The position numbers and the translations under genes were made by a program. A stretch of DNA of 64,000 nucleotides from positions 1,556 to 65,555 of the forward strand of contig CAKZKA010000267.1 of NCBI GenBank assembly GCA_937120965.1, in the 5' to 3' direction. The DNA comes from an uncultured Chloroflexota bacterium. Lineage in GTDB: Bacteria; Chloroflexota; Chloroflexia; Chloroflexales; Chloroflexaceae. Below the pieces are notes generated by a model. The model searched no databases, was not told the DNA's origin, and was given only the letters and a program-made list of their open reading frames with translations. Shown here one piece after another: positions 1 through 64,000 of the stretch. Position 1 is the stretch's first letter; each line of letters begins with the position of its first letter.

Positions 1-527
1 GTGTGCGCCGCCCCCAGGTCAATCAGCGCCAGGCTGCCATCGGGGCGCTGCACCAGATTGGCTGGCTTCAGATCGCCCACCACCACCGGCGGCTCGCGAG
101 TGTGCAGGTAGGTCAGCACATCGCATAGATTGGCCGCCCAGAGCTGCACCTGGCGCCAGGGCCAGGGCCCCTGGCGCGCCAGGGCGCTGAGGGGCTGGCC
201 GGCAACCAGTTCACGCGCAAGCCAGACGCGCTGCGGCCCGCGCTCCAGGCCGTACAGGCGCGGCAGGGCCGCGTGGTCCAGCCGCCGCAGCAGGCCAGCC
301 TCGCGGCGCAACACCTCCTCGGCCTCGCGACGCGCGCTGGCCTCCAGATCCTGCCGGGCAATCTTCACCGCTACCGGTGCGCCACCGCGACGCAGATCGA
401 CCGCCTGAAAGACCACGGCCTGGCCGCCCTGACCGATCAGCGCCTCGAGCCGGAAGCGTTCCCCCAGCACCGTACCAGCGGTCGGTTCGTGCTGCTCCAG
501 GCGAATGGTTTGGTGAACGTGGGCCAT
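1..527 (-). CDS. Hanks-type Ser/Thr protein kinase, N-terminal part (gene runs off window start)
   Basis: Absent from the ORF track because it has no stop in the window. Reverse-strand translation from the ATG (complement of 525-527) reads MAHVHQTIRLEQHEPTAGTVLGERFRLEALIGQGGQAVVFQAVD...VAVKI...GDLKPANLV. These are the glycine-rich loop, the VAVK lysine and the DLKPxN catalytic loop. Confidence 0.7.
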   Translation of the reverse strand, partial: MAHVHQTIRLEQHEPTAGTVLGERFRLEALIGQGGQAVVFQAVDLRRGGAPVAVKIARQDLEASARREAEEVLRREAGLLRRLDHAALPRLYGLERGPQRVWLARELVAGQPLSALARQGPWPWRQVQLWAANLCDVLTYLHTREPPVVVGDLKPANLVQRPDGSLALIDLGAAH

Positions 528-552
528 CGCCGCTTTCCCTGCCCGTAGATAC

Positions 553-659
553 GTATTCACATTTGGGGTAAGGCGTCACCCCGCGTGCGCGGGCGTCCCG
601 CCCGCAATGGCCTGGATGCGGGCAAGATGCCCGCGCCCCCGGGAGAAGTGTGAACACGT
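553..659 (+). repeat. R1 element copy 1 (~105-bp imperfect palindrome with GTRTTCACA ends)
   Basis: GTATTCACATTTGGGGTAAGGCGTCACCCC...GCGGGCGTCCCGCCCGCAATGGCCTGGATGCGGGCAAGATGCCCGC...GAGAAGTGTGAACAC. It contains three short GC hairpins. Confidence 0.75.
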
Positions 660-979
660 ACGCGTGGGGAAACCCGGTTTCCCCATCAGACGCGGGCGCC
701 TTGCGCGAACGATTGTGCCACAGAGCGCCTCCCGGCGCAAGCGTCAGGGGGGTATGGGTTCCCCCTTCTCCTGGGAGCGCAGGCAGGTCGTCCTCAAACG
801 CTGACCGGGGCGGGAACCCTCGCGCCCGGGCTGACGCCGACCCTCCGGCGCTTGAGTGTACCTGGCGCCGATATAATAACGGCGTGTCCGGCACCTCTCA
901 CCCGTGCGAGCGCGCGGCAGAGTCGCCCGCGCCGCCCCTCTCGTGCTCTTCTGAGGATGAGAGGCAGAAGAGGAGACCC

Positions 980-1981
980 ATGCTTACACCTGGCGACGTC
1001 AAGCGCGCCTTACAACATTATGACCTCGGAACGGTCCGCTCAGTGCGTCCAGCATCGCATGGCGTGGTCAACGAAACCGCATTCGTGGAAACGAGCAGCG
1101 GGCGCTACGTGGTGCGTCGCAACCAGCGGGCCACGGGGTGGGGCAGGCTCGAACTGCGGCACCAGTTGCTGAACTGGCTGCGCCTTCGGGCCTTTCCCAG
1201 CCCGCGCCTGATCCCCGCGCGCAATGGCGACAACGCCGTTGAAGTAGACGGCCGCGTCTTCGAGGTCTTCACCTTTATTGACGGCGACGAGTTCAATATC
1301 GACCGCCCGGCGCACATCAGCGGCACGGGCAGCATCCTCGCCCGCTACCACCGCACTGTCGAAGACTTCCCCTACCTGCCGCCGCCCGAAGCGCCACGCT
1401 ATAATCCCGGTTCGCTCCTCGGCCTGATCGAACGCCTGATGCAGCGCGACCTGATGGGCGAACTCTCCGAACCCCTGAACTGGTACGACCGCCGCGCTGC
1501 CCATCTGCGCGCGGTGCTGCCCACCGAGGCCTACAGCGCGCTGCCACACGTGCTCATTCACGGCGATATGCACCGTGATAATGTCATCTTCCGCGGCGAC
1601 ACTGTGGCCGCCCTGATCGACTTCGACCAGGTGACGGTAGATGCTCGCATCGTTGACCTGGCCGACGCCCTGGTGGATTTTACCGTCGGCGCCACTCCGC
1701 CCGACTGGTTCCCCTGGGGCGTGTACGCCGGCCCGCTCGACCAGCAGCGCGCTGCGTTGCTGCTGGAAGGCTATCATACCATCGCGCCGCTAACCAGCGC
1801 TGAGTGCAAGGCCCTGCCCGTGCTCGTCGAAGTGATCTGGCTCCAGGGCAACCTGCGCCGGGTGCTCGGCACCGCCGACGCCGAACCCGACTACCACCTC
1901 GAAGTGCTTCAGCAAGGTCGCCGGCTGTCCCTGTGGCTCCAGGAGCATCCCGACGTCCTTGCGGTCGAGGGGCAAGCCTGA
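980..1981 (+). CDS. Phosphotransferase family protein (APH / homoserine kinase type II-like)
   Basis: In-frame ATG at 980 preceded by GAGGAG. LIHGDMHRDNVIF and LIDFDQ match the HxDxxxxN catalytic and DFD metal-binding motifs. The first 110 codons of track ORF 650..1981 lie in repeat DNA. Confidence 0.7.
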   Translation: MLTPGDVKRALQHYDLGTVRSVRPASHGVVNETAFVETSSGRYVVRRNQRATGWGRLELRHQLLNWLRLRAFPSPRLIPARNGDNAVEVDGRVFEVFTFIDGDEFNIDRPAHISGTGSILARYHRTVEDFPYLPPPEAPRYNPGSLLGLIERLMQRDLMGELSEPLNWYDRRAAHLRAVLPTEAYSALPHVLIHGDMHRDNVIFRGDTVAALIDFDQVTVDARIVDLADALVDFTVGATPPDWFPWGVYAGPLDQQRAALLLEGYHTIAPLTSAECKALPVLVEVIWLQGNLRRVLGTADAEPDYHLEVLQQGRRLSLWLQEHPDVLAVEGQA

Positions 1982-2227
1982 TGTGAACATAGCCCGCCCA
2001 CGGGAGGCTTTGGGAGGGCGCAGTCCTCCCAGGAAACAACCCGCGCGCGGGGAGGGTTTGGGAGGGCACAGCTCTCCCAGGAAACAACCCGCCCGCGGGA
2101 GGGTTTGGGAGGGCACAGCCCTCCCAGGAAACAACCCGCCCGCGGGGAGGGTTTGGGAGGGCGCAGCCCTCCCAGGAAACAACCCGCCCGCGGGGAGGGT
2201 TTGGGAGGGCGCAGCCCTCCCGGAAAC
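1979..2227 (+). repeat. Terminal motif TGATGTGAACAT followed by five tandem 47-48-bp G4/hairpin (H) units
   Basis: Units start at 2002, 2050, 2097, 2145 and 2193. Each reads GGGAGGGTTTGGGAGGGC-N4-CCCTCCCAGGAAACAACCCGCCCGCG. Confidence 0.9.
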
Positions 2228-2263
2228 GTCTTTTACCTCTCCCGTCAACGAGGAGCAGTACCT

Positions 2264-2776
2264 ATGTCAGAACGACACGAATATACCGACGAAGAATGGG
2301 CAACCCTCATTGGCGCGCCCATCGCTGTGATCGCCGCCGTGATCGGCGCCAGTCCCAGCGGGCCGATTGGCATTTCGCAGGAGGTGGCCGCGGCGGTGCG
2401 CGCCTTCGAGGACGCCGCCGAAACCCGTCGCTCTAACCCACTCATTGCCTCAATGCTGATTACCCTCCGCGATCGCTTCAACGCCTATATCGGCAAAAGC
2501 CCCGACGATCCTGCCGTAGCGCAGGTTGACATCTTTGCCCTGGGCCGCGACCCCGCTCGCGCCGTGGCCGGCATCGGCGAGGCCGGCGCCCTGCTGGCGC
2601 GCAAGGCCCCCCCCGACGTGGCCGCGGAGGTGCGCGAATGGCTGGTTGACCTCAGCAACCAGGTGGCCCACGCCGCCGTCGAGGGCGGGTTCATGGGCAT
2701 GGGCGGCGAACGAGTCAACGAACGCGAACGGAATATCCTCGCCGAGATCGCTACCGCCCTGGGCGCCGAAGCATAA
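2264..2776 (+). CDS. Hypothetical protein (170 aa)
   Basis: ATG at 2264 lies 8 nt after AGGAG. The upstream part of track ORF 2105..2776 is the tandem repeat array. The coding-like composition starts at MSERHEYTDEEW. No family recognised. Confidence 0.55.
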   Translation: MSERHEYTDEEWATLIGAPIAVIAAVIGASPSGPIGISQEVAAAVRAFEDAAETRRSNPLIASMLITLRDRFNAYIGKSPDDPAVAQVDIFALGRDPARAVAGIGEAGALLARKAPPDVAAEVREWLVDLSNQVAHAAVEGGFMGMGGERVNERERNILAEIATALGAEA

Positions 2777-2845
2777 TCGCTGTTTATGCGGCGAAGCTGC
2801 ATAAAGACGAGATGAAAACAGGTTTGTTATGTACACCCTCCCGGT

Positions 2846-2898
2846 GGGGAGGGCTTGCCACCCCCGCAGGCAGGGGGGTGGGGAAACCCGGTTTTCCC
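2846..2898. repeat. H-like hairpin plus an imperfect 19-bp palindrome
   Basis: CCCTCCCGGTGGGGAGGG, then GGGGAAACCCGGTTTTCCC at 2880-2898. Confidence 0.6.
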
Positions 2899-2926
2899 TG
2901 ATATTCATACCAGCCGCAAGGGTGTC

Positions 2927-2935
2927 TGGTACAAT
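2927..2935 (+). promoter_or_regulatory. Candidate extended -10 (TGgTACAAT) upstream of the M16C protease gene
   Basis: TG at 2927-2928 and TACAAT at 2930-2935. No convincing -35. Confidence 0.3.
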
Positions 2936-3075
2936 ACAAGGGTCATATCAAATCCGCCAGGTTCGTGTGCCTGAATGGGCAGGCTCTAAAGAGCCGCAGG
3001 CCCCTCCAGCGGGCAGCCCTGCGCACGCCCCACCAGGGTTTGATCCATTCCTGCACAGCGAAAGCGAGCACGTCC

Positions 3076-5991
3076 ATGACCCTGACCCACGGCTTCGAAT
3101 TGCTGCGCGACGAGTACATCGCCGAGTTGAACACCCGCGCCCGGCTGTACCGTCACGCGAAAACCGGCGCCCAGCTCCTCTCCCTTGAAAATGACGATGA
3201 GAATAAGAGCTTTGGCATCACCTTTCGCACCCCACCCGCCGACAGCACCGGCATCGCCCATATCCTCGAACACTGCGTGCTCTGCGGCTCGCGGAAGTAC
3301 CCGGTCAAAAAACCCTTCTTTGAACTGGTTAAAAGCTCGGTCAAAACCTTCCTCAATGCCATGACCTACCCGGACAAGACCGTCTACCCGGTCGCGTCCA
3401 CCAATACGACCGACTTCTACAATCTGGTTGATGTGTACCTCGACGCGGTATTCTTTCCCCGTCTGACGCCCGAGGTGTTGAAACAGGAGGGTTGGCGGTA
3501 CGAGTTGCCCCGGAAAGACGCGCCGCTGGTCTTTCAAGGGGTGGTGTACAACGAGATGAAGGGCGTCTATTCATCGCCCGATAGCCTGCTCTACCGGTAC
3601 AGCCAGCAAGCCCTCTTCCCCGACACCACCTACGGCGTCTCATCCGGCGGCGATCCGCAGTTCATTCCTGACCTTACCTACGAGCAATTCAAACGCTTCC
3701 ACGAGACTCTCTACCACCCCTCCAACGCGCGCATCTTCTTTTACGGCGATGATGACCCGCAGCGCCGCCTGCAGGTGGTTGAAGCCTACCTGAGCCAGTT
3801 CGAGCCACTGGAGAGCCCCTCGCAGATCGCCCTGCAGCCACGCTTCGCGGCCCCCCGGGTGGTCGAACAGACCTATGCCGCTCCGAGTGAAGAGAGCGGC
3901 AAGAAGGGCATGGTCACCGTAAGCTGGATGCTCGACGCGGAGAGCGATATGACCCGCGTGCTGGCCCTCGATGTGCTGAGTTACATCCTGGTCGGCACCG
4001 CCGCAGCCCCGCTCTACAAGGCGCTGATGGACTCGCGCCTGGGCGAGAGCCTTACCGGCAGCGGGTACAACGACGGTCTGCGTCAGCACACCTTCTCAGT
4101 GGGCCTGAAGGGGATTGACCCCGCCGATGCGCCAAAGGTCGAGGACCTGGTGCTCCACACGCTCGAGCGCCTGGCGAGTGAGGGTATTGACCCGGAGCAG
4201 GTAGCTGCGGCGCTGAACACGGTCGAGTTTGCGCTCCGCGAGAACAACACGGGCGCCTTTCCTCGCGGCCTGAGCCTGATGCTCCGCGCCCTGCACACCT
4301 GGCTCTACGACGGCGACCCTCTTGCGGCGCTGCGCTTCGAGGCGCCCCTGGAGGCGGTCAAAAGCGCCGTGGCCCGAGGCGAGCCGATCTTCGAGCGCCT
4401 GATCCGCGAAACGCTGCTCGACAATCCCCACCGCGTGCGAGTGGTGCTGCGCCCCGACCCCAGCCGGGCCGAGCGCGACGCCGCCGCGGAGCGCGCCCGT
4501 CTCGACGCCGCCCGCGCCGCGATGAGCGAGGCCGATCTCGAACGCCTGGTGGTTGAGACCGCCGAGCTGCGCCGGCTCCAGGAGGAGCCAGACCGCCCCG
4601 AGGACCTGGCCCGCATCCCCACCCTCACCATCGCCGACCTCGACCGCCACGGCAAGACCATTCCCACCAGTGAACTCAATGTGGGCGGCGCGCCGCTGCT
4701 CTTCCACGACCTCTTTACCAATGGCGTGGTGTACCTGGACCTGGCCTTCGACCTGCGAGCGCTGCCGCCCGAGTTGCTGCCCTTCGTGCCCCTCTTTGCC
4801 CGCGCCCTTACCGAAATGGGCACGACCAGGGAGGACTTCGTGCGCCTGGTGCAACGCATCGGCCGCGAGACAGGCGGCATTGGCGCCTCGGCCATCACCG
4901 CCACCCATGTGATCACCGGTGAGCCGGTGGGCCGCCTGCTGGTGCGCGGCAAGAGCACTCTGGCCCGGACTGGCGCCATGCTGGCGATCATCCGCGATAT
5001 CCTGCTCGAAGTGCGCCTGGACGAGCAGGAGCGCTTCCGCCAGATTGTTACTCGCGCCAGGGCCGGGCGCGAGTCATCGCTGGCGCCCAGCGGCAACGCC
5101 TACGCCCGCAAGCGCCTGGCGGCGCGCTTCGACGCTGCCGAGTGGGCCGACGAACAGATGAGCGGTATCAGCGGGCTGTTCTTCGTGCGCGAGCTGGAGC
5201 GCCGCATCGCCAGCGATTGGCCCGGCGTCCTGACCCAGCTCGAGGCGGTGCGCCGCCACCTGGTCAACCGCGCGGCCCTGGTCGCCAATGTGACGGTCGA
5301 TCGGCAGACCTTCAACACCATCGAGCCGGCCCTCGAGGACTTTATTGCCGAGCTGCCCGCCGCGCCCTACACGCCGGCCCCCTGGCGCGTGGCCGAGGCC
5401 GGACCACACGAGGGCCTGATTATCCCCGCTCAGGTCAACTACGTCGCCAAGGGCGCCAACCTGAAGGCCCTGGGCATCACCGTCGGCGGGGCGGCCAGCG
5501 CCATAACGCGCTTCCTCTATAACGCGTACCTGCTCGAAAAGATCCGCGTCCAGGGCGGCGCCTATGGCGCCGGCAGCAGTTATGACCGCAGCACCGGTAT
5601 CTTCGCCTGGACGTCGTACCGCGATCCCCACCTGCTGCGCACGCTGGACGTGTACGATGGCACAGCAGCCTTCCTGCGGAGCGTGGAACTGGATCGCCTG
5701 GCGGTCGAACGCAGCATCATCGGCACCATCGGCGACCTGGACGCCTACCAGTTGCCCGACGCGCGGGGCTACACCGCCATGGTGCGCCACCTGACCGGGG
5801 TCAGCGATGCCTACCGTCAGAGCATCCGCGAGCAGATCCTCGACGCGACCGCCGCCGACTTCCGCGCCTTCGCCGACGCGGCCGAGGCTGCCAGCGCCCA
5901 CGGCGCCATCGCCGTCCTGGGTTCGGCGGAGGCGATCGAGGCCGCCAACCGCGAGCGCCCGGGGTTGCTGCAACCGGTGCAGGTGTTGTAG
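3076..5991 (+). CDS. M16C-family zinc metalloprotease (PreP/presequence-protease-like insulinase)
   Basis: Product of 971 aa starting MTLTHGFELLRDEYIAELNT. Inverted zinc motif HILEH. Length and N-terminal similarity are typical of peptidase M16C. Confidence 0.8.
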   Translation: MTLTHGFELLRDEYIAELNTRARLYRHAKTGAQLLSLENDDENKSFGITFRTPPADSTGIAHILEHCVLCGSRKYPVKKPFFELVKSSVKTFLNAMTYPDKTVYPVASTNTTDFYNLVDVYLDAVFFPRLTPEVLKQEGWRYELPRKDAPLVFQGVVYNEMKGVYSSPDSLLYRYSQQALFPDTTYGVSSGGDPQFIPDLTYEQFKRFHETLYHPSNARIFFYGDDDPQRRLQVVEAYLSQFEPLESPSQIALQPRFAAPRVVEQTYAAPSEESGKKGMVTVSWMLDAESDMTRVLALDVLSYILVGTAAAPLYKALMDSRLGESLTGSGYNDGLRQHTFSVGLKGIDPADAPKVEDLVLHTLERLASEGIDPEQVAAALNTVEFALRENNTGAFPRGLSLMLRALHTWLYDGDPLAALRFEAPLEAVKSAVARGEPIFERLIRETLLDNPHRVRVVLRPDPSRAERDAAAERARLDAARAAMSEADLERLVVETAELRRLQEEPDRPEDLARIPTLTIADLDRHGKTIPTSELNVGGAPLLFHDLFTNGVVYLDLAFDLRALPPELLPFVPLFARALTEMGTTREDFVRLVQRIGRETGGIGASAITATHVITGEPVGRLLVRGKSTLARTGAMLAIIRDILLEVRLDEQERFRQIVTRARAGRESSLAPSGNAYARKRLAARFDAAEWADEQMSGISGLFFVRELERRIASDWPGVLTQLEAVRRHLVNRAALVANVTVDRQTFNTIEPALEDFIAELPAAPYTPAPWRVAEAGPHEGLIIPAQVNYVAKGANLKALGITVGGAASAITRFLYNAYLLEKIRVQGGAYGAGSSYDRSTGIFAWTSYRDPHLLRTLDVYDGTAAFLRSVELDRLAVERSIIGTIGDLDAYQLPDARGYTAMVRHLTGVSDAYRQSIREQILDATAADFRAFADAAEAASAHGAIAVLGSAEAIEAANRERPGLLQPVQVL

Positions 5992-6054
5992 GGGCGGAAC
6001 ATCCGTGGCCAGGGGCGCGAGGAACCTCGGGCGCCCCACTACACCCTTGGGGGT

Positions 6055-6300
6055 GGGGGAACCCGGTTCCCCCATGTCCCAACCGCTATTGGGAGCGGCT
6101 GGCGCCCCAGCCTGCAGGGGCGCGGTTCGACAAGCTCACCACAGGTGGGGAAACCCGGTTTCCCCGATGTTCACCTCAGCCGTCCATGCGGCTGCGCCGC
6201 ACAACGACAAAATGGGTTTTTCTTGGGAGGGCGTAGAGGCGCGGCGCTGCCGCGCCTCTACGCCCAAACCCTCCCGCGCGGCCTATTTTCACATCAGGAG
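6055..6300 (-). repeat. Composite repeat block
   Basis: Palindrome variant at 6055-6073. CCAACCGCT..AGCGGCTGG hairpin. GCGGTTCGACAAGCTCACCACAGGT. Perfect palindrome at 6148-6166. ATGTTCACCTCAG. TCCATGCGGCTGCGCCGCACAACG. A 17-bp-stem hairpin at 6229-6265. ATTTTCACATCAG. Confidence 0.85.
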
Positions 6301-6309
6301 TAGCGCGCC

Positions 6310-7326
6310 TTGGCCCGTCAACGCGACCATTCTCACCCAACCGACATATTCGGGCTGCCTGAAGGACTGCTCGCCGCGATTGTCGCCGCGCTGCTCCTCA
6401 TCATAGTCTTCGCGCTGCACGTTTTTGCCACCCCTATGCCGCCTCCCGAGCGCTGGGCCAGCCTGACTGCCTTCAGCTTCCTGGCCCTGGGGTTAACCCT
6501 GCCCGGCTGCGCCGCGCTGTACGACGGGCTGGGCCGCGTGGTGCGTCGCGACCGGCGTGCCCTGGCCGCGCTGCTGGCAGTGGCGCCAACCCTCTACGCA
6601 GCCTACGCGTTTGCGGTGCGCGAATTGAATGGCATGGGGTTGCTCTCGGCGATCCTCTTCACCGTCGTGCCGGCCCTGGCCTCTGGCCTGGCCCGCGACC
6701 GTCGTCAACCCACCCTTGCCGACGCTGTGGCTCTGGCCTACCTCGGCCTGGCCCTGGGCCTGCGCCTGGTTCCGCACCTCACCCTGCCGCAACAGGGCGG
6801 GCTGGTGGGCTTCTTCGGGTTGACCATGGCACCGCTGCTCCTGATCCTCTTCGCGGCGCGGGGCTGGCCTGGCCCGGGCTTCACCTGGCACCTCAGCGGG
6901 CGCGAATTGCGTGATGCTCTGGTCGCGGGCCTGCTGGCAGCCCTTGTGGCCCTCGGCGCCAGCGCCCTTATGAACGCGACCCGGCCTGCGGGTGCCCTGC
7001 CCTCGGCCGGTACATTCATTATGTCAATCATTACCAGCTACTTCTTCGTGGCCTTGCCCGCCGAGGTGCTGTTGCGCGGCGGCGTGCAGAACGGTCTGGC
7101 TCGGGCCCTGGCCGGGCGCGCCGGCCCCCGCGCGCCCTGGATAGCCCTCGCCGCGACGACGGCTCTTTCGGCGCTCGCCGGCATCGCGCCGGGCGGATGG
7201 CCGCTGGGACCGGTCGCCGGAGGCATCGCCGGCCTTGCCGCCGGCTGGAGCTACCTGCGCACCGGCAAGCTCACCGCCGCAGCCCTCGCCAGCGGGCTGG
7301 TGGTGCTGGGGACGAGTCTGCTGTGA
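6310..7326 (+). CDS. Polytopic membrane protein, weak CPBP (CAAX protease)-like C-terminal region
   Basis: Multiple hydrophobic helices. PAEVLLRGG resembles the EExxxR motif, but the His motifs are not evident. The start is uncertain (TTG at 6310 or ATG at 6436). The TGA stop lies inside the repeat motif TGTGAACA. Confidence 0.45.
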   Translation: MARQRDHSHPTDIFGLPEGLLAAIVAALLLIIVFALHVFATPMPPPERWASLTAFSFLALGLTLPGCAALYDGLGRVVRRDRRALAALLAVAPTLYAAYAFAVRELNGMGLLSAILFTVVPALASGLARDRRQPTLADAVALAYLGLALGLRLVPHLTLPQQGGLVGFFGLTMAPLLLILFAARGWPGPGFTWHLSGRELRDALVAGLLAALVALGASALMNATRPAGALPSAGTFIMSIITSYFFVALPAEVLLRGGVQNGLARALAGRAGPRAPWIALAATTALSALAGIAPGGWPLGPVAGGIAGLAAGWSYLRTGKLTAAALASGLVVLGTSLL

Positions 7327-7394
7327 ACAGGGGAAACCGGGCAATCCCACACCCCACCTCGAGACAATGGTCGGAGTCCACCTGTAATGAGTGA

Positions 7395-7496
7395 TACCAA
7401 TTTCACTTGAACTCTCCGCAAGCAGCGTTGCGTCAAAGCGCACCTGGACGCCTTGCGCGACAATCTGCAATCCAAAATCTACAATCTGAAATGGTA
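7395..7496 (-). mobile_element. 102-bp MITE, subfamily B, flanked by a TGA/TGA duplication
   Basis: Ends TACCAATT...AAATGGTA. TSD TGA at 7392-7394 and 7497-7499. It is the reverse complement of the 17184 copy. It sits 17 nt upstream of the MFS start codon. Confidence 0.8.
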
Positions 7497-7513
7497 TGAG
7501 AAGGAGAACCTGC

Positions 7514-8863
7514 ATGACCGCCCCGACCGCGGCCGCGCCACCGATTGATGATCGCCGCGAACTCTTTGGCTGGTATTTCTACGACTGGGCCAACTCGGCC
7601 TTTTCAACCACCGTTGTCACCGTCTTTCTCGGGCCGTTTCTCACCTCCATCACCGAGGCCGCCGCCGACGAGCGCGGTCTGGTCTACCCCCTCGGCATCC
7701 CCGTCGCTGCTGGCGCGTTCTTCCCCTACATGGTCTCGCTCTCGGTCCTGCTCCAGGTCTTCTTTCTGCCAATCCTGGGCGCCATCGCCGACTATTCTCA
7801 CGCCAAGAAGGGCATGCTCGCGACCTTCGCCTACATCGGGGCAGTTGCGACATTGTTGATGTACTTCCTGGACGGCAACCGCTACTTCCTCGGCGGGCTG
7901 CTGTTCCTTATCGCCAATCTCTCCTTCGGCGCGTCCATCGTTTTTTACAACGCCTTCCTGCCCGAAATCTCCAGCCCCGACCGGCGCGACGCGGTCTCGT
8001 CGCGCGGCTGGGCCATGGGCTACCTGGGCGGCGGCCTGCTCTTGCTTGCCAATCTGATCCTGTTCAGCAACCGTGAGGCCCTGGGCCTGCCGACCAACCT
8101 GGCCGTGCGTATCAGTCTGACCTCGGCAGGGCTGTGGTGGGCGATCTTTACCATCATTCCTCTGCTCACCCTGCGTCGCCGGGAGCCATTGAAGCGTCTT
8201 CCGCCGGGCGAGCATTACCTGACCGTCGGCTTCAAACAACTGGCGCACACCTTCAGCCAGATGCGCCACTACCCGCAGACACTGTTGTTCCTGGGGGCCT
8301 ACCTGCTCTACAATGACGGCATCCAGGCTGTCATCGCCCTGGCCTCACAGTTCGGAGCGCAGGAACTGGGTCTGGATCAGGGCATTCTCATCCAGGCGAT
8401 CTTGATGGTGCAGTTCGTGGCCTTCTTCGGAGCCCTGGCCTTTGGCTGGGTGGCACAGCGCATCGGCTCGAAGCGCGCCATTTTTCTGAGCCTGGTCATC
8501 TGGGGCGGGGCGGTGGTGTACGGCTACTTTATGCCGGCAGGCGTGCCCGCGCAATTCTTCCTGCTAGCCGGGGTGATCGCCGTGGTGCTGGGCGGCAGCC
8601 AGGCCATCAGCCGCTCGGTCTTCTCACTGATGATCCCGAAGGGCCAGGAAGCCGAGTACTTTGGCATCTACGAGGTAAGCGAGCGAGGGACGAGCTGGCT
8701 GGCGCCCTTTCTCTTCGGGCTGGCCTACCAGTTCACCAGCAGCTACCGCATCGCGATCATCTCGCTGATCATTTTCTTTGTGGCCGGATTCGCCCTGCTG
8801 CTCTTTGTGGATGTGCGGCGGGCCGCCGAGGCGGCGGGCAATGTGGCCCCGGCGAACGCATAG
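7514..8863 (+). CDS. MFS transporter, UMF1/Atg22-like family
   Basis: ATG at 7514 lies 7 nt after AAGGAGA. ELFGWYFYDWANSAFSTTVVTVFLGPFL is the characteristic N-terminus of this family. About 12 TM segments. Confidence 0.75.
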   Translation: MTAPTAAAPPIDDRRELFGWYFYDWANSAFSTTVVTVFLGPFLTSITEAAADERGLVYPLGIPVAAGAFFPYMVSLSVLLQVFFLPILGAIADYSHAKKGMLATFAYIGAVATLLMYFLDGNRYFLGGLLFLIANLSFGASIVFYNAFLPEISSPDRRDAVSSRGWAMGYLGGGLLLLANLILFSNREALGLPTNLAVRISLTSAGLWWAIFTIIPLLTLRRREPLKRLPPGEHYLTVGFKQLAHTFSQMRHYPQTLLFLGAYLLYNDGIQAVIALASQFGAQELGLDQGILIQAILMVQFVAFFGALAFGWVAQRIGSKRAIFLSLVIWGGAVVYGYFMPAGVPAQFFLLAGVIAVVLGGSQAISRSVFSLMIPKGQEAEYFGIYEVSERGTSWLAPFLFGLAYQFTSSYRIAIISLIIFFVAGFALLLFVDVRRAAEAAGNVAPANA

Positions 8864-8926
8864 GAGGGGTCAGGTGCGGTGAGGGTATGCGTGGCGCGGG
8901 GAACGCTGAAGCTTCCCCTTCTCCGT

Positions 8927-9187
8927 TCAGCGGCGCGGCGGGCGCCGCCGCTGCCCCCTGGCGCCACGCTCGACCATTGTCTGCCAGGCCGCATCAGGGT
9001 CAGGAGGACGGGCGAGGATCTGGTCGCTTACGCGGTGGGCCTGGGCATCGTTGAGTGAGGCCAGTTCCCGTTCGCGCTCCTCAACTTCAGGGTTCAACCG
9101 CGCATACTCTCGCCAGAGCCGCCAGAGCAGGGCAACCAGACCAACCAGCGCCAGCGCGGTCAGACCGAAGAGCAGGTAGAGCGTCAT
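8927..9187 (-). CDS. Small single-pass membrane protein (86 aa), translationally coupled to the response regulator
   Basis: Its ATG overlaps the regulator stop (ATGA at 9184-9187). N-terminal TM helix LLFGLTALALVGLVALLW followed by a charged tail. Confidence 0.45.
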   Translation of the reverse strand: MTLYLLFGLTALALVGLVALLWRLWREYARLNPEVEERERELASLNDAQAHRVSDQILARPPDPDAAWQTMVERGARGQRRRPPRR

Positions 9188-9813
9188 CGACGCCCCTCCT
9201 GGCGCTGCTTGAAGAAAATACCCGCAGCCTCGGTGCGGTTGCTCACGCCGAGTTTCTGATAAATATTCTGCAGGTGAAACTTGACCGTATTCTCGCTAAC
9301 GTTGAGGCGCTGGGCGATCTGCGTATTGGTCAGCCCCTGGGCCACCAGCGAGAGCACTTCGGCCTCGCGCTCGGAGAGATCGGCGGCGGGGCCGGGACGC
9401 TGCCGGTGCTGGCGCAACCAGCGGCGGGCCGCCTGGGGAAAGACCAGTTGCCCCTGATAGACCTGGCGGATGCAGGCCACCGTCTGCTGAGGCGGCTCGG
9501 TCTTGAGGGCGAAGCCATCAGCTTCGGCTTCGAGGGCCGACTGGATGGTATCGCCATCGTAGAACGCCGAGAGCACCAGCACCTTGGCCGGCAGTCCTTC
9601 GGCGCGAATACGCTGCAAACACTCAATGCCGCTGACCGTGGGCATCTGCAAATCGAGCACCACCACATCGGGTCGCAACGCGCGCACCGCGTCAAGCACC
9701 TGGTCACCATCGTTGGCGGTGCCAACCACCTCAATATCGCCCTCGGCCTCGATCAGCGAGCGCAGCCCCTCCAGCACCAGAGCGTGATCATCGGCAAGAA
9801 AAACTCTAATCAT
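9184..9813 (-). CDS. NarL/FixJ-family response regulator (REC + LuxR HTH)
   Basis: MIRVFLADDHALVLEGL...DVVVLDLQMP receiver domain. C-terminal LSEREAEVLSLVAQGLTNTQIAQRLNVSENTVKFHLQNIYQKLGV. The start at 9813 overlaps the kinase stop by 8 nt. Confidence 0.85.
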   Translation of the reverse strand: MIRVFLADDHALVLEGLRSLIEAEGDIEVVGTANDGDQVLDAVRALRPDVVVLDLQMPTVSGIECLQRIRAEGLPAKVLVLSAFYDGDTIQSALEAEADGFALKTEPPQQTVACIRQVYQGQLVFPQAARRWLRQHRQRPGPAADLSEREAEVLSLVAQGLTNTQIAQRLNVSENTVKFHLQNIYQKLGVSNRTEAAGIFFKQRQEGRR

Positions 9814-10498
9814 TTCTCGCGTATGGCACATCAACCCGCACCCGGGTGCCCAGACCAGGGGTGCTCTCGATGCTAAAGCTCCCGCCCAGCAGGTGCACTC
9901 GCTCGCGCATCCCCTCCAGTCCGAAGTGACCGGCCAGGGGTTGCTGCATCACGGCGGCAACATCGAACCCGCAGCCATCATCGCATACCTGCATCACGAT
10001 CCTGCGCCCATCACAGCTCAGGGTGACGCTATGGTGCCGGGCATGCCCGTGGCGCGCGGCGTTCGAGAGAGCCTCTTGCAAAATCCGGTACAGAGAGATT
10101 TTAACTGGTAGCGGCACTGTTGGCAACTCGCCAAGGATCTCCAGACTGACCGGGTTGCCGGTCAGTTCCTCGTGCTGGATCACCAGCCCTTCGAGGATGG
10201 AGACCAGGTCGCGGCGCTCGAACTCAGGGGGGCGAAATGCGCCCATAAAGTTGCGGATCTCGTTGAGCGCATTCTCCAGCAACCCGATACTGCGCCTGAT
10301 CCGCAGCAGTTCATCGTTGAGCGCCGACTGCTGCGCCAGCCGCCGTTGTACCACGTATAACTGGGATAATGCGGCGAAAATATTCTGAACCGGACCATCG
10401 TGAATGTCGAGGATGATCCGGCCCACTTCGCGCTCAGCGATCTCAAGGAACCGCCCGGAGGCCTCTGTGTTCCCGTTGTCCGGTTGAGTGCTTGTCAT
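9806..10498 (-). CDS. Cytoplasmic sensor histidine kinase (HisKA_3 + HATPase_c), no TM or sensor domain
   Basis: H-box DIHDGPVQNIF, N-box LQEALSNAARHG, G-boxes DDGCGF and GHFGLEGMRERV. Only 230 aa. Confidence 0.8.
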   Translation of the reverse strand: MTSTQPDNGNTEASGRFLEIAEREVGRIILDIHDGPVQNIFAALSQLYVVQRRLAQQSALNDELLRIRRSIGLLENALNEIRNFMGAFRPPEFERRDLVSILEGLVIQHEELTGNPVSLEILGELPTVPLPVKISLYRILQEALSNAARHGHARHHSVTLSCDGRRIVMQVCDDGCGFDVAAVMQQPLAGHFGLEGMRERVHLLGGSFSIESTPGLGTRVRVDVPYARND

Positions 10499-10611
10499 GG
10501 CTGCGCCGCCTTTCCAGACATGTGGGCATATTATACACCCCGCCGGAATGCGACAACACAGGTCCCTGCGGTCCCTCAGAGTAATGATTTCTTAACTGAC
10601 CTTCCACTTCC

Positions 10612-10700
10612 CGGTGCGAACATATGGGGACCCCGGGGTTCCCCACGGCCCCTCGCTGAGAGGAGGGTTTGGGAGGGCGCAGCCCTCCCAGGAGCATCTT
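10612..10700 (+). repeat. GAACAT motif, palindrome variant and one H unit
   Basis: GCGAACATATGGGGACCCCGGGGTTCCCC (palindrome at 10627-10645), then GGAGGGTTTGGGAGGGCGCAGCCCTCCCAGGA. Confidence 0.75.
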
Positions 10701-10816
10701 TCCCGCTTCGGAAGAAGAAGGGGGCTGGAGGGTGAGGGCGCACGGCTGCTACGGTCCTCCTGCCGCGCTCCGGAAAACTCTACCCTTGAGAGCATCCCCA
10801 CACCTCCAACCTCCCC

Positions 10817-12388
10817 TCAGCGCACCTCCACACCCAGGCGTCCGAGCAGCACCTTGTAGGGATCGGGATTATCGGGGTGCCACTCGAAACGCGCGCGCTC
10901 GAACCACTGCACGGTCAGCGCCCGCCCCTCGATGGTCTCGGTCTGCGCTTCGCTGAGAGGCAGGCCGAAGAGGGCGATGCTCTCCGCCAGGCTGTAACCG
11001 CGCCGCCCGTCAAACTCCAGACCTCGGGCGCGGTAGTAGCTCAGAAACGGCTCGCAGAGACTGAAACCGGTTTCGGCGAAGGAGAGGCAACCGGCAGGCG
11101 CGGCGCCGGCCCGGCCCGACTGGCGCCAATCGCGGCCCTGGCGCGCCAGCCCCTCGGCGCCGAGGCGCCCGAGCAGCACATCGTAGGGCCGCTGGTTCTG
11201 CGGGTGCAGCTCCAGGCGGTTACGCTCAAACTCCTGGGCCTGCACCTCGCGCCCCTCGATGCTCATGCTGCGCTGCGGGCCGATGGGCAGCCCGAAGACC
11301 GGCAGGCCCCCGTGCTCGCGCCAGTACTCCAGCATGCGCCCGCAGACCTGGTGGCCCGTTTCCGGGAAGGTCTGGCACTGCGCCGGAGCCGGTTGCGGCG
11401 GGGGCGCGGCCTGGCCCACCTCGCGGCGGAAGCGGTCGCTCAACTCGCGGGTCAGGCGCAGGTAGAGGTCGCCATACTGCTCACTCGGTTCGATGTGGCT
11501 GCCCTCGTAGAACTCGTTGAAGCTGGTCAGCACTACCGCCTGGGCATTGCGTTCGATGGCCGTCTGCCAGGTGCTCCGGTAGTACTCGCCGTTCTGGCGG
11601 TCGCGGGCGTGGCCGCCACGGATGCGCAGGTCGTCGTAGCCCGGCATCACCGTGGCCACAAAGGGCCGGTTCTGGCCGTTGGCGCGGTTCCACTGGTCGA
11701 GCCGGCTCGCATACGAGGCCATGGCCGCGCCGGGACGGCGCTCCCAACTGATGTCGAAGTAGTACAGCGCGTCGTAGACCTCCAGATAGCTGAAGGTGTC
11801 GGTGCCGCCAAACCAGAACTGCTCGCGCCCCGGATCGGCGCGGTTCCGCAACTCGCGCCATGCCCCAACCCCTCCCAGCGCGGGCGGGTTGAACCAGAAC
11901 ACCACCGGACGGCCCTGGTAGCGCAGGTAGTTCGGCTGGCCGAAAAAGTCGCGCTTCAGCACATCAATCGCCCGCGTCAGGCTCTCAACGCTCCGCAGGG
12001 CGCTCCATGCCGAATGGTCGGGGATGATCGCCACCTGGAGGTCGCGACCCCCTTCACGGGCCAGTTCGATTAAGCGGCGGCAGCGCTTGTTCAGTCGGTC
12101 CTCGTCGGGGCCATACCAGGTGCAGACCAGGGCATCAATGCCCGCGTCGTCGGCCTGCTGCACATGGCGGCGGATGGCCTCCTCGTCGCCGCCACTGTAA
12201 CGCGGTGACGGCAGATCGCTCATCCGGCTGTACGACCAGTCTGATTGCTCCCACCACGGGTAGTAGAAGGCCATGATCGGCCGCTCAGTGGCCGCCCGCG
12301 CCGGAGCGACCGGGGGGATCATCAGGCCAGCCAGGATCACCAGGATCAGAAGTGGCCCGAGTCGTCGCAGGTGACGGTAATAAAGCAT
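10817..12388 (-). CDS. Secreted glycoside hydrolase-like protein (GH99-like catalytic region) with two C-terminal ~75-aa repeat modules
   Basis: ATG at 12388 after AGGAGGAG. Signal-like MLYYRHLRRLGPLLILVILAGLMIPPVAPARA. AFYYPWW and VLTSFNEFYEGSHIEPS resemble GH99 motifs. The C-terminus has 2 x FxETG...FGLP...FERxRxEhHP..P..VLLGRLG. Confidence 0.55.
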   Translation of the reverse strand: MLYYRHLRRLGPLLILVILAGLMIPPVAPARAATERPIMAFYYPWWEQSDWSYSRMSDLPSPRYSGGDEEAIRRHVQQADDAGIDALVCTWYGPDEDRLNKRCRRLIELAREGGRDLQVAIIPDHSAWSALRSVESLTRAIDVLKRDFFGQPNYLRYQGRPVVFWFNPPALGGVGAWRELRNRADPGREQFWFGGTDTFSYLEVYDALYYFDISWERRPGAAMASYASRLDQWNRANGQNRPFVATVMPGYDDLRIRGGHARDRQNGEYYRSTWQTAIERNAQAVVLTSFNEFYEGSHIEPSEQYGDLYLRLTRELSDRFRREVGQAAPPPQPAPAQCQTFPETGHQVCGRMLEYWREHGGLPVFGLPIGPQRSMSIEGREVQAQEFERNRLELHPQNQRPYDVLLGRLGAEGLARQGRDWRQSGRAGAAPAGCLSFAETGFSLCEPFLSYYRARGLEFDGRRGYSLAESIALFGLPLSEAQTETIEGRALTVQWFERARFEWHPDNPDPYKVLLGRLGVEVR

Positions 12389-12503
12389 ACTGCTCCTCCT
12401 GGGGAACGCGCCGGATCTGGCGTGGTATTCGCCTGAGCGGCGCGGCCCGTAGGTCTCGGCAGGCATGTTTCAGCCTGATCGGTCGTGGAGGTGTAGCGCG
12501 CAG

Positions 12504-12610
12504 GTGTTCACTCCTGGGGTAAGGCGTCACCCCGGGTGCGCGGGCGTCCCGCCCGCAATGGCCTGGATGCGGGTAAGATGCCCGCGTACCCCGGAGAAGT
12601 GTGAACACGT
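12504..12610 (+). repeat. R1 element copy 2
   Basis: Nearly identical to copy 1 over about 100 nt, with the same GTGTTCAC...GTGTGAACAC ends. Confidence 0.75.
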
Positions 12611-12829
12611 GCGTGCAGCGCTGCGGTGCCCCCCGCCCCCCACTCCAGTGAACCCGTTCCCATCCCGGGCATTCTACTCTCTTCGGTCTCCGCAGGCAGT
12701 AGCCCTTCGGTCCTGTTCGCAGGGGGTAGCCAGCCTGCTGCCCCCTGCCCATCGAGGCGCCAGGCGCCCCCATCACCGGTTGGGGGATGCGGCTGCTGGA
12801 TTGGCGCGCCTCCCCGGAAGAGTCAAGCA

Positions 12830-13185
12830 CACCATTCGCATTCGTTTATTCGTTTCCCATTCGTTGGCGTATTTCGTTTCCCCTGAGGTGAAAATATGGG
12901 GAAATCGGGTTTCCCCACCCCCCTCCCTGCGGGGAGGCGCCCGGTTCCCTCCCCCAGCGGGGGAGGGCCAGGGAGGGGGCGGCCCTCCCGAAGACGCCCT
13001 ATGTTCATCGCGGCGTTGTGCGCCATGCGTATGACCGTCTAAGATGAAAACGGGTTTTTCTCAGGAGGGCGTAGAGGCGCGGCGCCGCCGCGCCTCTACG
13101 CCCAAACCCTCCCGCGCGCGGGCTATGTTCACGCTGGACGCCCATGCGCGGGGCGCACAACGCCAGCATGCAACCGTGGGAGGGC
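12830..13185 (+). repeat. Composite repeat block
   Basis: ACGAAT-rich module at 12830-12867. CTGAGGTGAAAAT. Palindrome at 12898-12916. About 110-bp module GGCGCCCGGTTCCCTCCCCCAGCGGGGGAGGGCCAGGGAGGGGGCGGCCCTCCC...CGGCGTTGTGCGCC. A 17-bp-stem hairpin at 13067-13103. ATGTTCAC. Confidence 0.85.
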
Positions 13186-13188
13186 TAA

Positions 13189-13290
13189 TACCAATTACCG
13201 TTGATGATACCGCATTGCTTGAAGCGGTTTTAGGCGTTATGCTGCCCAGCGTGGCAATCCACAATCCAAAATCCAAAATCTAAAATGGTA
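13189..13290 (-). mobile_element. 102-bp MITE, subfamily A, flanked by a TAA/TAA duplication
   Basis: Ends TACCAATT...AAAATGGTA. TSD TAA at 13186-13188 and 13291-13293. It is inserted in the loop of a GGGAGGGGG/GCCCTCCC repeat hairpin. Confidence 0.8.
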
Positions 13291-13293
13291 TAA

Positions 13294-13455
13294 CCCCCTC
13301 CCTGACCCTCCCCCGCTGGGGGAGGGAACCGGGCGCCTCCCCACCGGCAGGGGGTTGGGGCAACCCGGTTTCCCCGGTTCCCAACCGCTGGTGGGAGCGG
13401 CTGGCGCCCCACCGGCAGGGGGTTGGGGCAACCCGGTTTCCCCATATGTTCGCAT
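13294..13455 (-). repeat. Composite repeat block with two palindromes
   Basis: Remainder of the GGGGGAGGG module. Palindromes GGGGCAACCCGGTTTCCCC at 13357-13375 and 13425-13443, separated by the CCAACCGCTGGTGGGAGCGGCTGG hairpin. ATATGTTCGCATCAG. Confidence 0.85.
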
Positions 13456-13564
13456 CAGGGTGCGTTACCGCGGACCGCGCGCATACGCTACCGGCGCGCT
13501 GACCAGCGCCGATCTGCGGTATGATAGAATGAGCAATCGCCAGACAGACCAGCAGGAGACCCCC

Positions 13565-14200
13565 ATGCTTACCGACCGCGCCCGTGAGACGCTCTACGCC
13601 TGGGTCGCCGCCGATAGCCTGCGCAAACACTGCGAGGCCGTGTCGGCCTGCATGGTCCACTTCGCCCGGCAGGGCGGCGCGGACGCCGACCTGTGGGGCG
13701 CCGTGGGCCTGCTCCACGATATGGACTTTGAGCGCTACCCTGATATGCCTGAGGAAACCCCCGCGGTGCATGCGCTGTCACACGCCCTTGTCGCCGGCGA
13801 ACCGGTACCCGAAACGCTACCAGGGCACCCCTTCTATGGCGTGAAGTATCTGCGCGATAGCGGCTGGTCGCCTGAGGTGCTGCGGGCCATTCTCAGCCAC
13901 GCCGATTACAGCGGCATTGCCCCCGAGTCACCCCTGGAGCGCACCCTGTACGCCGTGGATGAACTGAGCGGCTTCGTGACCGCCGTGGCCCTGGTGCGCC
14001 CGGACAGGTCCATCCACAGCGTTGAGGTCGCCTCAGTGAAGAAGAAGATGAAGGACAAGGCGTTTGCGGCCAAAGTGAGCCGCGAGGGTATTCGTCACGG
14101 CGCGGAGGTCATCGGTATGCCACTCGATGACCTGATCGCCGAAGTCATCGCTGCGTTGCGCGCCGCGGCGCCGCGCCTGGGGTTGCAGGGCACGCCTTGA
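13565..14200 (+). CDS. HD-domain metal-dependent phosphohydrolase
   Basis: ATG at 13565 lies 8 nt after AGGAG. Contains LLHDMDFERYPD (HD motif). An alternative ATG is at 13529. The track ORF start at 13355 lies in repeats. Confidence 0.65.
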   Translation: MLTDRARETLYAWVAADSLRKHCEAVSACMVHFARQGGADADLWGAVGLLHDMDFERYPDMPEETPAVHALSHALVAGEPVPETLPGHPFYGVKYLRDSGWSPEVLRAILSHADYSGIAPESPLERTLYAVDELSGFVTAVALVRPDRSIHSVEVASVKKKMKDKAFAAKVSREGIRHGAEVIGMPLDDLIAEVIAALRAAAPRLGLQGTP

Positions 14201-14228
14201 GGCGGCCGGGCCATCCCCTGGTTCGACT

Positions 14229-15536
14229 ATGCTCCCCCACCACATCTGGCCCGACACGGCCACCATCAGCGCCGGGCGCCTCCAGATTGGCGGCTGTGAC
14301 GCGCAGGCTCTCGCTGCGGCCCACGGCACGCCCCTCTACGTGTTCGATGAAGCGACCCTGCGCAGGGCAATGCGCGCCTATCTGGCCGCCTTTCGACGCC
14401 AGGGGTTGCCCTTCGGCGTGCACTACGCCGCCAAGGCCCTGCTCACAACCGCCCTCGCCCAGCTTGTCGCCCAGGAGGGTCTGGGGCTGGACGTTGTCTC
14501 CGGCGCCGAGTTGCTAGTGGCGCGGCGCGCTGGCGTGCCAATGGCACAGATCCACTTCCACGGCAATGCCCGCAGCGACGCGGAACTGGAACGCGCCGTG
14601 GCATGGGGCGTCGGCGCCGTGGTGGTGGATACCCTCGATGAGCTGGAGCGGCTCGCCACGCTGACCGCCGGCCGCGCGCAGCCCCAGGGCCTCATGCTGC
14701 GCGTGGCGCCGGGTATCGAGGCGCGCACCCACCGCTATATCGCCACCGGTGACGCCGACTCAAAGTTCGGTTTGCCGCCCGAAGCTCTCGATGCCGCCGC
14801 GCAGCGAATCCGGGCAAGCGCTGGCCTGCGCTTCCTCGGTCTGCACGCCCATATCGGCTCGCAACTCTTCGACCTGGAGCGCCTCGGCGCCACCGTGGCC
14901 GTGCTGGTGCGCCTGGCGGCGCGCCTCCGCACCCGCCACGGCCTGACGACGGAGGAACTCAGTCCCGGCGGGGGCCTGGGTACGCCCTCTCTGGCCGAAG
15001 AAACCGCTCCTGACCTCGAAGCCTACGCCGCAACCCTGAGCGCCAGCCTGCGCCAGCACTGCGCCGCTCACGCCCTGCCACTGCCGCGTCTGACGGTCGA
15101 GCCAGGACGCTCAATTGTCGCCCGCGCCGGCGTAGCCCTCTACACCGTGATGGGGCGCAAACTGGCCGCCGATGGCTCAATACGGTACCTCTACGTGGAC
15201 GGCGGCATGGCCGACAACCTGCGCCCGGCGCTCTACCACGCTCGCTACACTGCCCTGCTGGCCAATCGCGCCAGCGCGCCCCCTGGCCCGCCCGTCGCCG
15301 TCGCCGGGCGCTACTGCGAGTCGGGCGATGTGCTGCTGCGCGATGTCCGCCTTCCGCCAGCCCATCCTGGAGACCTGCTGGCCGTTGCCACCGCCGGGGC
15401 CTACACGCTGAGCATGGCCAGCACCTACAACCTGGTACCCCGCCCGGCCGCCGTTCTGGTCGCCGCGGGGCGCGCCCGCCTCATCCAGCGCCGCGAGACT
15501 GAAGCCGACGTGCTCGCGCGCGATGTGCCGCTCTGA
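14229..15536 (+). CDS. lysA: Diaminopimelate decarboxylase
   Basis: HYAAKAL (PLP lysine), HAHIGSQ, EPGRSIVA and GRYCESGDVL are motifs of the group IV decarboxylase LysA. Confidence 0.85.
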   Translation: MLPHHIWPDTATISAGRLQIGGCDAQALAAAHGTPLYVFDEATLRRAMRAYLAAFRRQGLPFGVHYAAKALLTTALAQLVAQEGLGLDVVSGAELLVARRAGVPMAQIHFHGNARSDAELERAVAWGVGAVVVDTLDELERLATLTAGRAQPQGLMLRVAPGIEARTHRYIATGDADSKFGLPPEALDAAAQRIRASAGLRFLGLHAHIGSQLFDLERLGATVAVLVRLAARLRTRHGLTTEELSPGGGLGTPSLAEETAPDLEAYAATLSASLRQHCAAHALPLPRLTVEPGRSIVARAGVALYTVMGRKLAADGSIRYLYVDGGMADNLRPALYHARYTALLANRASAPPGPPVAVAGRYCESGDVLLRDVRLPPAHPGDLLAVATAGAYTLSMASTYNLVPRPAAVLVAAGRARLIQRRETEADVLARDVPL

Positions 15537-15589
15537 TGAAAACGGATCGCTTTATGCAGTTGTAGATTGCAGCGTATTGAGTTCAGGAG

Positions 15590-15665
15590 GGGGACGAACG
15601 CTCCAAACCCTCCCCTCAGGCAGGGGTATGGGGAAACCCGGTTTCCCCATAGGTTCACCTCAGGC
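15590..15665 (-). repeat. Partial H unit, perfect palindrome and terminal motif
   Basis: CCAAACCCTCCCC...GGGGAAACCCGGTTTCCCC (15630-15648), then ATAGGTTCACCTCAG. Confidence 0.8.
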
Positions 15666-15751
15666 CGTCGGAAAAGGAACTTCGTTCTATTCCGCGGTGA
15701 CGCGGCGCAACCGCGCAGAGGGGCCGGAGCCAATGCGGATGGCCCTGCGAC

Positions 15752-16987
15752 CTACAACAATAACGACACCGTATAGATCACCAACCCTGCCAGCCCTCCC
15801 ACCACGGTACCGTTGATGCGAATGAACTGTAAATCGCGCCCGATAGCCAGCTCGACCTTGCGCGTCACCTCGGCGGTCTCCCAGGAGCGGACGGTCTGGG
15901 TCACGAAATCGCCGGCCGCACGACCGTAGCGCCGCACCAGGTAGCGCATCAGTTCCTCCGTCCAGCCTTCGACCCGCGTGCGCCACTCCGGGTCGCGCTC
16001 GAGGACATCGCCGACGTGGCTGAGGCCCTGGGCAATCGAGAGGCGCAGCGACGAACCCGGCGTGGCGCTCTGGATCAGCAGGTTTGCCTTCACGTCCTGC
16101 CACAGGTTCCCTGCCACCTCACGCAGGCGCGGGTGCTTCAACAACTCCTGTTTGAACTCCTCACCCCGGGCGCGCACCTGCGGATCGTACTGAAGATTGA
16201 CGATCCACGAGTCCAGGGTCCTGGTGAACTGCTCGTAGAGCGGATGGTCGGGATCGTCACTCAGTTCGCTCAGGATCTTCCGGGCGCCATCGAGCAGCCG
16301 CTCGTAGATCTTCTGGTCCACGATACGTGGTACCCAGGGGGGCAATTCACCGGCAATGCGCTTGCGGATCATCTCCTGATTGGCCTCGATCCACTCCGTC
16401 AACACGCGCACCAGTTGCAGCAGCACGTCACGCTGGCGGTGCTCGGCAACCACGACGCCCAGGAGTTGCGCCACCAGCGCCGTGGCAGGCACGGCGCCCA
16501 GGCGCTCGCTGAGGGTGCGCTGGAGCAAGGTGCCGACCTCCTCATCGTTTGCGACCCGCAGCAAGCCGGCCAGACTCTCGGCGATCACATCAGCGGCCTG
16601 GGTGCTACGCCGCGGATCGCGCAACAACTGGGCAATGCGCCCGGCAACGTCCTGCTTGCGCAACCGATCGGCGATGCGGTCGGGATCAAGAAAATTGCGT
16701 TCGATAAAGCGCCCCAGGCTCTCGGCGATACGCTCGCGACGCCGGGGGATAATCGCCGTGTGGGGGATGGGTAGCCCGAGGGGATGGCGGAACAGCGCCG
16801 TTACGGCGAACCAGTCCGCCAGGGCGCCGATCATCGCCGCCTCGGAAAAGGCGTGCACAAACCCCACCCACGGCCCCAGATCGCGGTACAGGGTCGCGAT
16901 CACGAAGATGATGGTCACCAGCACCAGAAGGCCCGTCGCCAGGCGCTGCATGCGCCGCAGCTCTGCGGCGCGTTGAAGGTCGTCCAT
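15752..16987 (-). CDS. DUF445-family membrane protein
   Basis: AMIGALADWFAVTALFRHPLGLPIPHTAIIPRRRERI is the signature region of DUF445 (YjiN-like) proteins. It has N- and C-terminal TM helices. Confidence 0.7.
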   Translation of the reverse strand: MDDLQRAAELRRMQRLATGLLVLVTIIFVIATLYRDLGPWVGFVHAFSEAAMIGALADWFAVTALFRHPLGLPIPHTAIIPRRRERIAESLGRFIERNFLDPDRIADRLRKQDVAGRIAQLLRDPRRSTQAADVIAESLAGLLRVANDEEVGTLLQRTLSERLGAVPATALVAQLLGVVVAEHRQRDVLLQLVRVLTEWIEANQEMIRKRIAGELPPWVPRIVDQKIYERLLDGARKILSELSDDPDHPLYEQFTRTLDSWIVNLQYDPQVRARGEEFKQELLKHPRLREVAGNLWQDVKANLLIQSATPGSSLRLSIAQGLSHVGDVLERDPEWRTRVEGWTEELMRYLVRRYGRAAGDFVTQTVRSWETAEVTRKVELAIGRDLQFIRINGTVVGGLAGLVIYTVSLLL

Positions 16988-17099
16988 ATGTGGTACTCAT
17001 GCGGCTTCGCCGCACACTACGAGAAGGTACGCGGTTTTTTCCCGGGAGGACTGCGCCTGCCCAGAGCCCTCTGCCCGACAGCCTCCAGCGATTATACCG

Positions 17100-17165
17100 C
17101 TTCTCCACTCCTCACAGGCGGGGGAATGGAGAAACCCGGTTTCCCCATAGGTTCACTTCCGAGCC
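17100..17165 (-). repeat. Palindrome (1 mismatch) and terminal motif
   Basis: GGAGAAACCCGGTTTCCCC (17128-17146), then ATAGGTTCACTTCC. Confidence 0.7.
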
Positions 17166-17183
17166 GCGACGCTGGATGATTGA

Positions 17184-17285
17184 TACCATTTCAGATTGTA
17201 GATTTTGGATTGCAGATTGTCGCGCAAGGCGTCCAGGTACGCTTTGACGCAACGCTGCTTGCGGAGTGTTCAAGTGAAATTGGTA
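17184..17285 (+). mobile_element. 102-bp MITE, subfamily B, flanked by a TGA/TGA duplication
   Basis: Ends TACCATTT...AAATTGGTA. TSD TGA at 17181-17183 and 17286-17288. Confidence 0.8.
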
Positions 17286-17451
17286 TGACGCCTCTGCGTC
17301 TCCACAGCGTGCCTGACCGTATTGTCATCTACCGCGAGCCAGCGGCCCAACACGTTCCTGCGCTCAACATGGCTCAGCCCGGCGCACCGTGAGCGGGCCA
17401 GACAGGCGGAGTCCAGTGATGCCAGATTATCATATCGTTATCTGATACAAC

Positions 17452-17480
17452 TTCGCATGCGCAAAAGCTCTAGCTATAAT
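17452..17480 (+). promoter_or_regulatory. Sigma70-like promoter candidate (TTCGCA-17-TATAAT) for the FG-GAP gene
   Basis: -35 at 17452-17457, 17-nt spacer, perfect TATAAT at 17475-17480. It lies 65 nt upstream of the GTG start. Confidence 0.45.
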
Positions 17481-17544
17481 AGCCGCAGTTTTCCCGTGCA
17501 GCCTGGTTCCGTTGGTTTGCTCCGGTTCGCCAAGGAGGAACCCG

Positions 17545-18239
17545 GTGTTTATCGCCCTATCACGCGTGGCGCCGACACACCCCGGTTTCGGCCTGCGACG
17601 CCTGGCCCTGGTCATGCTCCTGACCCTGTCGTTGCTGCCCCTGCTGACCGTCGCCCTCTTCAGGCCAACGCCTGTCCTCCGCCCGCGACCCTCGGGGAAC
17701 GGCGCGCCGATGGCGCCTGCGTCTACAAGGCCAGCAACGCCCAGGCAGAGGATCTCTTCGGCACTTCCACCGCCGTCTCCGGCGATACCGTTGTCGTTGG
17801 CGCGCCCTACGAGGACGGTAGCGGCCCCATGCCGAACGAAAACGCCACCAACGCTGGCGCCGCCTACGTGTTCCTCAGCGACGACATCGCGCCCAGCGTG
17901 ACGGTCGAGCAGGCCGCGGGGCAACCCGACCCGGCCAGCGCCGGCCCCATCCTGTTCACCGCTACCTTCAGTGAGCCGATCAATCCCAGCACCTTCACCG
18001 CCACTGACGTGGCCCTTGGCGGCACGGCGGGCGGGACGCTCAGCGCCAGCCTCACCCCGGTAAACGCCACCACCTTCACCATCGCCGTCAGCGGCATGCG
18101 TAGCGCCGGAACGGTCACGGCCAGCATCCCCGCCGGGGCCGTCACCGACCCGCTGGGCAATCCCAACCTCGCCTCCACCAGCGCCGACAACAGCGTGACG
18201 TTTGAGTACCGGGTACTACTACCGCTGATCGTGAGGTAG
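17545..18239 (+). pseudogene. Secreted FG-GAP/Ig-like repeat protein interrupted by a 1-nt frameshift near 17660
   Basis: AAGGAGG is followed 5 nt later by GTG at 17545. This opens a classic signal peptide (MFIALSRVAPTHPGFGLRRLALVMLLTLSLLPLLTVALF) in the frame of ORF 17512..17901. The FG-GAP-like body (DLFGTSTAVSGDTVVVGAPYEDG...GAAYVF) is in the frame of ORF 17322..18239. Adding 1 nt at about 17660 would join them as ...TVALFQANACPPP. Confidence 0.6.
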
Positions 18240-18278
18240 ACAGCGTGGAGCCGCAGCCCGCCCGGCGCCGTCCACAGT

Positions 18279-18325
18279 GGGAGGGTCTGGGAGGGCTTCG
18301 CCCTCCCAGGAAAAAACCCATCAGC
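18279..18325 (+). repeat. Single H unit
   Basis: GGGAGGGTCTGGGAGGGCTTCGCCCTCCCAGGAAAAAACCC. Confidence 0.75.
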
Positions 18326-18356
18326 TACCACTGCTTCATGGTAAAATAACTACTGT

Positions 18357-19568
18357 ATGGCACCCATGTTCTCCATCCTCGCCCGCGACCCGGCCTCGCG
18401 GGCCCGCGCCGGTCTGCTGCGGACAGCGCACGGCGATGTTGCCACGCCGGTGTTCATGCCGGTGGGCACCCGGGGCAGCGTCAAGGCCCTCACCCCCGAT
18501 GAACTCCGCGCCCACGGCGCGCAGATCATCCTTGGCAACACCTACCATCTCTACCTGCAACCCGGCCACGAACTGATCGCCCGGCAGGGCGGCCTGCACC
18601 GCTTCACCGGTTGGAGCGGCCCTATTCTGACCGACAGCGGCGGTTTCCAGGTCTTCTCGCTCATCCACGGCGGGATCGCCGACGAAATCAAGGGCCGTCG
18701 TCCCCAGCAGCCCGGGCGCCTCAGCGACATGGTGAAGGTGACCGAAGACGCGGTAGTGTTCAAGAGCTACCTGGACGGCTCGCGCCACATCTTCACGCCG
18801 GAGCGCAGCATCGAGGTGCAGCACCACCTGGGCGCCGACATCATCCTCTGTTTCGATGAACTACCGCCCTACCACGCTGGCTACGACTACACGCGCGAGA
18901 GCATGCACCGCTCGCACCGCTGGGCGGCTCGCTGCCTCGAAGCCCACCGCGAGCGCGATCCTGAGACGCTGCCCACGCCCGACCAGCGCCTCTTCGGCAT
19001 CGTTCACGGGGGCGTCTTTCCCGACCTGCGCCGGGCCAGCGCCGAAACCATCGGCGGTATGGGCTTTGACGGGCTGTGCATCGGGGGGTCACTTGGCGCA
19101 AACAAAGCGCAGATGTACGACGTGGTCGAGATGACGGTGCCGCACCTGCCCGACGGGCTGGCGCGGCACCTGCTGGGGGTCGGTGATGTGGACGATCTGA
19201 TCGAGGGCGTGGCCCGCGGCATTGATATGTTCGACTGCGTAAGCCCGACCCGCCTGGGCCGCCACGGCACGGCCCTGGTGCGTGACCCGGAGCGGCGCTG
19301 GAAGCTAAACCTGCAAAATGCGTCACTCCGCGAAGACGACAGCCCCTTGCAGCCAGGCTGCGGCTGCACCGCCTGCCAGAGCTTCTCGCGGGCCTACCTC
19401 CACCACCTCTACCGGGCAAAAGAGCTGCTGGGCATCCGCCTGGTCAGCCTGCACAACGTGGCCTTCTTGCTCACCCTTATGGCCGACATCCGCGCCGCCA
19501 TTGTCGAGGGCCGCTTCGCGGCGCTGTACGAAGCCTGGCTGGGCAAACCCCTCCCTGACCTGCGCTGA
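18357..19568 (+). CDS. tgt: Queuine tRNA-ribosyltransferase (tRNA-guanine transglycosylase)
   Basis: ATPVFMPVGTRGSVKALTPDEL, ILGNTYHLYL, TDSGGFQVFSL and the CxCxxC zinc motif (CGCTAC). Confidence 0.9.
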   Translation: MAPMFSILARDPASRARAGLLRTAHGDVATPVFMPVGTRGSVKALTPDELRAHGAQIILGNTYHLYLQPGHELIARQGGLHRFTGWSGPILTDSGGFQVFSLIHGGIADEIKGRRPQQPGRLSDMVKVTEDAVVFKSYLDGSRHIFTPERSIEVQHHLGADIILCFDELPPYHAGYDYTRESMHRSHRWAARCLEAHRERDPETLPTPDQRLFGIVHGGVFPDLRRASAETIGGMGFDGLCIGGSLGANKAQMYDVVEMTVPHLPDGLARHLLGVGDVDDLIEGVARGIDMFDCVSPTRLGRHGTALVRDPERRWKLNLQNASLREDDSPLQPGCGCTACQSFSRAYLHHLYRAKELLGIRLVSLHNVAFLLTLMADIRAAIVEGRFAALYEAWLGKPLPDLR

Positions 19569-19613
19569 GGTCGCCCGAGAGGGAATGCCCGGCCCGCACC
19601 GCGCGGCGTCGCA

Positions 19614-21449
19614 TCAGTGGGCGGCCTGTTCCACCACATCACGCTCCTCGACGTAGCGGAAGATATCCGTCTCGCTAATGATCCCTACCGGCACGCCATC
19701 GCGCACCACCACGACGCGGCGAATGTTCTTTTCCAGCATCAGGGCGGCACACTCGGCAAGGGTCTTCTCCGGCGAAATGGTGATCAGCGGCCGTGTGGCA
19801 ATCTGATCGACCGTCATCCCGTTGACGCGCACATCGTCGCGGACGACCTTCTTGAGCACGTCGCGCATCGTCATGATACCCCAGCCCTTGCCGTCGCTCG
19901 GCTCGACCACCACCGAGGTGATACCCCGGGAGCGCATCAGGTGGGTAGTATCGCTGAGCGGCGCATTCCCCGCCACCGAGACCACATTGCGGGTCATCAG
20001 CGCGCCGACCGTGGCGCGCGGGAAGGTTTCGTGCTCGACCGGGCGTACCAGATCGGGGCTGACGATATCGTGGCCGATGCGGTGCTCATCGCCGATGACC
20101 CGATCCATATTGGCGATCATGGCATCGGCGAACTCGGAGGTGCGCACCTCGCGCGCGCCCTCCATGAGGCGGGCGAAGTCGTAGGTCACCACCTTCTGCT
20201 GGATGGTGCGTTCCAGGGCCGCGACGATCAGATCGGCGGCTTCGATCCAGCCCATGTAGCGCAGCATCATATCCCCCGAGAGAATCACCGAGCCGGGGTT
20301 GACCTTGTCGAGATTGGCATATTTGGGGGCGGTGCCGTGGGTGGCCTCGAAAATGGCGTGCCCGGTGACGTAGTTGATGTTGCCTCCAGGGGCAATGCCA
20401 ATGCCGCCGACCTGGGCCGCCAGGGCATCGGAGAGGTAATCGCCATTGAGGTTTGGCGTAGCGATAACGTCGAACTCATCGGGGCGCGTGAGCACCTGCT
20501 GGAGGGTAATGTCGGCGATGGCGTCCTTGATCAGGATGCGCCCGGCCTTGAGGGCCTCGGACTGCTCGGCATTGGCCGCAGCCTCGCCCTGCACCGCCCG
20601 GGTGCGCTCCCACTGCGACCAGGTATACACATAGTCGCCAAAGGCCCGTTCGGCGTACTCGTAGCCCCAATCGCGGAAGGCCCCTTCGCTGAACTTCTGA
20701 ATGTTGCCCTTGTGCACCAGGGTCACACTCTTGCGCTTGAACTGTATCGCGTACTGAATGGCAGCGCCGACCAGGCGCTCGGTGCCGATGCGGCTGATCG
20801 GCTTGATACCCACGCCAACTTCGACCTTGCCCTCGGGACTGGCGCCTAGCATTTGCAGGAAGGCATCGGTCTTTTCGGCGGTGCCAAAGCGGATCTTCTC
20901 GAAATCCTTCGGGAACGTGACCCGCAGGAACTCCAGAACCTTCTGCGCTTCGGGCGTACCGGCGCGATACTCGATCCCCGCGTAGAGATCCTCCGTATTC
21001 TCGCGGAAGATCACCATATCCACCTTCTCGGGGTGCTTGACCGGCGACGGCACGCCGCGGAAGTGACGCACCGGGCGCAGACAGACGTAGAGATCGAGGA
21101 GCTGGCGAAGCGCCACGTTGAGAGAGCGAATACCCCCACCGACGGGCGTCGTCAACGGCCCTTTGATACCCACCAGATACCGCTGGAACGCCTCGACCGT
21201 CTCGTCGGGAAGCCAGTTGCCGGTCTCACGGAAGGCCTTTTCGCCGGCCAGCACCTCGTGCCAGACGATCTTCCGTTTTCCGCCGTAGGCTTTCTCAACC
21301 GCCGCGTCGAAGACGCGCACGCTCGCGCGCCAGATATCCGGACCAGTGCCGTCGCCCTCCACGAAGGGGATGATCGGACGGTCAGGAACGACCAGCTTGC
21401 CGTCCTTGATTGAAATGATCTCGCCTTCAGGGGCCGTGCGCGTTGCCAT
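19614..21449 (-). CDS. icd: NADP-isocitrate dehydrogenase fused to a C-terminal CBS-pair domain (611 aa)
   Basis: ATG at 21449 after [41 protein letters not shown] and [10 protein letters not shown] are prokaryotic ICD motifs. The ICD part ends at ...FADAMIANM. It is followed by 163 aa containing two CBS motifs (19617-20105). Confidence 0.85.
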
Positions 21450-21947
21450 CCTCGTATCTTCCTCCCGGATAGTCTTGTGCCAGGCCGCCCCGCACGCCGT
21501 TCGGAGCGCCGGGCGATGCCCGTGCGACACGGAACGCTGCATTGCGAACACAGGGGGTGGCCGGGCATTATTATAGCTTAGAACTGCCGGTTGTGCAGCA
21601 ATGAGGCGTAAAACCCGCGAGGCCCGCGCCGTATCAGGGGTAACCACGCAGGGCCGGGAGCGAGGGCGGCCTGCCCTCGCTTCGGAGCGCAGGGTGAACA
21701 CAGGCGGCGGCGCCCTTGCGGCAGCTTCCTGTTCGTCTTGATCGTGGGTGGCGCCGCCGCGTGGGCAGATGATACAATATAATTCCAGCACAGTGAAAAG
21801 TCTTTGCACAGGTCACGCACGACATTTTGCCCCATAGACAGGTGTGACGGGGAGGGAATTGCCCCTCGAATGCTTGATCTTTGCTTCACGATGATCGCAC
21901 AGGGAAAGTAAACTCATTGCAAATTAATTGTCCATCCATCGTGCGGA

Positions 21948-21975
21948 TTGACACAAGTTTAAAGATGCGTATAAT
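21948..21975 (+). promoter_or_regulatory. Sigma70-like promoter candidate for the nuo operon (TTGACA-16-TATAAT)
   Basis: Consensus hexamers at 21948-21953 and 21970-21975, in the only AT-rich stretch upstream of nuoA. Confidence 0.5.
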
Positions 21976-22133
21976 TCCTTATAGCACCTGATCTGATCAC
22001 CTGCTCGCACCACCGTTTGCCGACGCCATCAGGTCGTCGCTTCCACCCGGAATTACGAGCAACCCGTGCGCCGCCGCACCGACGCGATGCACCGCCGCCG
22101 TAGCGTCACGGCGCCCGCCTGCTGGAGGGAGCC

Positions 22134-22490
22134 ATGCTCGGTTCGTTTGCGCCCATCCTGATCCTCTTCCTGATCGCCGTCTTTATCGCGGTGTTCGTGA
22201 TCACCGTCTCCTCGCTCCTGGGGCCCAGGCGCAGCAGCCCGCGCAAGCTGGCGCCCTACGAGTCGGGCATGGAGCCAATCGGCCCCGCCATCCGGCGCAT
22301 TCCGGTAAAGTTCTACGTCGTGGCGATGCTGTTTATCGTCTTCGACATTGAAGTAGTCTTCTTCTACCCCTACGCCCTGGTCTTCCGGCAACTTGCCGTG
22401 CCGGGCCTGATCGCCATCGGCGTCTTCTTCCTGGTGCTCGTCGTCGGGTTCGTCTATGAATGGAGGAAAGGGGCCCTGACATGGGAATAG
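22134..22490 (+). CDS. nuoA: NADH-quinone oxidoreductase subunit A
   Basis: 118 aa, three TM helices, [11 protein letters not shown] and [10 protein letters not shown] motifs. Confidence 0.9.
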
Positions 22491-23017
22491 AGGAAAAGGC
22501 CGGTGATCTGGGGGTGATCACGACCTCCCTTGAATATGTCGTCAACTGGGGCCGCACCAACGCGATGTGGCCGCTCCTCTTCGGCCTGGCCTGCTGCGCC
22601 ATCGAGATGATGGGCGCGCAGAGCGCCAACTATGACCTGTCGCGCTTCGGGATGGAGATCAACCGCGCATCGCCCCGCCAGGCCGACCTGATGATCGTCG
22701 CCGGGCGCGTCAGCCGCAAGATGGCCCCGGTTGTGCGCCGACTTTATGACCAGATGAGCGACCCGAAGTGGGTGATCGCGATGGGCGATTGTGCCGCCTG
22801 CGGGGGGATCTTTAATAACTATGCCATTGTGCAGGGGGTGGATGAGGTCGTGCCGGTGGATGTCTATGTTGCCGGCTGCCCGCCCCGCCCCGAGGCGTTG
22901 ATTCACGGTATCATGCTTCTGCACGAGAAGGTTAAGCGCGAGAAGATCAGCGGCAAAAAAGAGGACCCGATCCGCCTCAGTCAGCCGCTGATCCAGGTTG
23001 ATGTGGCCAGGAAGTAG
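22481..23017 (+). CDS. nuoB: NADH-quinone oxidoreductase subunit B
   Basis: [19 protein letters not shown] and GCPPRPE are the cluster N2 cysteine motifs. The ATG at 22481 overlaps the end of nuoA; an alternative ATG is at 22460. Confidence 0.9.
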
Positions 23018-23174
23018 CCCTTCCATCGCTCCCGGCTGGTCACGACAATCTCACGAGCCAGCGTCTGCGCCGACGTTTGCCGAGCCGCCCGCTGCTCATC
23101 CGCAAGCTGCCAGCGAACACCGAAGTGACGTTTCCGCGGCAGCGCGCCAGCGTCACAGGATACAGGTCTTGCGT

Positions 23175-23693
23175 ATGGATAACCAGACCCTGCTCAACCG
23201 CATCACCTCCCGCTTCCCCGATGCCATCGTCGAGTCGACGGAGTTTCGCGGCGACCTGAGCCTCAGCGTGCGCCCTGAACACTACCTGGCCCTGGCGCAG
23301 TTCCTGCGCGATGATCCGGCGCTGCGCTATACGTTCCTCGAAAACCTCTGCGGCGTGGATTACCTGGGGCGCACGCCGCGCTTTGAAGTCGTGGTCCACC
23401 TGGTGAGCATGCAGCACCTGCACCGCGTCTGTCTGAAAGTTGGCGCGCCCGAGGAGCATCCGCACGTTCCCTCGCTCACCCCCCTCTTTGCCACCGCCAA
23501 CTACCAGGAGCGCGAAGCCTACGACCTGCTCGGCATCGTTTTCGACGGGCATCCTTCGCTGACCCGCATCCTGATGCCCGATGATTGGCTCGGCCATCCG
23601 CAGCGCAAGGATCACCCCCTGGTCGAGGAAGAAATCGCCTTTACCTTCAATCAAGAGCAGATCTACGCCCATAAGCCGTTCGCCAAGCAATGA
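23175..23693 (+). CDS. nuoC: NADH-quinone oxidoreductase subunit C
   Basis: MDNQTLLNRITSRFPDAIV..., ANYQEREAYDLLGIVFDGHP motif. The upstream in-frame stretch is low-complexity and not taken as coding. Confidence 0.85.
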   Translation: MDNQTLLNRITSRFPDAIVESTEFRGDLSLSVRPEHYLALAQFLRDDPALRYTFLENLCGVDYLGRTPRFEVVVHLVSMQHLHRVCLKVGAPEEHPHVPSLTPLFATANYQEREAYDLLGIVFDGHPSLTRILMPDDWLGHPQRKDHPLVEEEIAFTFNQEQIYAHKPFAKQ

Positions 23694-23741
23694 TGCGTTG
23701 CGCCCCCGCCCGGGGCGGGGCGCGTGCGCCGAGATACGCCC

Positions 23742-24977
23742 ATGACGAATACCCTCCACGTGCCCACCCCGCAGGAGATTACCGAACCAGCCCTCGCCGG
23801 CAAGACCGAGACGATGGTGCTCAATATGGGGCCGCACCACCCCAGTACCCACGGGGTGCTGCGCCTGGTTGTGGAACTCGACGGCGAGGTGGTGGTGAAT
23901 GTCGCGCCCGATGTCGGCTACCTCCATACCGGCATCGAGAAGACGATGGAGAGCAAGACCTACCAGAAAGCGGTGGTGCTCACCGACCGCATGGATTACC
24001 TGGCGCCGCTCTCGAACAATCTCTGCTACGCCCTCGCCGTAGAAAAACTGCTGGGCGTCGAGATCCCCGAACGGGTGCAGGTGATCCGGGTGTTGCTGGT
24101 CGAGTTGCAGCGCATCGCCTCGCACCTGGTCTGGCTCGGCACCCATGCCCTCGACCTGGCGGCGATGAGTGTGTTCCTATACGCCTTCCGCGAACGTGAG
24201 CAGATCCTCGATATCTTCGAGCTGGTGTCTGGCGCGCGCATGATGACCAGTTATATCCGCGTGGGCGGGCTGGCCTACGATGTGCCGGCGGAGTTTTTGC
24301 CCACCGTTGATGCGTTGCTGCGGATCATGCCCGAGCGCATCGATGAGTACGAGTCCCTGCTCACCGGCAATCCCCTCTGGCTCGAGCGCACCGTCGGCGT
24401 CGGGGTGATTGACGCCGAATCAGCTATCGCCTACGGCCTCACCGGGGCCAACCTGCGCGCCACCGGCGTGCCCTACGATGTGCGGAAGGCTATGCCCTAC
24501 AGCGGCTACGAAACCTACGATTTCGAGATCCCGGTGGGGAAGAATGGCGACAATTACGACCGCTACCGGGTGCGGATGGCCGAGATGCGCCAGAGCGTGA
24601 AGATCGCCCGGCAGGCCTGGGAGCGCCTCAGCGCCCTTGGCCCCGGCCCCTACACTACCCTCGATCGCAAGGTCGCTCCCCCGCCCAAGAGCGAGATCAC
24701 CCACAGCATGGAGGCGCTGATCCACCACTTTAAGCTGTGGACCGAGGGCTTCAAGCCGCCCCGTGGCGATGCCTATGTCAGCATCGAGAGTCCCCGCGGT
24801 ATTCTGGGGTGCTACGTGGTCAGCGACGGTAGCCCTAAACCCTGGCGCGTCCACTTCCGCGCCCCTTCCTTTATCAACCTCCAGGCGCTCGCGCACATGG
24901 CCAGGGGGCGCCTCGTCGCCGACCTCGTTGCGCTGATTGCCAGTCTCGATCCGGTGTTGGGTGAAGTGGATCGGTGA
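23742..24977 (+). CDS. nuoD: NADH-quinone oxidoreductase subunit D
   Basis: MVLNMGPHHPSTHGVLRLVVELDGE, GYLHTGIEK and a C-terminal LGEVDR. Confidence 0.9.
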   Translation: MTNTLHVPTPQEITEPALAGKTETMVLNMGPHHPSTHGVLRLVVELDGEVVVNVAPDVGYLHTGIEKTMESKTYQKAVVLTDRMDYLAPLSNNLCYALAVEKLLGVEIPERVQVIRVLLVELQRIASHLVWLGTHALDLAAMSVFLYAFREREQILDIFELVSGARMMTSYIRVGGLAYDVPAEFLPTVDALLRIMPERIDEYESLLTGNPLWLERTVGVGVIDAESAIAYGLTGANLRATGVPYDVRKAMPYSGYETYDFEIPVGKNGDNYDRYRVRMAEMRQSVKIARQAWERLSALGPGPYTTLDRKVAPPPKSEITHSMEALIHHFKLWTEGFKPPRGDAYVSIESPRGILGCYVVSDGSPKPWRVHFRAPSFINLQALAHMARGRLVADLVALIASLDPVLGEVDR

Positions 24978-25046
24978 GGCCGCGATCCCCCGGGTCTTGT
25001 GAGCCTGTGGGGTCCGCGCCAGCGAACAGACTCCAGGTGAACTGTT

Positions 25047-25730
25047 ATGTTGCTTGAGACACACAGGGCCGAAATCGAGACCATTCTCTCACGCTACGAC
25101 TCGCGGCGCAGCGCGGTGCTGCCGCTGCTCTACCTGGCGCAAGACACCTACGGTTACCTGACGGAGGCGGCCATTCGCGAGGTTGCCGCCATCCTTGGCC
25201 TGCCGCCCACCGATGTCTTTGAAGTGGTTGGCTTCTACACTCTGTTCTACAACCGCCCCGTGGGCACGTGGGTGCTCCAGGTCTGCGACGATGTGCCCTG
25301 CTGTTACCTCGGCGCCGAGGAACTGATCAGTGCGCTCAAGCAGAGCCTGGGGATCGCCGAGGAGCAGACCACCAGTGACGGGATGTTCACCCTCCAGCGT
25401 GTCAAGTGCCTGGCCGCCTGTGACCGGGCGCCGGTGCTCCAGGCTAATCTCGATTATGTCTACGATGTGACGCCGGAGCGGGTCAACGCGCTGCTGACGA
25501 ACCTGCGCGCCCGCGCCGCCGAGGCCCGCCAGCGGGGCGTGAGCGGGCGCTTCGCCGAGGACTTCGAGTGGGGACCTGACGGCGCCCTGACCCTGATCGA
25601 CCGCGCCGCGCCCTACCGGCCCCGCCAGTTTCCCGCGGCAAGCCCGCCCGCCCCGCTAGAGCCGGAACCCGTGCCCGAAGCCGATGCTGGCCACGACCGG
25701 CCCACGGACCGCAAGGCGTCGCCGCTCTGA
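25047..25730 (+). CDS. nuoE: NADH-quinone oxidoreductase subunit E
   Basis: Thioredoxin-like 2Fe-2S subunit: VCDDVPCCYLGAEEL...KCLAACDRAP. It has a Pro/Ala-rich C-terminal tail. The stop TGA is embedded in the CTGAGGTGAAC repeat motif. Confidence 0.85.
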   Translation: MLLETHRAEIETILSRYDSRRSAVLPLLYLAQDTYGYLTEAAIREVAAILGLPPTDVFEVVGFYTLFYNRPVGTWVLQVCDDVPCCYLGAEELISALKQSLGIAEEQTTSDGMFTLQRVKCLAACDRAPVLQANLDYVYDVTPERVNALLTNLRARAAEARQRGVSGRFAEDFEWGPDGALTLIDRAAPYRPRQFPAASPPAPLEPEPVPEADAGHDRPTDRKASPL

Positions 25731-25815
25731 GGTGAACCTGTGGGGAAACCGGGTTTCCCCACGCCCCTCCCTGAGGGAAGGGTTTGGGAGGGCGCAGCCC
25801 TCCCCACAAACGACT
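25728..25815 (+). repeat. Terminal motif, perfect palindrome and H unit in the nuoE-nuoF spacer
   Basis: CTGAGGTGAACCTGT, GGGGAAACCGGGTTTCCCC (25742-25760), GGGAAGGGTTTGGGAGGGCGCAGCCCTCCCC. Confidence 0.85.
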
Positions 25816-25846
25816 GCCCATTACCCCTAGAAATGCGAGCAGTGCC

Positions 25847-27181
25847 ATGGGCCTGAGTGAGCATATTGTGATGCGGGAACTCGACGTTCCCGAGATCAAC
25901 GACTTCGAGGTGTACCGACGCCACGGCGGTTGGGAAGCCTATCGCATGGCGCTCAAGGAGAAGAACCCCGCCGATATTGTGGCCATGGTCAAAGAGTCGG
26001 GACTGCGGGGCCGCGGCGGCGCCGGGTTTCCCACCGGCATCAAGTGGGGTTTTCTGCCCAAAGGCGTCTATCCACGCTATTTGCTCTGTAATTGTGATGA
26101 ATCGGAGCCGGGCACGTTTAATAATCATCAGATTATTGACCGTAATCCTCATCAGTTAATTGAGGGAGTGGCGCTTTCGGCCTTTGCGATTGAGTGTCAC
26201 ACTGCCTACATCTATATGCGCGGGGAGTTCGCCGCGGCGGCAATCACGCTCGAACGGGCCATCGCTGAGGCCTATCGCGCCGGCTTCCTGGGCCGGAACA
26301 TCCTGGGCACGGGCTTTGACCTCGACATCTACGTGCATCGGGGCGCGGGGGCGTACATCTGCGGCGAGGAGACGGCGCTCATGGAGTCGCTGGAGGGAAA
26401 GATCGGCCAGCCGCGCCTCAAGCCGCCCTTTCCCGCCGTGGCCGGGCTGTATGGCAAGCCGACGATTATTAACAATGTCGAGACGCTGGCCAATGTGCCC
26501 CGCATTGTCGAGAAGGGCGTGGCCTGGTACCGCAGCCACGGCACCGAGAAGAGTCCCGGCACCAAGTGCTTTTCGCTCTCCGGCCACGTCAACCGCCCCG
26601 GCAACTACGAACTGCCCTTCGGCGTGCCGCTGCGGGAGTTGATCGAAAGCCCTGAGTATGGTGGCGGGATGCGCGGCGGGCGCCCGGTGAAGATCATCAT
26701 TCCCGGCGGGGCTTCCGCCCCCTGGCTGACCCACGAGCACCTCGATGTGCCCCTCGATTACGAGAGCGTCGCCGCCGCCGGCTCAATGCTCGGTTCCGGC
26801 GCGGTGATTGTGCTCGATGATACAGTGAAGGCGCCCCACGTTGCCTATAAAATGGACGAGTTCTTCAAGCACGAGTCCTGTGGTAAGTGTACTCCCTGCC
26901 GCGAGGGCACGCACTGGCTGGTCCGGGTGCTCCACCGTATCGCCGAAGAGGGTCACGCCACGCCGGAGGATATTCCCACGTTGCACGGTATTTACAATCA
27001 GATGGCCGGGAATTGCTTCTGCCTCCTGGGTGAGAGCGCCGTGATGCCGATCAAGAGCGCCCTGACGCTCTTCCCCGAGGAGTTCGAGGCGGTCGTCGCG
27101 GCCAGCCGCCGGCTGCCGCACGGCAATGGGCAGCGCGATGGCAAATCCGGGCCGGTGATCCCCCTGTCGGCCAGGCACTGA
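25847..27181 (+). CDS. nuoF: NADH-quinone oxidoreductase subunit F
   Basis: GLRGRGGAGFPTGIKW (FMN site), CNCDESEPGTF, HRGAGAYICGEETALMESLEG, ESCGKCTPCREG (N3 cluster). Confidence 0.9.
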   Translation: MGLSEHIVMRELDVPEINDFEVYRRHGGWEAYRMALKEKNPADIVAMVKESGLRGRGGAGFPTGIKWGFLPKGVYPRYLLCNCDESEPGTFNNHQIIDRNPHQLIEGVALSAFAIECHTAYIYMRGEFAAAAITLERAIAEAYRAGFLGRNILGTGFDLDIYVHRGAGAYICGEETALMESLEGKIGQPRLKPPFPAVAGLYGKPTIINNVETLANVPRIVEKGVAWYRSHGTEKSPGTKCFSLSGHVNRPGNYELPFGVPLRELIESPEYGGGMRGGRPVKIIIPGGASAPWLTHEHLDVPLDYESVAAAGSMLGSGAVIVLDDTVKAPHVAYKMDEFFKHESCGKCTPCREGTHWLVRVLHRIAEEGHATPEDIPTLHGIYNQMAGNCFCLLGESAVMPIKSALTLFPEEFEAVVAASRRLPHGNGQRDGKSGPVIPLSARH

Positions 27182-27290
27182 GGCTGGTCTGATGGGCGCA
27201 TGGGGAAACCGGTTTTCCCCATCCCCCTGCCTGCCGGGGAGGGTTTGCGATGGCGCAGCCCTCCCGGCAACCAACCTGTGTTCTGGCAGG
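27179..27290 (+). repeat. Palindrome (1 indel) and degenerate H unit in the nuoF-nuoG spacer
   Basis: GGGGAAACCGGTTTTCCCC (27202-27220), then GGGGAGGGTTTGCGATGGCGCAGCCCTCCCGGCAACCAACC. Confidence 0.75.
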
Positions 27291-27378
27291 GTGCGGCGCG
27301 GCCGTATGGGCGTCTGGCATGCGGATCGGGTCGGTGGTTACTCGTCACTGGATAGAGCGCTCTGGGAAGCGAGCAGAT

Positions 27379-30084
27379 ATGGCGGATGTAACGATTACAG
27401 TTGATGGGGTGACCCTCAAGGTCCCCGCCGGAACGAATGTGGTTGATGCGGCGCGTATGGCGCAGATCGCCATTCCGGTCTTTTGTTACCACCCGCGGAT
27501 GAAGCCGGTGGGGATGTGCCGGATGTGCCTGGTGCAGATCGGCACGCCGAAGCTCGACCCTGCCACCCGCCAGCCCCTCCTCGATGATGCCGGCAAACCG
27601 GTAATTGCGATGCTGCCGAAGTTGCAGACCGGCTGCACCACCCCGGTGAGTGAGGGCATGGTGATCAACACGCAGAGCCCCGAGGTCAAGTTCGCTCAGC
27701 GGGGCGTGCTGGAGTTTCTGCTGACCTCGCACCCGCTCGATTGCCCGGTCTGCGATAAGGGCGGCGAGTGCCCCTTGCAGAATCTGACCATGGCATGGGG
27801 GCCGGCTACCAGCCGTTTCGACTACACCGACAAGGTCCATTTCGAGAAGCCGGTACCGCTGGGTGACCTGATCCTGCTCGATCGCGAGCGCTGTATCCTC
27901 TGCTCGCGCTGCGTGCGCTTCCAGGATGAGCTGGCCGATGATCCGGTTCTTGGCTTTGACCACCGCGGGCGCAACTGGATGATCATCTCGCGGAGCGATC
28001 CGCCCTTCGATAGCAAGTTTTCCGGCAACACGACCGATATCTGCCCGGTTGGAGCGCTGACCAGCAGCGATTTCCGCTTCCGCGCCCGCGTCTGGGAACT
28101 GCGGCCCGTTCCGGCGGTGTGTACGTTTTGCCCGGTGGGCTGCAATATGACCCTGGATATGCGTCACGAGCGCCTGATGCGCGTGATGCCCCGCGAGAAC
28201 GCCGCGGTTAACGATATCTGGCTCTGCGACAAGGGTCGCTACGGCCATCGCTTCTTCGAGCACGAGAGTCGCCTGACGACGCCGCTGATCCGCCGGGGTG
28301 AGCACCTGGTCGAGGCGAGTTGGGAGGAGGCCCTGGGTCTGGTGGCCGAGCAGCTCGAGGCGGTGCGGCGCGCCCGCGGCGGCGCGGCCATCGCCGGGTT
28401 GGCTGCGCCGCGCCTGAGTAACGAAGATCTGTATCTGTTCCAGAAGCTCTTCCGCGAGCACCTGGAGAGCAACAACCTTGACCATCTGCCCGGCGCTCCC
28501 GGCGAACCGGCCCACGACGACCTGGGGGCGCTGCTGGGCGTGGGGCGCGACGCAAACCTGATGGATCTGGGCGCGGGCGATGTGGCGCTGGTTCTGGGCG
28601 CCGATCCCGAGGAGGAGGCGCCGCTCTACGTGCTGCGGCTGCGCAGCGCGGTGCAGCAGGGAGCGCACCTGATTGTGGCCAACCTGCGCCCCACTAAACT
28701 GGAGCGTTCGGCCACCCTCGCTGCCCGCTACCTCCCCGGCGGGGAGCTGGCGTTCCTCCACGGTCTGCTGCGCGAGTTGCTCGCCACGGGCGGCGGCCGG
28801 GTAACAGTCAAGAGCAACGGGTTCGATGAGCTGAAGCGCGTGCTCAACGACACCACCGCCGAGCAGATCGCCGAACGCTCGGGTGTGGCCGTCGAAACCA
28901 TTGGCGCCGCTGCCCGTGCCATCGGCGAGGCCAGACGCCTGGTGATCATCTACGGCGCCGAGGCGCGCAGCGCCGGGCCGGCGCTGGTCGAGGCCCTGGG
29001 CGCGCTGCTGGCGCTGAGCGGGAAGGCCGGGCAGAGCCACAGCGGCCTGATCGCCCTGCTGCCCGGCGGCAATAGCCGTGGCGCCCTCGATATGGGCGTG
29101 CGCCCCGACGCCCGCCCCGGCTACGCGCCCCTGGCCCGCCCCGGTCTCGGCGCTCGCGATCTCTGGCCGGCAATGCGCGATGGGCGAGTGCGCGCGGTGT
29201 GGATCGCCGGGCTGGACCCCGCCGCCAGCCTGCCGGCGGCGCGCGCGGCCCTGGCCGAAGCTGAGCTGGTGGTGGTGCAGGATCTCTTCCTCACCGCCAC
29301 TGCGCGCCTGGCCCACGTGGTGCTCCCTGCCGCCAGCGTGGCCGAACGCGAGGGCACCTACACCACCGCCGAGCGGCGGGTGCAACGCTCGCGGCAGGCC
29401 CGTGGCCCCGTGGGCCATAGCCGGCCCGACTGGCAGATCTTCGCCGAGGTGGGCCGCGCCCTGAGCGCCCGCGCCGGCGAAGCGCCAGCTCGTGGCACTG
29501 CCTCCAGCGACGCCTGGAACTACCTGAGCGCCGCCGAGGTGGCCGCCGAGATCGCCGAGCGCGTGCCCGGTTACGCCGGCGTGACCTACAGCGCCCTGGC
29601 CGCCACCGGCAAACCCGGCGCCTGGGGCCGCCAGGCCAACGAGGCGATTTTCTATGACGGCACCAATTACGAGAATACCGAAGGTGTCGGGATCAAGCTG
29701 CCCGCGCCAATCGAAACCGGCGCCGTCAGCGTCAATCTGGTGCCCCGTCCCATCCCGGCCCCTGCCGACGATCGCCCGCTCCTCCTCTTGAGCCAGCCTC
29801 TGGCCTACGGCGGCGACCCGCTCCTGCGCGGCTCGAAACTGGAGCAGCATATCCCGGCCCCTTACGTCGCGCTGAACGTGACCGACGCCGACCGGCGCAA
29901 TATCCACTTCGGCGACCTGGTGCGGCTCGACTCCGCCGCCGGCTCACTTACCCTGCCGGCCCGCGTGGTTGCCGACGTGCCGCCCGGCGTGGTCCTCGTT
30001 CCGTCCGATCTGCCGGGCGTGGAACTGGCCGCAGTCCAGACAGGCCCACGCACCCGTGTTCACCTGGTGAAGCTGGTGGTGTAG
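27379..30084 (+). CDS. nuoG: NADH-quinone oxidoreductase subunit G
   Basis: MADVTITVDGVTLKVPAGTNV, CYHPRMKPVGMCRMCLV, HPLDCPVCDKGGECPLQ, CILCSRCVRF, followed by a molybdopterin-oxidoreductase-like domain. Confidence 0.9.
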   Translation: MADVTITVDGVTLKVPAGTNVVDAARMAQIAIPVFCYHPRMKPVGMCRMCLVQIGTPKLDPATRQPLLDDAGKPVIAMLPKLQTGCTTPVSEGMVINTQSPEVKFAQRGVLEFLLTSHPLDCPVCDKGGECPLQNLTMAWGPATSRFDYTDKVHFEKPVPLGDLILLDRERCILCSRCVRFQDELADDPVLGFDHRGRNWMIISRSDPPFDSKFSGNTTDICPVGALTSSDFRFRARVWELRPVPAVCTFCPVGCNMTLDMRHERLMRVMPRENAAVNDIWLCDKGRYGHRFFEHESRLTTPLIRRGEHLVEASWEEALGLVAEQLEAVRRARGGAAIAGLAAPRLSNEDLYLFQKLFREHLESNNLDHLPGAPGEPAHDDLGALLGVGRDANLMDLGAGDVALVLGADPEEEAPLYVLRLRSAVQQGAHLIVANLRPTKLERSATLAARYLPGGELAFLHGLLRELLATGGGRVTVKSNGFDELKRVLNDTTAEQIAERSGVAVETIGAAARAIGEARRLVIIYGAEARSAGPALVEALGALLALSGKAGQSHSGLIALLPGGNSRGALDMGVRPDARPGYAPLARPGLGARDLWPAMRDGRVRAVWIAGLDPAASLPAARAALAEAELVVVQDLFLTATARLAHVVLPAASVAEREGTYTTAERRVQRSRQARGPVGHSRPDWQIFAEVGRALSARAGEAPARGTASSDAWNYLSAAEVAAEIAERVPGYAGVTYSALAATGKPGAWGRQANEAIFYDGTNYENTEGVGIKLPAPIETGAVSVNLVPRPIPAPADDRPLLLLSQPLAYGGDPLLRGSKLEQHIPAPYVALNVTDADRRNIHFGDLVRLDSAAGSLTLPARVVADVPPGVVLVPSDLPGVELAAVQTGPRTRVHLVKLVV

Positions 30085-30145
30085 GGGCGCGGAACGCGCA
30101 GCAACGGGCTTGTGGCCCGCGGTTCCCGCCCCCTCAGAGGTGCGC

Positions 30146-31444
30146 ATGAACTGGCTCAACATCCTCATTCTGGTCGTACAGGCCTTCATCATCACCCTGG
30201 CCGTGACGACCGCCTTTGCCTACCTGACGCTCTTCGAGCGGCGCCTGCTTGCCCGCTTTCAGAACCGCGTCGGGCCGAACCGGGCCGGGCCGGGGGGCTT
30301 CTTGCAGCCGGTCGCTGACGCGGTCAAGCTCTTCTTCAAAGAAGATATCGTTCCCGCAGCCGCGGATAAGCCGGTCTACCTGCTGGCGCCAGCGCTCGCC
30401 GTGATCCCCGCGATTATCATCTGGGCGGTGATCCCCTTCGGGTGCCTCAATGTGAACTGGGACTACCGCGCCTGCTTCGCCGACCCGCGAACCAGCGAGG
30501 TGCGTAACATACTCCAGATCGCCGAGATCAACGTCGGCGTGCTCTACCTGTTCGCAGTGACCGGCATCGGTGTCTATGGCATTACCCTGGCCGGGTGGGC
30601 CAGCAACAACAAGTACTCGATGCTCGGCGGCATCCGCTCGTCGGCCCAGTTGATCAGCTACGAACTGGCGCTCAGTTGCGCCGTGCTGGGCGTGGTGATG
30701 ACCTACAGCACCCTGAGCACCGCCGAGATCGTCTACCTGCAAGGGGGGCTGTGGGGCATCGTGCCCCAATTCCTCGGCTTCGTGCTGTTTATGGTCGCCT
30801 CGACCGCCGAGGTGGTGCGCGCACCCTTCGACCTGGTCGAAGCCGAACAGGAACTGGTGGGCGGCTACAACACCGAGTATGGCTCGATGAAGTTCGCCCT
30901 CTTCTTTATGACCGAGTATATCAAGCTGATCGCCATCAGCGCCATTGCCGTAACCTTCTTCTTCGGCGGCTGGCGCTTCCCCGGTCTCCAGACCCTGGGG
31001 CAGGGCATAGAGGCGCTGGCCGGCCCGGTCGTGGCAAGCCTGGTCGTCGGGCTGGTCTCGCTGGGCGCGTTTTTGCTCAAGCTGGTGGCCTTTCTGTTCG
31101 TCTCGGTCTGGATCCGCGCCTCGTGGCCGCGCCTGCGCTACGACCGGCTGATGACCCTGGGCTGGAAGTGGCTGCTGCCCCTGGGGCTGCTCAATCTGGT
31201 CTATACAGCAGTGACCTTCGTCATCGTTCCCGATCAGCGCCTGGCCTCGTTCATCCTGCTGGCCCTGAGCCTGATCACCCTCGCCGTCGCGATTGGGTTC
31301 AGCTCGGTTCCGCGGCCAGTGGACAACGTGACCTATGTGAAGGATCTGCGCCAGGGCAGCGTGGCGCCGCCTCCCCCAGCCGAAGCCGGCGAGAGCCAGG
31401 CGGCGTCAACCAGCCCGCGTCAGCCGGCCAGTTCGCGGGGCTGA
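30146..31444 (+). CDS. nuoH: NADH-quinone oxidoreductase subunit H
   Basis: [41 protein letters not shown]. Multi-pass membrane protein with a hydrophilic C-terminal tail. Confidence 0.9.
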
Positions 31445-31492
31445 GGCAAGGTTCAATGTTTTCCCGACAGGTGACTGCGAGAGGAGCACCAA

Positions 31493-31990
31493 ATGCTCGG
31501 AGAGCTATTCAAAGGTCTTGGCACCACCCTGCGTTACATCTTCAAGCCGCCGGTGACGGTGCAGTACCCGGAGGTCAAGCGGCCGGTGCGCGAACGCTTC
31601 CGCGGGCGCCACGAACTCAAGCGCTTTGCCGATGGCACGGAGCGCTGCATCGGCTGCTCGCTGTGCGCCGCGGCCTGCCCGGCTGACGCCATCCTGGTCG
31701 TGCCCGCCGAAAACGACCCGGACAACCCTGTCTCCCACGGCGAACGCTACGCCGCTGTCTATGAGATCAACATGCTGCGCTGCATCTTCTGCGGCTACTG
31801 TGAGGACGCCTGCCCCACCAATGCGATTGTGCTGGAGCACCAGTACGAACTGTCATTCTATGACCGGCGCGCGTCCATTTACACCAAGGAGATGTTGCTG
31901 GTGCCCCCCGACAGGGGCCACGGTGATCCGCCGCCCATCTTGCGCGAACTGCAACGTCGGCCCAGCCCGCCCGCGCAGATCGATCTGTAA
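31493..31990 (+). CDS. nuoI: NADH-quinone oxidoreductase subunit I
   Basis: Two 4Fe-4S ferredoxin motifs, [12 protein letters not shown] and [12 protein letters not shown]. Confidence 0.9.
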
Positions 31991-32131
31991 GTAGCAAGCA
32001 CTCCACAGCGCCACAGCTCGACCCCTCTACCCGAGCGGCTTCTGTGGCGCTGAACGCCAGATTGTCACGCGGGTTCGAACCTTCCCCGGGGGAAGCATTG
32101 AGAGCCATTGAGGAGAGAGACGAGGAAGCGC

Positions 32132-32668
<537 letters not shown>

Positions 32669-32870
32669 GCGCGCCGGCCGCACCTTTCGGCACGTTAACG
32701 GTTCGGGCAAGCGCAAACAGGTCCGGGGTTCATCTTGTGGCCCGCGCACCCGGGTTGCCCCCGAAGGGCTGCGCGCCGCAGGGTTCTCCGAGAAGAGCTG
32801 GCTGGCGCCCTGCGCCCCTCCCGACCACAGCGTTCACTGCACCGGAAGGACCACAACGGAGACCATACTC

Positions 32871-33173
32871 ATGGTGCCTACCAGTTACTACATCATGCTC
32901 AGCGCGGCGCTGTTCGCCATCGGGGTGCTTGGCGTGCTGATCCGGCGCAACGCGCTCGTCGTCTTTATGTCGGTCGAGTTGATGCTCAACGCGGCCAATC
33001 TGGTCCTGGTGGCCTTTGCCCGCGAACGGCTGAGCATTGACGGGCAGGTGCTGGTGTTTTTCGTGATCACCGTGGCTGCCGCCGAGGTTGCCGTGGGGTT
33101 GGCGCTGCTGGTGGCGATCTTCCGCACCAAGCATACCGCCGATGTTGACGAGGTCAGTACGCTCAGGGGCTGA
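32871..33173 (+). CDS. nuoK: NADH-quinone oxidoreductase subunit K
   Basis: 100 aa, three TM helices, [11 protein letters not shown] and [13 protein letters not shown] motifs. Confidence 0.9.
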
Positions 33174-33193
33174 GCGCGGAAGATCCGAGGTAC

Positions 33194-35127
<1,934 letters not shown>

Positions 35128-35131
<4 letters not shown>

Positions 35132-35625
35132 GGTGAACATAGCCCGCCCGCGGGAGGGTTTGGGAGGGCAAAGCCCTCCCAGGAAACAACCCGCCAGCGG
35201 GGAGGGTTTGGGAGGGCGAAGCCCTTCAACGGGTTTCACCTGCTCCGGGATAGGCTTCCTGGGACGCAGAGGGGAGATGGGCCAACGAATGGGAAACGAA
35301 TAAACGAATGCGAGCGGCGTGTCTGACTCTGAGGTGAACATAGCCCACCCACGGGAGGGTTTGGGAGGGCGAATTCCTCCCAGGAACCAACCCGCCAGCG
35401 GGGAAGGTTTGGGAGGGCGAATTCCTCCCAGGAACCAACCCGCCAGCGGGGAAGGTTTGGGAGGGCGAAGCCCTCCCAAGAACAATACTATGTTCATTCT
35501 GGCGTTGTGCGGCACAGCCGCATGGACGGATGATGTGAACATACGGGGAAACCGGGTTTCCCCACCTGCGGTGAGCCTGTCGAACCGCACCCCTGCCAGT
35601 GGGGAGGGTTTGCGAGGGCGCAGTC
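35128..35625 (+). repeat. About 500 bp of repeats filling the nuoL-nuoM spacer
   Basis: Two CTGAGGTGAACATAGCCC heads (35128, 35329). Five H units, two with a GAATTC loop. ACGAAT-rich module at 35282-35313. GGCGTTGTGCGGCACAGCCGCATGG module. Perfect palindrome at 35545-35563. CTGCGGTGAGCCTGTCGAACCGC module. One degenerate H unit. Confidence 0.9.
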
Positions 35626-35686
35626 CGGCCCGTAAACCCCTCTCGTCACGACTGACCGACGGCGTGCCGTTACAAGAGGTTGCTCT

Positions 35687-37240
35687 ATGGAGACCCTGCC
35701 CATCCTCTCTCTGATCCTGTGGCTGCCCACGCTGGGCGCCCTCGGTCTATTGCTGGCGCCGCGCGACAACGCCGAACTGGCGCGCCGGATGGCCCTGATC
35801 GTCGCCCTGCTAACCTTCGTGGTCTCGCTGGCATTACCTTTCGGCTACCGCGCCACGCCCGGCGACGCCTCCACCATGCGCTTCGTTGAGAACCTGCCCT
35901 GGTTGCCGATGTTCGGCGCCAGTTACAGCCTGGGGGTTGACGGCGTAAGCCTGTGGCTGGTACTGTTAACCACCTTTCTGCTGCCGATCGTGATTCTGTC
36001 AACCTGGGACTCGGTGCATACCCAGGTGCGGAACTTCCAGATCCTCATGCTGCTGCTCGCCACAGCGATGATCGGCGTATTCATCAGCCTGGATCTCCTG
36101 CTGTTCTACATCTTCTGGGAGTTCACGCTGATCCCCATGACCCTGCTGATTGGCATCTGGGGTGGAAGCAACCGCATCTACGCCGCGCGCAAGTTCTTTC
36201 TCTACACCTTCTCCGGCTCAGTGTTGATGCTGGTAGCGATCATCGGGCTGTACGTGCTGCACCGCGACGCCCTTGCCATCGGCCAGCCCGGTTACACCGG
36301 CACATTCAACTTCACCACCATCCTGGCAAACCTGCGCGGCGGCGCCTTGCAACTGGATGCCACCATCGAGCGGTTGCTCTTCGGGGCCTTCTTCCTGGCC
36401 TTCGCGATCAAGGTGCCCCTCTGGCCCTTCCACACCTGGCTCCCCGACGCCCACGTTGAAGCGCCGACAGCCGGCTCGGTCATCCTGGCGGGCGTGCTGC
36501 TGAAACTGGGCAGCTACGGCCTGATCCGCTTCAACCTGACGCTCTTCCCCGAGGCCTCGCGCTGGGCAGCGCCCGCCATCGCCATTCTGGCGGTGATCGG
36601 TATCATCTACGGCGCGATAGTCGCCTTCGCCCAGAGCGATATGAAGAAACTGGTGGCCTACTCCTCCGTCAGCCACATGGGGTTCATCGTGCTGGGGATC
36701 TTCGCCCTCAACCACGAAGGCGTCAGCGGGGCCATCTTGCAGAGCATCAACCACGGCCTCTCGACCGGCGCGCTATTTCTGATCGTCGGCGTGCTCTACG
36801 AACGGCGACACACCCGCGAGATGGCCGAGTACGGCGGCATCTGGAAAGTTATGCCGGTCTACGGCGGCATTACCCTGCTCGTGACCCTCTCCTCAGCGGG
36901 ACTGCCGGGCCTCAACGGTTTCATCGGCGAGTATACGATCATGCAAGGCGCCTTCCTGGCGCCCGAATTGAGCTGGCCCTTCCTGGGCTTCGCCGTGCTG
37001 GGCGTGGTGCTGGCCGCGGTCTACCTGCTGCGGATGTACCAGACCGTGTTTATGGGCGACCTGCGCAACCCTGAGAACCAGGACCTGAACGACCTGAACC
37101 CGCGCGAACTGACGACCCTGGCAGCCCTGTGCCTGCCGATCATCGCGCTGGGGCTATACCCGGCTTTTGCCTTCGAGCCAATGCAGGCCAGCGTCGGTGA
37201 GGTGCTCACCGGGATCGCGACCGCGGTGGCCGGTCGGTAG
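35687..37240 (+). CDS. nuoM: NADH-quinone oxidoreductase subunit M
   Basis: Antiporter-like subunit with FYIFWEFTLIPM and AIKVPLWPFHTWLPDAHVEAPTAGSVILAG. Confidence 0.9.
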   Translation: METLPILSLILWLPTLGALGLLLAPRDNAELARRMALIVALLTFVVSLALPFGYRATPGDASTMRFVENLPWLPMFGASYSLGVDGVSLWLVLLTTFLLPIVILSTWDSVHTQVRNFQILMLLLATAMIGVFISLDLLLFYIFWEFTLIPMTLLIGIWGGSNRIYAARKFFLYTFSGSVLMLVAIIGLYVLHRDALAIGQPGYTGTFNFTTILANLRGGALQLDATIERLLFGAFFLAFAIKVPLWPFHTWLPDAHVEAPTAGSVILAGVLLKLGSYGLIRFNLTLFPEASRWAAPAIAILAVIGIIYGAIVAFAQSDMKKLVAYSSVSHMGFIVLGIFALNHEGVSGAILQSINHGLSTGALFLIVGVLYERRHTREMAEYGGIWKVMPVYGGITLLVTLSSAGLPGLNGFIGEYTIMQGAFLAPELSWPFLGFAVLGVVLAAVYLLRMYQTVFMGDLRNPENQDLNDLNPRELTTLAALCLPIIALGLYPAFAFEPMQASVGEVLTGIATAVAGR

Positions 37241-37261
37241 GCACATCACCAGTGGCGAGGT

Positions 37262-37356
37262 CGTTCCCGGAAGGGCTGCGCCCTCCCACACCCTCTCCTC
37301 GGGGAGGGGTGCGGTTCGACAGGCTCACCGCAGGTGGGGAAACCCGGTTTTCCCAT
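37262..37356 (-). repeat. H-like hairpin, GCGGTTCGACAGGCTCACCGCAGGT module and palindrome in the nuoM-nuoN spacer
   Basis: GGAAGGGCTGCGCCCTCCC...GTGCGGTTCGACAGGCTCACCGCAGGTGGGGAAACCCGGTTTTCCC (palindrome at 37336-37354). Confidence 0.8.
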
Positions 37357-37371
37357 CTTTTCAGATCAGAA

Positions 37372-37482
37372 TACCATTGCGACCATCTACGATTTTAGAT
37401 TTTGGATTGTGGATTGCCACGCTGGGCAGCGCAACGCCTGAAACCGCTTCAAGCAATGCGGTATCATCAACGGTAATTGATA
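37372..37482 (+). mobile_element. Degenerate MITE copy, subfamily A (111 bp), between nuoM and nuoN
   Basis: TACCATTGCG...GATTTTAGATTTTGGATTGTGGATTGCCACGCTGGGCAGC...GGTAATTGATA. The ends are mutated and no TSD is recognisable. It ends 20 nt before the nuoN ATG. Confidence 0.65.
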
Positions 37483-37502
37483 TCACACAGGGAACTGAGC
37501 GT

Positions 37503-38966
37503 ATGGAGAGTCTACAGATCCCCCCGGTTGACCTGCGCCTGCTGACGCCCCTGTTGATCGTCGTTGGCTGGGCCGGGGCCTTGCTGCTGATTGATGTCTT
37601 CTTCGTTCCCGACGGGCGCAAGAAGATCACCGGCTACCTGGCAATTGCCGGCCTGGCCGTTGCGGGGCTGGCCGGCATCCCGCTGTGGAACCTGAGCGGC
37701 AGCACCTTCTCGGGCATGCTGGTGCTCGACCGCTACAGCCTGGCGCTGACCTGGATCTTCCTCATCGCCGGGGCGTTGAGCATCGCCGTAGCCCTGGACT
37801 ACCTGCCGCGGCACGCCATCGAGCAGGGGGAATACTACCCGCTGATCATGTTCGCCGTAGGGGGCATGATCCTGATGGCCCAGAGCGCCGACCTGATCAC
37901 CCTCTTTCTGGGCATCGAATTGCTATCAATCACCCTGTACATCCTGACCGGCTTCGCCTACCCGCGGGTAGCCTCGGAAGAGGCGGGGATGAAGTACCTG
38001 GTGCTGGGGGCCTTTGCCGCAGGGTTCTTTGTGTACGGCATCGCGCTGATCTTTGGCGCTACCGGCGCCACCAGCCTGGCCGGAATCGCCGCGTACCTGG
38101 GCCGGCAACCCTTCGCGCCGCAGGAAGAAACCCTCTTCCTGGCCGGCGCAAGCCTGGTGTTGATCGGCTTCAGCTTCAAAATCGCCCTGGTGCCCTTCCA
38201 CATGTGGACACCCGATGTCTACGAAGGCTCGCCGACGCCGGTGGCAGCGTTCATGAGCGTCGGCACCAAAGGCGCCGCCCTGGCGGCGCTCCTGCGGGTC
38301 ACACTGGCTCTGGAAGAGGCGCAGACCTTCTGGCTGCCGATCCTGGCAGTGCTGGCGGCGGCGACGATGATCCTCGGCAACCTGGGGGCGCTGGGGCAGA
38401 GCAACCTGAAACGCATGCTGGCCTACTCCAGCATCGGTCACGCCGGCTACATCCTGCTGGGGATCATGGTCGCGGCGGAGCGGGGGGCGGAGGCGTTCCT
38501 GTTCTACATCCTGGCGTACACCCTCACCAATCTGGGCGCCTTCGGTGTGCTGATCGCCCTGGAGCAGCGGGGCGAGGCGGCCTGGAGCATTGACGACTTC
38601 GCGGGACTGTACCAGCGCCGGCCCCTGCTGGCGGTGGCGATGGCCCTGTTTATGTTCTCCCTGGCCGGTGTGCCGCCCACCGCCGGCTTTATGGGCAAGT
38701 TCTTCATCTTCACCGCGGCCTACGCCGGAGGTCTGGGCTGGCTCGTGCTCATCGGCGTGCTGACCAGCGCCATCGCCGCCTACTACTACCTGCGCGTGGT
38801 GGTGAAAATGTTCATGCAAGAGCCGGTGCGCGAGGTGCGCCCGGAACTCACCCGCGGACTGAACACCGAGATCCTCATCGCCGGAGTCGCTACCCTGATC
38901 CTGGGCCTGTTGCCCACCCCGATTGTGCTGCTCGTGGAGCGCTCGCTGGTGGCGCTGGGGGGCTAG
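37503..38966 (+). CDS. nuoN: NADH-quinone oxidoreductase subunit N
   Basis: ATG at 37503 (MESLQIPPVDLRLL). FKIALVPFHMWTPDVYEGSPTPVAAF. The track ORF start at 37167 lies in nuoM and repeats. Confidence 0.9.
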   Translation: MESLQIPPVDLRLLTPLLIVVGWAGALLLIDVFFVPDGRKKITGYLAIAGLAVAGLAGIPLWNLSGSTFSGMLVLDRYSLALTWIFLIAGALSIAVALDYLPRHAIEQGEYYPLIMFAVGGMILMAQSADLITLFLGIELLSITLYILTGFAYPRVASEEAGMKYLVLGAFAAGFFVYGIALIFGATGATSLAGIAAYLGRQPFAPQEETLFLAGASLVLIGFSFKIALVPFHMWTPDVYEGSPTPVAAFMSVGTKGAALAALLRVTLALEEAQTFWLPILAVLAAATMILGNLGALGQSNLKRMLAYSSIGHAGYILLGIMVAAERGAEAFLFYILAYTLTNLGAFGVLIALEQRGEAAWSIDDFAGLYQRRPLLAVAMALFMFSLAGVPPTAGFMGKFFIFTAAYAGGLGWLVLIGVLTSAIAAYYYLRVVVKMFMQEPVREVRPELTRGLNTEILIAGVATLILGLLPTPIVLLVERSLVALGG

Positions 38967-39119
38967 GGGCGTGGAGGTGTGGAGGTGCTGGAGGTTGTCG
39001 CTTCTTTACCGAAAGTTTACAGCCGGCTTAATATTTTTTGATGCAACTACCCTACAATTGACTCACTCAGCAGATGGGCAGGGATTTTGCGTCAGATTCC
39101 AGGCGTGCGCGCGTGGTGG

Positions 39120-39148
39120 TTGCAAGGCGCCGCCGGACGTGGTATTGT
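39120..39148 (+). promoter_or_regulatory. Sigma70-like promoter candidate (TTGCAA-17-TATTGT) upstream of the prpE-like/acs pair
   Basis: Hexamers at 39120-39125 and 39143-39148, 70 nt upstream of the ATG at 39218. Confidence 0.35.
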
Positions 39149-39217
39149 GTCGCCACCGCAGGGTGAGCTGTTATTTCATCGTATCCGCACCAGATCCTCA
39201 GAGAGGAGGCTTCCACT

Positions 39218-41116
39218 ATGGGCTATGCGGAGATGCACCGTCGTTCGATCGAGGACCCGCAGGGCTTCTGGGGCGAGCTTGCCGAAGAACTCCACTGGTA
39301 CAAGAAGTGGGACAGCGTGCTCGACGACAGCAAGGCGCCGTTCTACCGCTGGTTTGTGGGCGGGGAGACGAACCTGTGCTACAACGCGGTTGACCGGCAC
39401 GCCCTGGGCGCGCGTCGCGGCCAGGCAGCGCTGATCTGGGAGAGCCCCGAGGTTGGTCAGTCGCGCACCCTCACGTATTTCGAGTTGTACCGGGAGGTGA
39501 ACAGGCTTGCCGCAGCGTTCCAGCGGCTCGGCGTACAAAAGGGCGACCGGGTGATCATCTACATGCCGATGGTGCCCGAAGCGGTCTTTGCCATGCTGGC
39601 CTGTGTGCGTCTCGGCGCGGTGCACTCCGTCGTGTTCGGCGGGTTTTCCATCGCCTCGCTGGCCTCGCGCATTGACGACGCTGAGCCGGTGCTGATCGTC
39701 ACCGCCGACGCCGGGATGCGCAAGGGGCTGCCGGTGCACCTGAAAGAGATTGTGGACCGGGCGCTGGAAGCCGCCGAGAAGCCGAGCGTGCGCCACGTGC
39801 TGGTGCTGAACCGCGGTCTGGTCAACATCGAGCTGCAAGAAGGTCGCGATCTGGACTGGGCCGAGCAGATCAAGGAGTCGGGTTCGACCTATGTCGAGCC
39901 GGTGCGGGTGGCCTCTACCGATCCGTCGTACATTCTCTACACCTCCGGCACTACCGGCAAACCCAAGGGCGTTGTGCGCGACACCGGCGGCTACATGGTG
40001 GCCCTCCACGCCTCGATGAGCCAGATTTACAACTGCGGCGACGGTGACGTGTACTGGTCCACTTCCGACATCGGCTGGGTCGTGGGGCACAGCTACATTG
40101 TCTACGGCCCGCTGCTCAAAGGGGTGCCGACGGTCGTCTACGAGGGACGCCCCGACCACCCTGATCCGGGGGTCTGGTGGCGGGTGATCGAGAAGTACGG
40201 CGTGACCCATGTCTTTACGGCGCCGACGGCGCTGCGGGCGCTGCGGAAGTTCCCCGAGCACTGGATGCAGAGCGCCGATATTAGCTCGCTGAAGATCCTC
40301 TTTGCCGCTGGCGAGCCGCTTGACGCGCCCACCTATGAGTGGGCCAGGTCGGCGCTGAACGTGCCGGTGATTGACCACTACTGGCAGACCGAGAGTGGCT
40401 GGAGCATGCTCACCAACCCGGTCGGTGTAGAGTTGTTGCCGGTCAAGGCCGGCTCGCCGACCATGCCGGCCTTCGGCCACAAGCTCGAAGTGGTGGATGC
40501 CGATGGCAACGCCCTGCCGCGCGGCGAGAAGGGCTTTCTGGTGGATCACGGCCCGTTGCCTCCCGGGATGCTGATGACGCTCTGGAACGACGACGAGCGC
40601 TACATTCAGAGCTACTGGAGCCATTTTAAGGGCAAACTGCTCTACATGACCGGCGACTACGCCATTCAGGACGCCGATGGCTACTTCTGGATGCTGGGTC
40701 GCGCCGACGAGGTGCTCAATGTCTCCGGCCACCGCCTCGGCACCCGCGAGATCGAGGAGGTGATCTCCGGCCACCCGGCAGTGGCCGAAGCCGCGGTGAT
40801 CGGCGTGCGCCACGAACTCAAGGGCGAAGGCGTGCTGGTCGTCGCCGTGCTCAAGCAGCATATCGCCCCTGCCGATCAGGACAGCGTCGCGCGCAGCATC
40901 ACCACGCTGGTGCGTGATAGCATCGGCCCCATCGCTACCCCCGACGCGATCCACTTCGTGAGCATGCTGCCCAAGACCCGCTCGGGCAAAATTATGCGCC
41001 GGGTTATCCGCGCCGTCTACCAGGGTGACAATATCGGCGATCTGAGCACCATCGAGGACGACGCCACCGTGGATATGGTGCGCGAGGCCATTGATGTGCT
41101 CAAGGGCGATCTGTAG
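39218..41116 (+). CDS. prpE: Propionate-CoA ligase-like acyl-CoA synthetase
   Basis: 632 aa with an N-terminus of PrpE type: RSIEDPQGFWGELAEELHWYKKWDSVLDDSKAPFYRWFVGGETNLCYNAVDRH. AMP-binding motif YTSGTTGKPKGV. C-terminal PKTRSGKIMRR. Confidence 0.7.
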   Translation: MGYAEMHRRSIEDPQGFWGELAEELHWYKKWDSVLDDSKAPFYRWFVGGETNLCYNAVDRHALGARRGQAALIWESPEVGQSRTLTYFELYREVNRLAAAFQRLGVQKGDRVIIYMPMVPEAVFAMLACVRLGAVHSVVFGGFSIASLASRIDDAEPVLIVTADAGMRKGLPVHLKEIVDRALEAAEKPSVRHVLVLNRGLVNIELQEGRDLDWAEQIKESGSTYVEPVRVASTDPSYILYTSGTTGKPKGVVRDTGGYMVALHASMSQIYNCGDGDVYWSTSDIGWVVGHSYIVYGPLLKGVPTVVYEGRPDHPDPGVWWRVIEKYGVTHVFTAPTALRALRKFPEHWMQSADISSLKILFAAGEPLDAPTYEWARSALNVPVIDHYWQTESGWSMLTNPVGVELLPVKAGSPTMPAFGHKLEVVDADGNALPRGEKGFLVDHGPLPPGMLMTLWNDDERYIQSYWSHFKGKLLYMTGDYAIQDADGYFWMLGRADEVLNVSGHRLGTREIEEVISGHPAVAEAAVIGVRHELKGEGVLVVAVLKQHIAPADQDSVARSITTLVRDSIGPIATPDAIHFVSMLPKTRSGKIMRRVIRAVYQGDNIGDLSTIEDDATVDMVREAIDVLKGDL

Positions 41117-41142
41117 TGTCAGTGGAACAAGGAGGTTATCCA

Positions 41143-43077
41143 ATGGCCGAGATCCGCGACGTTGCGCTGCCCAACACCTCGGACGTGTATCGGCCCAGCG
41201 ACGCTATCGTCGAGAACTCGAATGTGATGGCGTATGCGCGCTCCAGGGGCTTCAGCAGCTACGAGGAACTCTACCAGTGGACGCTCGATAACAATGAGCA
41301 GTTCTGGGCAGACATGGCCTCTGAGCTGGAGTGGTTCCAGCCCTGGGAGAAGGTGCTCGACGATAGTAACAAGCCCTTCTTCAAGTGGTTCGTTGGCGGG
41401 AAGACCAACATCGTTCACAACGCCATCGATCGCCATGCGTCGTCCTGGCGCAAAAACAAGCTGGCCATGGTCTGGGAAGGCGAAGACGGCACCCAGCGCA
41501 CATTCTCCTACCACGCGCTGAACCGCGAGGTCAGCAAGATGGCGAATGTGCTCAAGAGCGTCGGCGTGAAGAAGGGCGACATCGTCACGATCTATTTGCC
41601 GCGCATTCCCGAACTGCCGATGATGATGCTGGCATGCGCCAAGATCGGCGCGGCGCACTCGGTGGTCTACGGTGGCTTCTCCGAGGCGGCTCTGGCCGAC
41701 CGCCTGGCCGATGCACACAGTAAGGTGCTGGTCACTGCCGATGGCGGCTTTATGCGCGGCAAGATCGTCGAACTGAAGAAGATCGCCGATGAGGCCATGG
41801 CGCGCACCCCGTCGGTGCAGACCTGCCTGGTGATCAAGCGTACCGGTCATAACGTGGGCATGGAACTGGGCCGCGACCTCTGGCTCCACGAGTTGATGAG
41901 CCTGCCCATCGCTGCCACCGATTGCCCAACCGAGGTGATGGACGCTGAGGATCCGCTGTTCATCCTGTACACTTCGGGAACCACCGGCAAGCCCAAGGGG
42001 GTGGTACACACCCATGGCGGTTACATGGTGGGCATCTACGCCACCTTGAAGATGGTCTTCGACATTAAGGAAGATGACCGCTACTGGTGCGCGGCTGATC
42101 CGGGCTGGATCACCGGGCACAGCTACATTGTGTACAGCCCGCTGATCATCGGCGCCACGTCGTTTATGTACGAGGGCGCGCCGAACTACCCCTTCCCCGA
42201 CCGCTGGTGGTCGCTGGTGTCGAAGCACTCGATCAGCATCCTCTACACCGCCCCCACCGCGATCCGCGGCCTGATGCGCTTTGGCGAGGCCTGGCCCTCG
42301 CGCCACGACCTGAGCAGCCTGCGCCTGCTCGGCTCGGTGGGCGAGCCGATCAACCCCGAGGCCTGGAAGTGGTTCTACAGCGTCATCGGCAAAGAGCGCT
42401 GCCCGATTATGGATACCTGGTGGCAGACGGAGACCGGCCACTTCATGATCACGCCCACCCCGGTGGTGCCGCTCAAGCCCGGCAGCGCCACCAGGCCCTT
42501 CCTTGGCATCGAGGCCGACGTGGTGCGCGAGGACGGCACGCCCTGTGGCCCGAATGAGGACGGCCTGCTGGTGATCAAGCGCCCCTGGCCGGGAATGATG
42601 CGGACCATCCTCAACGACCCGCAACGCTACGTGGATACCTACTGGACGCGCCTGCCCGGCATGTACGCCGCTGGCGACAGCGCGCGGAAGGACGAGGATG
42701 GCTACATCTGGGTGATCGGGCGCCTGGACGATGTGATCAAGGTGTCAGGCTACCGCCTGGGGACAGCCGAGGTGGAGAGCGCCCTGGTGAGCCATCCGGC
42801 GGTGGCCGAGGCAGCGGCGATTGGCCTGCCCCACGAGGTCAAGGGCAACTCCATCCACGCCTTCGTGATCCTGCGGGCCGGCTTCGAGGGCAGCCCGAAG
42901 CTCGAAGAGGAACTCCGCGCCCACGTGGGCCACGAGCTTGGCCCCATCGCCCGGCCTGATGCCATCACCTTTGTCAGTGTCCTGCCCAAGACCCGCTCGG
43001 GCAAGATCATGCGCCGCGTGCTCAAGGCGCGCGCCCAGGGCCTGCCCGAGGGTGATATCTCCACGCTGGAAGAGTAA
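41143..43077 (+). CDS. acs: Acetyl-CoA synthetase
   Basis: ATG at 41143 after AAGGAGG. FWADMASELEWFQPWEKVLDDSNKPFFKWFVGGKTNIVHNAIDRH, YTSGTTGKPKGVVHTHGGY, PKTRSGKIMRRVLK. Confidence 0.85.
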   Translation: MAEIRDVALPNTSDVYRPSDAIVENSNVMAYARSRGFSSYEELYQWTLDNNEQFWADMASELEWFQPWEKVLDDSNKPFFKWFVGGKTNIVHNAIDRHASSWRKNKLAMVWEGEDGTQRTFSYHALNREVSKMANVLKSVGVKKGDIVTIYLPRIPELPMMMLACAKIGAAHSVVYGGFSEAALADRLADAHSKVLVTADGGFMRGKIVELKKIADEAMARTPSVQTCLVIKRTGHNVGMELGRDLWLHELMSLPIAATDCPTEVMDAEDPLFILYTSGTTGKPKGVVHTHGGYMVGIYATLKMVFDIKEDDRYWCAADPGWITGHSYIVYSPLIIGATSFMYEGAPNYPFPDRWWSLVSKHSISILYTAPTAIRGLMRFGEAWPSRHDLSSLRLLGSVGEPINPEAWKWFYSVIGKERCPIMDTWWQTETGHFMITPTPVVPLKPGSATRPFLGIEADVVREDGTPCGPNEDGLLVIKRPWPGMMRTILNDPQRYVDTYWTRLPGMYAAGDSARKDEDGYIWVIGRLDDVIKVSGYRLGTAEVESALVSHPAVAEAAAIGLPHEVKGNSIHAFVILRAGFEGSPKLEEELRAHVGHELGPIARPDAITFVSVLPKTRSGKIMRRVLKARAQGLPEGDISTLEE

Positions 43078-43118
43078 TGCCGCTGGCCCTCCGCCGGGAG
43101 GGTGAGGAAAGCCGCTTG

Positions 43119-43170
43119 CTCCCCGTTGGGACGAAGGTATCCTTCGCCCAACGGGGAGCGCCGGTTTTTT
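43119..43170 (+). terminator. Rho-independent terminator after acs
   Basis: 12-bp stem CTCCCCGTTGGG / CCCAACGGGGAG (43119-43130 and 43147-43158) with an inner CGAAGG-TAT-CCTTCG hairpin, followed by T6 at 43165-43170. Confidence 0.65.
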
Positions 43171-43337
43171 ATACCAATTCTGCTTGATGGCATCGCACCG
43201 GCTCAGCTCCACAACGGCCTGTGTGGCGATGGAGCGCAGCGGAGATGCGCCGAACAATGCGGTGTCGCCAGCTCTATCTGGTCTGGATGGCGCCGCGGGC
43301 GCACCGGTCTCCGACTCACCCGCGGCGCCGCCTGCGT

Positions 43338-44939
43338 TCACCCCAGACTGACCAGGCACGTCGCCAGTTTGCGCCGATAGGCCGCACCGGAGAGCTTCTC
43401 CCAACGGGCGGGCAGATCGGCGCCCAGGTGGGCGGCCTGCTGCTCGCGCTGCGCCAGGTAGGCTGTCACGGCGGGGCCGGTCTGCGGATCATCGGCGTGG
43501 GGCGCGAGTATGTGCCGGGCCACGCTGATGTCGTTGAGCACCCCCAGGTGATCCTGAAAAGCCATCAGCGGCTTGATGACCTCGTCGGCGTGAGAGCCGA
43601 GGGTCTCGGCGAAGAACTCGAGCACGTAGCGCAGACGCTTGCCGTCAATGCGCATGGCGTGGAGTTCTTCGGCATCGGCGGGCAGGCCGCTGCGATCGTG
43701 GGCGCGCAGGATCTCGTAGTGGCGCCAGATCGTGCTGCCGGCAAGATCGCGCACCCGGGGATGGTTGTCCCAGCCATCGTGTTCGTTCATCAAGGTGGCG
43801 AAATCGCGCAGAAAGGCGGCGTAGGCATCGCTTTCCAGGAAGGCGATCAACGCCGTGAAGGCCGTGCTGCGCTCCTCGCGGAGCCGCTCGATCAGCGCCG
43901 CGACCGCCGGCTGCACCCCGGCTGGCAGCGTGGGCGCCCGCTCCTCCAGGTCGGCCAGCAGCACATCACGGTCGCGGACCGGCCCGGCGACGCCGGCCAG
44001 CCGTCCCAGACCCTTGCTGGAGGCGCGCAGGCCGCCCGGTGTGAAGACGGGGGTCAACAGACGTAAGGTGGCGCGCAGACGGCGCGTGGCGACGCGCAGA
44101 TCGTGGACCGACTCGATTGGCGCATCGGCGCGCACCTCACGCTCGGCCAGGCGCAGGCGACGCAGATGGCGGCGCAGCAGTACCCGGCCCAGTTCAGCCA
44201 GAGGCGCCTCGGGGGCAGCATACCAGGGCTTGAGGAGGGCTACTTCCTCCGCTTCATCCGCGGCCGGCTCCTCAGGCGTGCCGGGCGCTGGCGGAGCCAC
44301 TGCGCCGCCACCCTCCGCTTCATCGGCGGCCGCCGCGTCGGGCGCGCCGGACGGCGGCGGGGCAAGCGTTTCCGTTCCCTCCACCCTGGCGTAAAGCGGC
44401 TCGCCGAAGACCTTCTGCCACAGATCGGCTTTGGCAATTGCGCGCGCCCCATCCTCGGCGGCACAGGGACCGCTGAGGGTCAGCATCAGGCCATCGTCGG
44501 CGGGCGTTACCGCCAGCAAGCGGGTCGTTTGCGACTGGCTGTAATCCAGGCCATCGGCCACGCGCAGGATGGCGGAGAGGCGCAGGGCATCGCGCTGCCC
44601 GCGTCTGCCCAGAGCCAGGTAGGCCGGCTCGAGCTGGGGCCGCACCTTCTTGCGGTGGAAGGCGACCATACAGGCGACGATGGCGCGCTCGCGGGGCGAG
44701 AGTTGTTCGATCCCCTCGTTCAACACAATGTCGCGCCCGACCAGGTGATGCTCGGGTGGGTCGGTTGTCATGCCGACATTGTGGAGCAGGGCGCCGATTT
44801 CAAGCAGGCGACGCTGGGCGGGAAGCAGCTCGTAGCGTTCGACGACGGCGTCGAACAGCTCCAGCGCCAGATCGGCCACCTGGCGTGCGTGAGCCACATC
44901 AACGCGATAGGTGTCGAGAAGTTCGTTCACATCTGGCAT
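43338..44939 (-). CDS. HD (Ppx/GppA C-terminal-like) plus CHAD domain protein
   Basis: ATG at 44939 after AGGAGGA. N-terminus has LEIGALLHNVGM...HHLVGRDIV (HD). An Ala/Pro/Glu-rich linker follows. The C-terminal half has VHDLRVATRRLRATLRL and MRIDGKRLRYVLEFF, typical of CHAD. Confidence 0.7.
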   Translation of the reverse strand: MPDVNELLDTYRVDVAHARQVADLALELFDAVVERYELLPAQRRLLEIGALLHNVGMTTDPPEHHLVGRDIVLNEGIEQLSPRERAIVACMVAFHRKKVRPQLEPAYLALGRRGQRDALRLSAILRVADGLDYSQSQTTRLLAVTPADDGLMLTLSGPCAAEDGARAIAKADLWQKVFGEPLYARVEGTETLAPPPSGAPDAAAADEAEGGGAVAPPAPGTPEEPAADEAEEVALLKPWYAAPEAPLAELGRVLLRRHLRRLRLAEREVRADAPIESVHDLRVATRRLRATLRLLTPVFTPGGLRASSKGLGRLAGVAGPVRDRDVLLADLEERAPTLPAGVQPAVAALIERLREERSTAFTALIAFLESDAYAAFLRDFATLMNEHDGWDNHPRVRDLAGSTIWRHYEILRAHDRSGLPADAEELHAMRIDGKRLRYVLEFFAETLGSHADEVIKPLMAFQDHLGVLNDISVARHILAPHADDPQTGPAVTAYLAQREQQAAHLGADLPARWEKLSGAAYRRKLATCLVSLG

Positions 44940-44964
44940 AGAGCTTCCTCCTGAGTTCAGTATG

Positions 44965-45461
44965 CCGAGGTAAAAATAGGGGAAACCGGGTTTCCCCAGG
45001 CCCCTGCCTGGAGGGGCGCCAGCCGCTCCCACCAGCGGTTGGGAAATGGGGAAACCGGGTTTCCCCACCTGTGGTGAGCTTGCCGAACCACGCCCCTCCC
45101 TGCGGGGAGGCGCCCGGTTCCCTCCCCCAGCGGGGGAGGGCCAGGGAGGGGGCGACCCTCCCAGAGATACCCCTGGTTTCATCGCGGCGTTGTGCGCTCC
45201 GCGCATGGGCGTCTAAGTGAAAATAGGTGGGGAAACCGGGTTTCCCCAGGCCCCTGCCCGGGGGCGGATTTGCACGCTTCTCGCCACGGGGGCAGGGGCA
45301 ACCCCCTCGCCCCACGCCCCTCCTGGCAGGAAGGGTCCGAGCGGGTGTAGCGTGCTCAGGCCCTCCCGTTCAAGAACGCACGGGATGCCGAGGTGCGGAG
45401 ATGAAGGCCATGGTGGGATGCGCAACAGGGGCGTGGTACAGCCGGGATTCCCGTATGTTCA
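44965..45461 (+). repeat. Composite repeat block between the CHAD and CYTH genes
   Basis: Perfect palindromes at 44979-44997, 45048-45066 and 45229-45247. AGCCGCTCCCACCAGCGGTTGG hairpin. GGTGAGCTTGCCGAACC module. About 110-bp GGGGGAGGG module. Degenerate palindrome plus TATGTTCAG at the CYTH stop. Confidence 0.85.
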
Positions 45462-46061
45462 GAGCGTGAGGGCGCGTTCCAGCTTGCTGCGCGGCTCAGG
45501 CGTCAGCGCGACGAGTGCGGCCAGTTCACCAGCCAGGGCGCTGAGATCGGCAGTTGTGCCGGCCTCACACAGTTCAATCTCCACCTCGGTGAAAGGTCGC
45601 TCGCGCGCATTGGCCCGCATCACGCCGCGATCGAGACAGAGCTCGGCAACCGGGGCGCCCTCCCGCGTGATGTGCAGCACGCGCCGCTCGGTGCGGATCG
45701 CCACGCGGGGGAGCAGAGGCGCGCCAGCGGTAAGGGCGAGCGCCAGGTCCCGCGCGACGCCGGGGGGCCAGGTTTCCGGATCCGGATTGGCGCCGGGGAA
45801 CTCGAACTCGGCCCGGCGATGCACCCCGTCATCGCTGACGTCGGCAGGCCCCTTGAGGGTGATCAACGAGCGTTCGCCGGTGCGCCGCACCCGCAGGCCA
45901 TGGCGCGCCGCCGCGAGCCGTCCATCGGCGGTGTCGTAGTAGACGTTTTCTTGCATTTCCGGGACCGGCTCCGGCGTGACCACGTAAGGGCCCAACTGCT
46001 TGAGCGAGGCGAGGGTCTCCAGGTCAGCGCTGCTTACAACGTATTTTGCTTCAATCTCCAT
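45459..46061 (-). CDS. CYTH-domain protein (triphosphate tunnel metalloenzyme)
   Basis: MEIEAKYVV is the ExExK signature. 200 aa. LRVRRTGERSLITLKGP. Confidence 0.75.
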   Translation of the reverse strand: MEIEAKYVVSSADLETLASLKQLGPYVVTPEPVPEMQENVYYDTADGRLAAARHGLRVRRTGERSLITLKGPADVSDDGVHRRAEFEFPGANPDPETWPPGVARDLALALTAGAPLLPRVAIRTERRVLHITREGAPVAELCLDRGVMRANARERPFTEVEIELCEAGTTADLSALAGELAALVALTPEPRSKLERALTL

Positions 46062-46065
46062 TGCT

Positions 46066-46692
46066 TTGTTCGCGGAAACCGGGGTTTCCCGTACTACTCC
46101 CTGCCCGGCGGGAGGGTTGCGAGCGTTCTGTCCTCTTCCAGCCCTCTGCTGGGGGAATGCGCCTGACTCCCTCTCCAGGCGGGGGAGGGTCCGGGAAGGC
46201 GAAGCCCTCCCAGGAGAATCGCTCTTCAGTCATCCATGCGGCTGCGCCGCACAACGACAAGATGAACATGGATTTTTCCTGGGAGGGCGCAGCCCTCCCA
46301 AACCCTCCCCGCTGGCGGGTTGGTTCCTGGGAGGGCTGCGCCCTCTCAAGCCCTCCCGCGGGCAGGCTATTTTCACCTCAGGCACCATTCGCGGGGCGCA
46401 CAACGCCGCGATGACCATAGGGCGTCTTCGGAAGGGCCGCCCCCTCCCTGGCCCTCCCCCGCTGGGGGAGGGAACCGGGCGCCTCCCCGCAGGGAGGGGA
46501 TTGGGGAAACCTGGGTTCCCCGTATGTTCACCTCAGGCGGTCATGCGCATGGCGCACAACGCCGCGATGACCATGGGGCGTCTTTGGGAGGGCCGCCCCC
46601 TCCCTGGCCCTCCCCCGCTAGGGGAGGGAACCGGCCTCCTCCCCGCAGGCAGGGGAATGGGGAAACCCGGTTTCCCCGTATTTTCACCTCAG
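46066..46692 (-). repeat. Composite repeat block including two tandem ~156-bp units
   Basis: Degenerate palindrome at 46072-46090 and two reverse-oriented H units at 46270-46360. Tandem units at 46381-46535 and 46536-46692 each consist of the GGGGGAGGG module, a palindrome (46503-46521 and 46659-46677) and (T)ATGTTCACCTCAG. Confidence 0.85.
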
Positions 46693-46944
46693 TCCTGTCA
46701 TACGGGGCGCGGCCGTAAGAATATCTATCAGGATACCATATTTTCCTGAATCAGGATCGAAACAGCGTTTCCGCGACAGAGCCGTTGCAACGTCGCCGGG
46801 GCAAGCCTCGAACCGGAAACCGCGCGTGGAGGCGGCTACACCGCCTCAAACCCTGGCGTCGGAGGCAGATCTGCAACCGCCCCGGGTTCCGGGAGGGCCG
46901 TGCCCTCCCGGACCAGCTTTTGAAGAACGCGCCGGACGCATGCC

Positions 46945-48663
46945 TCAGCGAGCAGGCGAAGCAGCCCCGGCGAAGGCGCGAAACTGCCCGATCACCCCGT
47001 CCGGATCAGACGCCGCGCGAGTAGTCGCGGTGACGCTGAAGTAGACATCCACCCGCGCGCCACTGGCTTTGCCACGGAAGTGAACTCCGTAGACACCGGG
47101 CAGTGAGTCGGGCTGGATCTGGAGGTCGAGGGGCGGGCTGTAGCCAATGCGCCCCTGGGCATCGGCAACGGGGTTATCGGGGAACAGCACGTAGGTCCCC
47201 GACGGGTCGGTGATCCAGAACTCAAGAGGCTCGCCAGGACGCAGACCTTCGCCGCGGATCTGCACGACACCGCCTGGTCGGGCCTCGGCTGGCGTGGCGC
47301 TGCCGCGATTATTGCCGGGCAGCGGCGTCCCCGGTCCCGCCACAAAATCGCGGGTCAGGCTGAAGGCCGCGGCCACGGTCACGCCACTGTTCCGGCCGCG
47401 GGCCACCGCCGAGTAGATGCCCTCAGGCAGCCCGCTGGTGGCCACGCTAACCTGGGCCGTGGTCCCATCACGGCGCACCCGGGCGGGATCGATGGGCGCG
47501 GAGCGACCGGTCGGCCCGGTGATCCAGGCGCTCACCTCTTCGCCGGACTGGAAGCCGCGAGCCAGGAGGACAAAGGTTGCGCCGGGGGGCGCGGCGACCG
47601 GAATGATGAACCCATCGCCCTGCCGGCCGAGCAAGTCGTGTGCAACGCGGCCCAGTCGGCCGGGATCGCCCGGGGGCGTGACGCGGGTAACGCGGAAGTA
47701 GCCAACCGCCTCGCGCCCGCTACTGACGCCGCGGGCATTGAACGACCAGAGACCTTCGAGCGCATTCTGGGGGGCGGTAAAATTGATATTCTCGCCTTCG
47801 ATTGTACCCCGGTTGTCGGCAGTGGCCTGGAAGCCAGTGCCAAAGGTCGCCTGGTCGGGTGCAGTGACCCAGATCCCCACGCGCTCGCCGGCGAGGAAGC
47901 CGCTGGCGACGAACAGGAAGGTCGTGCCGGGCGGCCCGATCTCCGGGGTTACCCGGGCATTAATGCTGGGCGGGAGCGGCGGGAGCGGGGTCGGCATGGG
48001 CGCCGGAGGTGTGGCAGTGGTACCCGGGGGCGGCGCGGGTGCCTGGCGCTCCGGGGGCGCCAACCGGCGCCCCAGGGTACTGATCAATACCCGGCGTCCC
48101 GGAGGAAACTCAGGCCAGTACTCGAAGCGCGCCTTTTCGAAGTACTGCACGGTGTGCCAGCGACCGCTTTCGAGCTGCTCCTGGATCTCATTGCTGATGG
48201 GGAAGCCGAAAATACGCTCGGCGCCGCGGGTCTCCCAGATCTCCTTGAAGCCGTACTGGATGATGGTCTGAGTCTGAGGAATGTAGCGGCGGTCAGCGGT
48301 ATTCTGGATAGGGGGCGATTTGGGGAAGATCCGCCCCTGCGTGATTTCCAGACCCAGGTTCCCCAGTTCCACCACGGGGGTGCTACCGCCCTGGGCCAGT
48401 TCAAAACGCGCCCGCTCGAACCACTGCGTGATACGACCATTGGGACCGGTAAACTCCTCGGTGATGGGAAAGCCGAAGATCTCAACCCCGCCATTGGCTT
48501 CCCAGAAAACGCGAAAGGCCCCGCGCAGGGTATGCTGGGTCTCGGGGAAGTAGCGCACATCGGATTGGGCCCGGAGCGCGGGTAGGCTCCCCAGCAGCAG
48601 GGCGAGCGCCAGCACCATCCCCGCCAGGAGCGTAGCCAAACGGCGTAGCGGTTGTGCAGCCAT
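46945..48663 (-). CDS. Secreted repeat protein (2 N-terminal FERARFE-type modules, Pro-rich linker, 3 Ig-like ~95-aa repeats)
   Basis: Signal-like MAAQPLRRLATLLAGMVLALALLLGSLPALRAQ. Modules are FPETQHTLRGAF..FGFPITEE..WFERARFEL and IPQTQ..FGFPISNE..YFEKARFEYWP. Three internal repeats have the pattern G..F....GF..GE.V..W.T.P. Confidence 0.6.
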   Translation of the reverse strand: MAAQPLRRLATLLAGMVLALALLLGSLPALRAQSDVRYFPETQHTLRGAFRVFWEANGGVEIFGFPITEEFTGPNGRITQWFERARFELAQGGSTPVVELGNLGLEITQGRIFPKSPPIQNTADRRYIPQTQTIIQYGFKEIWETRGAERIFGFPISNEIQEQLESGRWHTVQYFEKARFEYWPEFPPGRRVLISTLGRRLAPPERQAPAPPPGTTATPPAPMPTPLPPLPPSINARVTPEIGPPGTTFLFVASGFLAGERVGIWVTAPDQATFGTGFQATADNRGTIEGENINFTAPQNALEGLWSFNARGVSSGREAVGYFRVTRVTPPGDPGRLGRVAHDLLGRQGDGFIIPVAAPPGATFVLLARGFQSGEEVSAWITGPTGRSAPIDPARVRRDGTTAQVSVATSGLPEGIYSAVARGRNSGVTVAAAFSLTRDFVAGPGTPLPGNNRGSATPAEARPGGVVQIRGEGLRPGEPLEFWITDPSGTYVLFPDNPVADAQGRIGYSPPLDLQIQPDSLPGVYGVHFRGKASGARVDVYFSVTATTRAASDPDGVIGQFRAFAGAASPAR

Positions 48664-48874
48664 GCGGTCCTCCTTCTATCAGGCGCGGTTCCAGAGACGG
48701 GGGTCAACCGTGGCGGGGGTAGCCCGCAGGCGCGCCCGGGTATCCGCAAGGTGATCCCGTGAAGACCAGCGAGGTGAACCACAGTGTCGCGTGTCACTTT
48801 ACGGGTGATCCGCGATCATGGGCTTTATCATAGTCTTTTTTCATGCGATCTGTCAAGCGTGTATGTAGAGGTGG

Positions 48875-49089
48875 GTGTTCACATTTGGGGTAATACCATT
48901 TTGGATTTTAGATTTTGGATTGTGGATTGCCACGCTGGGCAGCACAACGCCTGAAATCGCTTCAGGCAATGCGGCATCATCAACGGTAATTGGTATAAGG
49001 CGTCAACCCGGGTGCGCGGGCGTCCCGCCTGCAATGGCCTGGAATGCGGGCAAGATGCCCGCGCTCCCAGGAGAAGTGTGAATACGTAC
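48875..49089 (+). repeat. R1 element copy 3, interrupted by a MITE
   Basis: Left part is 48875-48893 and right part 48996-49089. They are collinear with copies 1 and 2 once the 102-bp insertion is removed. Confidence 0.8.
48894..48995 (+). mobile_element. 102-bp MITE, subfamily A, flanked by TAA/TAA, nested inside the R1 element
   Basis: TSD TAA at 48891-48893 and 48996-48998. Removing the element plus one TAA restores GGGGTAAGGCGTCA, the sequence seen in uninterrupted R1 copies at 566-579 and 12517-12530. Confidence 0.85.
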
Positions 49090-49099
49090 ATGTGGAGCC

Positions 49100-49265
49100 C
49101 TCAAGGGCTGACAGGATGCGCACGGGTTTTTTTCCCTGAGAGGGCTGCGCCCGCCCAGACTCCTCCCTCGGAGAGGGGTATGGAGAAATCCGGGTTCCCC
49201 ATACTCTGACATGATAGAGACAGTTTTTTGGGGGAGGGCTTGGCCCTGCCAAACCCTCCCGCGCG
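49100..49265. repeat. Degenerate palindrome and H-like hairpin upstream of comEC
   Basis: GGAGAAATCCGGGTTCCCC (49182-49200), then GGGGGAGGGCTTGGCCCTGCCAAACCCTCCC. Confidence 0.6.
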
Positions 49266-49330
49266 GGGTGCCGTATCCCGGGGCATGTCCAGGCGGTGTA
49301 TGGGACGAGAGGCAGGCTCCGGAGGGAGAG

Positions 49331-50824
49331 ATGCTTATTCGTCTGGCAATCGCCTGGATGCTGGGGATCGTCATTGCCGAGCAGGCCCGCCCCCCAACGG
49401 GCTGGCTGTGGGCTGCGGCGGGGGTGGGGCTGGTCATGGCGCTGGCCGTCCGGGGTCAGCAGCGAGGCACACTACGCCTGGCGGCCCTCGCGCTGCTGTG
49501 CGCGGCTCTGGGCGGGCTACGCTACATGGGCACGCTGCCGGCCCTGGGGCCGCAGAGCGTGAGCAGCCTGAGCGGGCGGGGCGAGGTCGTGCTCACGGGC
49601 AGCGTGGCCGGCGAGCCACGCCGCAGTGAGGAGCAGCAGCGCGTGGTGCTCCAGGTCGAGACGGCCACGGTAGAGGGAGCGACCGCGGCCTACGAGGGGC
49701 TGGTGCTGGTGGTATTACCGCCCTACCCTGCCTATGCCTACGGCGATCGGCTCGAGGTTCGGGGCGCGTTGCGCCGTCCGCGGGGCGCAGAGCGGCCCGG
49801 CGAGTTCGATTACCGGGCCTACCTGGCCCATCGCGGCATCTTTGTGATGATGACCAAACCCGAAGAGGCGCGCCGGCTGACGGGCCAGGACGGTCTGGCG
49901 CCCTTGCGGGCCGTGCTTGCCTTTCGCGCTCATTGCCAGGCGGTGCTGCTGCGCACCTTGCCCGAACCCCAGGCCGCCCTGGCAATCGGGGTCGTTCTTG
50001 GCATTCAGTCAAGCATCCCCGACGAAGTGTACCGAACCTTTTCGATCACCGGTACGAGCCATATCCTGGTAGTATCGGGATGGAACTTCACGATTGTGGC
50101 GGGGATGCTGGGAGCGCTGGCGGCACGCCTGCGCCTGGGGCGAGGGGCAACCCTGGCGCTGGCGCTGGCGGTGATGTGGGTCTATGCCGTGTTTACCGGC
50201 GCCTCGGCGGCGGTGCTACGGGCGGCAGCCATGGCCAGCCTGGCCGCCGTGGCCCGCGCCACCGACCGCAGCAGCGAGCCGTGGCATCTGCTCCTCGGCG
50301 CGTGCTGGCTGATCACTCTGGCAGACCCACACACGCTCTGGGACCCGGGGTTCCAGCTCTCGGCGCTGGCAACGGCCAGCCTCTTCGCCTACGCCACGCC
50401 GGTGGCGGCGTGGTTTAACCGGCGGCCCTTCAACTGGCCGATGATGGCTCCGGTCACAGAGGCACTGGTGGCAACATTCGCTGCCCAGGCGCTCACCCTG
50501 CCGCTGATCTTATACGCCTTTGGCAACCTCTCGCTGGTGGCGCCACTGGCGAATATCGTGATCGTGCCGGTGGTGCCATTCGCTATGGCTCTGGGCGCAC
50601 TGGCGCTGGTAGGCGGCCTGATCTGGCTCCCGTTGGGGCAGTGGCTGGCCCTGGGGGCATGGCTGCCCTTCACCTGGATCGCCGAGGGGGCGCGCCTTCT
50701 GGCCATGCCACGCTGGGCCAGCGCGCAGGTGCCACCATTCCCGCTGTGGCTGCTCCTGGGTTGCTATGCCGCCATCGGGCTGCACTGGTGGAGCAGGCTA
50801 CGCACCGCGGGAGAGAGCGCCTGA
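49331..50824 (+). CDS. comEC: ComEC/Rec2-family DNA internalisation channel protein (no beta-lactamase domain)
   Basis: ATG at 49331 after GGAGGGAG. Polytopic membrane protein. FSITGTSHILVVSGWNFTIV resembles the competence-domain motif. The stop TGA is embedded in CTGAGGTGAACAT. Confidence 0.7.
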   Translation: MLIRLAIAWMLGIVIAEQARPPTGWLWAAAGVGLVMALAVRGQQRGTLRLAALALLCAALGGLRYMGTLPALGPQSVSSLSGRGEVVLTGSVAGEPRRSEEQQRVVLQVETATVEGATAAYEGLVLVVLPPYPAYAYGDRLEVRGALRRPRGAERPGEFDYRAYLAHRGIFVMMTKPEEARRLTGQDGLAPLRAVLAFRAHCQAVLLRTLPEPQAALAIGVVLGIQSSIPDEVYRTFSITGTSHILVVSGWNFTIVAGMLGALAARLRLGRGATLALALAVMWVYAVFTGASAAVLRAAAMASLAAVARATDRSSEPWHLLLGACWLITLADPHTLWDPGFQLSALATASLFAYATPVAAWFNRRPFNWPMMAPVTEALVATFAAQALTLPLILYAFGNLSLVAPLANIVIVPVVPFAMALGALALVGGLIWLPLGQWLALGAWLPFTWIAEGARLLAMPRWASAQVPPFPLWLLLGCYAAIGLHWWSRLRTAGESA

Positions 50825-51165
50825 GGTGAACATACGGGGAAACCAGGTTTCCCCATCCCCCTCCCCGAGGGGAGGGTTTGGGAGGGCTTCGCCCTCCCGA
50901 GAATAATTATTTTCATTCCGGCGTTGTGCGGCGCAGCCGCATGTGAGGTGAACATACGGGGAAACCGGGTTTCCCCATCCCCCTCCCTGCGGGGAGGGTT
51001 TGGGAGGGCTTCGCCCTCCCGAGAATAATTATTTTCATTCCGGCGTTGTGCGGCGCAGCCGCATGGATGACTGAGGTGAACATAGGGGGAAACCGGGTTT
51101 CCCCATACCCCCGCCCACGGGAACGTGAACATATGGGGCAACCGGGTTTCCCCTCGCCCCCTCCC
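50821..51165 (+). repeat. Tandem composite units (periods 122 and 128 bp) downstream of comEC
   Basis: GGTGAACAT heads at 50825, 50947, 51075 and 51125. Palindromes at 50836-50854, 50958-50976, 51086-51104 and 51135-51153. The first two units are near-identical through GGGAGGGCTTCGCCCTCCCGAGAATAATTATTTTCATTCCGGCGTTGTGCGGCGCAGCCGCATG. Confidence 0.9.
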
Positions 51166-51230
51166 TGTGGGACGACAGGCCCCCGGAAGCACACTGCGTG
51201 GCGCGGGTATGCTATACTTGGCGCGCTGTG

Positions 51231-51776
51231 ATGACGAACGCGATCGATCTTACGCCATTGATCCAGGCCATTCACGCGGCGCCCCAACGCCTGGTGTATG
51301 TTTTCGCCGGAGCAGGGAGCCTGGCGCTGCACTGGCTTCACGCCGTCGCCGGCTCGTCGCGCACGCTGCTCGAGGCCCGCGATTGCTACGCGCCCCGCAG
51401 CCTGGCGGTCGTCCTTGGTGCGCCCCCGGCCCGTGCTGTCAGCGTCGAGACGGCCAGCGCAATGGCCGATTGGGCCTGGAAGTATGCCGCCAGCCTGGCC
51501 GAAGGCCCCTGGCCGCTGCTCGGGGTGGGTTGCACCGCGGCGATCGTCACCGACCGGGCGCGCCGGGGCGCCGATCGGGCGGTGGTCGCCGTGCGCTCGG
51601 CCAGCGCTACGCGGATCTATGAGCTGCTCCTCGCCAGGGAGCGCCGCGACCGGGCCGGCGAAGAGGCGCTGATCAGTCGCCTGGTCGTCCTGGCGATCGC
51701 CGAAGCATGCGGTCTGGGAGCAGTGCATCTGGACCTGGAGCCGGGTGAGGCGCTGCATCTGGCGGGGATGGGCTGA
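51231..51776 (+). CDS. Hypothetical protein, distant CinA/PncC-like pattern
   Basis: AGSSRTLL...AVSVETASAMA...GVGCTAAIVTDRARRG loosely follows the CinA C-terminal domain pattern. The start is uncertain (ATG 51231 or GTG 51198). The stop TGA is embedded in CTGAGGTGAACA. Confidence 0.4.
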   Translation: MTNAIDLTPLIQAIHAAPQRLVYVFAGAGSLALHWLHAVAGSSRTLLEARDCYAPRSLAVVLGAPPARAVSVETASAMADWAWKYAASLAEGPWPLLGVGCTAAIVTDRARRGADRAVVAVRSASATRIYELLLARERRDRAGEEALISRLVVLAIAEACGLGAVHLDLEPGEALHLAGMG

Positions 51777-51860
51777 GGTGAACAGAGGGGAAACCGGGTT
51801 TTCCCACCCGCGGTGAGCCTGTCGAACCGCGCCCTCCCGATGGGGCGGGTTCGGGAGGCC
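51773..51860 (+). repeat. Terminal motif, palindrome and GGTGAGCCTGTCGAACCGC module
   Basis: CTGAGGTGAACAGA, GGGGAAACCGGGTTTTCCC (51787-51805), ACCCGCGGTGAGCCTGTCGAACCGCGCCCTCCC. Confidence 0.8.
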
Positions 51861-52089
51861 GCAGTCATCCCCGGAAAGATCCGGTTCATTCCAGTGATAC
51901 GTGACGAAGGCGCATTGACGCCTGGCAGTGGAGCACCTGCAACCTGTGCCTGAACGCGATACCGAACCGACAAAAAGCCCGGATACCCCTATAGGGTCTG
52001 CCCTGCAACCTGCGCCTGAACGCGATACCGAACCGGAGGGTGTCCCCATCCCTCCTGCGGAGCGTGACCCGTTCCCGATTGACGAGGTC

Positions 52090-52719
52090 ATGGCTACCCT
52101 CCGCGCGACTATGCCGGCGTTTCAACGGCCGCTGATCGACCAGATGGGGGTGGAAGGGACCACCCCGTTCCGGGTGCTCATCGCGACCATTCTCAGTCTG
52201 CGCACGAAGGACACGCTTACCGCCGTGGTCGCTCCGCGCCTCTTTGCCGCTGCGGATACGCCGGAGGCGATGCTTGCGCTCGGTGAGGAGCGCATTGCCG
52301 AACTGATCTACCCGGTCGGTTTTTACCGGAACAAGGCGCGGAGCATTGTGCAGATCTGTCGTGTGCTGATCGAACGCTACGGCGGCGCGGTGCCGGCTGA
52401 CCTCGACGCGCTGCTGGAGCTGCCTGGCGTGGGGCGCAAAACGGCCAACCTCGTGCGTACCGCCGGCTTTGGCCTGCCCGGTATCTGCGTTGACATCCAC
52501 GTGCACCGGATCTGCAACCGCTGGGGCTATGTGCAGACGAAGAACCCCGACGAGACGGAGCAGGCGCTGCGGGCGATACTTCCGCCTCAGTACTGGATCG
52601 AGATCAACGGTCTGCTGGTGACCCTGGGGCAGAATATCTGCCTGCCGGTGTCGCCGCGCTGTTCAGTGTGCCCGGTGGCAGCGACCTGCGCCCGTGTCGG
52701 CGTGACGCGGAGCCGGTAA
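52090..52719 (+). CDS. nth: Endonuclease III (HhH-GPD, 4Fe-4S)
   Basis: LELPGVGRKTANLV helix-hairpin-helix and the CLPVSPRCSVCPVAATC cluster motif. Alternative GTG start at 51928 would add a 54-aa repeat-containing extension. Confidence 0.8.
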   Translation: MATLRATMPAFQRPLIDQMGVEGTTPFRVLIATILSLRTKDTLTAVVAPRLFAAADTPEAMLALGEERIAELIYPVGFYRNKARSIVQICRVLIERYGGAVPADLDALLELPGVGRKTANLVRTAGFGLPGICVDIHVHRICNRWGYVQTKNPDETEQALRAILPPQYWIEINGLLVTLGQNICLPVSPRCSVCPVAATCARVGVTRSR

Positions 52720-52794
52720 GGGCCTGGAGGGTATCGGTTGCACCACGAAGGCACGAAGATCGTGCGGATGGGCGGCGCGGACGTTTCCCTGTAA

Positions 52795-52896
52795 TACCAT
52801 TTTAGATTTTAGATTTTGGATTGTGGATTGCCACGCTGGGCAGCACAACGCTTAAAACCGCTTCAAGCAATGCGGCATTATCAACGGTAATTGGTG
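52795..52896 (+). mobile_element. 102-bp MITE, subfamily A, flanked by TAA/TAA
   Basis: TSD TAA at 52792-52794 and 52897-52899. The last TIR base is mutated (AATTGGTG). It lies between the convergent nth and GPH transporter genes. Confidence 0.8.
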
Positions 52897-52928
52897 TAAG
52901 TCAATGCTGCTTTTTCGCCTCCAGGTTG

Positions 52929-54335
52929 TCATTCCCGATGCTGGACGGTGGCAGAGCCGCTCCGGCGGGCCGCGAGCAGGGCAAGAGTCGCTTCGTGCTT
53001 CTCGCGGGTAATCGGGTAGAACCAGGTGAGGATCATCCCGCAGATCAGAATGAGGGTGGGCACCGGGCCGAGCATGAGGCGGATAGCCAGCCGGGCCGAG
53101 TCGGGCTGCAGGTCGGCGGGAAGGTTCTCGTTGAAGCCAGCGACTTGTAACCCCAGCCCTACCAGGAACAGGCCCAGGGCCAATCCCAGTTTCTGCAGCA
53201 GCACCATGAAGCCGTAGAACATCCCCTCGCGGCGCTGACCAGTCTCCAGCTCGTCCAGTTCAATCACATCGGGCATCATGCTCCAGGGCGCCAGGTAGGC
53301 GGTGGCAACCCCGGCGCCGGCGATCACCGCCAGGATGATTGCCAGGGTGATCTGTTCAGGTTGCAGAAAGAAGAGAAACGCCTGCACGCCAATCCAGATC
53401 ACGCTACCGACCAGGTACACCGCCTTCTTGCCGATGCGCCGGCTCACCGCGCTCCAGACGAACAGAAACACCAGCGCCGATCCCTGCACCGCCAGGAGAA
53501 AGGTGGTGATCAAATCCGGCCGGCGCAGCCAGAAGGTGATGTAGAAGGTCAGCACTGCCGAAGTGACCTGCACGGCCAGCCAGGAGAACATGTAGATCCC
53601 AACCACGAACAGGTAGGGCCGGTTGTTGAAGACATAGCGAATCTGCTCGCCGAGGGAGAGATCTCTGGCCTCGGGGTCGGGTTCGTAGCGCTCGCGGGTA
53701 CCCAGAAAGCACCACAGGAACGGCAGGGCGATCAGCGTGCCCACCACCGCGCCGGCCACCAGGTATCCGGTTTGAGGATCATCGGGGTACCGTCCGACAA
53801 TCGTCTGGTGCAGAATGCCACCCAGGAGACTGCCACCGATACTGAAGGCGAAGCGGTAGGAGTTCAGGGCGGTACGCTCATCGTAGTCGCGGGTAAGTTC
53901 GGGAGTCAGAGCAGTGTAGGGGACATTAACAATGGTGAAGGCGGTGTCGAAGAGCAGGGCAATGATCAGGTAGTAGACGAACTTGCCGGTGACGTCAAAG
54001 GGCGGAACGATCCACTGGAGGAAGAAGAGCAACCCGAATGGCGCCGCGCCGAAGAGCAGCCAGGGGCGTCGGCGTCCCCAGCGGGTGCTGGTGCGGTCGG
54101 TCAGCCAGCCGATGATCGGGTCGTTGAGCGCGTCCCAGATCTTGACCACCAGGAGGATGGTACCGGCCAACCCCGGAGGCAGGCCAGCCACGGTGGTGAG
54201 GAAGAAGAGCTGGAAGAACCCGGCGACGATGGTGGCGATGGCAGGCCCCAGGTCGCCGGAGCCAAAGGCGAGTCTGGTGCTCAGGGGCAGGCGTTCGTGG
54301 ACAATCAGATCGGTAGGGACGGCGGGCCCGGTCAT
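52929..54335 (-). CDS. GPH-family (MelB-like) sugar:cation symporter
   Basis: ATG at 54335 after AAGGAG. LAFGSGDLGPAI, KIWDALNDPIIGWLTDRTSTRWGRRRPW is the GPH signature. 12 TM helices. Confidence 0.8.
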   Translation of the reverse strand: MTGPAVPTDLIVHERLPLSTRLAFGSGDLGPAIATIVAGFFQLFFLTTVAGLPPGLAGTILLVVKIWDALNDPIIGWLTDRTSTRWGRRRPWLLFGAAPFGLLFFLQWIVPPFDVTGKFVYYLIIALLFDTAFTIVNVPYTALTPELTRDYDERTALNSYRFAFSIGGSLLGGILHQTIVGRYPDDPQTGYLVAGAVVGTLIALPFLWCFLGTRERYEPDPEARDLSLGEQIRYVFNNRPYLFVVGIYMFSWLAVQVTSAVLTFYITFWLRRPDLITTFLLAVQGSALVFLFVWSAVSRRIGKKAVYLVGSVIWIGVQAFLFFLQPEQITLAIILAVIAGAGVATAYLAPWSMMPDVIELDELETGQRREGMFYGFMVLLQKLGLALGLFLVGLGLQVAGFNENLPADLQPDSARLAIRLMLGPVPTLILICGMILTWFYPITREKHEATLALLAARRSGSATVQHRE

Positions 54336-54399
54336 GCTGGCTCCTTGTTGCAACCTTGCGCAGCCAGGTGGTCTGTCACGATGGTCGTGATCGATACAG

Positions 54400-54450
54400 C
54401 GAGAGGGGGTGCGGGAGGGCTTTGTCCTCCCGGCAAAAACCCGTTCATCA
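54400..54450. repeat. H-like hairpin in the leader of the GPH transporter gene
   Basis: GGGAGGGCTTTGTCCTCCCGGCAAAAACCCGTTCATCAC. Confidence 0.55.
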
Positions 54451-54553
54451 CAACCAGGTTGACGAGCCACGAGGCCCAAACGTCGGCATAGCGTGGGCTT
54501 GTTCATCCAGGCGACTCGGACGAATGGAGAGCCAGACGAGTATAACAGGTATC

Positions 54554-55558
54554 TGTACTGCTACAATATGTTAGCGCACCTCTGGTGGGTGTATTGACTG
54601 AATGTTGTGTGCAGGTGATCAATGCATTATCACCCAAAAGCGGCGTTGACCCAGGTGCAACGCGCGCGAATCCAACAATTGTATCGTGAAGGAATGAGCC
54701 AATCCGCCCTGGCGCGTCAGTTTGGCGTGCATCGCCGCACCATCCAGCGTTGGGTTGGCCGGACGGATACCACGGATCGCTCTGGTGGACCGCGCACCCA
54801 TGGGCGGCGCGTGGTGACGGAGACGTATCGCCAGGCCGTGATTGCCGAACGGCAGGCGCATCCGCAGGATGGTCCCAAACGGATTGCGCACGAACTCCGG
54901 GCGCGCTTCCCCACGGCCAATACGGCAACCGTGTGGCGCATCCTGAAGGACGCCGGCTTGACGCAGCGCCCGCCCAAAAAAACGGCAGCGGCGTCCGATC
55001 CCGGTCGGACGCCATCGGGTGCAACTGGACATCCGGGAATTGCCAGCGATTCGCGGGGGTCATGGGCGGGAATACCAGATCAGCCTGATTCATCTGCGCA
55101 CCCGGATGAAGTACTCGGAAATCCATCCACGCGCCACCAGTCACCGGATTGCCGGAGTGCTGCAGCGGGCGATCGGCCGATTGCCCCCGTTTCATCTGGT
55201 GGTGACGGATAATGCGATGGTCTTTACCATGGCGCATACCCCGCATCCGGAGCGGCGTACGGCGTTCGAACGCACCATCACGGCCCTGGGCGTGCGGCAT
55301 TGGCGGATCAAACCGCGATCGCCGTGGCAAAACGGGATCATTGAACGGAGCAATCGGACGGATAATGCGGAATGTTTCCATCAGCAGGAGTTCTCCTGTT
55401 CCGAACATCGTCGGTATGTGCATCGGTTATGGGAGATGTACTACAACGATCACCGGCCACATCAAGGGCTTGATGGCGCCACACCGTTGGCGATCTTCCG
55501 TCGGTACTATCCGATCCATGCCGCTGCCATGGGTGCGCTAACATAGTGAAGCAGTACA
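54554..55558 (+). mobile_element. IS481-family insertion sequence (1005 bp) with 26-bp IRs and a 6-bp target-site duplication
   Basis: IRL TGTACTGCTACAATATGTTAGCGCAC (54554-54579) matches the reverse complement of IRR (55533-55558) at 24 of 26 positions. Perfect direct repeat GGTATC at 54548-54553 and 55559-55564. It encodes an HTH plus rve DDE transposase. Confidence 0.8.
54622..55546 (+). CDS. IS481-family DDE transposase, split over two frames at an A7 run (54976-54982)
   Basis: Frame 1 gives the HTH part (GMSQSALARQFGVHRRTIQRW). Frame 2 is open from 54962 and reads PKKRQRRPIPVGRHRVQLDIRELP...VVTDNAMVF...WQNGIIERSNRT (D, D, E). The frames join if one A is removed from CCCAAAAAAACGG. Confidence 0.75.
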
Positions 55559-55604
55559 GGTATCCTTTAAGCCCGCCAGCAGAGATGACCAGGGGGGCCG
55601 GACG

Positions 55605-55811
55605 GCATCGCCACGGGGCGGTGGGGCGCGCCGGGGTGGCGCGGGGGCGACCGCGGCATTGCCGCGGGGCGGCGGGGCGCGGGGGCAACGGCGGGGCGTG
55701 CAGCATTGCCGCGGGGCGGCGGGGCGCGGGGGCGACGGCGGGGGTCAGGCCGAAGCATTCGCGTGGGCGGCCAGGGTGGCCCCGATGGGGGTGGGCGCGA
55801 ATGCTTCGGCC
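55605..55811 (+). repeat. G-rich tandem repeat (periods 51 and 47 bp) followed by a 16-bp-stem hairpin
   Basis: GCATTGCCGCGGGGCGGCGGGGCGCGGGGGC units start at 55605, 55656 and 55703. GGCCGAAGCATTCGCG (55748-55763) pairs with CGCGAATGCTTCGGCC (55796-55811). Confidence 0.8.
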
Positions 55812-55966
55812 CTACGGCGGGCGCCGACCGGACCCGCGGTTCACGCGGCATGCCGCGGGGCGGCGGGGTGGCACGGGACCGCCCCGGCATCCCAACGCCC
55901 CACCGGGTCGTCACTCACCGGCGACCCGGCGGGGCGTGCCGGTAGAGGCGCCCCGGTGGGGCGTCT

Positions 55967-58018
55967 CTACCGGTGCGGCGCGGCGGCACTGGGGGCAACA
56001 ACAAGGCGCAGTTGCGATGGATTGCGCACATAGATCACCGGGTCGCCCTGGTACCATTCAATCGTCCCGGTGACCTGCACGCGCTGCCCTGGCGCGTAGA
56101 GTTGCTCGGGGGAGCGCGCAAAGTTCGGCCAGTCCTGTTTGAGGATGCGCACCAGGAAGTGGCCCCGGTGCGGCGAGTGGTAGGCAAGGTAGACGGCTTT
56201 CCCGTTGTTGAAGACCTCGCGCAGGACGCCCTCGACGGTCACGGTGCGACCAGCGTAGGCGCGGGCCAGGGTATAGTCAACCACGTCTCGCGACGTGAGG
56301 GCCTCCGAGGCGGTCATGTCCCGACCTGCTGCACCGGGGATGCTGACACCCCGGGGCTGACCGGGTTCGAGCGCAACCACGGCCCCATCGGTGCTCACGA
56401 AGTAAAGCGTATTGTTGCTGATCACCCAACCGGCATACTCGCTCCAGTAGCGGTCATAGACTGCGCCCTGGCGCCAGTAGATGTAGAATCCAGCGGGCCA
56501 CAGGCGAGTATTGTAGAGGCTGGCGCCACAGTAGTGACCGGTGCTGAAGCCCGTTCCGCAGGTATCGGTATCCTGCGACGTGGCGATGTGCGGCAGGTTG
56601 GTGACTGGAATGGGGTTGGTACTTGTCCCACGGGCCGGCGAGCGGTCGCCGATGGTGTGGGCCATCCCGGCTTCCCAGTGGGCAGCGAAAATCTGGTCGC
56701 CAGCCAGCGCAAGGTAGGGCTGCTCATCGGTGGGAAAGAACGTGCCCTCCATGAAACGCACATCGCCGGCTCGGTAGCCCGGCACAGTGGTATCGTTGAG
56801 CATCAGCTCGCCCAGGTGCGAGTCCCACCGTCCATCGCAAGGTTGAGCCTTGCACGGCGAGCCGCGCATGACGACATAGGCCACTTCGGAGCCGTCGCTC
56901 AAACGCCTGATGACAGGCTGCGGACCCATCGGCATATAGTCGCCATCACCGAAGCCACCGTGGCCGACATTGGGCACAAAGGCCGTTGCGCCATTGTCAA
57001 GCCGCAGTGCCAGCAGGGCCTGCTCACGGGGATTGTTCTGCAGGTTGCGTCGCATCTCGGCATTGGTTGAGGGCCAGGGGTTCCAGGTCCAGAGGGTTTG
57101 CCAGTCGAGCTGGAGCTTGATCAACACCAGCCCGTTCTGCTCGGAGATCACCGGCCAGCCGTTGCTGACCGCTGCGAAATCGTTCTGTCCAGAAGCCGTT
57201 GGGTCGCCGGGGGTGTGCGGAGCGGTCCTGGTGCGCCACACCCGGCCACCATCAGCGCCGCGAATGCCATGGACGAAGAGGTCGCGTGAGGCGACCACCA
57301 CCAGGTTGCGCGCGGCGGAATAGGCGGGCGGCGTATCAACGGGGGACCCGGCGTCGTAGCGCCAGATCTGCTGCATCGTGGCCTTGTTCACGGCATAGAC
57401 CGAGGCGCCCATGGAGAAGAATACCCGATCGCTGCTGATGGCCGGCGGCAGGGGCAGGTTACTGTCGCCAGCGGCGGCGAAATTACCCAGGGTCCGTCCA
57501 TCGGCAGCATCGAGCTTGTAGAGCGTTCCATTGCTGGATACAACAAACAGCGCCCTGGTGTCGGCATCATAGGCAGGAGTGGAATTGATGCTTCCGCCGG
57601 GATTGCGGTTCCAGACCGGAGCGCCGCTGGCGTTGTCGAGGGCGTAGACCCCGCGGCTGCCTGCGGCGATATAGACGCGACCGCCGCCGGTCACTGGCTG
57701 GCTGTTCCGCGGCAAACCAAATTTGCCGGTAGAGATGCCACCGTTGGCATCGGGGCCGTTCCAGGCCCACTTCCAGCGCCAGGGGGCAGGAACCGCGTCC
57801 GGGTAAAAACTCGTACGCTGGGCATTGAAGGCGTGCTGCGACCATTCGGTGGAAGGGTTGGACGGAGGAAGGCCAGGTAAGGCGAGAAAGGGTAGCAGGA
57901 TCGGAACGTTTGGCCGCTGCCCAAAGCTTGTTATCTGAAAGGGTTGGAGAAGTGCAAAGCCTACCAGCAGGGCGATCACGGTGGCGGTTATCAGAGCGGG
58001 CCTTGAAGGTCGTCGCAT
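55967..58018 (-). CDS. Secreted PQQ-like beta-propeller repeat protein with a C-terminal OB-fold-like domain
   Basis: N-terminal TM/signal RPALITATVIALLVGFALL. Repeated GGRVYIAAGSRGVYALDNASGAPVW, SSNGTLYKLDAADGRTL and VYAVNKATMQQIWRY blades. Confidence 0.65.
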   Translation of the reverse strand: MRRPSRPALITATVIALLVGFALLQPFQITSFGQRPNVPILLPFLALPGLPPSNPSTEWSQHAFNAQRTSFYPDAVPAPWRWKWAWNGPDANGGISTGKFGLPRNSQPVTGGGRVYIAAGSRGVYALDNASGAPVWNRNPGGSINSTPAYDADTRALFVVSSNGTLYKLDAADGRTLGNFAAAGDSNLPLPPAISSDRVFFSMGASVYAVNKATMQQIWRYDAGSPVDTPPAYSAARNLVVVASRDLFVHGIRGADGGRVWRTRTAPHTPGDPTASGQNDFAAVSNGWPVISEQNGLVLIKLQLDWQTLWTWNPWPSTNAEMRRNLQNNPREQALLALRLDNGATAFVPNVGHGGFGDGDYMPMGPQPVIRRLSDGSEVAYVVMRGSPCKAQPCDGRWDSHLGELMLNDTTVPGYRAGDVRFMEGTFFPTDEQPYLALAGDQIFAAHWEAGMAHTIGDRSPARGTSTNPIPVTNLPHIATSQDTDTCGTGFSTGHYCGASLYNTRLWPAGFYIYWRQGAVYDRYWSEYAGWVISNNTLYFVSTDGAVVALEPGQPRGVSIPGAAGRDMTASEALTSRDVVDYTLARAYAGRTVTVEGVLREVFNNGKAVYLAYHSPHRGHFLVRILKQDWPNFARSPEQLYAPGQRVQVTGTIEWYQGDPVIYVRNPSQLRLVVAPSAAAPHR

Positions 58019-58295
58019 AAGCTCCTCCGCGGCGTGGTTGGTTGGAATGCCATTTCGGTGTGCAGCGTGCTGCCATAGCCTTGCCGTGGGCTCTGGCTGT
58101 AGCGCATAGACGGGGCTCGTTCAATGCCAGTTGGTGTAACCGGTTAGCAGCACACGGTAAAAAACGCGCTGCCACCACGAAGGCAGCACGCAGGCGACCG
58201 TTGCCGCGGCCTTGTTCTACCCTGAGCGCCCCCGGGGCCACAAGGGTTTCTAGATTACAATAAGATTACAATTTGCAATAGACAGCTTTGCAGCT

Positions 58296-58600
58296 CCTGA
58301 GGTGAAAATAGCCCGCGCGCGGGAGGGTTCGGGGTGCCGGGGGGGGCGGGGTTGGCCCCCGCCCCAAATAGCCCGCGTGCGGGAGGGTTCGGGAGGGCGA
58401 GGCCCTCCCAGGAAACAACCCGCCAGCGGGGAGGGTTTGGGAGAGCTTCGCCCTCCCAAGAATAGGTATTTTCATTCCGGCGTTGTGCGGCGCAGCCGCA
58501 TGGATGACTGAGGTGAACATACGGGGAAACCGGGTTTCCTCAACCCCCTCCCTGAGGGGAGGGTTTGGGAGGGCTTCGCCCTCCCAAAAACAAACCTGTT
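58296..58600 (+). repeat. Composite repeat block between the PQQ-like gene and eutC
   Basis: CTGAGGTGAAAATAGCCC head. Three H-type units. GGCGTTGTGCGGCGCAGCCGCATGGATGA. CTGAGGTGAACATAC. Palindrome at 58523-58540. One more H unit. Confidence 0.85.
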
Positions 58601-58609
58601 TTCATCTCG

Positions 58610-59395
58610 TTAATCGAGCAGGGCAGCCGCGCCATCACGCTCGGCTCGCTCATCCTTCAGCGCGACGCCGCTCAGTTTGAGCCGTCGCGCTTCGCTCATC
58701 AGATAGATCAGGGTCTGGGCGGCGGCATCGTAACTCTGACCGCGGGCATGGATGTTGGAAATGCAGTTGCGTTCGGCATCGGTGCGCCCGGGGCGCGGAT
58801 CGTAGGTGAGATACACTCCCAGGCTATCGGCGACGCTCAGACCCGGGCGTTCACCGATCAGGATAGCAGCCTGCCGGGCGCGAAGCAGGCTCCCGATCTC
58901 GTCGGCGATGGCCACACGGCCCTGATGCACCACGACAATCGGCGCCAGGCGCCAGCCCAGGCCCTGCAGGGCTCCGGCTACACGGGTGGCAAGGGGCACG
59001 GCGTGGCGGTGCACTGCGAGGGCCGAGAGACCGTCGGCGATGACCAGGACGGCGTCGTAGGCGTCCCCGTCGGCGGGGGCGTGGGGAGGAAGGGCCGCCC
59101 GCGACGCCTCGCTCAGACGCCGGCCCAGGTCGGGGCGCTTCAGATAGGTTGACCGGTCAGGGGCGGCGCTGTGAACGATCAGCACGGGCAGATCGGTAGC
59201 GGCTGCGGCGGCGGCCACGCCTGCGGCGTCAAAGGGCAGATGTACGGCGTCACGGGCGCGGGCGTGGTCGTACTGAAAGGCCAGTTGGGCAGCGGTGGGC
59301 AGGCTATCGCCGGCCCGCCCCAGGGCGATGCGGGCGTTGGTGTAGCGGCGCAACCCCTGCCACAGGTCGGCAGAGGGTAGTGTTTCGTCAGACAC
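58610..59395 (-). CDS. eutC: Ethanolamine ammonia-lyase light subunit
   Basis: GTG at 59395 lies 6 nt after GAGGAGG. TNARIALGRAGDSLPT, LKRPDLGRRL, IGERPGLSVADSLGVYLTY, ERNCISNI. Confidence 0.85.
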   Translation of the reverse strand: MSDETLPSADLWQGLRRYTNARIALGRAGDSLPTAAQLAFQYDHARARDAVHLPFDAAGVAAAAAATDLPVLIVHSAAPDRSTYLKRPDLGRRLSEASRAALPPHAPADGDAYDAVLVIADGLSALAVHRHAVPLATRVAGALQGLGWRLAPIVVVHQGRVAIADEIGSLLRARQAAILIGERPGLSVADSLGVYLTYDPRPGRTDAERNCISNIHARGQSYDAAAQTLIYLMSEARRLKLSGVALKDERAERDGAAALLD

Positions 59396-59439
59396 AGGGA
59401 ACCTCCTCGGCGAGAGGCGCCATTCGTGGAACGTACAAC

Positions 59440-59645
59440 ACCTCCCCACAGGCAGGGGCGTGAGGAAACCCGGTTTCCCCCTATGTTCACCTCAGTCATC
59501 CATGCGGCTGCGCCGCACAATGCCAGAATGAAAATATTTGTTCTTGGGAGGGCTTCGCCCTCCCAAACCCTCCCCGCTGGCGGGTTGTTTCCTGGGAGGG
59601 CGAAGCCCTCCCAAACCCTCCCGTACACGGCCTATTTTCACATCA
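59440..59645 (-). repeat. Composite repeat exactly filling the eutB-eutC spacer
   Basis: Palindrome at 59462-59480. TATGTTCACCTCAG. TCATCCATGCGGCTGCGCCGCACAATGCC. Two reverse H units. CTATTTTCACATCAG, whose TCA is the complement of the eutB stop. Confidence 0.9.
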
Positions 59646-61040
59646 GACACGCGCGCTGGCGAGCCGAGCCACTTCCCGGAGCAGGCGAGGCTGCTCACGC
59701 GGAGCCAGGCGTCCATCAGGCTCGATGATACCCATCGCGATAAGCCAGGCTTCAAACTCCGGGGCGGGTCGCAGGCCCAGGGTGGTTTGCACGAAGCGCA
59801 CATCGTGGTACGAGGTGCTCTGGTAGTTGAGCATCACATCATCGGCGCCGGGCACGCCCATAATGTACGCGCAGCCGGCCACTCCCAACAGTACCAGGAG
59901 GTTGTCCATATCGTTCTGGTCGGCTTCGGCGTGGTTCGTGTAGCAGGCATCGCAACCCATCGGCACACCCATCAGGCGACCGCAGAAGAGATCTTCGAGC
60001 GCGGCGCGGATGATCTGCTTGCCATCGTAGAGGTATTCAGGGCCAATGAAACCAACCACGGTGTTGACCAGCAGCGGCTCAAAGTGGCGAGCCACCGCGT
60101 AGGCGCGGGCCTCACAGGTTTGCTGGTCAACACCATGATGAGCATTGGCCGAAAGGGCGCTGCCCTGACCGGTTTCAAAATACATCACGTTATCGCCGAT
60201 GGTGCCGCGCCCCAGGGCCAGCGCGGCGGCGCGCGCCTCGCGCAACAGGGCCAGATCGATCCCGAATGAGCGGTTGGCAGCTTCGGTGCCGGCAATTGAC
60301 TGGAAGACCAGGTCCACCGGGGCATGGCGTTCGATAGCCGTAATCTGGGTGGTGACGTGGGCCAGTAATGAGGACTGGACAGGGATGGCGTAGCGCTGGC
60401 GCAGGTCATCAATCAGCTCAAGCAGGGCTATCACGGCCTGCGGGCTATCGGTAGCGGGATTGATGCCGATCACCGCATCGCCGCAGCCGTGGAGCAGGCC
60501 GTCGAGGATCGAAGCGGCGATGCCGCGGGGATCGTCAGTGGGATGGTTGGGCTGGATGCGCGACGAGAAGCGCCCGGGCAGCCCGATCGTCGTGCGAAAG
60601 CGCGTCACCACACGGCACTTGCGGCTGATAGCCACCAGATCCTGGTTGCGCATGATCTTCGACACCGCAGCGGCCATCTCGGGCGTGATGCCGGGGGCCA
60701 GGGCGGCCAGAGCTGTATCGTCGGTCGCATAGGACAGCAGCCATTCGCGGAAAGCGCCCACGGTGAGGCTGCTGACGGGGGCAAAGGCAGCGCGATCGTG
60801 GGTGTCAAGGATCAAGCGCGTCACTTCGTCGTCCTCGTAGGGGATCAGCGGTTCCTCGAGGAAGGTGGTCAGCGGCACATCGGCCAGGCACAGTTGGGCA
60901 GCAACCCGTTCTTCGGCGCTCTCGGCAGCCAGACCGGCGAGCTGGTCGCCTGAGCGTTCAGGAGTGGCCTTTGCCATGAGCGTCTTGAGATCGTCGAACT
61001 GGTAGGTGCGTCCGCCGAGAGTTCGGGTGTAGGGCGCCAT
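59643..61040 (-). CDS. eutB: Ethanolamine ammonia-lyase heavy subunit
   Basis: MAPYTRTLGGRTYQFDDLKTLMAKATPERSGDQLAG is the typical EutB N-terminus. 465 aa. The stop TGA is embedded in the repeat motif CTGATGTGAAAAT. Confidence 0.9.
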   Translation of the reverse strand: MAPYTRTLGGRTYQFDDLKTLMAKATPERSGDQLAGLAAESAEERVAAQLCLADVPLTTFLEEPLIPYEDDEVTRLILDTHDRAAFAPVSSLTVGAFREWLLSYATDDTALAALAPGITPEMAAAVSKIMRNQDLVAISRKCRVVTRFRTTIGLPGRFSSRIQPNHPTDDPRGIAASILDGLLHGCGDAVIGINPATDSPQAVIALLELIDDLRQRYAIPVQSSLLAHVTTQITAIERHAPVDLVFQSIAGTEAANRSFGIDLALLREARAAALALGRGTIGDNVMYFETGQGSALSANAHHGVDQQTCEARAYAVARHFEPLLVNTVVGFIGPEYLYDGKQIIRAALEDLFCGRLMGVPMGCDACYTNHAEADQNDMDNLLVLLGVAGCAYIMGVPGADDVMLNYQSTSYHDVRFVQTTLGLRPAPEFEAWLIAMGIIEPDGRLAPREQPRLLREVARLASARV

Positions 61041-61069
61041 AACTCCTCCTGGGACGGTGATGCAGTGAG

Positions 61070-61345
61070 TCTGGGGAAACCCGGTTTCCCCATATGTTCA
61101 CGTCAAGATCGGATGCGGCTGCACCGCGCAATGAAAGGATGAAAACTGATTTATTTTTGGAAGAGCTAAGCCTTCCCAACTCCTCCCCTCAGACAGGGGC
61201 GTGGTTCGGCAAGCTCACCACAGGTGGGGAAACCCGGTTTCCCTATGTCCCAACCGCCGTTGAGGGCGCCTGGCACCTCCACAGGCAGGGGTGCGGTTCG
61301 ACAGGCTCACCGCAGGTGGGGAAACCCCATTTCCCCGTATTTTCA
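61070..61345 (-). repeat. Composite repeat in the eat-eutB spacer
   Basis: Palindromes at 61073-61091 (perfect), 61226-61244 and 61318-61336. Two GGTTCG(G/A)CA(A/G)GCTCACC(A/G)CAGGT modules. ATGTTCACGTCAAG and ATTTTCACCTCAG. Confidence 0.85.
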
Positions 61346-61466
61346 CCTCAGGAAACAACCCATCGTGGCGAAGGTGGGGAAGCGGGAGCAAGACGCAGCT
61401 ACTGGCTGCCGGAGGGGTAACCAGATTTCCCCTCTGGCAGCCAGCTTCGTGGCGAGCGGCAAACCG

Positions 61467-62963
61467 TCAAACGTGCTTCAGTTCGCGCTCGGCCTCGGCG
61501 ATCAGCGCCGCTTCCTCCTCGGGCGCCTGGGCCACAAGACGCTTGCGGCTGTAGAAGAAGTAGTAAGCCACCATCACCGCCATAAAGATCGCCGTCCCGA
61601 TCACGCCGGGCCGGTTAGCCTCGATCGCCATCGTGGCGAAGAGGGAAAGCACGGCCAGAACCGTGCCGACCACCGCCCCTGGCACCCCGAGGGGGCTCTT
61701 GTAGGGGCGGTGCAGGTTAGGACGGGTGATCGCCAGCTTGATGTACGAGAGCATGACCAGCGCGTAGGAGATCACCGCGCCGAAGACGCTCATCGTTAAC
61801 AGGGCCGCGCCGACACTGCTGCCGCTGCCGAGGAGATCGATCAGCAAAGCCAGCACCAGACCAACCACACCGCCGAGGACCAGCGCCCGGGCCGGGGTAT
61901 GGCGCGCGCCGGTAACGGAAATCCAGCGCGGGATATAGCCGGCGCGGGAGAGGGAGAAGAGCACTCGCCCGTAGGCATAGATGATGGTATGGAAGCTCGC
62001 CACCAGACCCGTGAGCGCCACCAGGGTCAACACGATCGTCGTGGCGCCGGCGCCAAAGATGGCGCGGAAGCCGATCTCCAGCGGCGCCGCCGATTCGCCG
62101 ACCTCGGCCGCGCCGCCACCCACGCCGGAGTTGAGCACCAGGGTCAGCAGCGAGAGCGCCAGCAGGGTGAGCAGGCCCCAGATCAGCGCTTTGGGAATGT
62201 CGCGCACCACATCGTGGCTCTCCTCCGCGGCCAGCGGGAGTTGCTCAATCGCCAGGTAGAACCAGATGGCGAAGGGGAGGGCCGCGAACACACCGTACCA
62301 GCCAAAGGGGAGGAAGGCGCTGTTCCCCGGTGCAGGCTCGATGTTGAACACCAGATCCCAGCTAAACGCTCCTGACGCAACCGCGCCGATGTAGAACACC
62401 ACCAGCGTGCCGATCGCCAGGAGGGTGACGATCAGGCCGACGCGCAGCGTGAGGGCCGTGCCGAGCACGTTGATGCCGACGAAGACGGCATAGAACACCA
62501 CCCACCAGACGTAGAGCGGCACGAAGGAGAAAATGGTCTGCATATAGGCCGCGATGGAGGTGACAATCACGGCAGGAGTGACAACGTACTCGATGATGTC
62601 AGCTACACCATTTACGAACCCAAGTGTCGGCCCAAAGGCATTGCGGGTGAACGAGTAGAAACCGCCGGCGTGGGGCAGGGCCGCGGAGAGTTCAGCGATC
62701 GAGTAGACCATGCACAGGTACATCACCGCCACGACGAAGGTGGCGAGCAACAGACCACCAAAGCCACCCGCCGATAGCCCATAGTTCCAGCCGAAGAAAT
62801 CGCCGGAGATCACCGCGCCGACGCCCAGGGCCCATAGCAGCACCCAGCCAGCGCTCTTGCGCAGGCGGCGCTGCGCCAGATACTCTGCGCCCACCTGCTC
62901 GTAGGTTACTCCTCCGACATCGACCTGTGCCTTTCCACCGAGCGCCTGCGGATTCTCAGCCAT
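61467..62963 (-). CDS. eat: Ethanolamine permease (APC superfamily)
   Basis: WALGVGAVISGDFFGWNYGLSAGGFGG and SIAELSAALPHAGGFYSF are Eat-type motifs. 12 TM helices. It lies upstream of eutBC on the same strand. Confidence 0.8.
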   Translation of the reverse strand: MAENPQALGGKAQVDVGGVTYEQVGAEYLAQRRLRKSAGWVLLWALGVGAVISGDFFGWNYGLSAGGFGGLLLATFVVAVMYLCMVYSIAELSAALPHAGGFYSFTRNAFGPTLGFVNGVADIIEYVVTPAVIVTSIAAYMQTIFSFVPLYVWWVVFYAVFVGINVLGTALTLRVGLIVTLLAIGTLVVFYIGAVASGAFSWDLVFNIEPAPGNSAFLPFGWYGVFAALPFAIWFYLAIEQLPLAAEESHDVVRDIPKALIWGLLTLLALSLLTLVLNSGVGGGAAEVGESAAPLEIGFRAIFGAGATTIVLTLVALTGLVASFHTIIYAYGRVLFSLSRAGYIPRWISVTGARHTPARALVLGGVVGLVLALLIDLLGSGSSVGAALLTMSVFGAVISYALVMLSYIKLAITRPNLHRPYKSPLGVPGAVVGTVLAVLSLFATMAIEANRPGVIGTAIFMAVMVAYYFFYSRKRLVAQAPEEEAALIAEAERELKHV

Positions 62964-63219
62964 AACCGGACTCCTCCTACCATGCCATGCTCAGACCAGA
63001 ACAAACGCGCATACCTGGACCAACGCACGGCTCCGACGCGCGATACACTGATCGGCGTCTGACCGCACACCAGCCACAGGCTGGAGGCGGCACTGTAAAG
63101 CTGCCGCGCGCATAAACGGCAGCGCATCCAGGCAGCATGCGACCGGGGCAAGGCTATGCCCACCCGCTGCATTGAAGGAGTCGCGGTCGCTCGTCACACA
63201 TGCTGGGGAAAGTACTTTA

Positions 63220-63248
63220 ACTGTACCGGATCGGGAACAGCTTGTCAA
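63220..63248 (-). promoter_or_regulatory. Sigma70-like promoter candidate (TTGACA-17-TACAGT) for eat-eutBC
   Basis: On the minus strand, TTGACA is the complement of 63243-63248 and TACAGT the complement of 63220-63225. This predicts a leader of about 250 nt. Confidence 0.4.
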
Positions 63249-63347
63249 GCAACGTGGGAGTGCGGGCAGCGTGCCCTCGAACGCTGACCGGGGCGGGACG
63301 ACCGCGCTCCCGGGCTTGCGTGGTTACCCCAACGCCGAACGCATAGC

Positions 63348-64000
63348 TCATCCGCGCTTGCGCCGCACGAGGATGCGGTAGCAGAAGAGGAAAAGCACGC
63401 TGCCGCCGCTGGCCCAGTAAAGTCCCTGGATCCAGGGATTTGCGCTGTCGGTGCCGCTGAAGATGCCGTGAAGCAGCGCCAGGGCGAACAGCGCGAAGCT
63501 CAGGAAGTGAATCAGCCGCCACGCGCTGCGCCCCATCCACGCCTTGACGTAGAAGCTCAGACCGACCAGGGCCAGCAGGTACAACCCGATCTGGCCGAGG
63601 CCGACCCAGAGGGGTTGGTGGTCAGCATAGGCAAAGGGAACCAGAATCTGACGCAGGTCGGCCTGGATGTAACGATCACCCAGCAGAATGAGGGCGTGGA
63701 ACAGCGCAAAGGCCAGCCCCAGCAGACTGGTATGCTGGTGGAGATCGAAGGCAACCGGTCCCCCTGGCCAGAGACGGGCCAGCCGGCTGGTCATCATCAG
63801 TCCAGCGAGCATGGAGAGCCAGAGCAAGACGTAGGCGACCATGGCGCTGCTGCGGGCCAGGTACCAGTAGGCATGCGGCGCATCGCCCAGCAGGGAAGCG
63901 CTCAGGGCCGGCAGCCAGGCAGGCAAGAGAAAGACTGCGCCGAGGGCGCCGGCAACCGTGGCGGCGAGGAGGCTGAGCAAGGCGGGCAGAGAGATGGCCG
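63348..64000 (-). CDS. Ferric-reductase-like transmembrane (MsrQ/YedZ-like di-heme) protein, probably continuing beyond the window end
   Basis: Six TM helices with conserved His pairs (FDLHQHTSLLG..FALFHALILL; LIHFLSFALFALALLHGIF). The reading frame stays open and hydrophobic to position 64000. Confidence 0.55.
   Translation of the reverse strand, partial: AISLPALLSLLAATVAGALGAVFLLPAWLPALSASLLGDAPHAYWYLARSSAMVAYVLLWLSMLAGLMMTSRLARLWPGGPVAFDLHQHTSLLGLAFALFHALILLGDRYIQADLRQILVPFAYADHQPLWVGLGQIGLYLLALVGLSFYVKAWMGRSAWRLIHFLSFALFALALLHGIFSGTDSANPWIQGLYWASGGSVLFLFCYRILVRRKRG

Follow-up and report, generated by a model that had tools for sequence, protein, structure and literature searches.

Modular hairpin repeats in the intercistronic spacers of the nuo operon of an uncultured Chloroflexaceae bacterium

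Among the closest described systems are the REP elements of Escherichia coli, which are known to affect RNA processing and stabilisation; the 163-bp nuoL-nuoM spacer of strain K-12 itself contains a GTAG-tagged REP palindrome (GTAGGTCGGATAAGCCGCCTTCGCGGTGCATCCGAC). One end of a REP palindrome bears a conserved tetranucleotide, GTAG or CGTC, and REP termini are able to supply stop codons to flanking open reading frames (PMC3733652). REPs are reported to stabilise upstream mRNA, and also to stall ribosomes when located within 15 nt of a stop codon (PMC12306157).

The nuo locus described here, from an uncultured Chloroflexaceae bacterium, was analysed within a window of 64,000 nt, by which is meant the whole stretch of DNA under study. 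Two kinds of sequence occupy its spacers: a modular, lineage-specific family of short hairpin repeats, and a single MITE, unrelated to that family, which has terminal inverted repeats. The family is not specific to nuo and populates intergenic DNA genome-wide; no description of these repeats was found in genome papers on Chloroflexales, and the family is documented here as previously undescribed. It has the appearance of selfish DNA that is tolerated and belongs to a generally known, REP/MITE-like kind, and not of a new regulatory system. The explanation favored here, and considered probable as a whole, is that mobile hairpin repeats sit as tolerated passengers in an operon that would still be expressed as one unit from the nuoA promoter.

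The operon and the repeats in its spacers

NCBIfam/Pfam names were obtained for all 14 subunits of the operon:

22134-38966, + strand: nuoA-N operon, 14 genes
22134-22490, + strand: nuoA
22460-23017, + strand: nuoB
to 23693, + strand: nuoC
23742-24977, + strand: nuoD
25047-25730, + strand: nuoE
25847-27181, + strand: nuoF
27379-30084, + strand: nuoG
30146-31444, + strand: nuoH
31493-31990, + strand: nuoI
32132-32668, + strand: nuoJ
32871-33173, + strand: nuoK
33194-35131, + strand: nuoL
35687-37240, + strand: nuoM
37503-38966, + strand: nuoN

When spacer length is counted from a stop codon to the best-supported start of the next gene, the four long spacers reported in the initial annotation have exactly the lengths given there (E-F, 116 nt, 25731-25846; F-G, 197 nt, 27182-27378; L-M, 555 nt, 35132-35686; M-N, 262 nt, 37241-37502), and two more, I-J (141 nt) and J-K (202 nt), are expanded as well. 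Blocks of this kind could in principle be mis-joined or collapsed repeats, and assemblers do struggle there, as the contig of the MAG GCA_036733005.1 ends inside the L-M block. An independent JGI metagenome contig, however, has the same 555-nt nuoL-nuoM spacer base for base, and over 7554 nt of the locus the two sequences differ by 5 mismatches; the block is therefore not an assembly artefact. The reading frames and flanks are also intact, and the arrays that relatives have at these sites are related to, yet distinct from, those found here, so that to treat the long blocks as artefacts is almost certainly wrong. Repeat arrays break MAG assemblies, and it is suspected that they could mislead gene callers and CRISPR or terminator predictors as well.

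The E-F, F-G, L-M and M-N spacers are indeed built from repeat modules, whose counts far exceed chance: in the window, 31 occurrences of GGGAGGGTTTGGGAGGGC compare with an expectation of 0.14, and GGGGAAACCGGGTTTCCCC has 61 strand-matches against 0.05 expected. A full repeat unit is about 120-200 nt long. It starts with the left end GTGAAMATA, followed by hairpin H1 (GGGGAAACCGGGTTTCCCC) or a GCCCGC... variant, by hairpin H2, and by at least one 48-nt unit carrying GGGAGGGTTTGGGAGGGC-loop-GCCCTCCC; an inverted TATGTTCAT, hairpin M4 (GTGCGGCGCAGCCGCAT) and the right end ...GGAYGRCTGAG complete it. Units are arranged in head-to-tail arrays with a tandem period of 48 nt or 122 nt. The occupied nuo spacers contain the following features:

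25731-25846, + strand: nuoE-nuoF spacer; one sense element directly 3' of the nuoE stop (cTGAG then GTGAACCT), with H1 at 25742-25760, H2, a G4/hairpin module at 25776-25804 and a conserved RBS-proximal tail
27182-27378, + strand: nuoF-nuoG spacer; sense H1 at 27202-27220, a degenerate G4/hairpin module at 27237-27265, followed by a decayed M4-like hairpin and, preceding the ATG, by the conserved tail CTGGGAAGCGAGCAGAT
31991-32131, + strand: nuoI-nuoJ spacer; a hairpin with an 11-bp stem, without a canonical module
32669-32870, + strand: nuoJ-nuoK spacer; a 187-nt insertion relative to L002
35132-35333, + strand: L-M element 1, directly after the nuoL stop (cgcTGAG then GTGAACATAGCCC); two 48-nt G4/hairpin units
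35334-35534, + strand: L-M element 2; GTGAACATAGCCC, three 48-nt G4/hairpin units, inverted TATGTTCAT, M4 hairpin and end ...GGACGGATGAT
35535-35643, + strand: L-M element 3; GTGAACATAC, H1 at 35545-35563, module H5 at 35570-35588 and a degenerate G4/hairpin module
35644-35686, + strand: nuoM RBS-proximal segment; small hairpin GACGGCGTGCCGT, then AAGAGG 9 nt before ATG; kept in L001
37261-37356, - strand: M-N antisense element; G4/hairpin module at 37280-37297, H5 at 37311-37329, H1 at 37336-37354
37377-37484, + strand: AT-richer MITE that contains GATTTKG heptad repeats and is bounded by terminal inverted repeats (ATACCAtT...AATTGGTAT)

The 555-nt L-M block would be the product of three serial insertions at the nuoL stop, with element 3, which is common to relative L001, as the older one. 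Element 1 terminates in ...GCGAGCGGCGTGTCTGACTCTGAG, a tail found also at 12836-12868 and in metagenome loci; a stretch of 100 nt in the middle of the block was at one point taken as unique, and this was rejected, as 33 nt of it occur also at 12836-12868 and its tail also in metagenome loci. The I-J spacer is unlike in sequence to the 140-nt spacer of a 98% relative, and measures 10 nt in the 88% relatives. The J-K spacer is only 19 nt in L002, L004 and L025, and the insert found here contains degenerate antisense H1-like and GTGAAC-like pieces, which look like decayed antisense copies. As had been described from the start, the M-N MITE stops some 18-20 nt before the nuoN ATG. It is about 108 nt long, has 9-bp terminal inverted repeats and exists in at least 6 copies (others lie at 7461, 13190-13290, 17180, 48890 and 52791); it is mostly missing from L001 as an indel, from which no target-site duplication could be read.

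Modules of the main family were found in about 20 of the approximately 40 intergenic regions of the window, divergent and convergent ones included, and never in coding sequence; the eutB-eutC pair shows the same pattern as the nuo junctions. Metagenome loci carrying the family (1.07 Mb) contain 424 modules in 331 kb of non-coding DNA versus 0 in 800 kb of predicted coding sequence. Within these loci, 134 of the 136 occupied co-directional spacers hold modules in a single orientation, and that orientation is unbiased relative to transcription (74 sense versus 60 antisense spacers, p = 0.26).

Junctions in relatives, insertion site and probable mobility

The view that repeats invaded the operon was borne out by relatives L015 and L020, which have 88% NuoL identity and compact, repeat-free spacers of 10-84 nt; the operon was therefore ancestrally tight, and the repeats came later. 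When spacer lengths were compared, the same spacers were also found without repeats in close relatives: genomes with 94-98% NuoL identity have other modules, or none, at the same nuo junctions. The L-M spacer of 555 nt corresponds to spacers of 152, 151, 207, 150 and 46 nt in other genomes. Filled/empty pairs include one in which some 400 nt have been gained precisely where the nuoL stop would otherwise adjoin a pre-existing left end, and they also show the gain or loss of 47-48-nt units inside arrays. The RBS-proximal 17-30 nt before each start codon is retained in every allele, filled or empty. The nuoL-nuoM junction has been expanded independently in several Chloroflexales lineages, and the persistence of some element at E-F, F-G, L-M and M-N both here and in the 98% relative could reflect selection instead of shared ancestry.

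The boundary of the units is well marked on one side. Of 418 copies, 325 have CTGAG or CTGAT immediately 5' of the left end GTGAAMAT, and in about 240 of them the upstream flank is otherwise unique; CTGAG is already present at the uninvaded nuoL site of L015/L020. The TGA of this flank supplies the stop codons of nuoE and nuoL; among 154 sense copies no more than 300 nt downstream of a gene, it is the stop of that gene in 42, and the TGA inside GTGAAC is used as stop in another 19. For about 40% of the copies close to genes, a stop codon thus falls at the CTGAG-flanked end, which provides a testable clue to the mechanism of insertion. One clean 144-nt insertion brings in extra sequence outside the boundary between CTGAG and GTGAAC, and the limits of the element are therefore not fully defined; the only informative filled/empty pair has CTGA on both sides, which fits either a target duplication or a regenerated target.

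Mobility of the units is inferred from their polymorphism and copy number. Pfam searches detected no transposase domains in 43 ORFs of the window, and the 29 non-nuo ORFs gave kinases, peptidases, transporters and eut genes. A tblastn search of 1.1 Mb with IS608, ISDra2 and RAYT returned no match, which is weak evidence as the queries were approximate, and a self-BLAST aimed at bounded repeats 1-2 kb long in the 1.07 Mb gave syntenic blocks only, with no IS copies. Two candidate "cargo" insertions were discarded, one being a LysR-type regulator, as judged from N-terminal sequence only, and the other a small unannotated ORF.

These data suggest that each unit acts as selfish DNA, mobile or expanding, whose left end docks immediately 3' of CTGAG/CTGAT and whose right end regenerates the same sequence, so that further copies would be able to insert there in turn and give rise to head-to-tail arrays. 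Docking after a TGA stop would be both common and harmless because that TGA belongs to the CTGAG/CTGAT flank. Copies would survive only in the stretch that separates a stop codon from the RBS of the following gene, and for this reason the RBS-proximal 17-30 nt would be left untouched. A more specific proposal, possible but doubtful at present, is that the main family is an undescribed mobile element that docks at stop codons: it would insert 3' of CTGAG (typically a TGA stop plus one base), offer a second TGA in another frame within GTGAAC to end the upstream ORF, and stack head-to-tail through the CTGAG regenerated by its own right end. If this is true, operon spacers such as those of nuo can grow without harm to coding sequence or ribosome-binding sites. 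In a bolder version, the Shine-Dalgarno-like GAGGTGA at the docking site and a hairpin less than 15 nt from the stop may modulate termination and re-initiation at invaded junctions.

Expression signals and RNA structure at the invaded junctions

The initial annotation raised three functional possibilities, namely that the repeats provide internal promoters, define sites of RNA processing or stabilisation, or set differential subunit stoichiometry, and these find little support. A positive control for the promoter scan is available just outside the operon:

21948-21975, + strand: sigma-70-type promoter consensus (TTGACA-16-TATAAT, 12/12), about 160 nt upstream of nuoA

This match is likely to be the operon promoter. 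If the repeats also contained promoters, then nuoF, nuoG, nuoM and nuoN would be separate transcription units, and the long spacers, along with one weak match inside the M-N MITE (CTGAAA-18-TATCAT, 37438-37467), might be taken to suggest this. That 9/12 match is nevertheless the best in any spacer, with none at 10/12 or above despite detection of the 12/12 site upstream of nuoA. Internal promoters are made extremely unlikely by the modules themselves, which are GC-rich palindromes without -10-like boxes and occur equally in both orientations, and by the compact spacers of the 88% relatives, which argue for single-operon ancestry.

Partial termination or attenuation at the hairpins, with polarity along the operon, would be suggested by the strong GC-rich stems and by one weak terminator-like site on the mRNA strand of the M-N spacer, where the antisense H1 is followed by AUCUUUUCAG (37337-37354, followed by ATCTTTTCAG). 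The sequence after hairpins is nonetheless A/C-rich (CACAAACG, GGCAACC, AGGAAACAACCC) and devoid of T-runs, the region shows no excess of terminator-like sites (14 versus 10.2 expected from shuffles), and nuoM and nuoN encode essential parts of the same complex; such a role is very unlikely.

At the level of translation, the statement that downstream genes have weak or no obvious Shine-Dalgarno sequences held for nuoF (-3.3 kcal/mol) and failed for nuoG (-6.4), nuoM (-7.0) and nuoN (-5.2), which are near the window median of -6.7. The RBS-proximal sequences of the nuo genes are the same in relatives without repeats. Each Nuo subunit is present once in complex I, and differential stoichiometry is therefore not needed.

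The estimate that a transcript would traverse more than 15 hairpins was a fair one: the four spacers contain 16 non-overlapping local hairpins with dG of -9 kcal/mol or lower, and the L-M spacer has a folding energy of -279.9 kcal/mol (z = -6.9 versus shuffles). RNA G-quadruplexes were considered as the key feature and rejected, in that the mRNA strand of the nuo spacers has only 4 strict motifs, an 8-bp GC hairpin competes, and orientation is unbiased. Covariation in the M4 hairpin is weak, and because only 2 of 12 pairs are compensatory no claim of structural selection is made; a structural constraint on M4 beyond the sequence identity of recent copies is not demonstrated.

The great stability of these hairpins is one argument for regarding the repeats as selected, REP-like intercistronic RNA elements, which would set processing sites and stops for 3' exonucleases, segment the 17-kb nuo mRNA by stability and tune subunit synthesis. 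An element is present at four to six junctions both here and in the 98% relative, the independently expanded nuoL-nuoM junction is where a REP lies in E. coli, and H1 begins only 11 nt past the nuoE stop, within the 15 nt for which ribosome stalling by REPs is reported (PMC12306157). This reading is still rather unlikely. Genomes that are nearly identical differ in the modules at a given junction, and relatives at 88-95% have empty junctions; the same repeats, unbiased in orientation (74 versus 60), occupy divergent and convergent intergenic regions, the subunits of complex I are needed 1:1, and no Rfam covariance model reached its gathering score anywhere in the window.

With the repeats as tolerated passengers, the nuo operon would most likely still be one transcript from the consensus promoter upstream of nuoA. 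Any effects on expression would be by-products of the RNA hairpins, by analogy with E. coli REP/BIME, and not a selected regulatory design: upstream cistrons may be shielded from 3' exonucleases, translational coupling may be lost, and termination may be disturbed where a hairpin is less than 15 nt from the stop, as at nuoE (11 nt). By themselves, the nuo repeats reveal no new regulation of complex I. They do indicate that even an operon of 14 genes, encoding an essential complex with 1:1 subunits, can take up over 1 kb of hairpin repeats as long as the stop codon, and the 20-30 nt preceding the next start codon, remain intact, and the locus thereby offers a natural map of the constrained parts of intercistronic regions.

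Comparison with known repeat systems

The main family and REP/BIME are both short GC-rich palindromes, present in many copies and strictly extragenic, and both are clustered in mosaics with linker motifs, often inside operons just past stop codons. The units described here are longer, however, at 120-200 nt with at least four different hairpins, and neither H1 nor the G4/hairpin module nor M4 has GTAG/CGTC in its consensus flanks, the conserved flank being CTGAG/CTGAT. They are arranged head-to-tail in one orientation (134/136 spacers), in contrast to the inverted REP pairs of REPINs and BIMEs, and whereas REPINs are mobilised by RAYT, no RAYT gene was identified in the 64-kb window or by a rough tblastn over 1.1 Mb.

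Non-autonomous elements derived from IS200/IS605 (palindrome-associated transposable elements) provide another parallel, with a hairpin near each end (here H1 on the left and M4 on the right, each about 10 nt from its terminus) and insertion 3' of a fixed tetra- or pentanucleotide, which then adjoins the left end (here CTGAG/CTGAT, 325/418). Presence/absence polymorphism between strains is shared with both IS200/IS605-type elements and REPINs, and no clear target duplication is seen in the family. Unlike the IS200/IS605 type, the family has a 9-bp inverted pair (GTGAACATA/TATGTTCAT), which is more MITE-like, and the sequence searched yielded no Y1/HUH transposase.

There are further parallels with the MITEs found in operons, such as Correia/NEMIS of Neisseria, BOX, RUP, ERIC, and SMAG of Stenotrophomonas. 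These are likewise small, non-coding mobile repeats that vary between strains, and the nuo repeats can be likened to them as sequences presumably co-transcribed with their neighbours and predicted to form RNA hairpins. The 108-nt M-N element, with its 9-bp terminal inverted repeats and a size inside the 50-500 bp expected of MITEs, resembles bacterial MITEs, whereas the main family differs from them in being modular and in forming tandem arrays.

The repeat family in the window

Repeat-family analysis yielded a modular unit, found in full at 50822-51065 as a tandem with a 122-nt period, with the following parts in order:

left end, GTGAAMATA
hairpin H1
hairpin H2 (CCCCTCCC..GGGAGGGG)
one or more 48-nt units, GGGAGGGTTTGGGAGGGC-loop-GCCCTCCC, a G4 motif overlapping an 8-bp hairpin
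inverted TATGTTCAT
hairpin M4
right end, ...GGAYGRCTGAG

Within the window, GGGAGGGTTTGGGAGGGC occurs 31 times against 0.14 expected, and GGGGAAACCGGGTTTCCCC gives 61 strand-matches (0.05 expected). A second, unrelated and AT-richer element with terminal inverted repeats is present in at least 6 copies. Modules occupy about 20 of the roughly 40 intergenic regions and no coding sequence, and a 289-nt array separates the ethanolamine lyase genes eutB and eutC, which are usually adjacent. Because about half of the intergenic regions carry modules and eutB-eutC is equally split, the nuo operon is one victim among many of repeats that are genome-wide.

Several other arrays were recorded:

50822-51227, cleanest reference for the composite unit, which is repeated 2.4 times in tandem with a 122-nt period (93% matches overall, adjacent full copies 98% identical) and whose first base falls at the stop codon ending a ComEC-like competence gene (49331-50824)
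12341-13459, a 1119-nt divergent intergenic region, almost wholly made up of modules, which belong to several families and lie in either orientation, with an AT-rich MITE copy and a 33-nt AACGAATGGGAAACGAATAAACGAATGCGAGCG motif also present in the nuoL-M block
58610-62963, minus strand, ethanolamine-utilisation cluster (amino-acid permease, eutB, eutC), interrupted in a nuo-like pattern by arrays of 426 and 289 nt, the array 3' of eutB beginning exactly at its TGA stop (cTGAT|GTGAAAAT)

The nuo operon and its spacers

A complete nuoA-N set lies at 22134-38966 on the plus strand, with each subunit named by NCBIfam and Pfam.

Signals, corrected genes and stop-to-start spacers of the nuo operon
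21948-21975, TTGACA-16-TATAAT, perfect consensus match in the promoter scan, ~160 nt upstream of nuoA
32132-32668, plus strand, nuoJ after frame correction
32871-33173, plus strand, nuoK after frame correction
Spacers (nt): D-E 69, E-F 116, F-G 197, G-H 61, H-I 48, I-J 141, J-K 202, K-L 20, L-M 555, M-N 262

Remeasurement reproduced exactly the lengths and coordinates of the four repeat-filled spacers in the initial annotation (E-F, F-G, L-M and M-N); the I-J and J-K spacers, absent from its list, are likewise expanded. The nuo spacers fold very stably (L-M, -279.9 kcal/mol, z = -6.9), and the four hold 16 strong local hairpins.

The proposal that the repeats supply internal promoters is unsupported, the best spacer match being 9/12 versus the perfect consensus upstream of nuoA. 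Since no spacer match exceeds 9/12 and terminator-like sites in the region are not above shuffles, the operon is probably still a single transcript from that upstream promoter. Weak or absent Shine-Dalgarno sequences had been ascribed to the downstream genes; this holds for nuoF, and otherwise pairing energies are ordinary. Complex I contains every subunit as a single copy, and differential subunit stoichiometry is for that reason unlikely a priori. A regulatory role for the spacer repeats is thus far unsupported. Divergent from nuoA is an NADP-isocitrate dehydrogenase ORF (19614-21449, minus strand) whose C-terminus matches a CBS-domain region (NCBIfam, residues 600-720 of the long ORF); if real, this would be an unusual fusion.

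The 555-nt L-M block is real, because an independent JGI assembly carries an identical copy; one MAG contig breaks within it. Relative to the locus of the nearest relative (L001), the block has gained about 400 nt, placed precisely between the stop codon of nuoL and an older left end. A second such stacking event was found in metagenome loci, and arrays gain and lose 47-48-nt units. These observations argue that the block consists of three serial elements:

35132-35333, first element
35334-35534, second element
35535 to ~35643, third element

Filled and empty junctions in related genomes

A NuoL scan with one genome per species returned 26 loci; apart from an unclassified MAG and a single contig from Ktedonobacteraceae, every one belongs to Chloroflexales, and the closest, L001, is a Chloroflexaceae MAG with 98% identity. 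Mapping all Nuo proteins onto these loci gave the spacer lengths. Two loci with 88% NuoL identity (L015, L020) have compact spacers of 10-84 nt with no modules, and in the 94-98% clade spacers are long, with junctions and content differing between genomes. The invasion of the nuo spacers is therefore real, and the comparative half of what is expected of neutral passengers, repeat-free spacers in close relatives, is borne out.

Junctions in the window and in close relatives
E-F: H1 and G4 hairpin in the window; GCCCGC-type unit in L001; nothing recognisable in L004
H-I: 48 nt in the window; 189 nt with a full unit in L001
J-K: 202 nt in the window and L001; 19 nt in L002, L004 and L025
L-M: 555 nt in the window versus 152, 151, 207 and 150 in the 94-98% clade
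M-N: 262 nt in the window; 154 in L001; 7-12 in L003 and L004

At every junction the 17-30 nt preceding the start codon are kept in filled and empty alleles (GAGAGGAGCAYCCA-ATG for nuoI, AGAGGTGCGY-ATG for nuoH, CTGGGAAGCGAGCAGAT-ATG for nuoG), which argues that insertions always fall downstream of the stop codon and short of the ribosome-binding region. A different repeat, of GGTGTGGA octamers and their inverse CTCCACAC/CTCTACAT, forms long foldbacks in close relatives' nuo spacers (L025 nuoI-J, L003 nuoJ-K, L002 ~9386-9585) and is absent from the window's nuo operon.

The nuo clusters of more distant Chloroflexales contain arrays of their own that differ from those described above. In Ca. 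Viridilinea halotolerans (L008) the L-M spacer (11960-12720, 761 nt) holds about 17 H1-like hairpins, GGGGAAACCGTGTTTCCCC, and the G-H spacer (6254-7083) 830 nt of another hairpin repeat; L-M of an Oscillochloridaceae MAG (L005, 3626-4011) holds a 27-nt tandem array, GGCTTGCCCGCCAGGGCGAAATGCAC. The L008 F-G spacer (2057-3481, 1425 bp) contains three co-oriented ORFs, encoding a Uma2-family endonuclease (Pfam E = 6.5e-33), a 98-aa product with no Pfam match and a PIN-domain protein, and looks like a toxin-antitoxin-like insertion. Across many lineages nuoL-M is expanded and nuoK-L remains short.

Placement, proposed mechanism and known repeats

Scanning metagenomes for the left end together with H1 gave 120 loci (1.07 Mb), in which the G4/hairpin module (carried by the 48-nt unit) lies 424 times outside predicted genes and 0 times inside. 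Co-directional spacers are sense-only in 74 cases, antisense-only in 60 and mixed in 2 (p = 0.26), so the direction of transcription does not bias module orientation; within an array, modules strictly follow one another head-to-tail. Of 418 copies of the left end GTGAAMAT, 325 directly follow CTGAG/CTGAT, and in about 240 of those the upstream sequence is otherwise unique. Of the sense copies, 154 follow a gene at a distance of at most 300 nt: in 42 of these the gene terminates at the flanking TGA, in 19 at the TGA of GTGAAC, and only 12 more begin within 30 nt of the stop. At nuoE and nuoL the flanking TGA is the gene's own stop codon, and the uninvaded nuoL site of L015 and L020 already reads cgCTGAG.

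Between metagenome strains, whole small genes are present or absent with modules at both junctions (L107 8074-9272 vs L049, an apparent 304-aa LysR-type regulator judged from sequence; L063 121-565 vs L121, a 144-aa ORF), which suggests that genes are gained or lost through recombination mediated by the repeats.

The repeats are abundant, extragenic, polymorphic among close relatives, orientation-independent, CTGAG-flanked, often abutting stops, and excluded from RBS-proximal sequence. We infer that they behave as selfish DNA, mobile or expanding: the element's own right end would regenerate the CTGAG docking site, and copies would be retained only where harmless. Further work might be worthwhile on just two of the features, docking at stop codons and the target that regenerates itself. 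By analogy with REPs, the hairpins could as a side effect block 3' exonucleases, abolish translational coupling and interfere with termination where one begins at most 15 nt from the stop; E. coli REP hairpins within 15 nt of a stop are reported to interfere with termination (PMC12306157).

In behaviour and location the family is closest to REP/BIME elements, which are described inside operons and with termini providing stop codons (PMC3733652, PMC12306157). However, the family has no GTAG/CGTC tag, and its arrays are direct whereas REP arrays are inverted. With its fixed flank and a hairpin close to either end, it resembles non-autonomous elements derived from IS200/IS605; no transposase was found among the window ORFs (Pfam) or by a rough tblastn over 1.1 Mb with approximate query sequences. 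Because of the missing tag, the direct arrays and the lack of a detected transposase, we place the repeats in a new family, REP/BIME-like in kind and outside any named family. The nuoL-nuoM spacer of E. coli K-12 (163 bp) itself contains a GTAG-type REP palindrome.

Follow-up and report, generated by a model that had tools for sequence, protein, structure and literature searches.

A MITE nested in a second MITE upstream of comEC in an uncultured Chloroflexales bacterium, and the probable later movement of the composite

Nested miniature transposons are a known kind of event. In plants, MITE-into-MITE insertions were reportedly used by Jiang and Wessler, in Plant Cell in 2001, to order transposition events; in such plant nests one MITE lies within another with its duplication intact, the outer element is restored upon removal of the inner one, and the composites have then propagated. 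Small size, absence of an ORF, short inverted ends, a high number of near-identical copies and a 3-bp T-N-A duplication (mostly TTA or TAA) are encountered in the world of the Tourist-like MITEs, PIF-Harbinger and the bacterial IS5 elements of the IS1031, IS427 and ISL2 groups; 3-nt insertion sites were described for the IS1031 group of IS5 (PMC2516522) and a 3-bp duplication for PIF/Harbinger (PMC2213677). REP/BIME palindromes are targeted by IS1397, ISPpu9/10, ISPa11 and ISRm22 (PMC1525189), which repeatedly use one position in a repeated intergenic palindrome. The IS66 family (single-ORF, ISH10/ISBst12-like) and the MITEs derived from it display 8-bp duplications and ends that start with GTA, which in the elements of related Chloroflexales follow the pattern GTAnnnGTTCA.

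The locus described here lies in a window of 64,000 nucleotides, which is the whole stretch of DNA that was analysed, from an uncultured hot-spring Chloroflexales bacterium with close relatives among Chloroflexaceae/Oscillochloridaceae MAGs. In one copy of a 113-bp repeat, R1, is inserted a 102-bp element, M, an arrangement hereafter written R1::M. This nest shares all the above features of the plant nests and differs from them in being bacterial, in apparently involving two transposase superfamilies (3-bp TNA versus 8-bp duplications) and in displaying fresh 8-bp duplications at two loci. M has the features listed above for the Tourist, PIF-Harbinger and IS5 systems, whereas its kinship to them is read from the duplication only, its TACCAWTT ends and GATTTTG repeats were unmatched in our searches and it is found in an uncultured bacterium of the Chloroflexales. 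Like the REP-targeting IS it has repeatedly used one position of an intergenic palindrome (at 13 R1 loci); unlike them it is non-autonomous, is not specific for R1 and lies mostly elsewhere, a short motif that is rare in this 65% G+C genome being sufficient. R1 in turn resembles the IS66 family in its 8-bp duplications and GTAnnnGTTCA ends, but its exact ends were found on no transposase-bearing element, and it is an almost perfect long hairpin without similarity to the interior of an IS. The kind of event is known and its members here are new; we found no paper on MITEs in Chloroflexales, and M and R1 appear to be two uncatalogued MITE families in these uncultured relatives of filamentous phototrophs. 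It is very likely, in our opinion, that M is a non-autonomous MITE nested in the TAA of the R1 MITE and that the resulting 219-bp composite was later remobilised via the R1 ends.

The three R1 copies of the window and the features of the nested site are the following (related contigs and loci from other assemblies are given as L numbers).

549-661, plus strand: R1 copy 1, 113 bp, uninterrupted ("empty"), with its loop TAA at 569-571
12500-12612, plus strand: R1 copy 2, 113 bp, uninterrupted, with its loop TAA at 12520-12522 and the 9-mers GTGTAGCGC and GTGCAGCGC at its flanks
48871-49089, plus strand: R1 copy 3 with nested M, a 219-bp composite with inverted ends at 48871-48883 (GTGGGTGTTCACA) and 49077-49089 (TGTGAATACGTAC)
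48894-48995, plus strand: M in R1 copy 3, a 102-bp MITE with ends TACCATTT...AATTGGTA
48891-48893, no strand: left TAA target-site duplication of M, by direct reading of the sequence
48996-48998, no strand: right TAA target-site duplication of M, by direct reading of the sequence
48863-48870, no strand: left 8-bp target-site duplication of the R1 composite, ATGTAGAG in the window and ATGTGGAG in L005
49090-49097, no strand: right 8-bp target-site duplication of the R1 composite, ATGTGGAG

Read directly, both empty copies run continuously as ...TGGGGTAAGGCGTCACCCC... across the TAA. R1 copy 3 reads ...TTTGGGGTAA up to the TAA at 48891-48893, is followed by M (TACCATTTTGG...AATTGGTA) and resumes with the TAA at 48996-48998 and GGCGTCAACCC..., so that the sequence to the right of M, from the second TAA onward, is TAAGGCGTCAACCC.... 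When positions 48894-48998, that is M plus one TAA, are removed, R1 copy 3 displays exactly the ...GGGGTAAGGCGTCA... junction of copies 1 and 2. The original prediction had proposed a MITE inserted in another repeat at a TAA that became duplicated, with R1 restored exactly by deletion of the element and one TAA. The restoration was reproduced both by reading and by aligning the three copies, pairwise alignment places the junctions at a single duplicated TAA as expected, and the insertion itself is backed by many M copies with TNA duplications and by at least 13 R1 copies filled at the same TAA. Its interval, 48875-49089, ends correctly on the right and begins 4 bases inside the true start, 48871, on the left. 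The comparison of filled and empty sites that it drew holds between paralogous R1 copies and is not one between alleles of a single locus; in the alignment, copy 3 without M has about 91% identity to copy 1.

Because the same filled arrangement is carried by three other independent assemblies, those containing L005/L121 (ENA), L122 (JGI) and L123 (Logan), it is not an assembly artefact, and the nesting of M in R1 copy 3 is real. L005 is a contig 98.5% identical to the window, in which the 8-bp duplication, imperfect around R1 copy 3 of the window (ATGTAGAG and ATGTGGAG), is perfect, with ATGTGGAG on both sides. Neither repeat is expected by chance: a 36-mer from M had 3 matches in the window versus 0 expected (100 shuffles), and a 34-mer from R1 had 2 versus 0 expected.

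M was analyzed in the window and in at least 118 metagenome loci fetched by a 26-mer from its core, a sample that over-represents filled sites since the loci were retrieved by matches to M. At least 114 end-to-end copies were found there at 81 or more distinct sites, and at least 98 full-length copies by BLAST. Lengths range from 95 to 139 bp, with a mode of 102 bp. The 8-bp inverted ends, TACCAWTT...AAWTGGTA, are conserved across the 114 or more copies, the 5' subterminal region carries, at this end only, three to five heptamer-like repeats (GATTTTG/GATTTTA/GATTGTG), and an internal 7-bp hairpin, GCCTGAA-ATCGC-TTCAGGC, is present. Of the 81 distinct sites listed, 70 have a perfect 3-bp TNA duplication around M, the triplets being TTA (32), TAA (23), TGA (8) and TCA (7). 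In 44 of 71 target sites a G stands at position -3 and in 43 of 71 a C at position +3 after the triplet, which gives the target motif GnnTNAnnC; the form that M prefers, and that is rare in the window, is GnnTWAnnC. Copies identical to the one at 48.9 kb in the window occupy at least 32 distinct sites and at least 10 more differ from it by one base; dozens of identical copies indicate a very recent burst. Among species-representative genomes, which do not include the window's own species at the exact-match level, the 26-mer from the M core had one exact match, in an Oscillochloridaceae MAG (L001), with a TTA duplication.

M thus displays the usual traits of a MITE: it is small and non-coding, its inverted ends, although short (8 bp), are present, its duplication has a fixed length, and its many dispersed copies of high identity come with filled and empty sites. 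No ORF, Rfam match or terminator was detected in it, its fold is not notable (z = -0.86) and the minus strand inside it holds only a weak 9/12 promoter-like match; a role as functional RNA, promoter or terminator was rejected for want of an Rfam match, a significant fold or a terminator. For all M copies, no orthologous empty site with at least 94% identity across the junction was found in this M-biased sample. Subfamily 2 included, the M family has six members in the window, of which five lie outside R1 copy 3.

13189-13290, minus strand: M copy, 7 mismatches to the 48.9-kb copy, TTA duplication, nested in a different GC-rich repeat
52795-52896, plus strand: M copy, 6 mismatches, TAA duplication, between an HhH-GPD gene and an MFS transporter gene
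37372-37482, plus strand: M copy with rearranged 5' end and without a matching duplication (GAA / TCA)
17184-17285, plus strand: M subfamily 2, same ends and heptamer repeats with a different core, TGA duplication
7395-7496, minus strand: M subfamily 2, second copy, TCA duplication

Several arrangements of M in or beside other M-family sequences were seen among the related loci: a palindromic dimer of two M 5' ends (L041, 2103-2211), two M copies back to back with one triplet in common (L048, 5228-5434), and M in or beside subfamily-2 copies (L013, 1485-1586, and L047, 2920-3126).

The 3-bp duplication at T-N-A / T-W-A is that of the IS5 superfamily, and a 3-bp TNA duplication points to an IS5/PIF-Harbinger-type transposase for M. 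The search for an autonomous partner considered any two M-type ends separated by 300-4000 bp and bordered by the same TNA, first with strict and then with relaxed ends. All such pairs were separate MITEs placed around ordinary genes, solo M ends were truncations, and an all-against-all comparison of ORFs, meant to reveal proteins that recur in different contexts, gave only paralogues and a spurious antisense ORF. The window, 134 related loci (1.1 Mb) and viral contigs yielded no autonomous element with M ends, and no DDE_Tnp_1/DDE_Tnp_4-type gene bounded by M-type ends was found in the window or the related loci; because of the former, it is the duplication that assigns M to the IS5 type. On this basis, an origin of M from the IS5 / PIF-Harbinger superfamily is somewhat favoured. 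We found no match to the ends or the GATTTTG-type subterminal repeats of M, so that its transposase may also represent an undescribed lineage.

Matches in a plasmid collection were dismissed, as they corresponded to cyanobacterial tandem GATTTTG heptamer arrays without M ends, a low-complexity resemblance and not the same element. Such arrays were seen in Nostocales plasmids of Dolichospermum and Sphaerospermopsis (L119, 2500-2536; L120, 2504-2600) and also in Anabaena and Nostoc; their GATTTTG/GATTTTA units are 94% identical to the M subterminal repeats over about 35 bp, in the absence of M ends or core, and the likeness is probably coincidental.

The outer element, R1, is a 113-bp, almost perfect long hairpin (single-strand fold of copy 1, z = -3.4) with 13-bp inverted ends, GTACGTGTTCACA...TGTGAACACGTAC. 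Perfect 8/8 duplications border 11 of 32 distinct R1 loci and 5 more match at 7/8, while some loci have 9 bp or a one-base offset; a single 8/8 flank match is expected by chance once in 65,536. R1 itself is a MITE by its 13-bp inverted ends and 8-bp duplications, hence R1::M is a MITE within a MITE. Its 8-bp duplication and its GTA-starting inverted ends are like those of IS66-derived MITEs and IS66-family elements, and a triple nest seen in L036 (4779-6393) brings such an element next to the two families: there, an R1-like repeat is cut at a TTA by M, and M is cut after 52 bp by an IS66-family IS. The latter (4889-6393, 1,505 bp) encodes a 474-aa transposase (Pfam DDE_Tnp_IS66, E = 2e-34) between ends GTATCCGTTCAGG; its flanks do not match, which indicates that a deletion or rearrangement followed. 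Relatives of this IS (L135, L137) have ends GTAACCGTTCAGG and 8-9-bp duplications. R1 ends and IS66-family ends have the pattern GTAnnnGTTCA in common, with a best match of 9 of 13 bases. No IS66-family element with the exact ends of R1 was found at the four transposase loci examined (from more than 7,000 homologues), where the ends were related but different. The GTAnnnGTTCA pattern together with the 8-bp duplication makes an IS66-family parent likely, and the presumed mover of R1 is a single-ORF transposase of that family. For both M and R1, we infer the transposase families.

M occupies one and the same TAA in at least 13 distinct R1 loci with different outer flanks (7 loci have one orientation of M and 6 the opposite one). 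In L028, M lies at a neighbouring TTA of R1. With the exception of one pair of composites discussed below, the nearest relative of every filled R1 is an empty R1, so these fillings are independent. Such repeated use of one loop TAA raises the possibility that M recognises the hairpin loops of palindromic repeats in the manner of the documented REP-specific IS (PMC1525189), with the R1 loop as a structure-specific target. Of 106 M copies, 39 are located within GC-rich repeats of intergenic DNA other than R1 that have paralogous empty copies, one of the 39 being the copy at 13189-13290 in a GGGAGGGGG-TTA-GCCCTCCC hairpin, and this would agree with such recognition. However, M targets do not exceed control TNA sites in complementarity centred on the TNA (mean of 3.14 pairs of 12 for 71 reconstructed targets versus 3.25 for 20,000 control sites), G(-3) and C(+3) are the only positions that stand out, and more than half of the M copies lie in unique sequence. 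Moreover, the loop TAA of R1 matches the rare motif GnnTWAnnC: among the 347 TWA sites of the window (65% G+C) only 32 have this form and 3 of those are R1 loops, a share of about 9% that is close to the share of M insertions found in R1, about 14%. Motif frequency accounts for the share of R1 among M insertions and recognition of structure is not needed; as most M copies lie outside R1 and excess centred complementarity is absent, structure-specific targeting was rejected and we consider it very unlikely.

The repeat that hosts the M copy at 13189-13290 (minus strand) provides another filled site, ...GGGAGGGGGTTA followed by M and TTAGCCCTCCC...; its uninterrupted paralogues are found in the window at 12923-13039 and 45096-45213, and also in L038, L080 and L100 (88-93% identical across the junction).

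The pair of composites set apart above consists of the window locus and a second one. L005 is the orthologue of the window locus, and its 219-bp composite matches that of L014/L133 at 218 of 219 positions; the latter has different flanks, with an amidohydrolase gene on one side and an SH3-domain gene on the other. Each has its own perfect 8-bp duplication, ATGTGGAG in L005 versus TTATGTGA in L014. R1 copy 3 of the window belongs to a subfamily of 114 bp with an extra A and the variants TCAACCC and GAATAC, and the closest uninterrupted R1 is only 92-93% identical to the composite pair. The occurrence of a 218/219 identical composite at a second locus with its own duplication indicates that R1 probably kept moving with M as a passenger. 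The simplest reading, drawn from comparison of two loci in different metagenome assemblies, is that the R1 transposase probably moved the composite as a unit after the entry of M; the copy upstream of comEC may be donor or recipient. It follows from the second composite that M may have reached the window locus as a passenger of R1 and not by inserting there. The original prediction held that transposition of M followed the spread of R1. This is right insofar as R1 copies are old and diverged and M copies near-identical, but R1 was not dead, as the L014 composite indicates.

Two other histories could leave the same pair. In one, an identical master M was inserted twice, independently, in the same TAA and orientation of members of one rare R1 subfamily, and the composite never transposed. 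M does enter the same R1 TAA repeatedly (13 loci, both orientations), identical M copies at 32 or more sites deprive M identity of diagnostic value, and a sample biased to filled sites could miss empty members of the subfamily. The R1 parts nevertheless match each other at 113 of 114 positions and none of about 20 empty R1 copies exceeds 92-93% identity to them, the variants (extra A, TCAACCC, GAATAC and CAGA) occur in these two filled loci only, orientation and position are the same at both, and relatives lacking R1 at both loci indicate that both R1 arrivals are recent. We therefore regard two independent insertions as unlikely. In the other, ectopic gene conversion copied the M-bearing allele onto an R1 already present at the second locus. 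R1 copies do offer about 113 bp of dispersed homology, the local 8-bp duplications would be left untouched by such an event, and an apparent exchange between L061 and L106 has its breakpoint exactly at an M copy. Against this, shared variants are found as far out as position 12 counted from the left and position 8 counted from the right, so that the tract would have covered nearly the whole element and stopped at its ends; two separate recent R1 insertions would be needed in addition to the conversion; and homogenisation of this kind is absent from other filled R1 copies. Gene conversion seems highly improbable on these grounds, and we infer that the composite moved by transposition.

Neither an R1-only nor an empty allele of the comEC or L014 locus was recovered in the same lineage: the alleles available at these loci are either filled (L121-123, L133) or belong to relatives without R1 (L018, L124-132, L134). 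The search for filled and empty alleles among R1 copies suggested by the original prediction yielded at least 13 filled loci and, at the comEC site, no R1-only allele. At the site of L014/L133, an 81%-identical relative (L134, 1880-1935) lacks R1 and carries a truncated M-family 5' end beside a TGA.

Under the preferred reading, transposition of R1 with M on board, M integrates through a 3-bp staggered cut at TNA, with a preference for GnnTWAnnC, and the triplet becomes duplicated. A DDE transposase of the IS5 / PIF-Harbinger superfamily (IS1031/IS427/ISL2-like), its gene lying at another place in the genome, presumably acts on M in trans. M entered the TAA of R1, a strongly self-pairing 113-bp MITE for which a single-ORF IS66-family transposase is the candidate mover. 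After this entry, the R1 ends would have served to bring the 219-bp composite to one or more other loci. A bolder version, in which the two unrelated MITE families constitute an active hitch-hiking system in hot-spring Chloroflexales, with M landing safely in the R1 loop, R1 (IS66-type) carrying it as the 219-bp composite and the M transposase perhaps of an undescribed lineage, appears doubtful to us.

The composite upstream of comEC has the following neighbours.

49331-50824, plus strand: comEC (Competence and DUF4131 domains), to the right of the insertion, with the start taken from the 99%-identical called protein P0001 (497 aa)
46945-48663, minus strand: 572-aa gene, divergent, without Pfam match, to the left of the insertion
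48827-48856, minus strand: promoter-like site TTGACA-18-TATGAT (11/12) of the leftward 572-aa gene, kept in relatives without R1 and M

The composite is located within the 667-bp divergent region that separates the 572-aa gene from comEC and starts 14 bp upstream of the conserved -35 box; M and R1 elements thus adjoin promoters. In four related lineages (L018, L124/125, L128-131 and L132) the orthologous site upstream of comEC has neither R1 nor M, and the corresponding point falls just after the conserved ...GATCTGTCAAGC promoter block. Identity is 83-87% for their ComEC proteins and, in the case of L018, about 89% at the DNA level. In a Chloroflexaceae MAG (GCA_052746755.1; L126, 1-100) the same intergenic position upstream of comEC carries, at the contig end, tandem CCTGACATCCTGCCCC-like units, a different repeat.

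R1::M provides a clean bacterial example of a MITE in a MITE, with both duplications intact and evidence of renewed movement of the composite, and changes nothing of what is known on how such elements work. M and R1 are useful as strain-level markers in mat metagenomes and are likely to produce contig breaks and chimeric joins, for instance between L061 and L106. Up to the R1 loop TAA these two contigs (7500-7700 and 5412-5520, respectively) share 1.4 kb at 99.8% identity, and beyond it they show no resemblance: R1 is uninterrupted in L106, and L061 holds M with unequal triplets (TTA/TAA) and then unrelated sequence, the left flank being different. The pair would be explained either by recombination between two M copies or by a chimera that arose at the repeat during metagenome assembly.

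GC-rich hairpin repeats other than R1 are abundant in the window (1993-2227, 35353-35483, 46368-46692 and 50822-51116, with dispersed copies). They include 48-bp tandem arrays of CCCGCnnGCGGG and GGGAGGGCnnnGCCCTCCC units, tandem units of 122 and 156 bp, and dozens of GGGGAAACCGGGTTTCCCC hairpins, often bounded by GTGAACATA; the overall pattern resembles REP/BIME mosaics.
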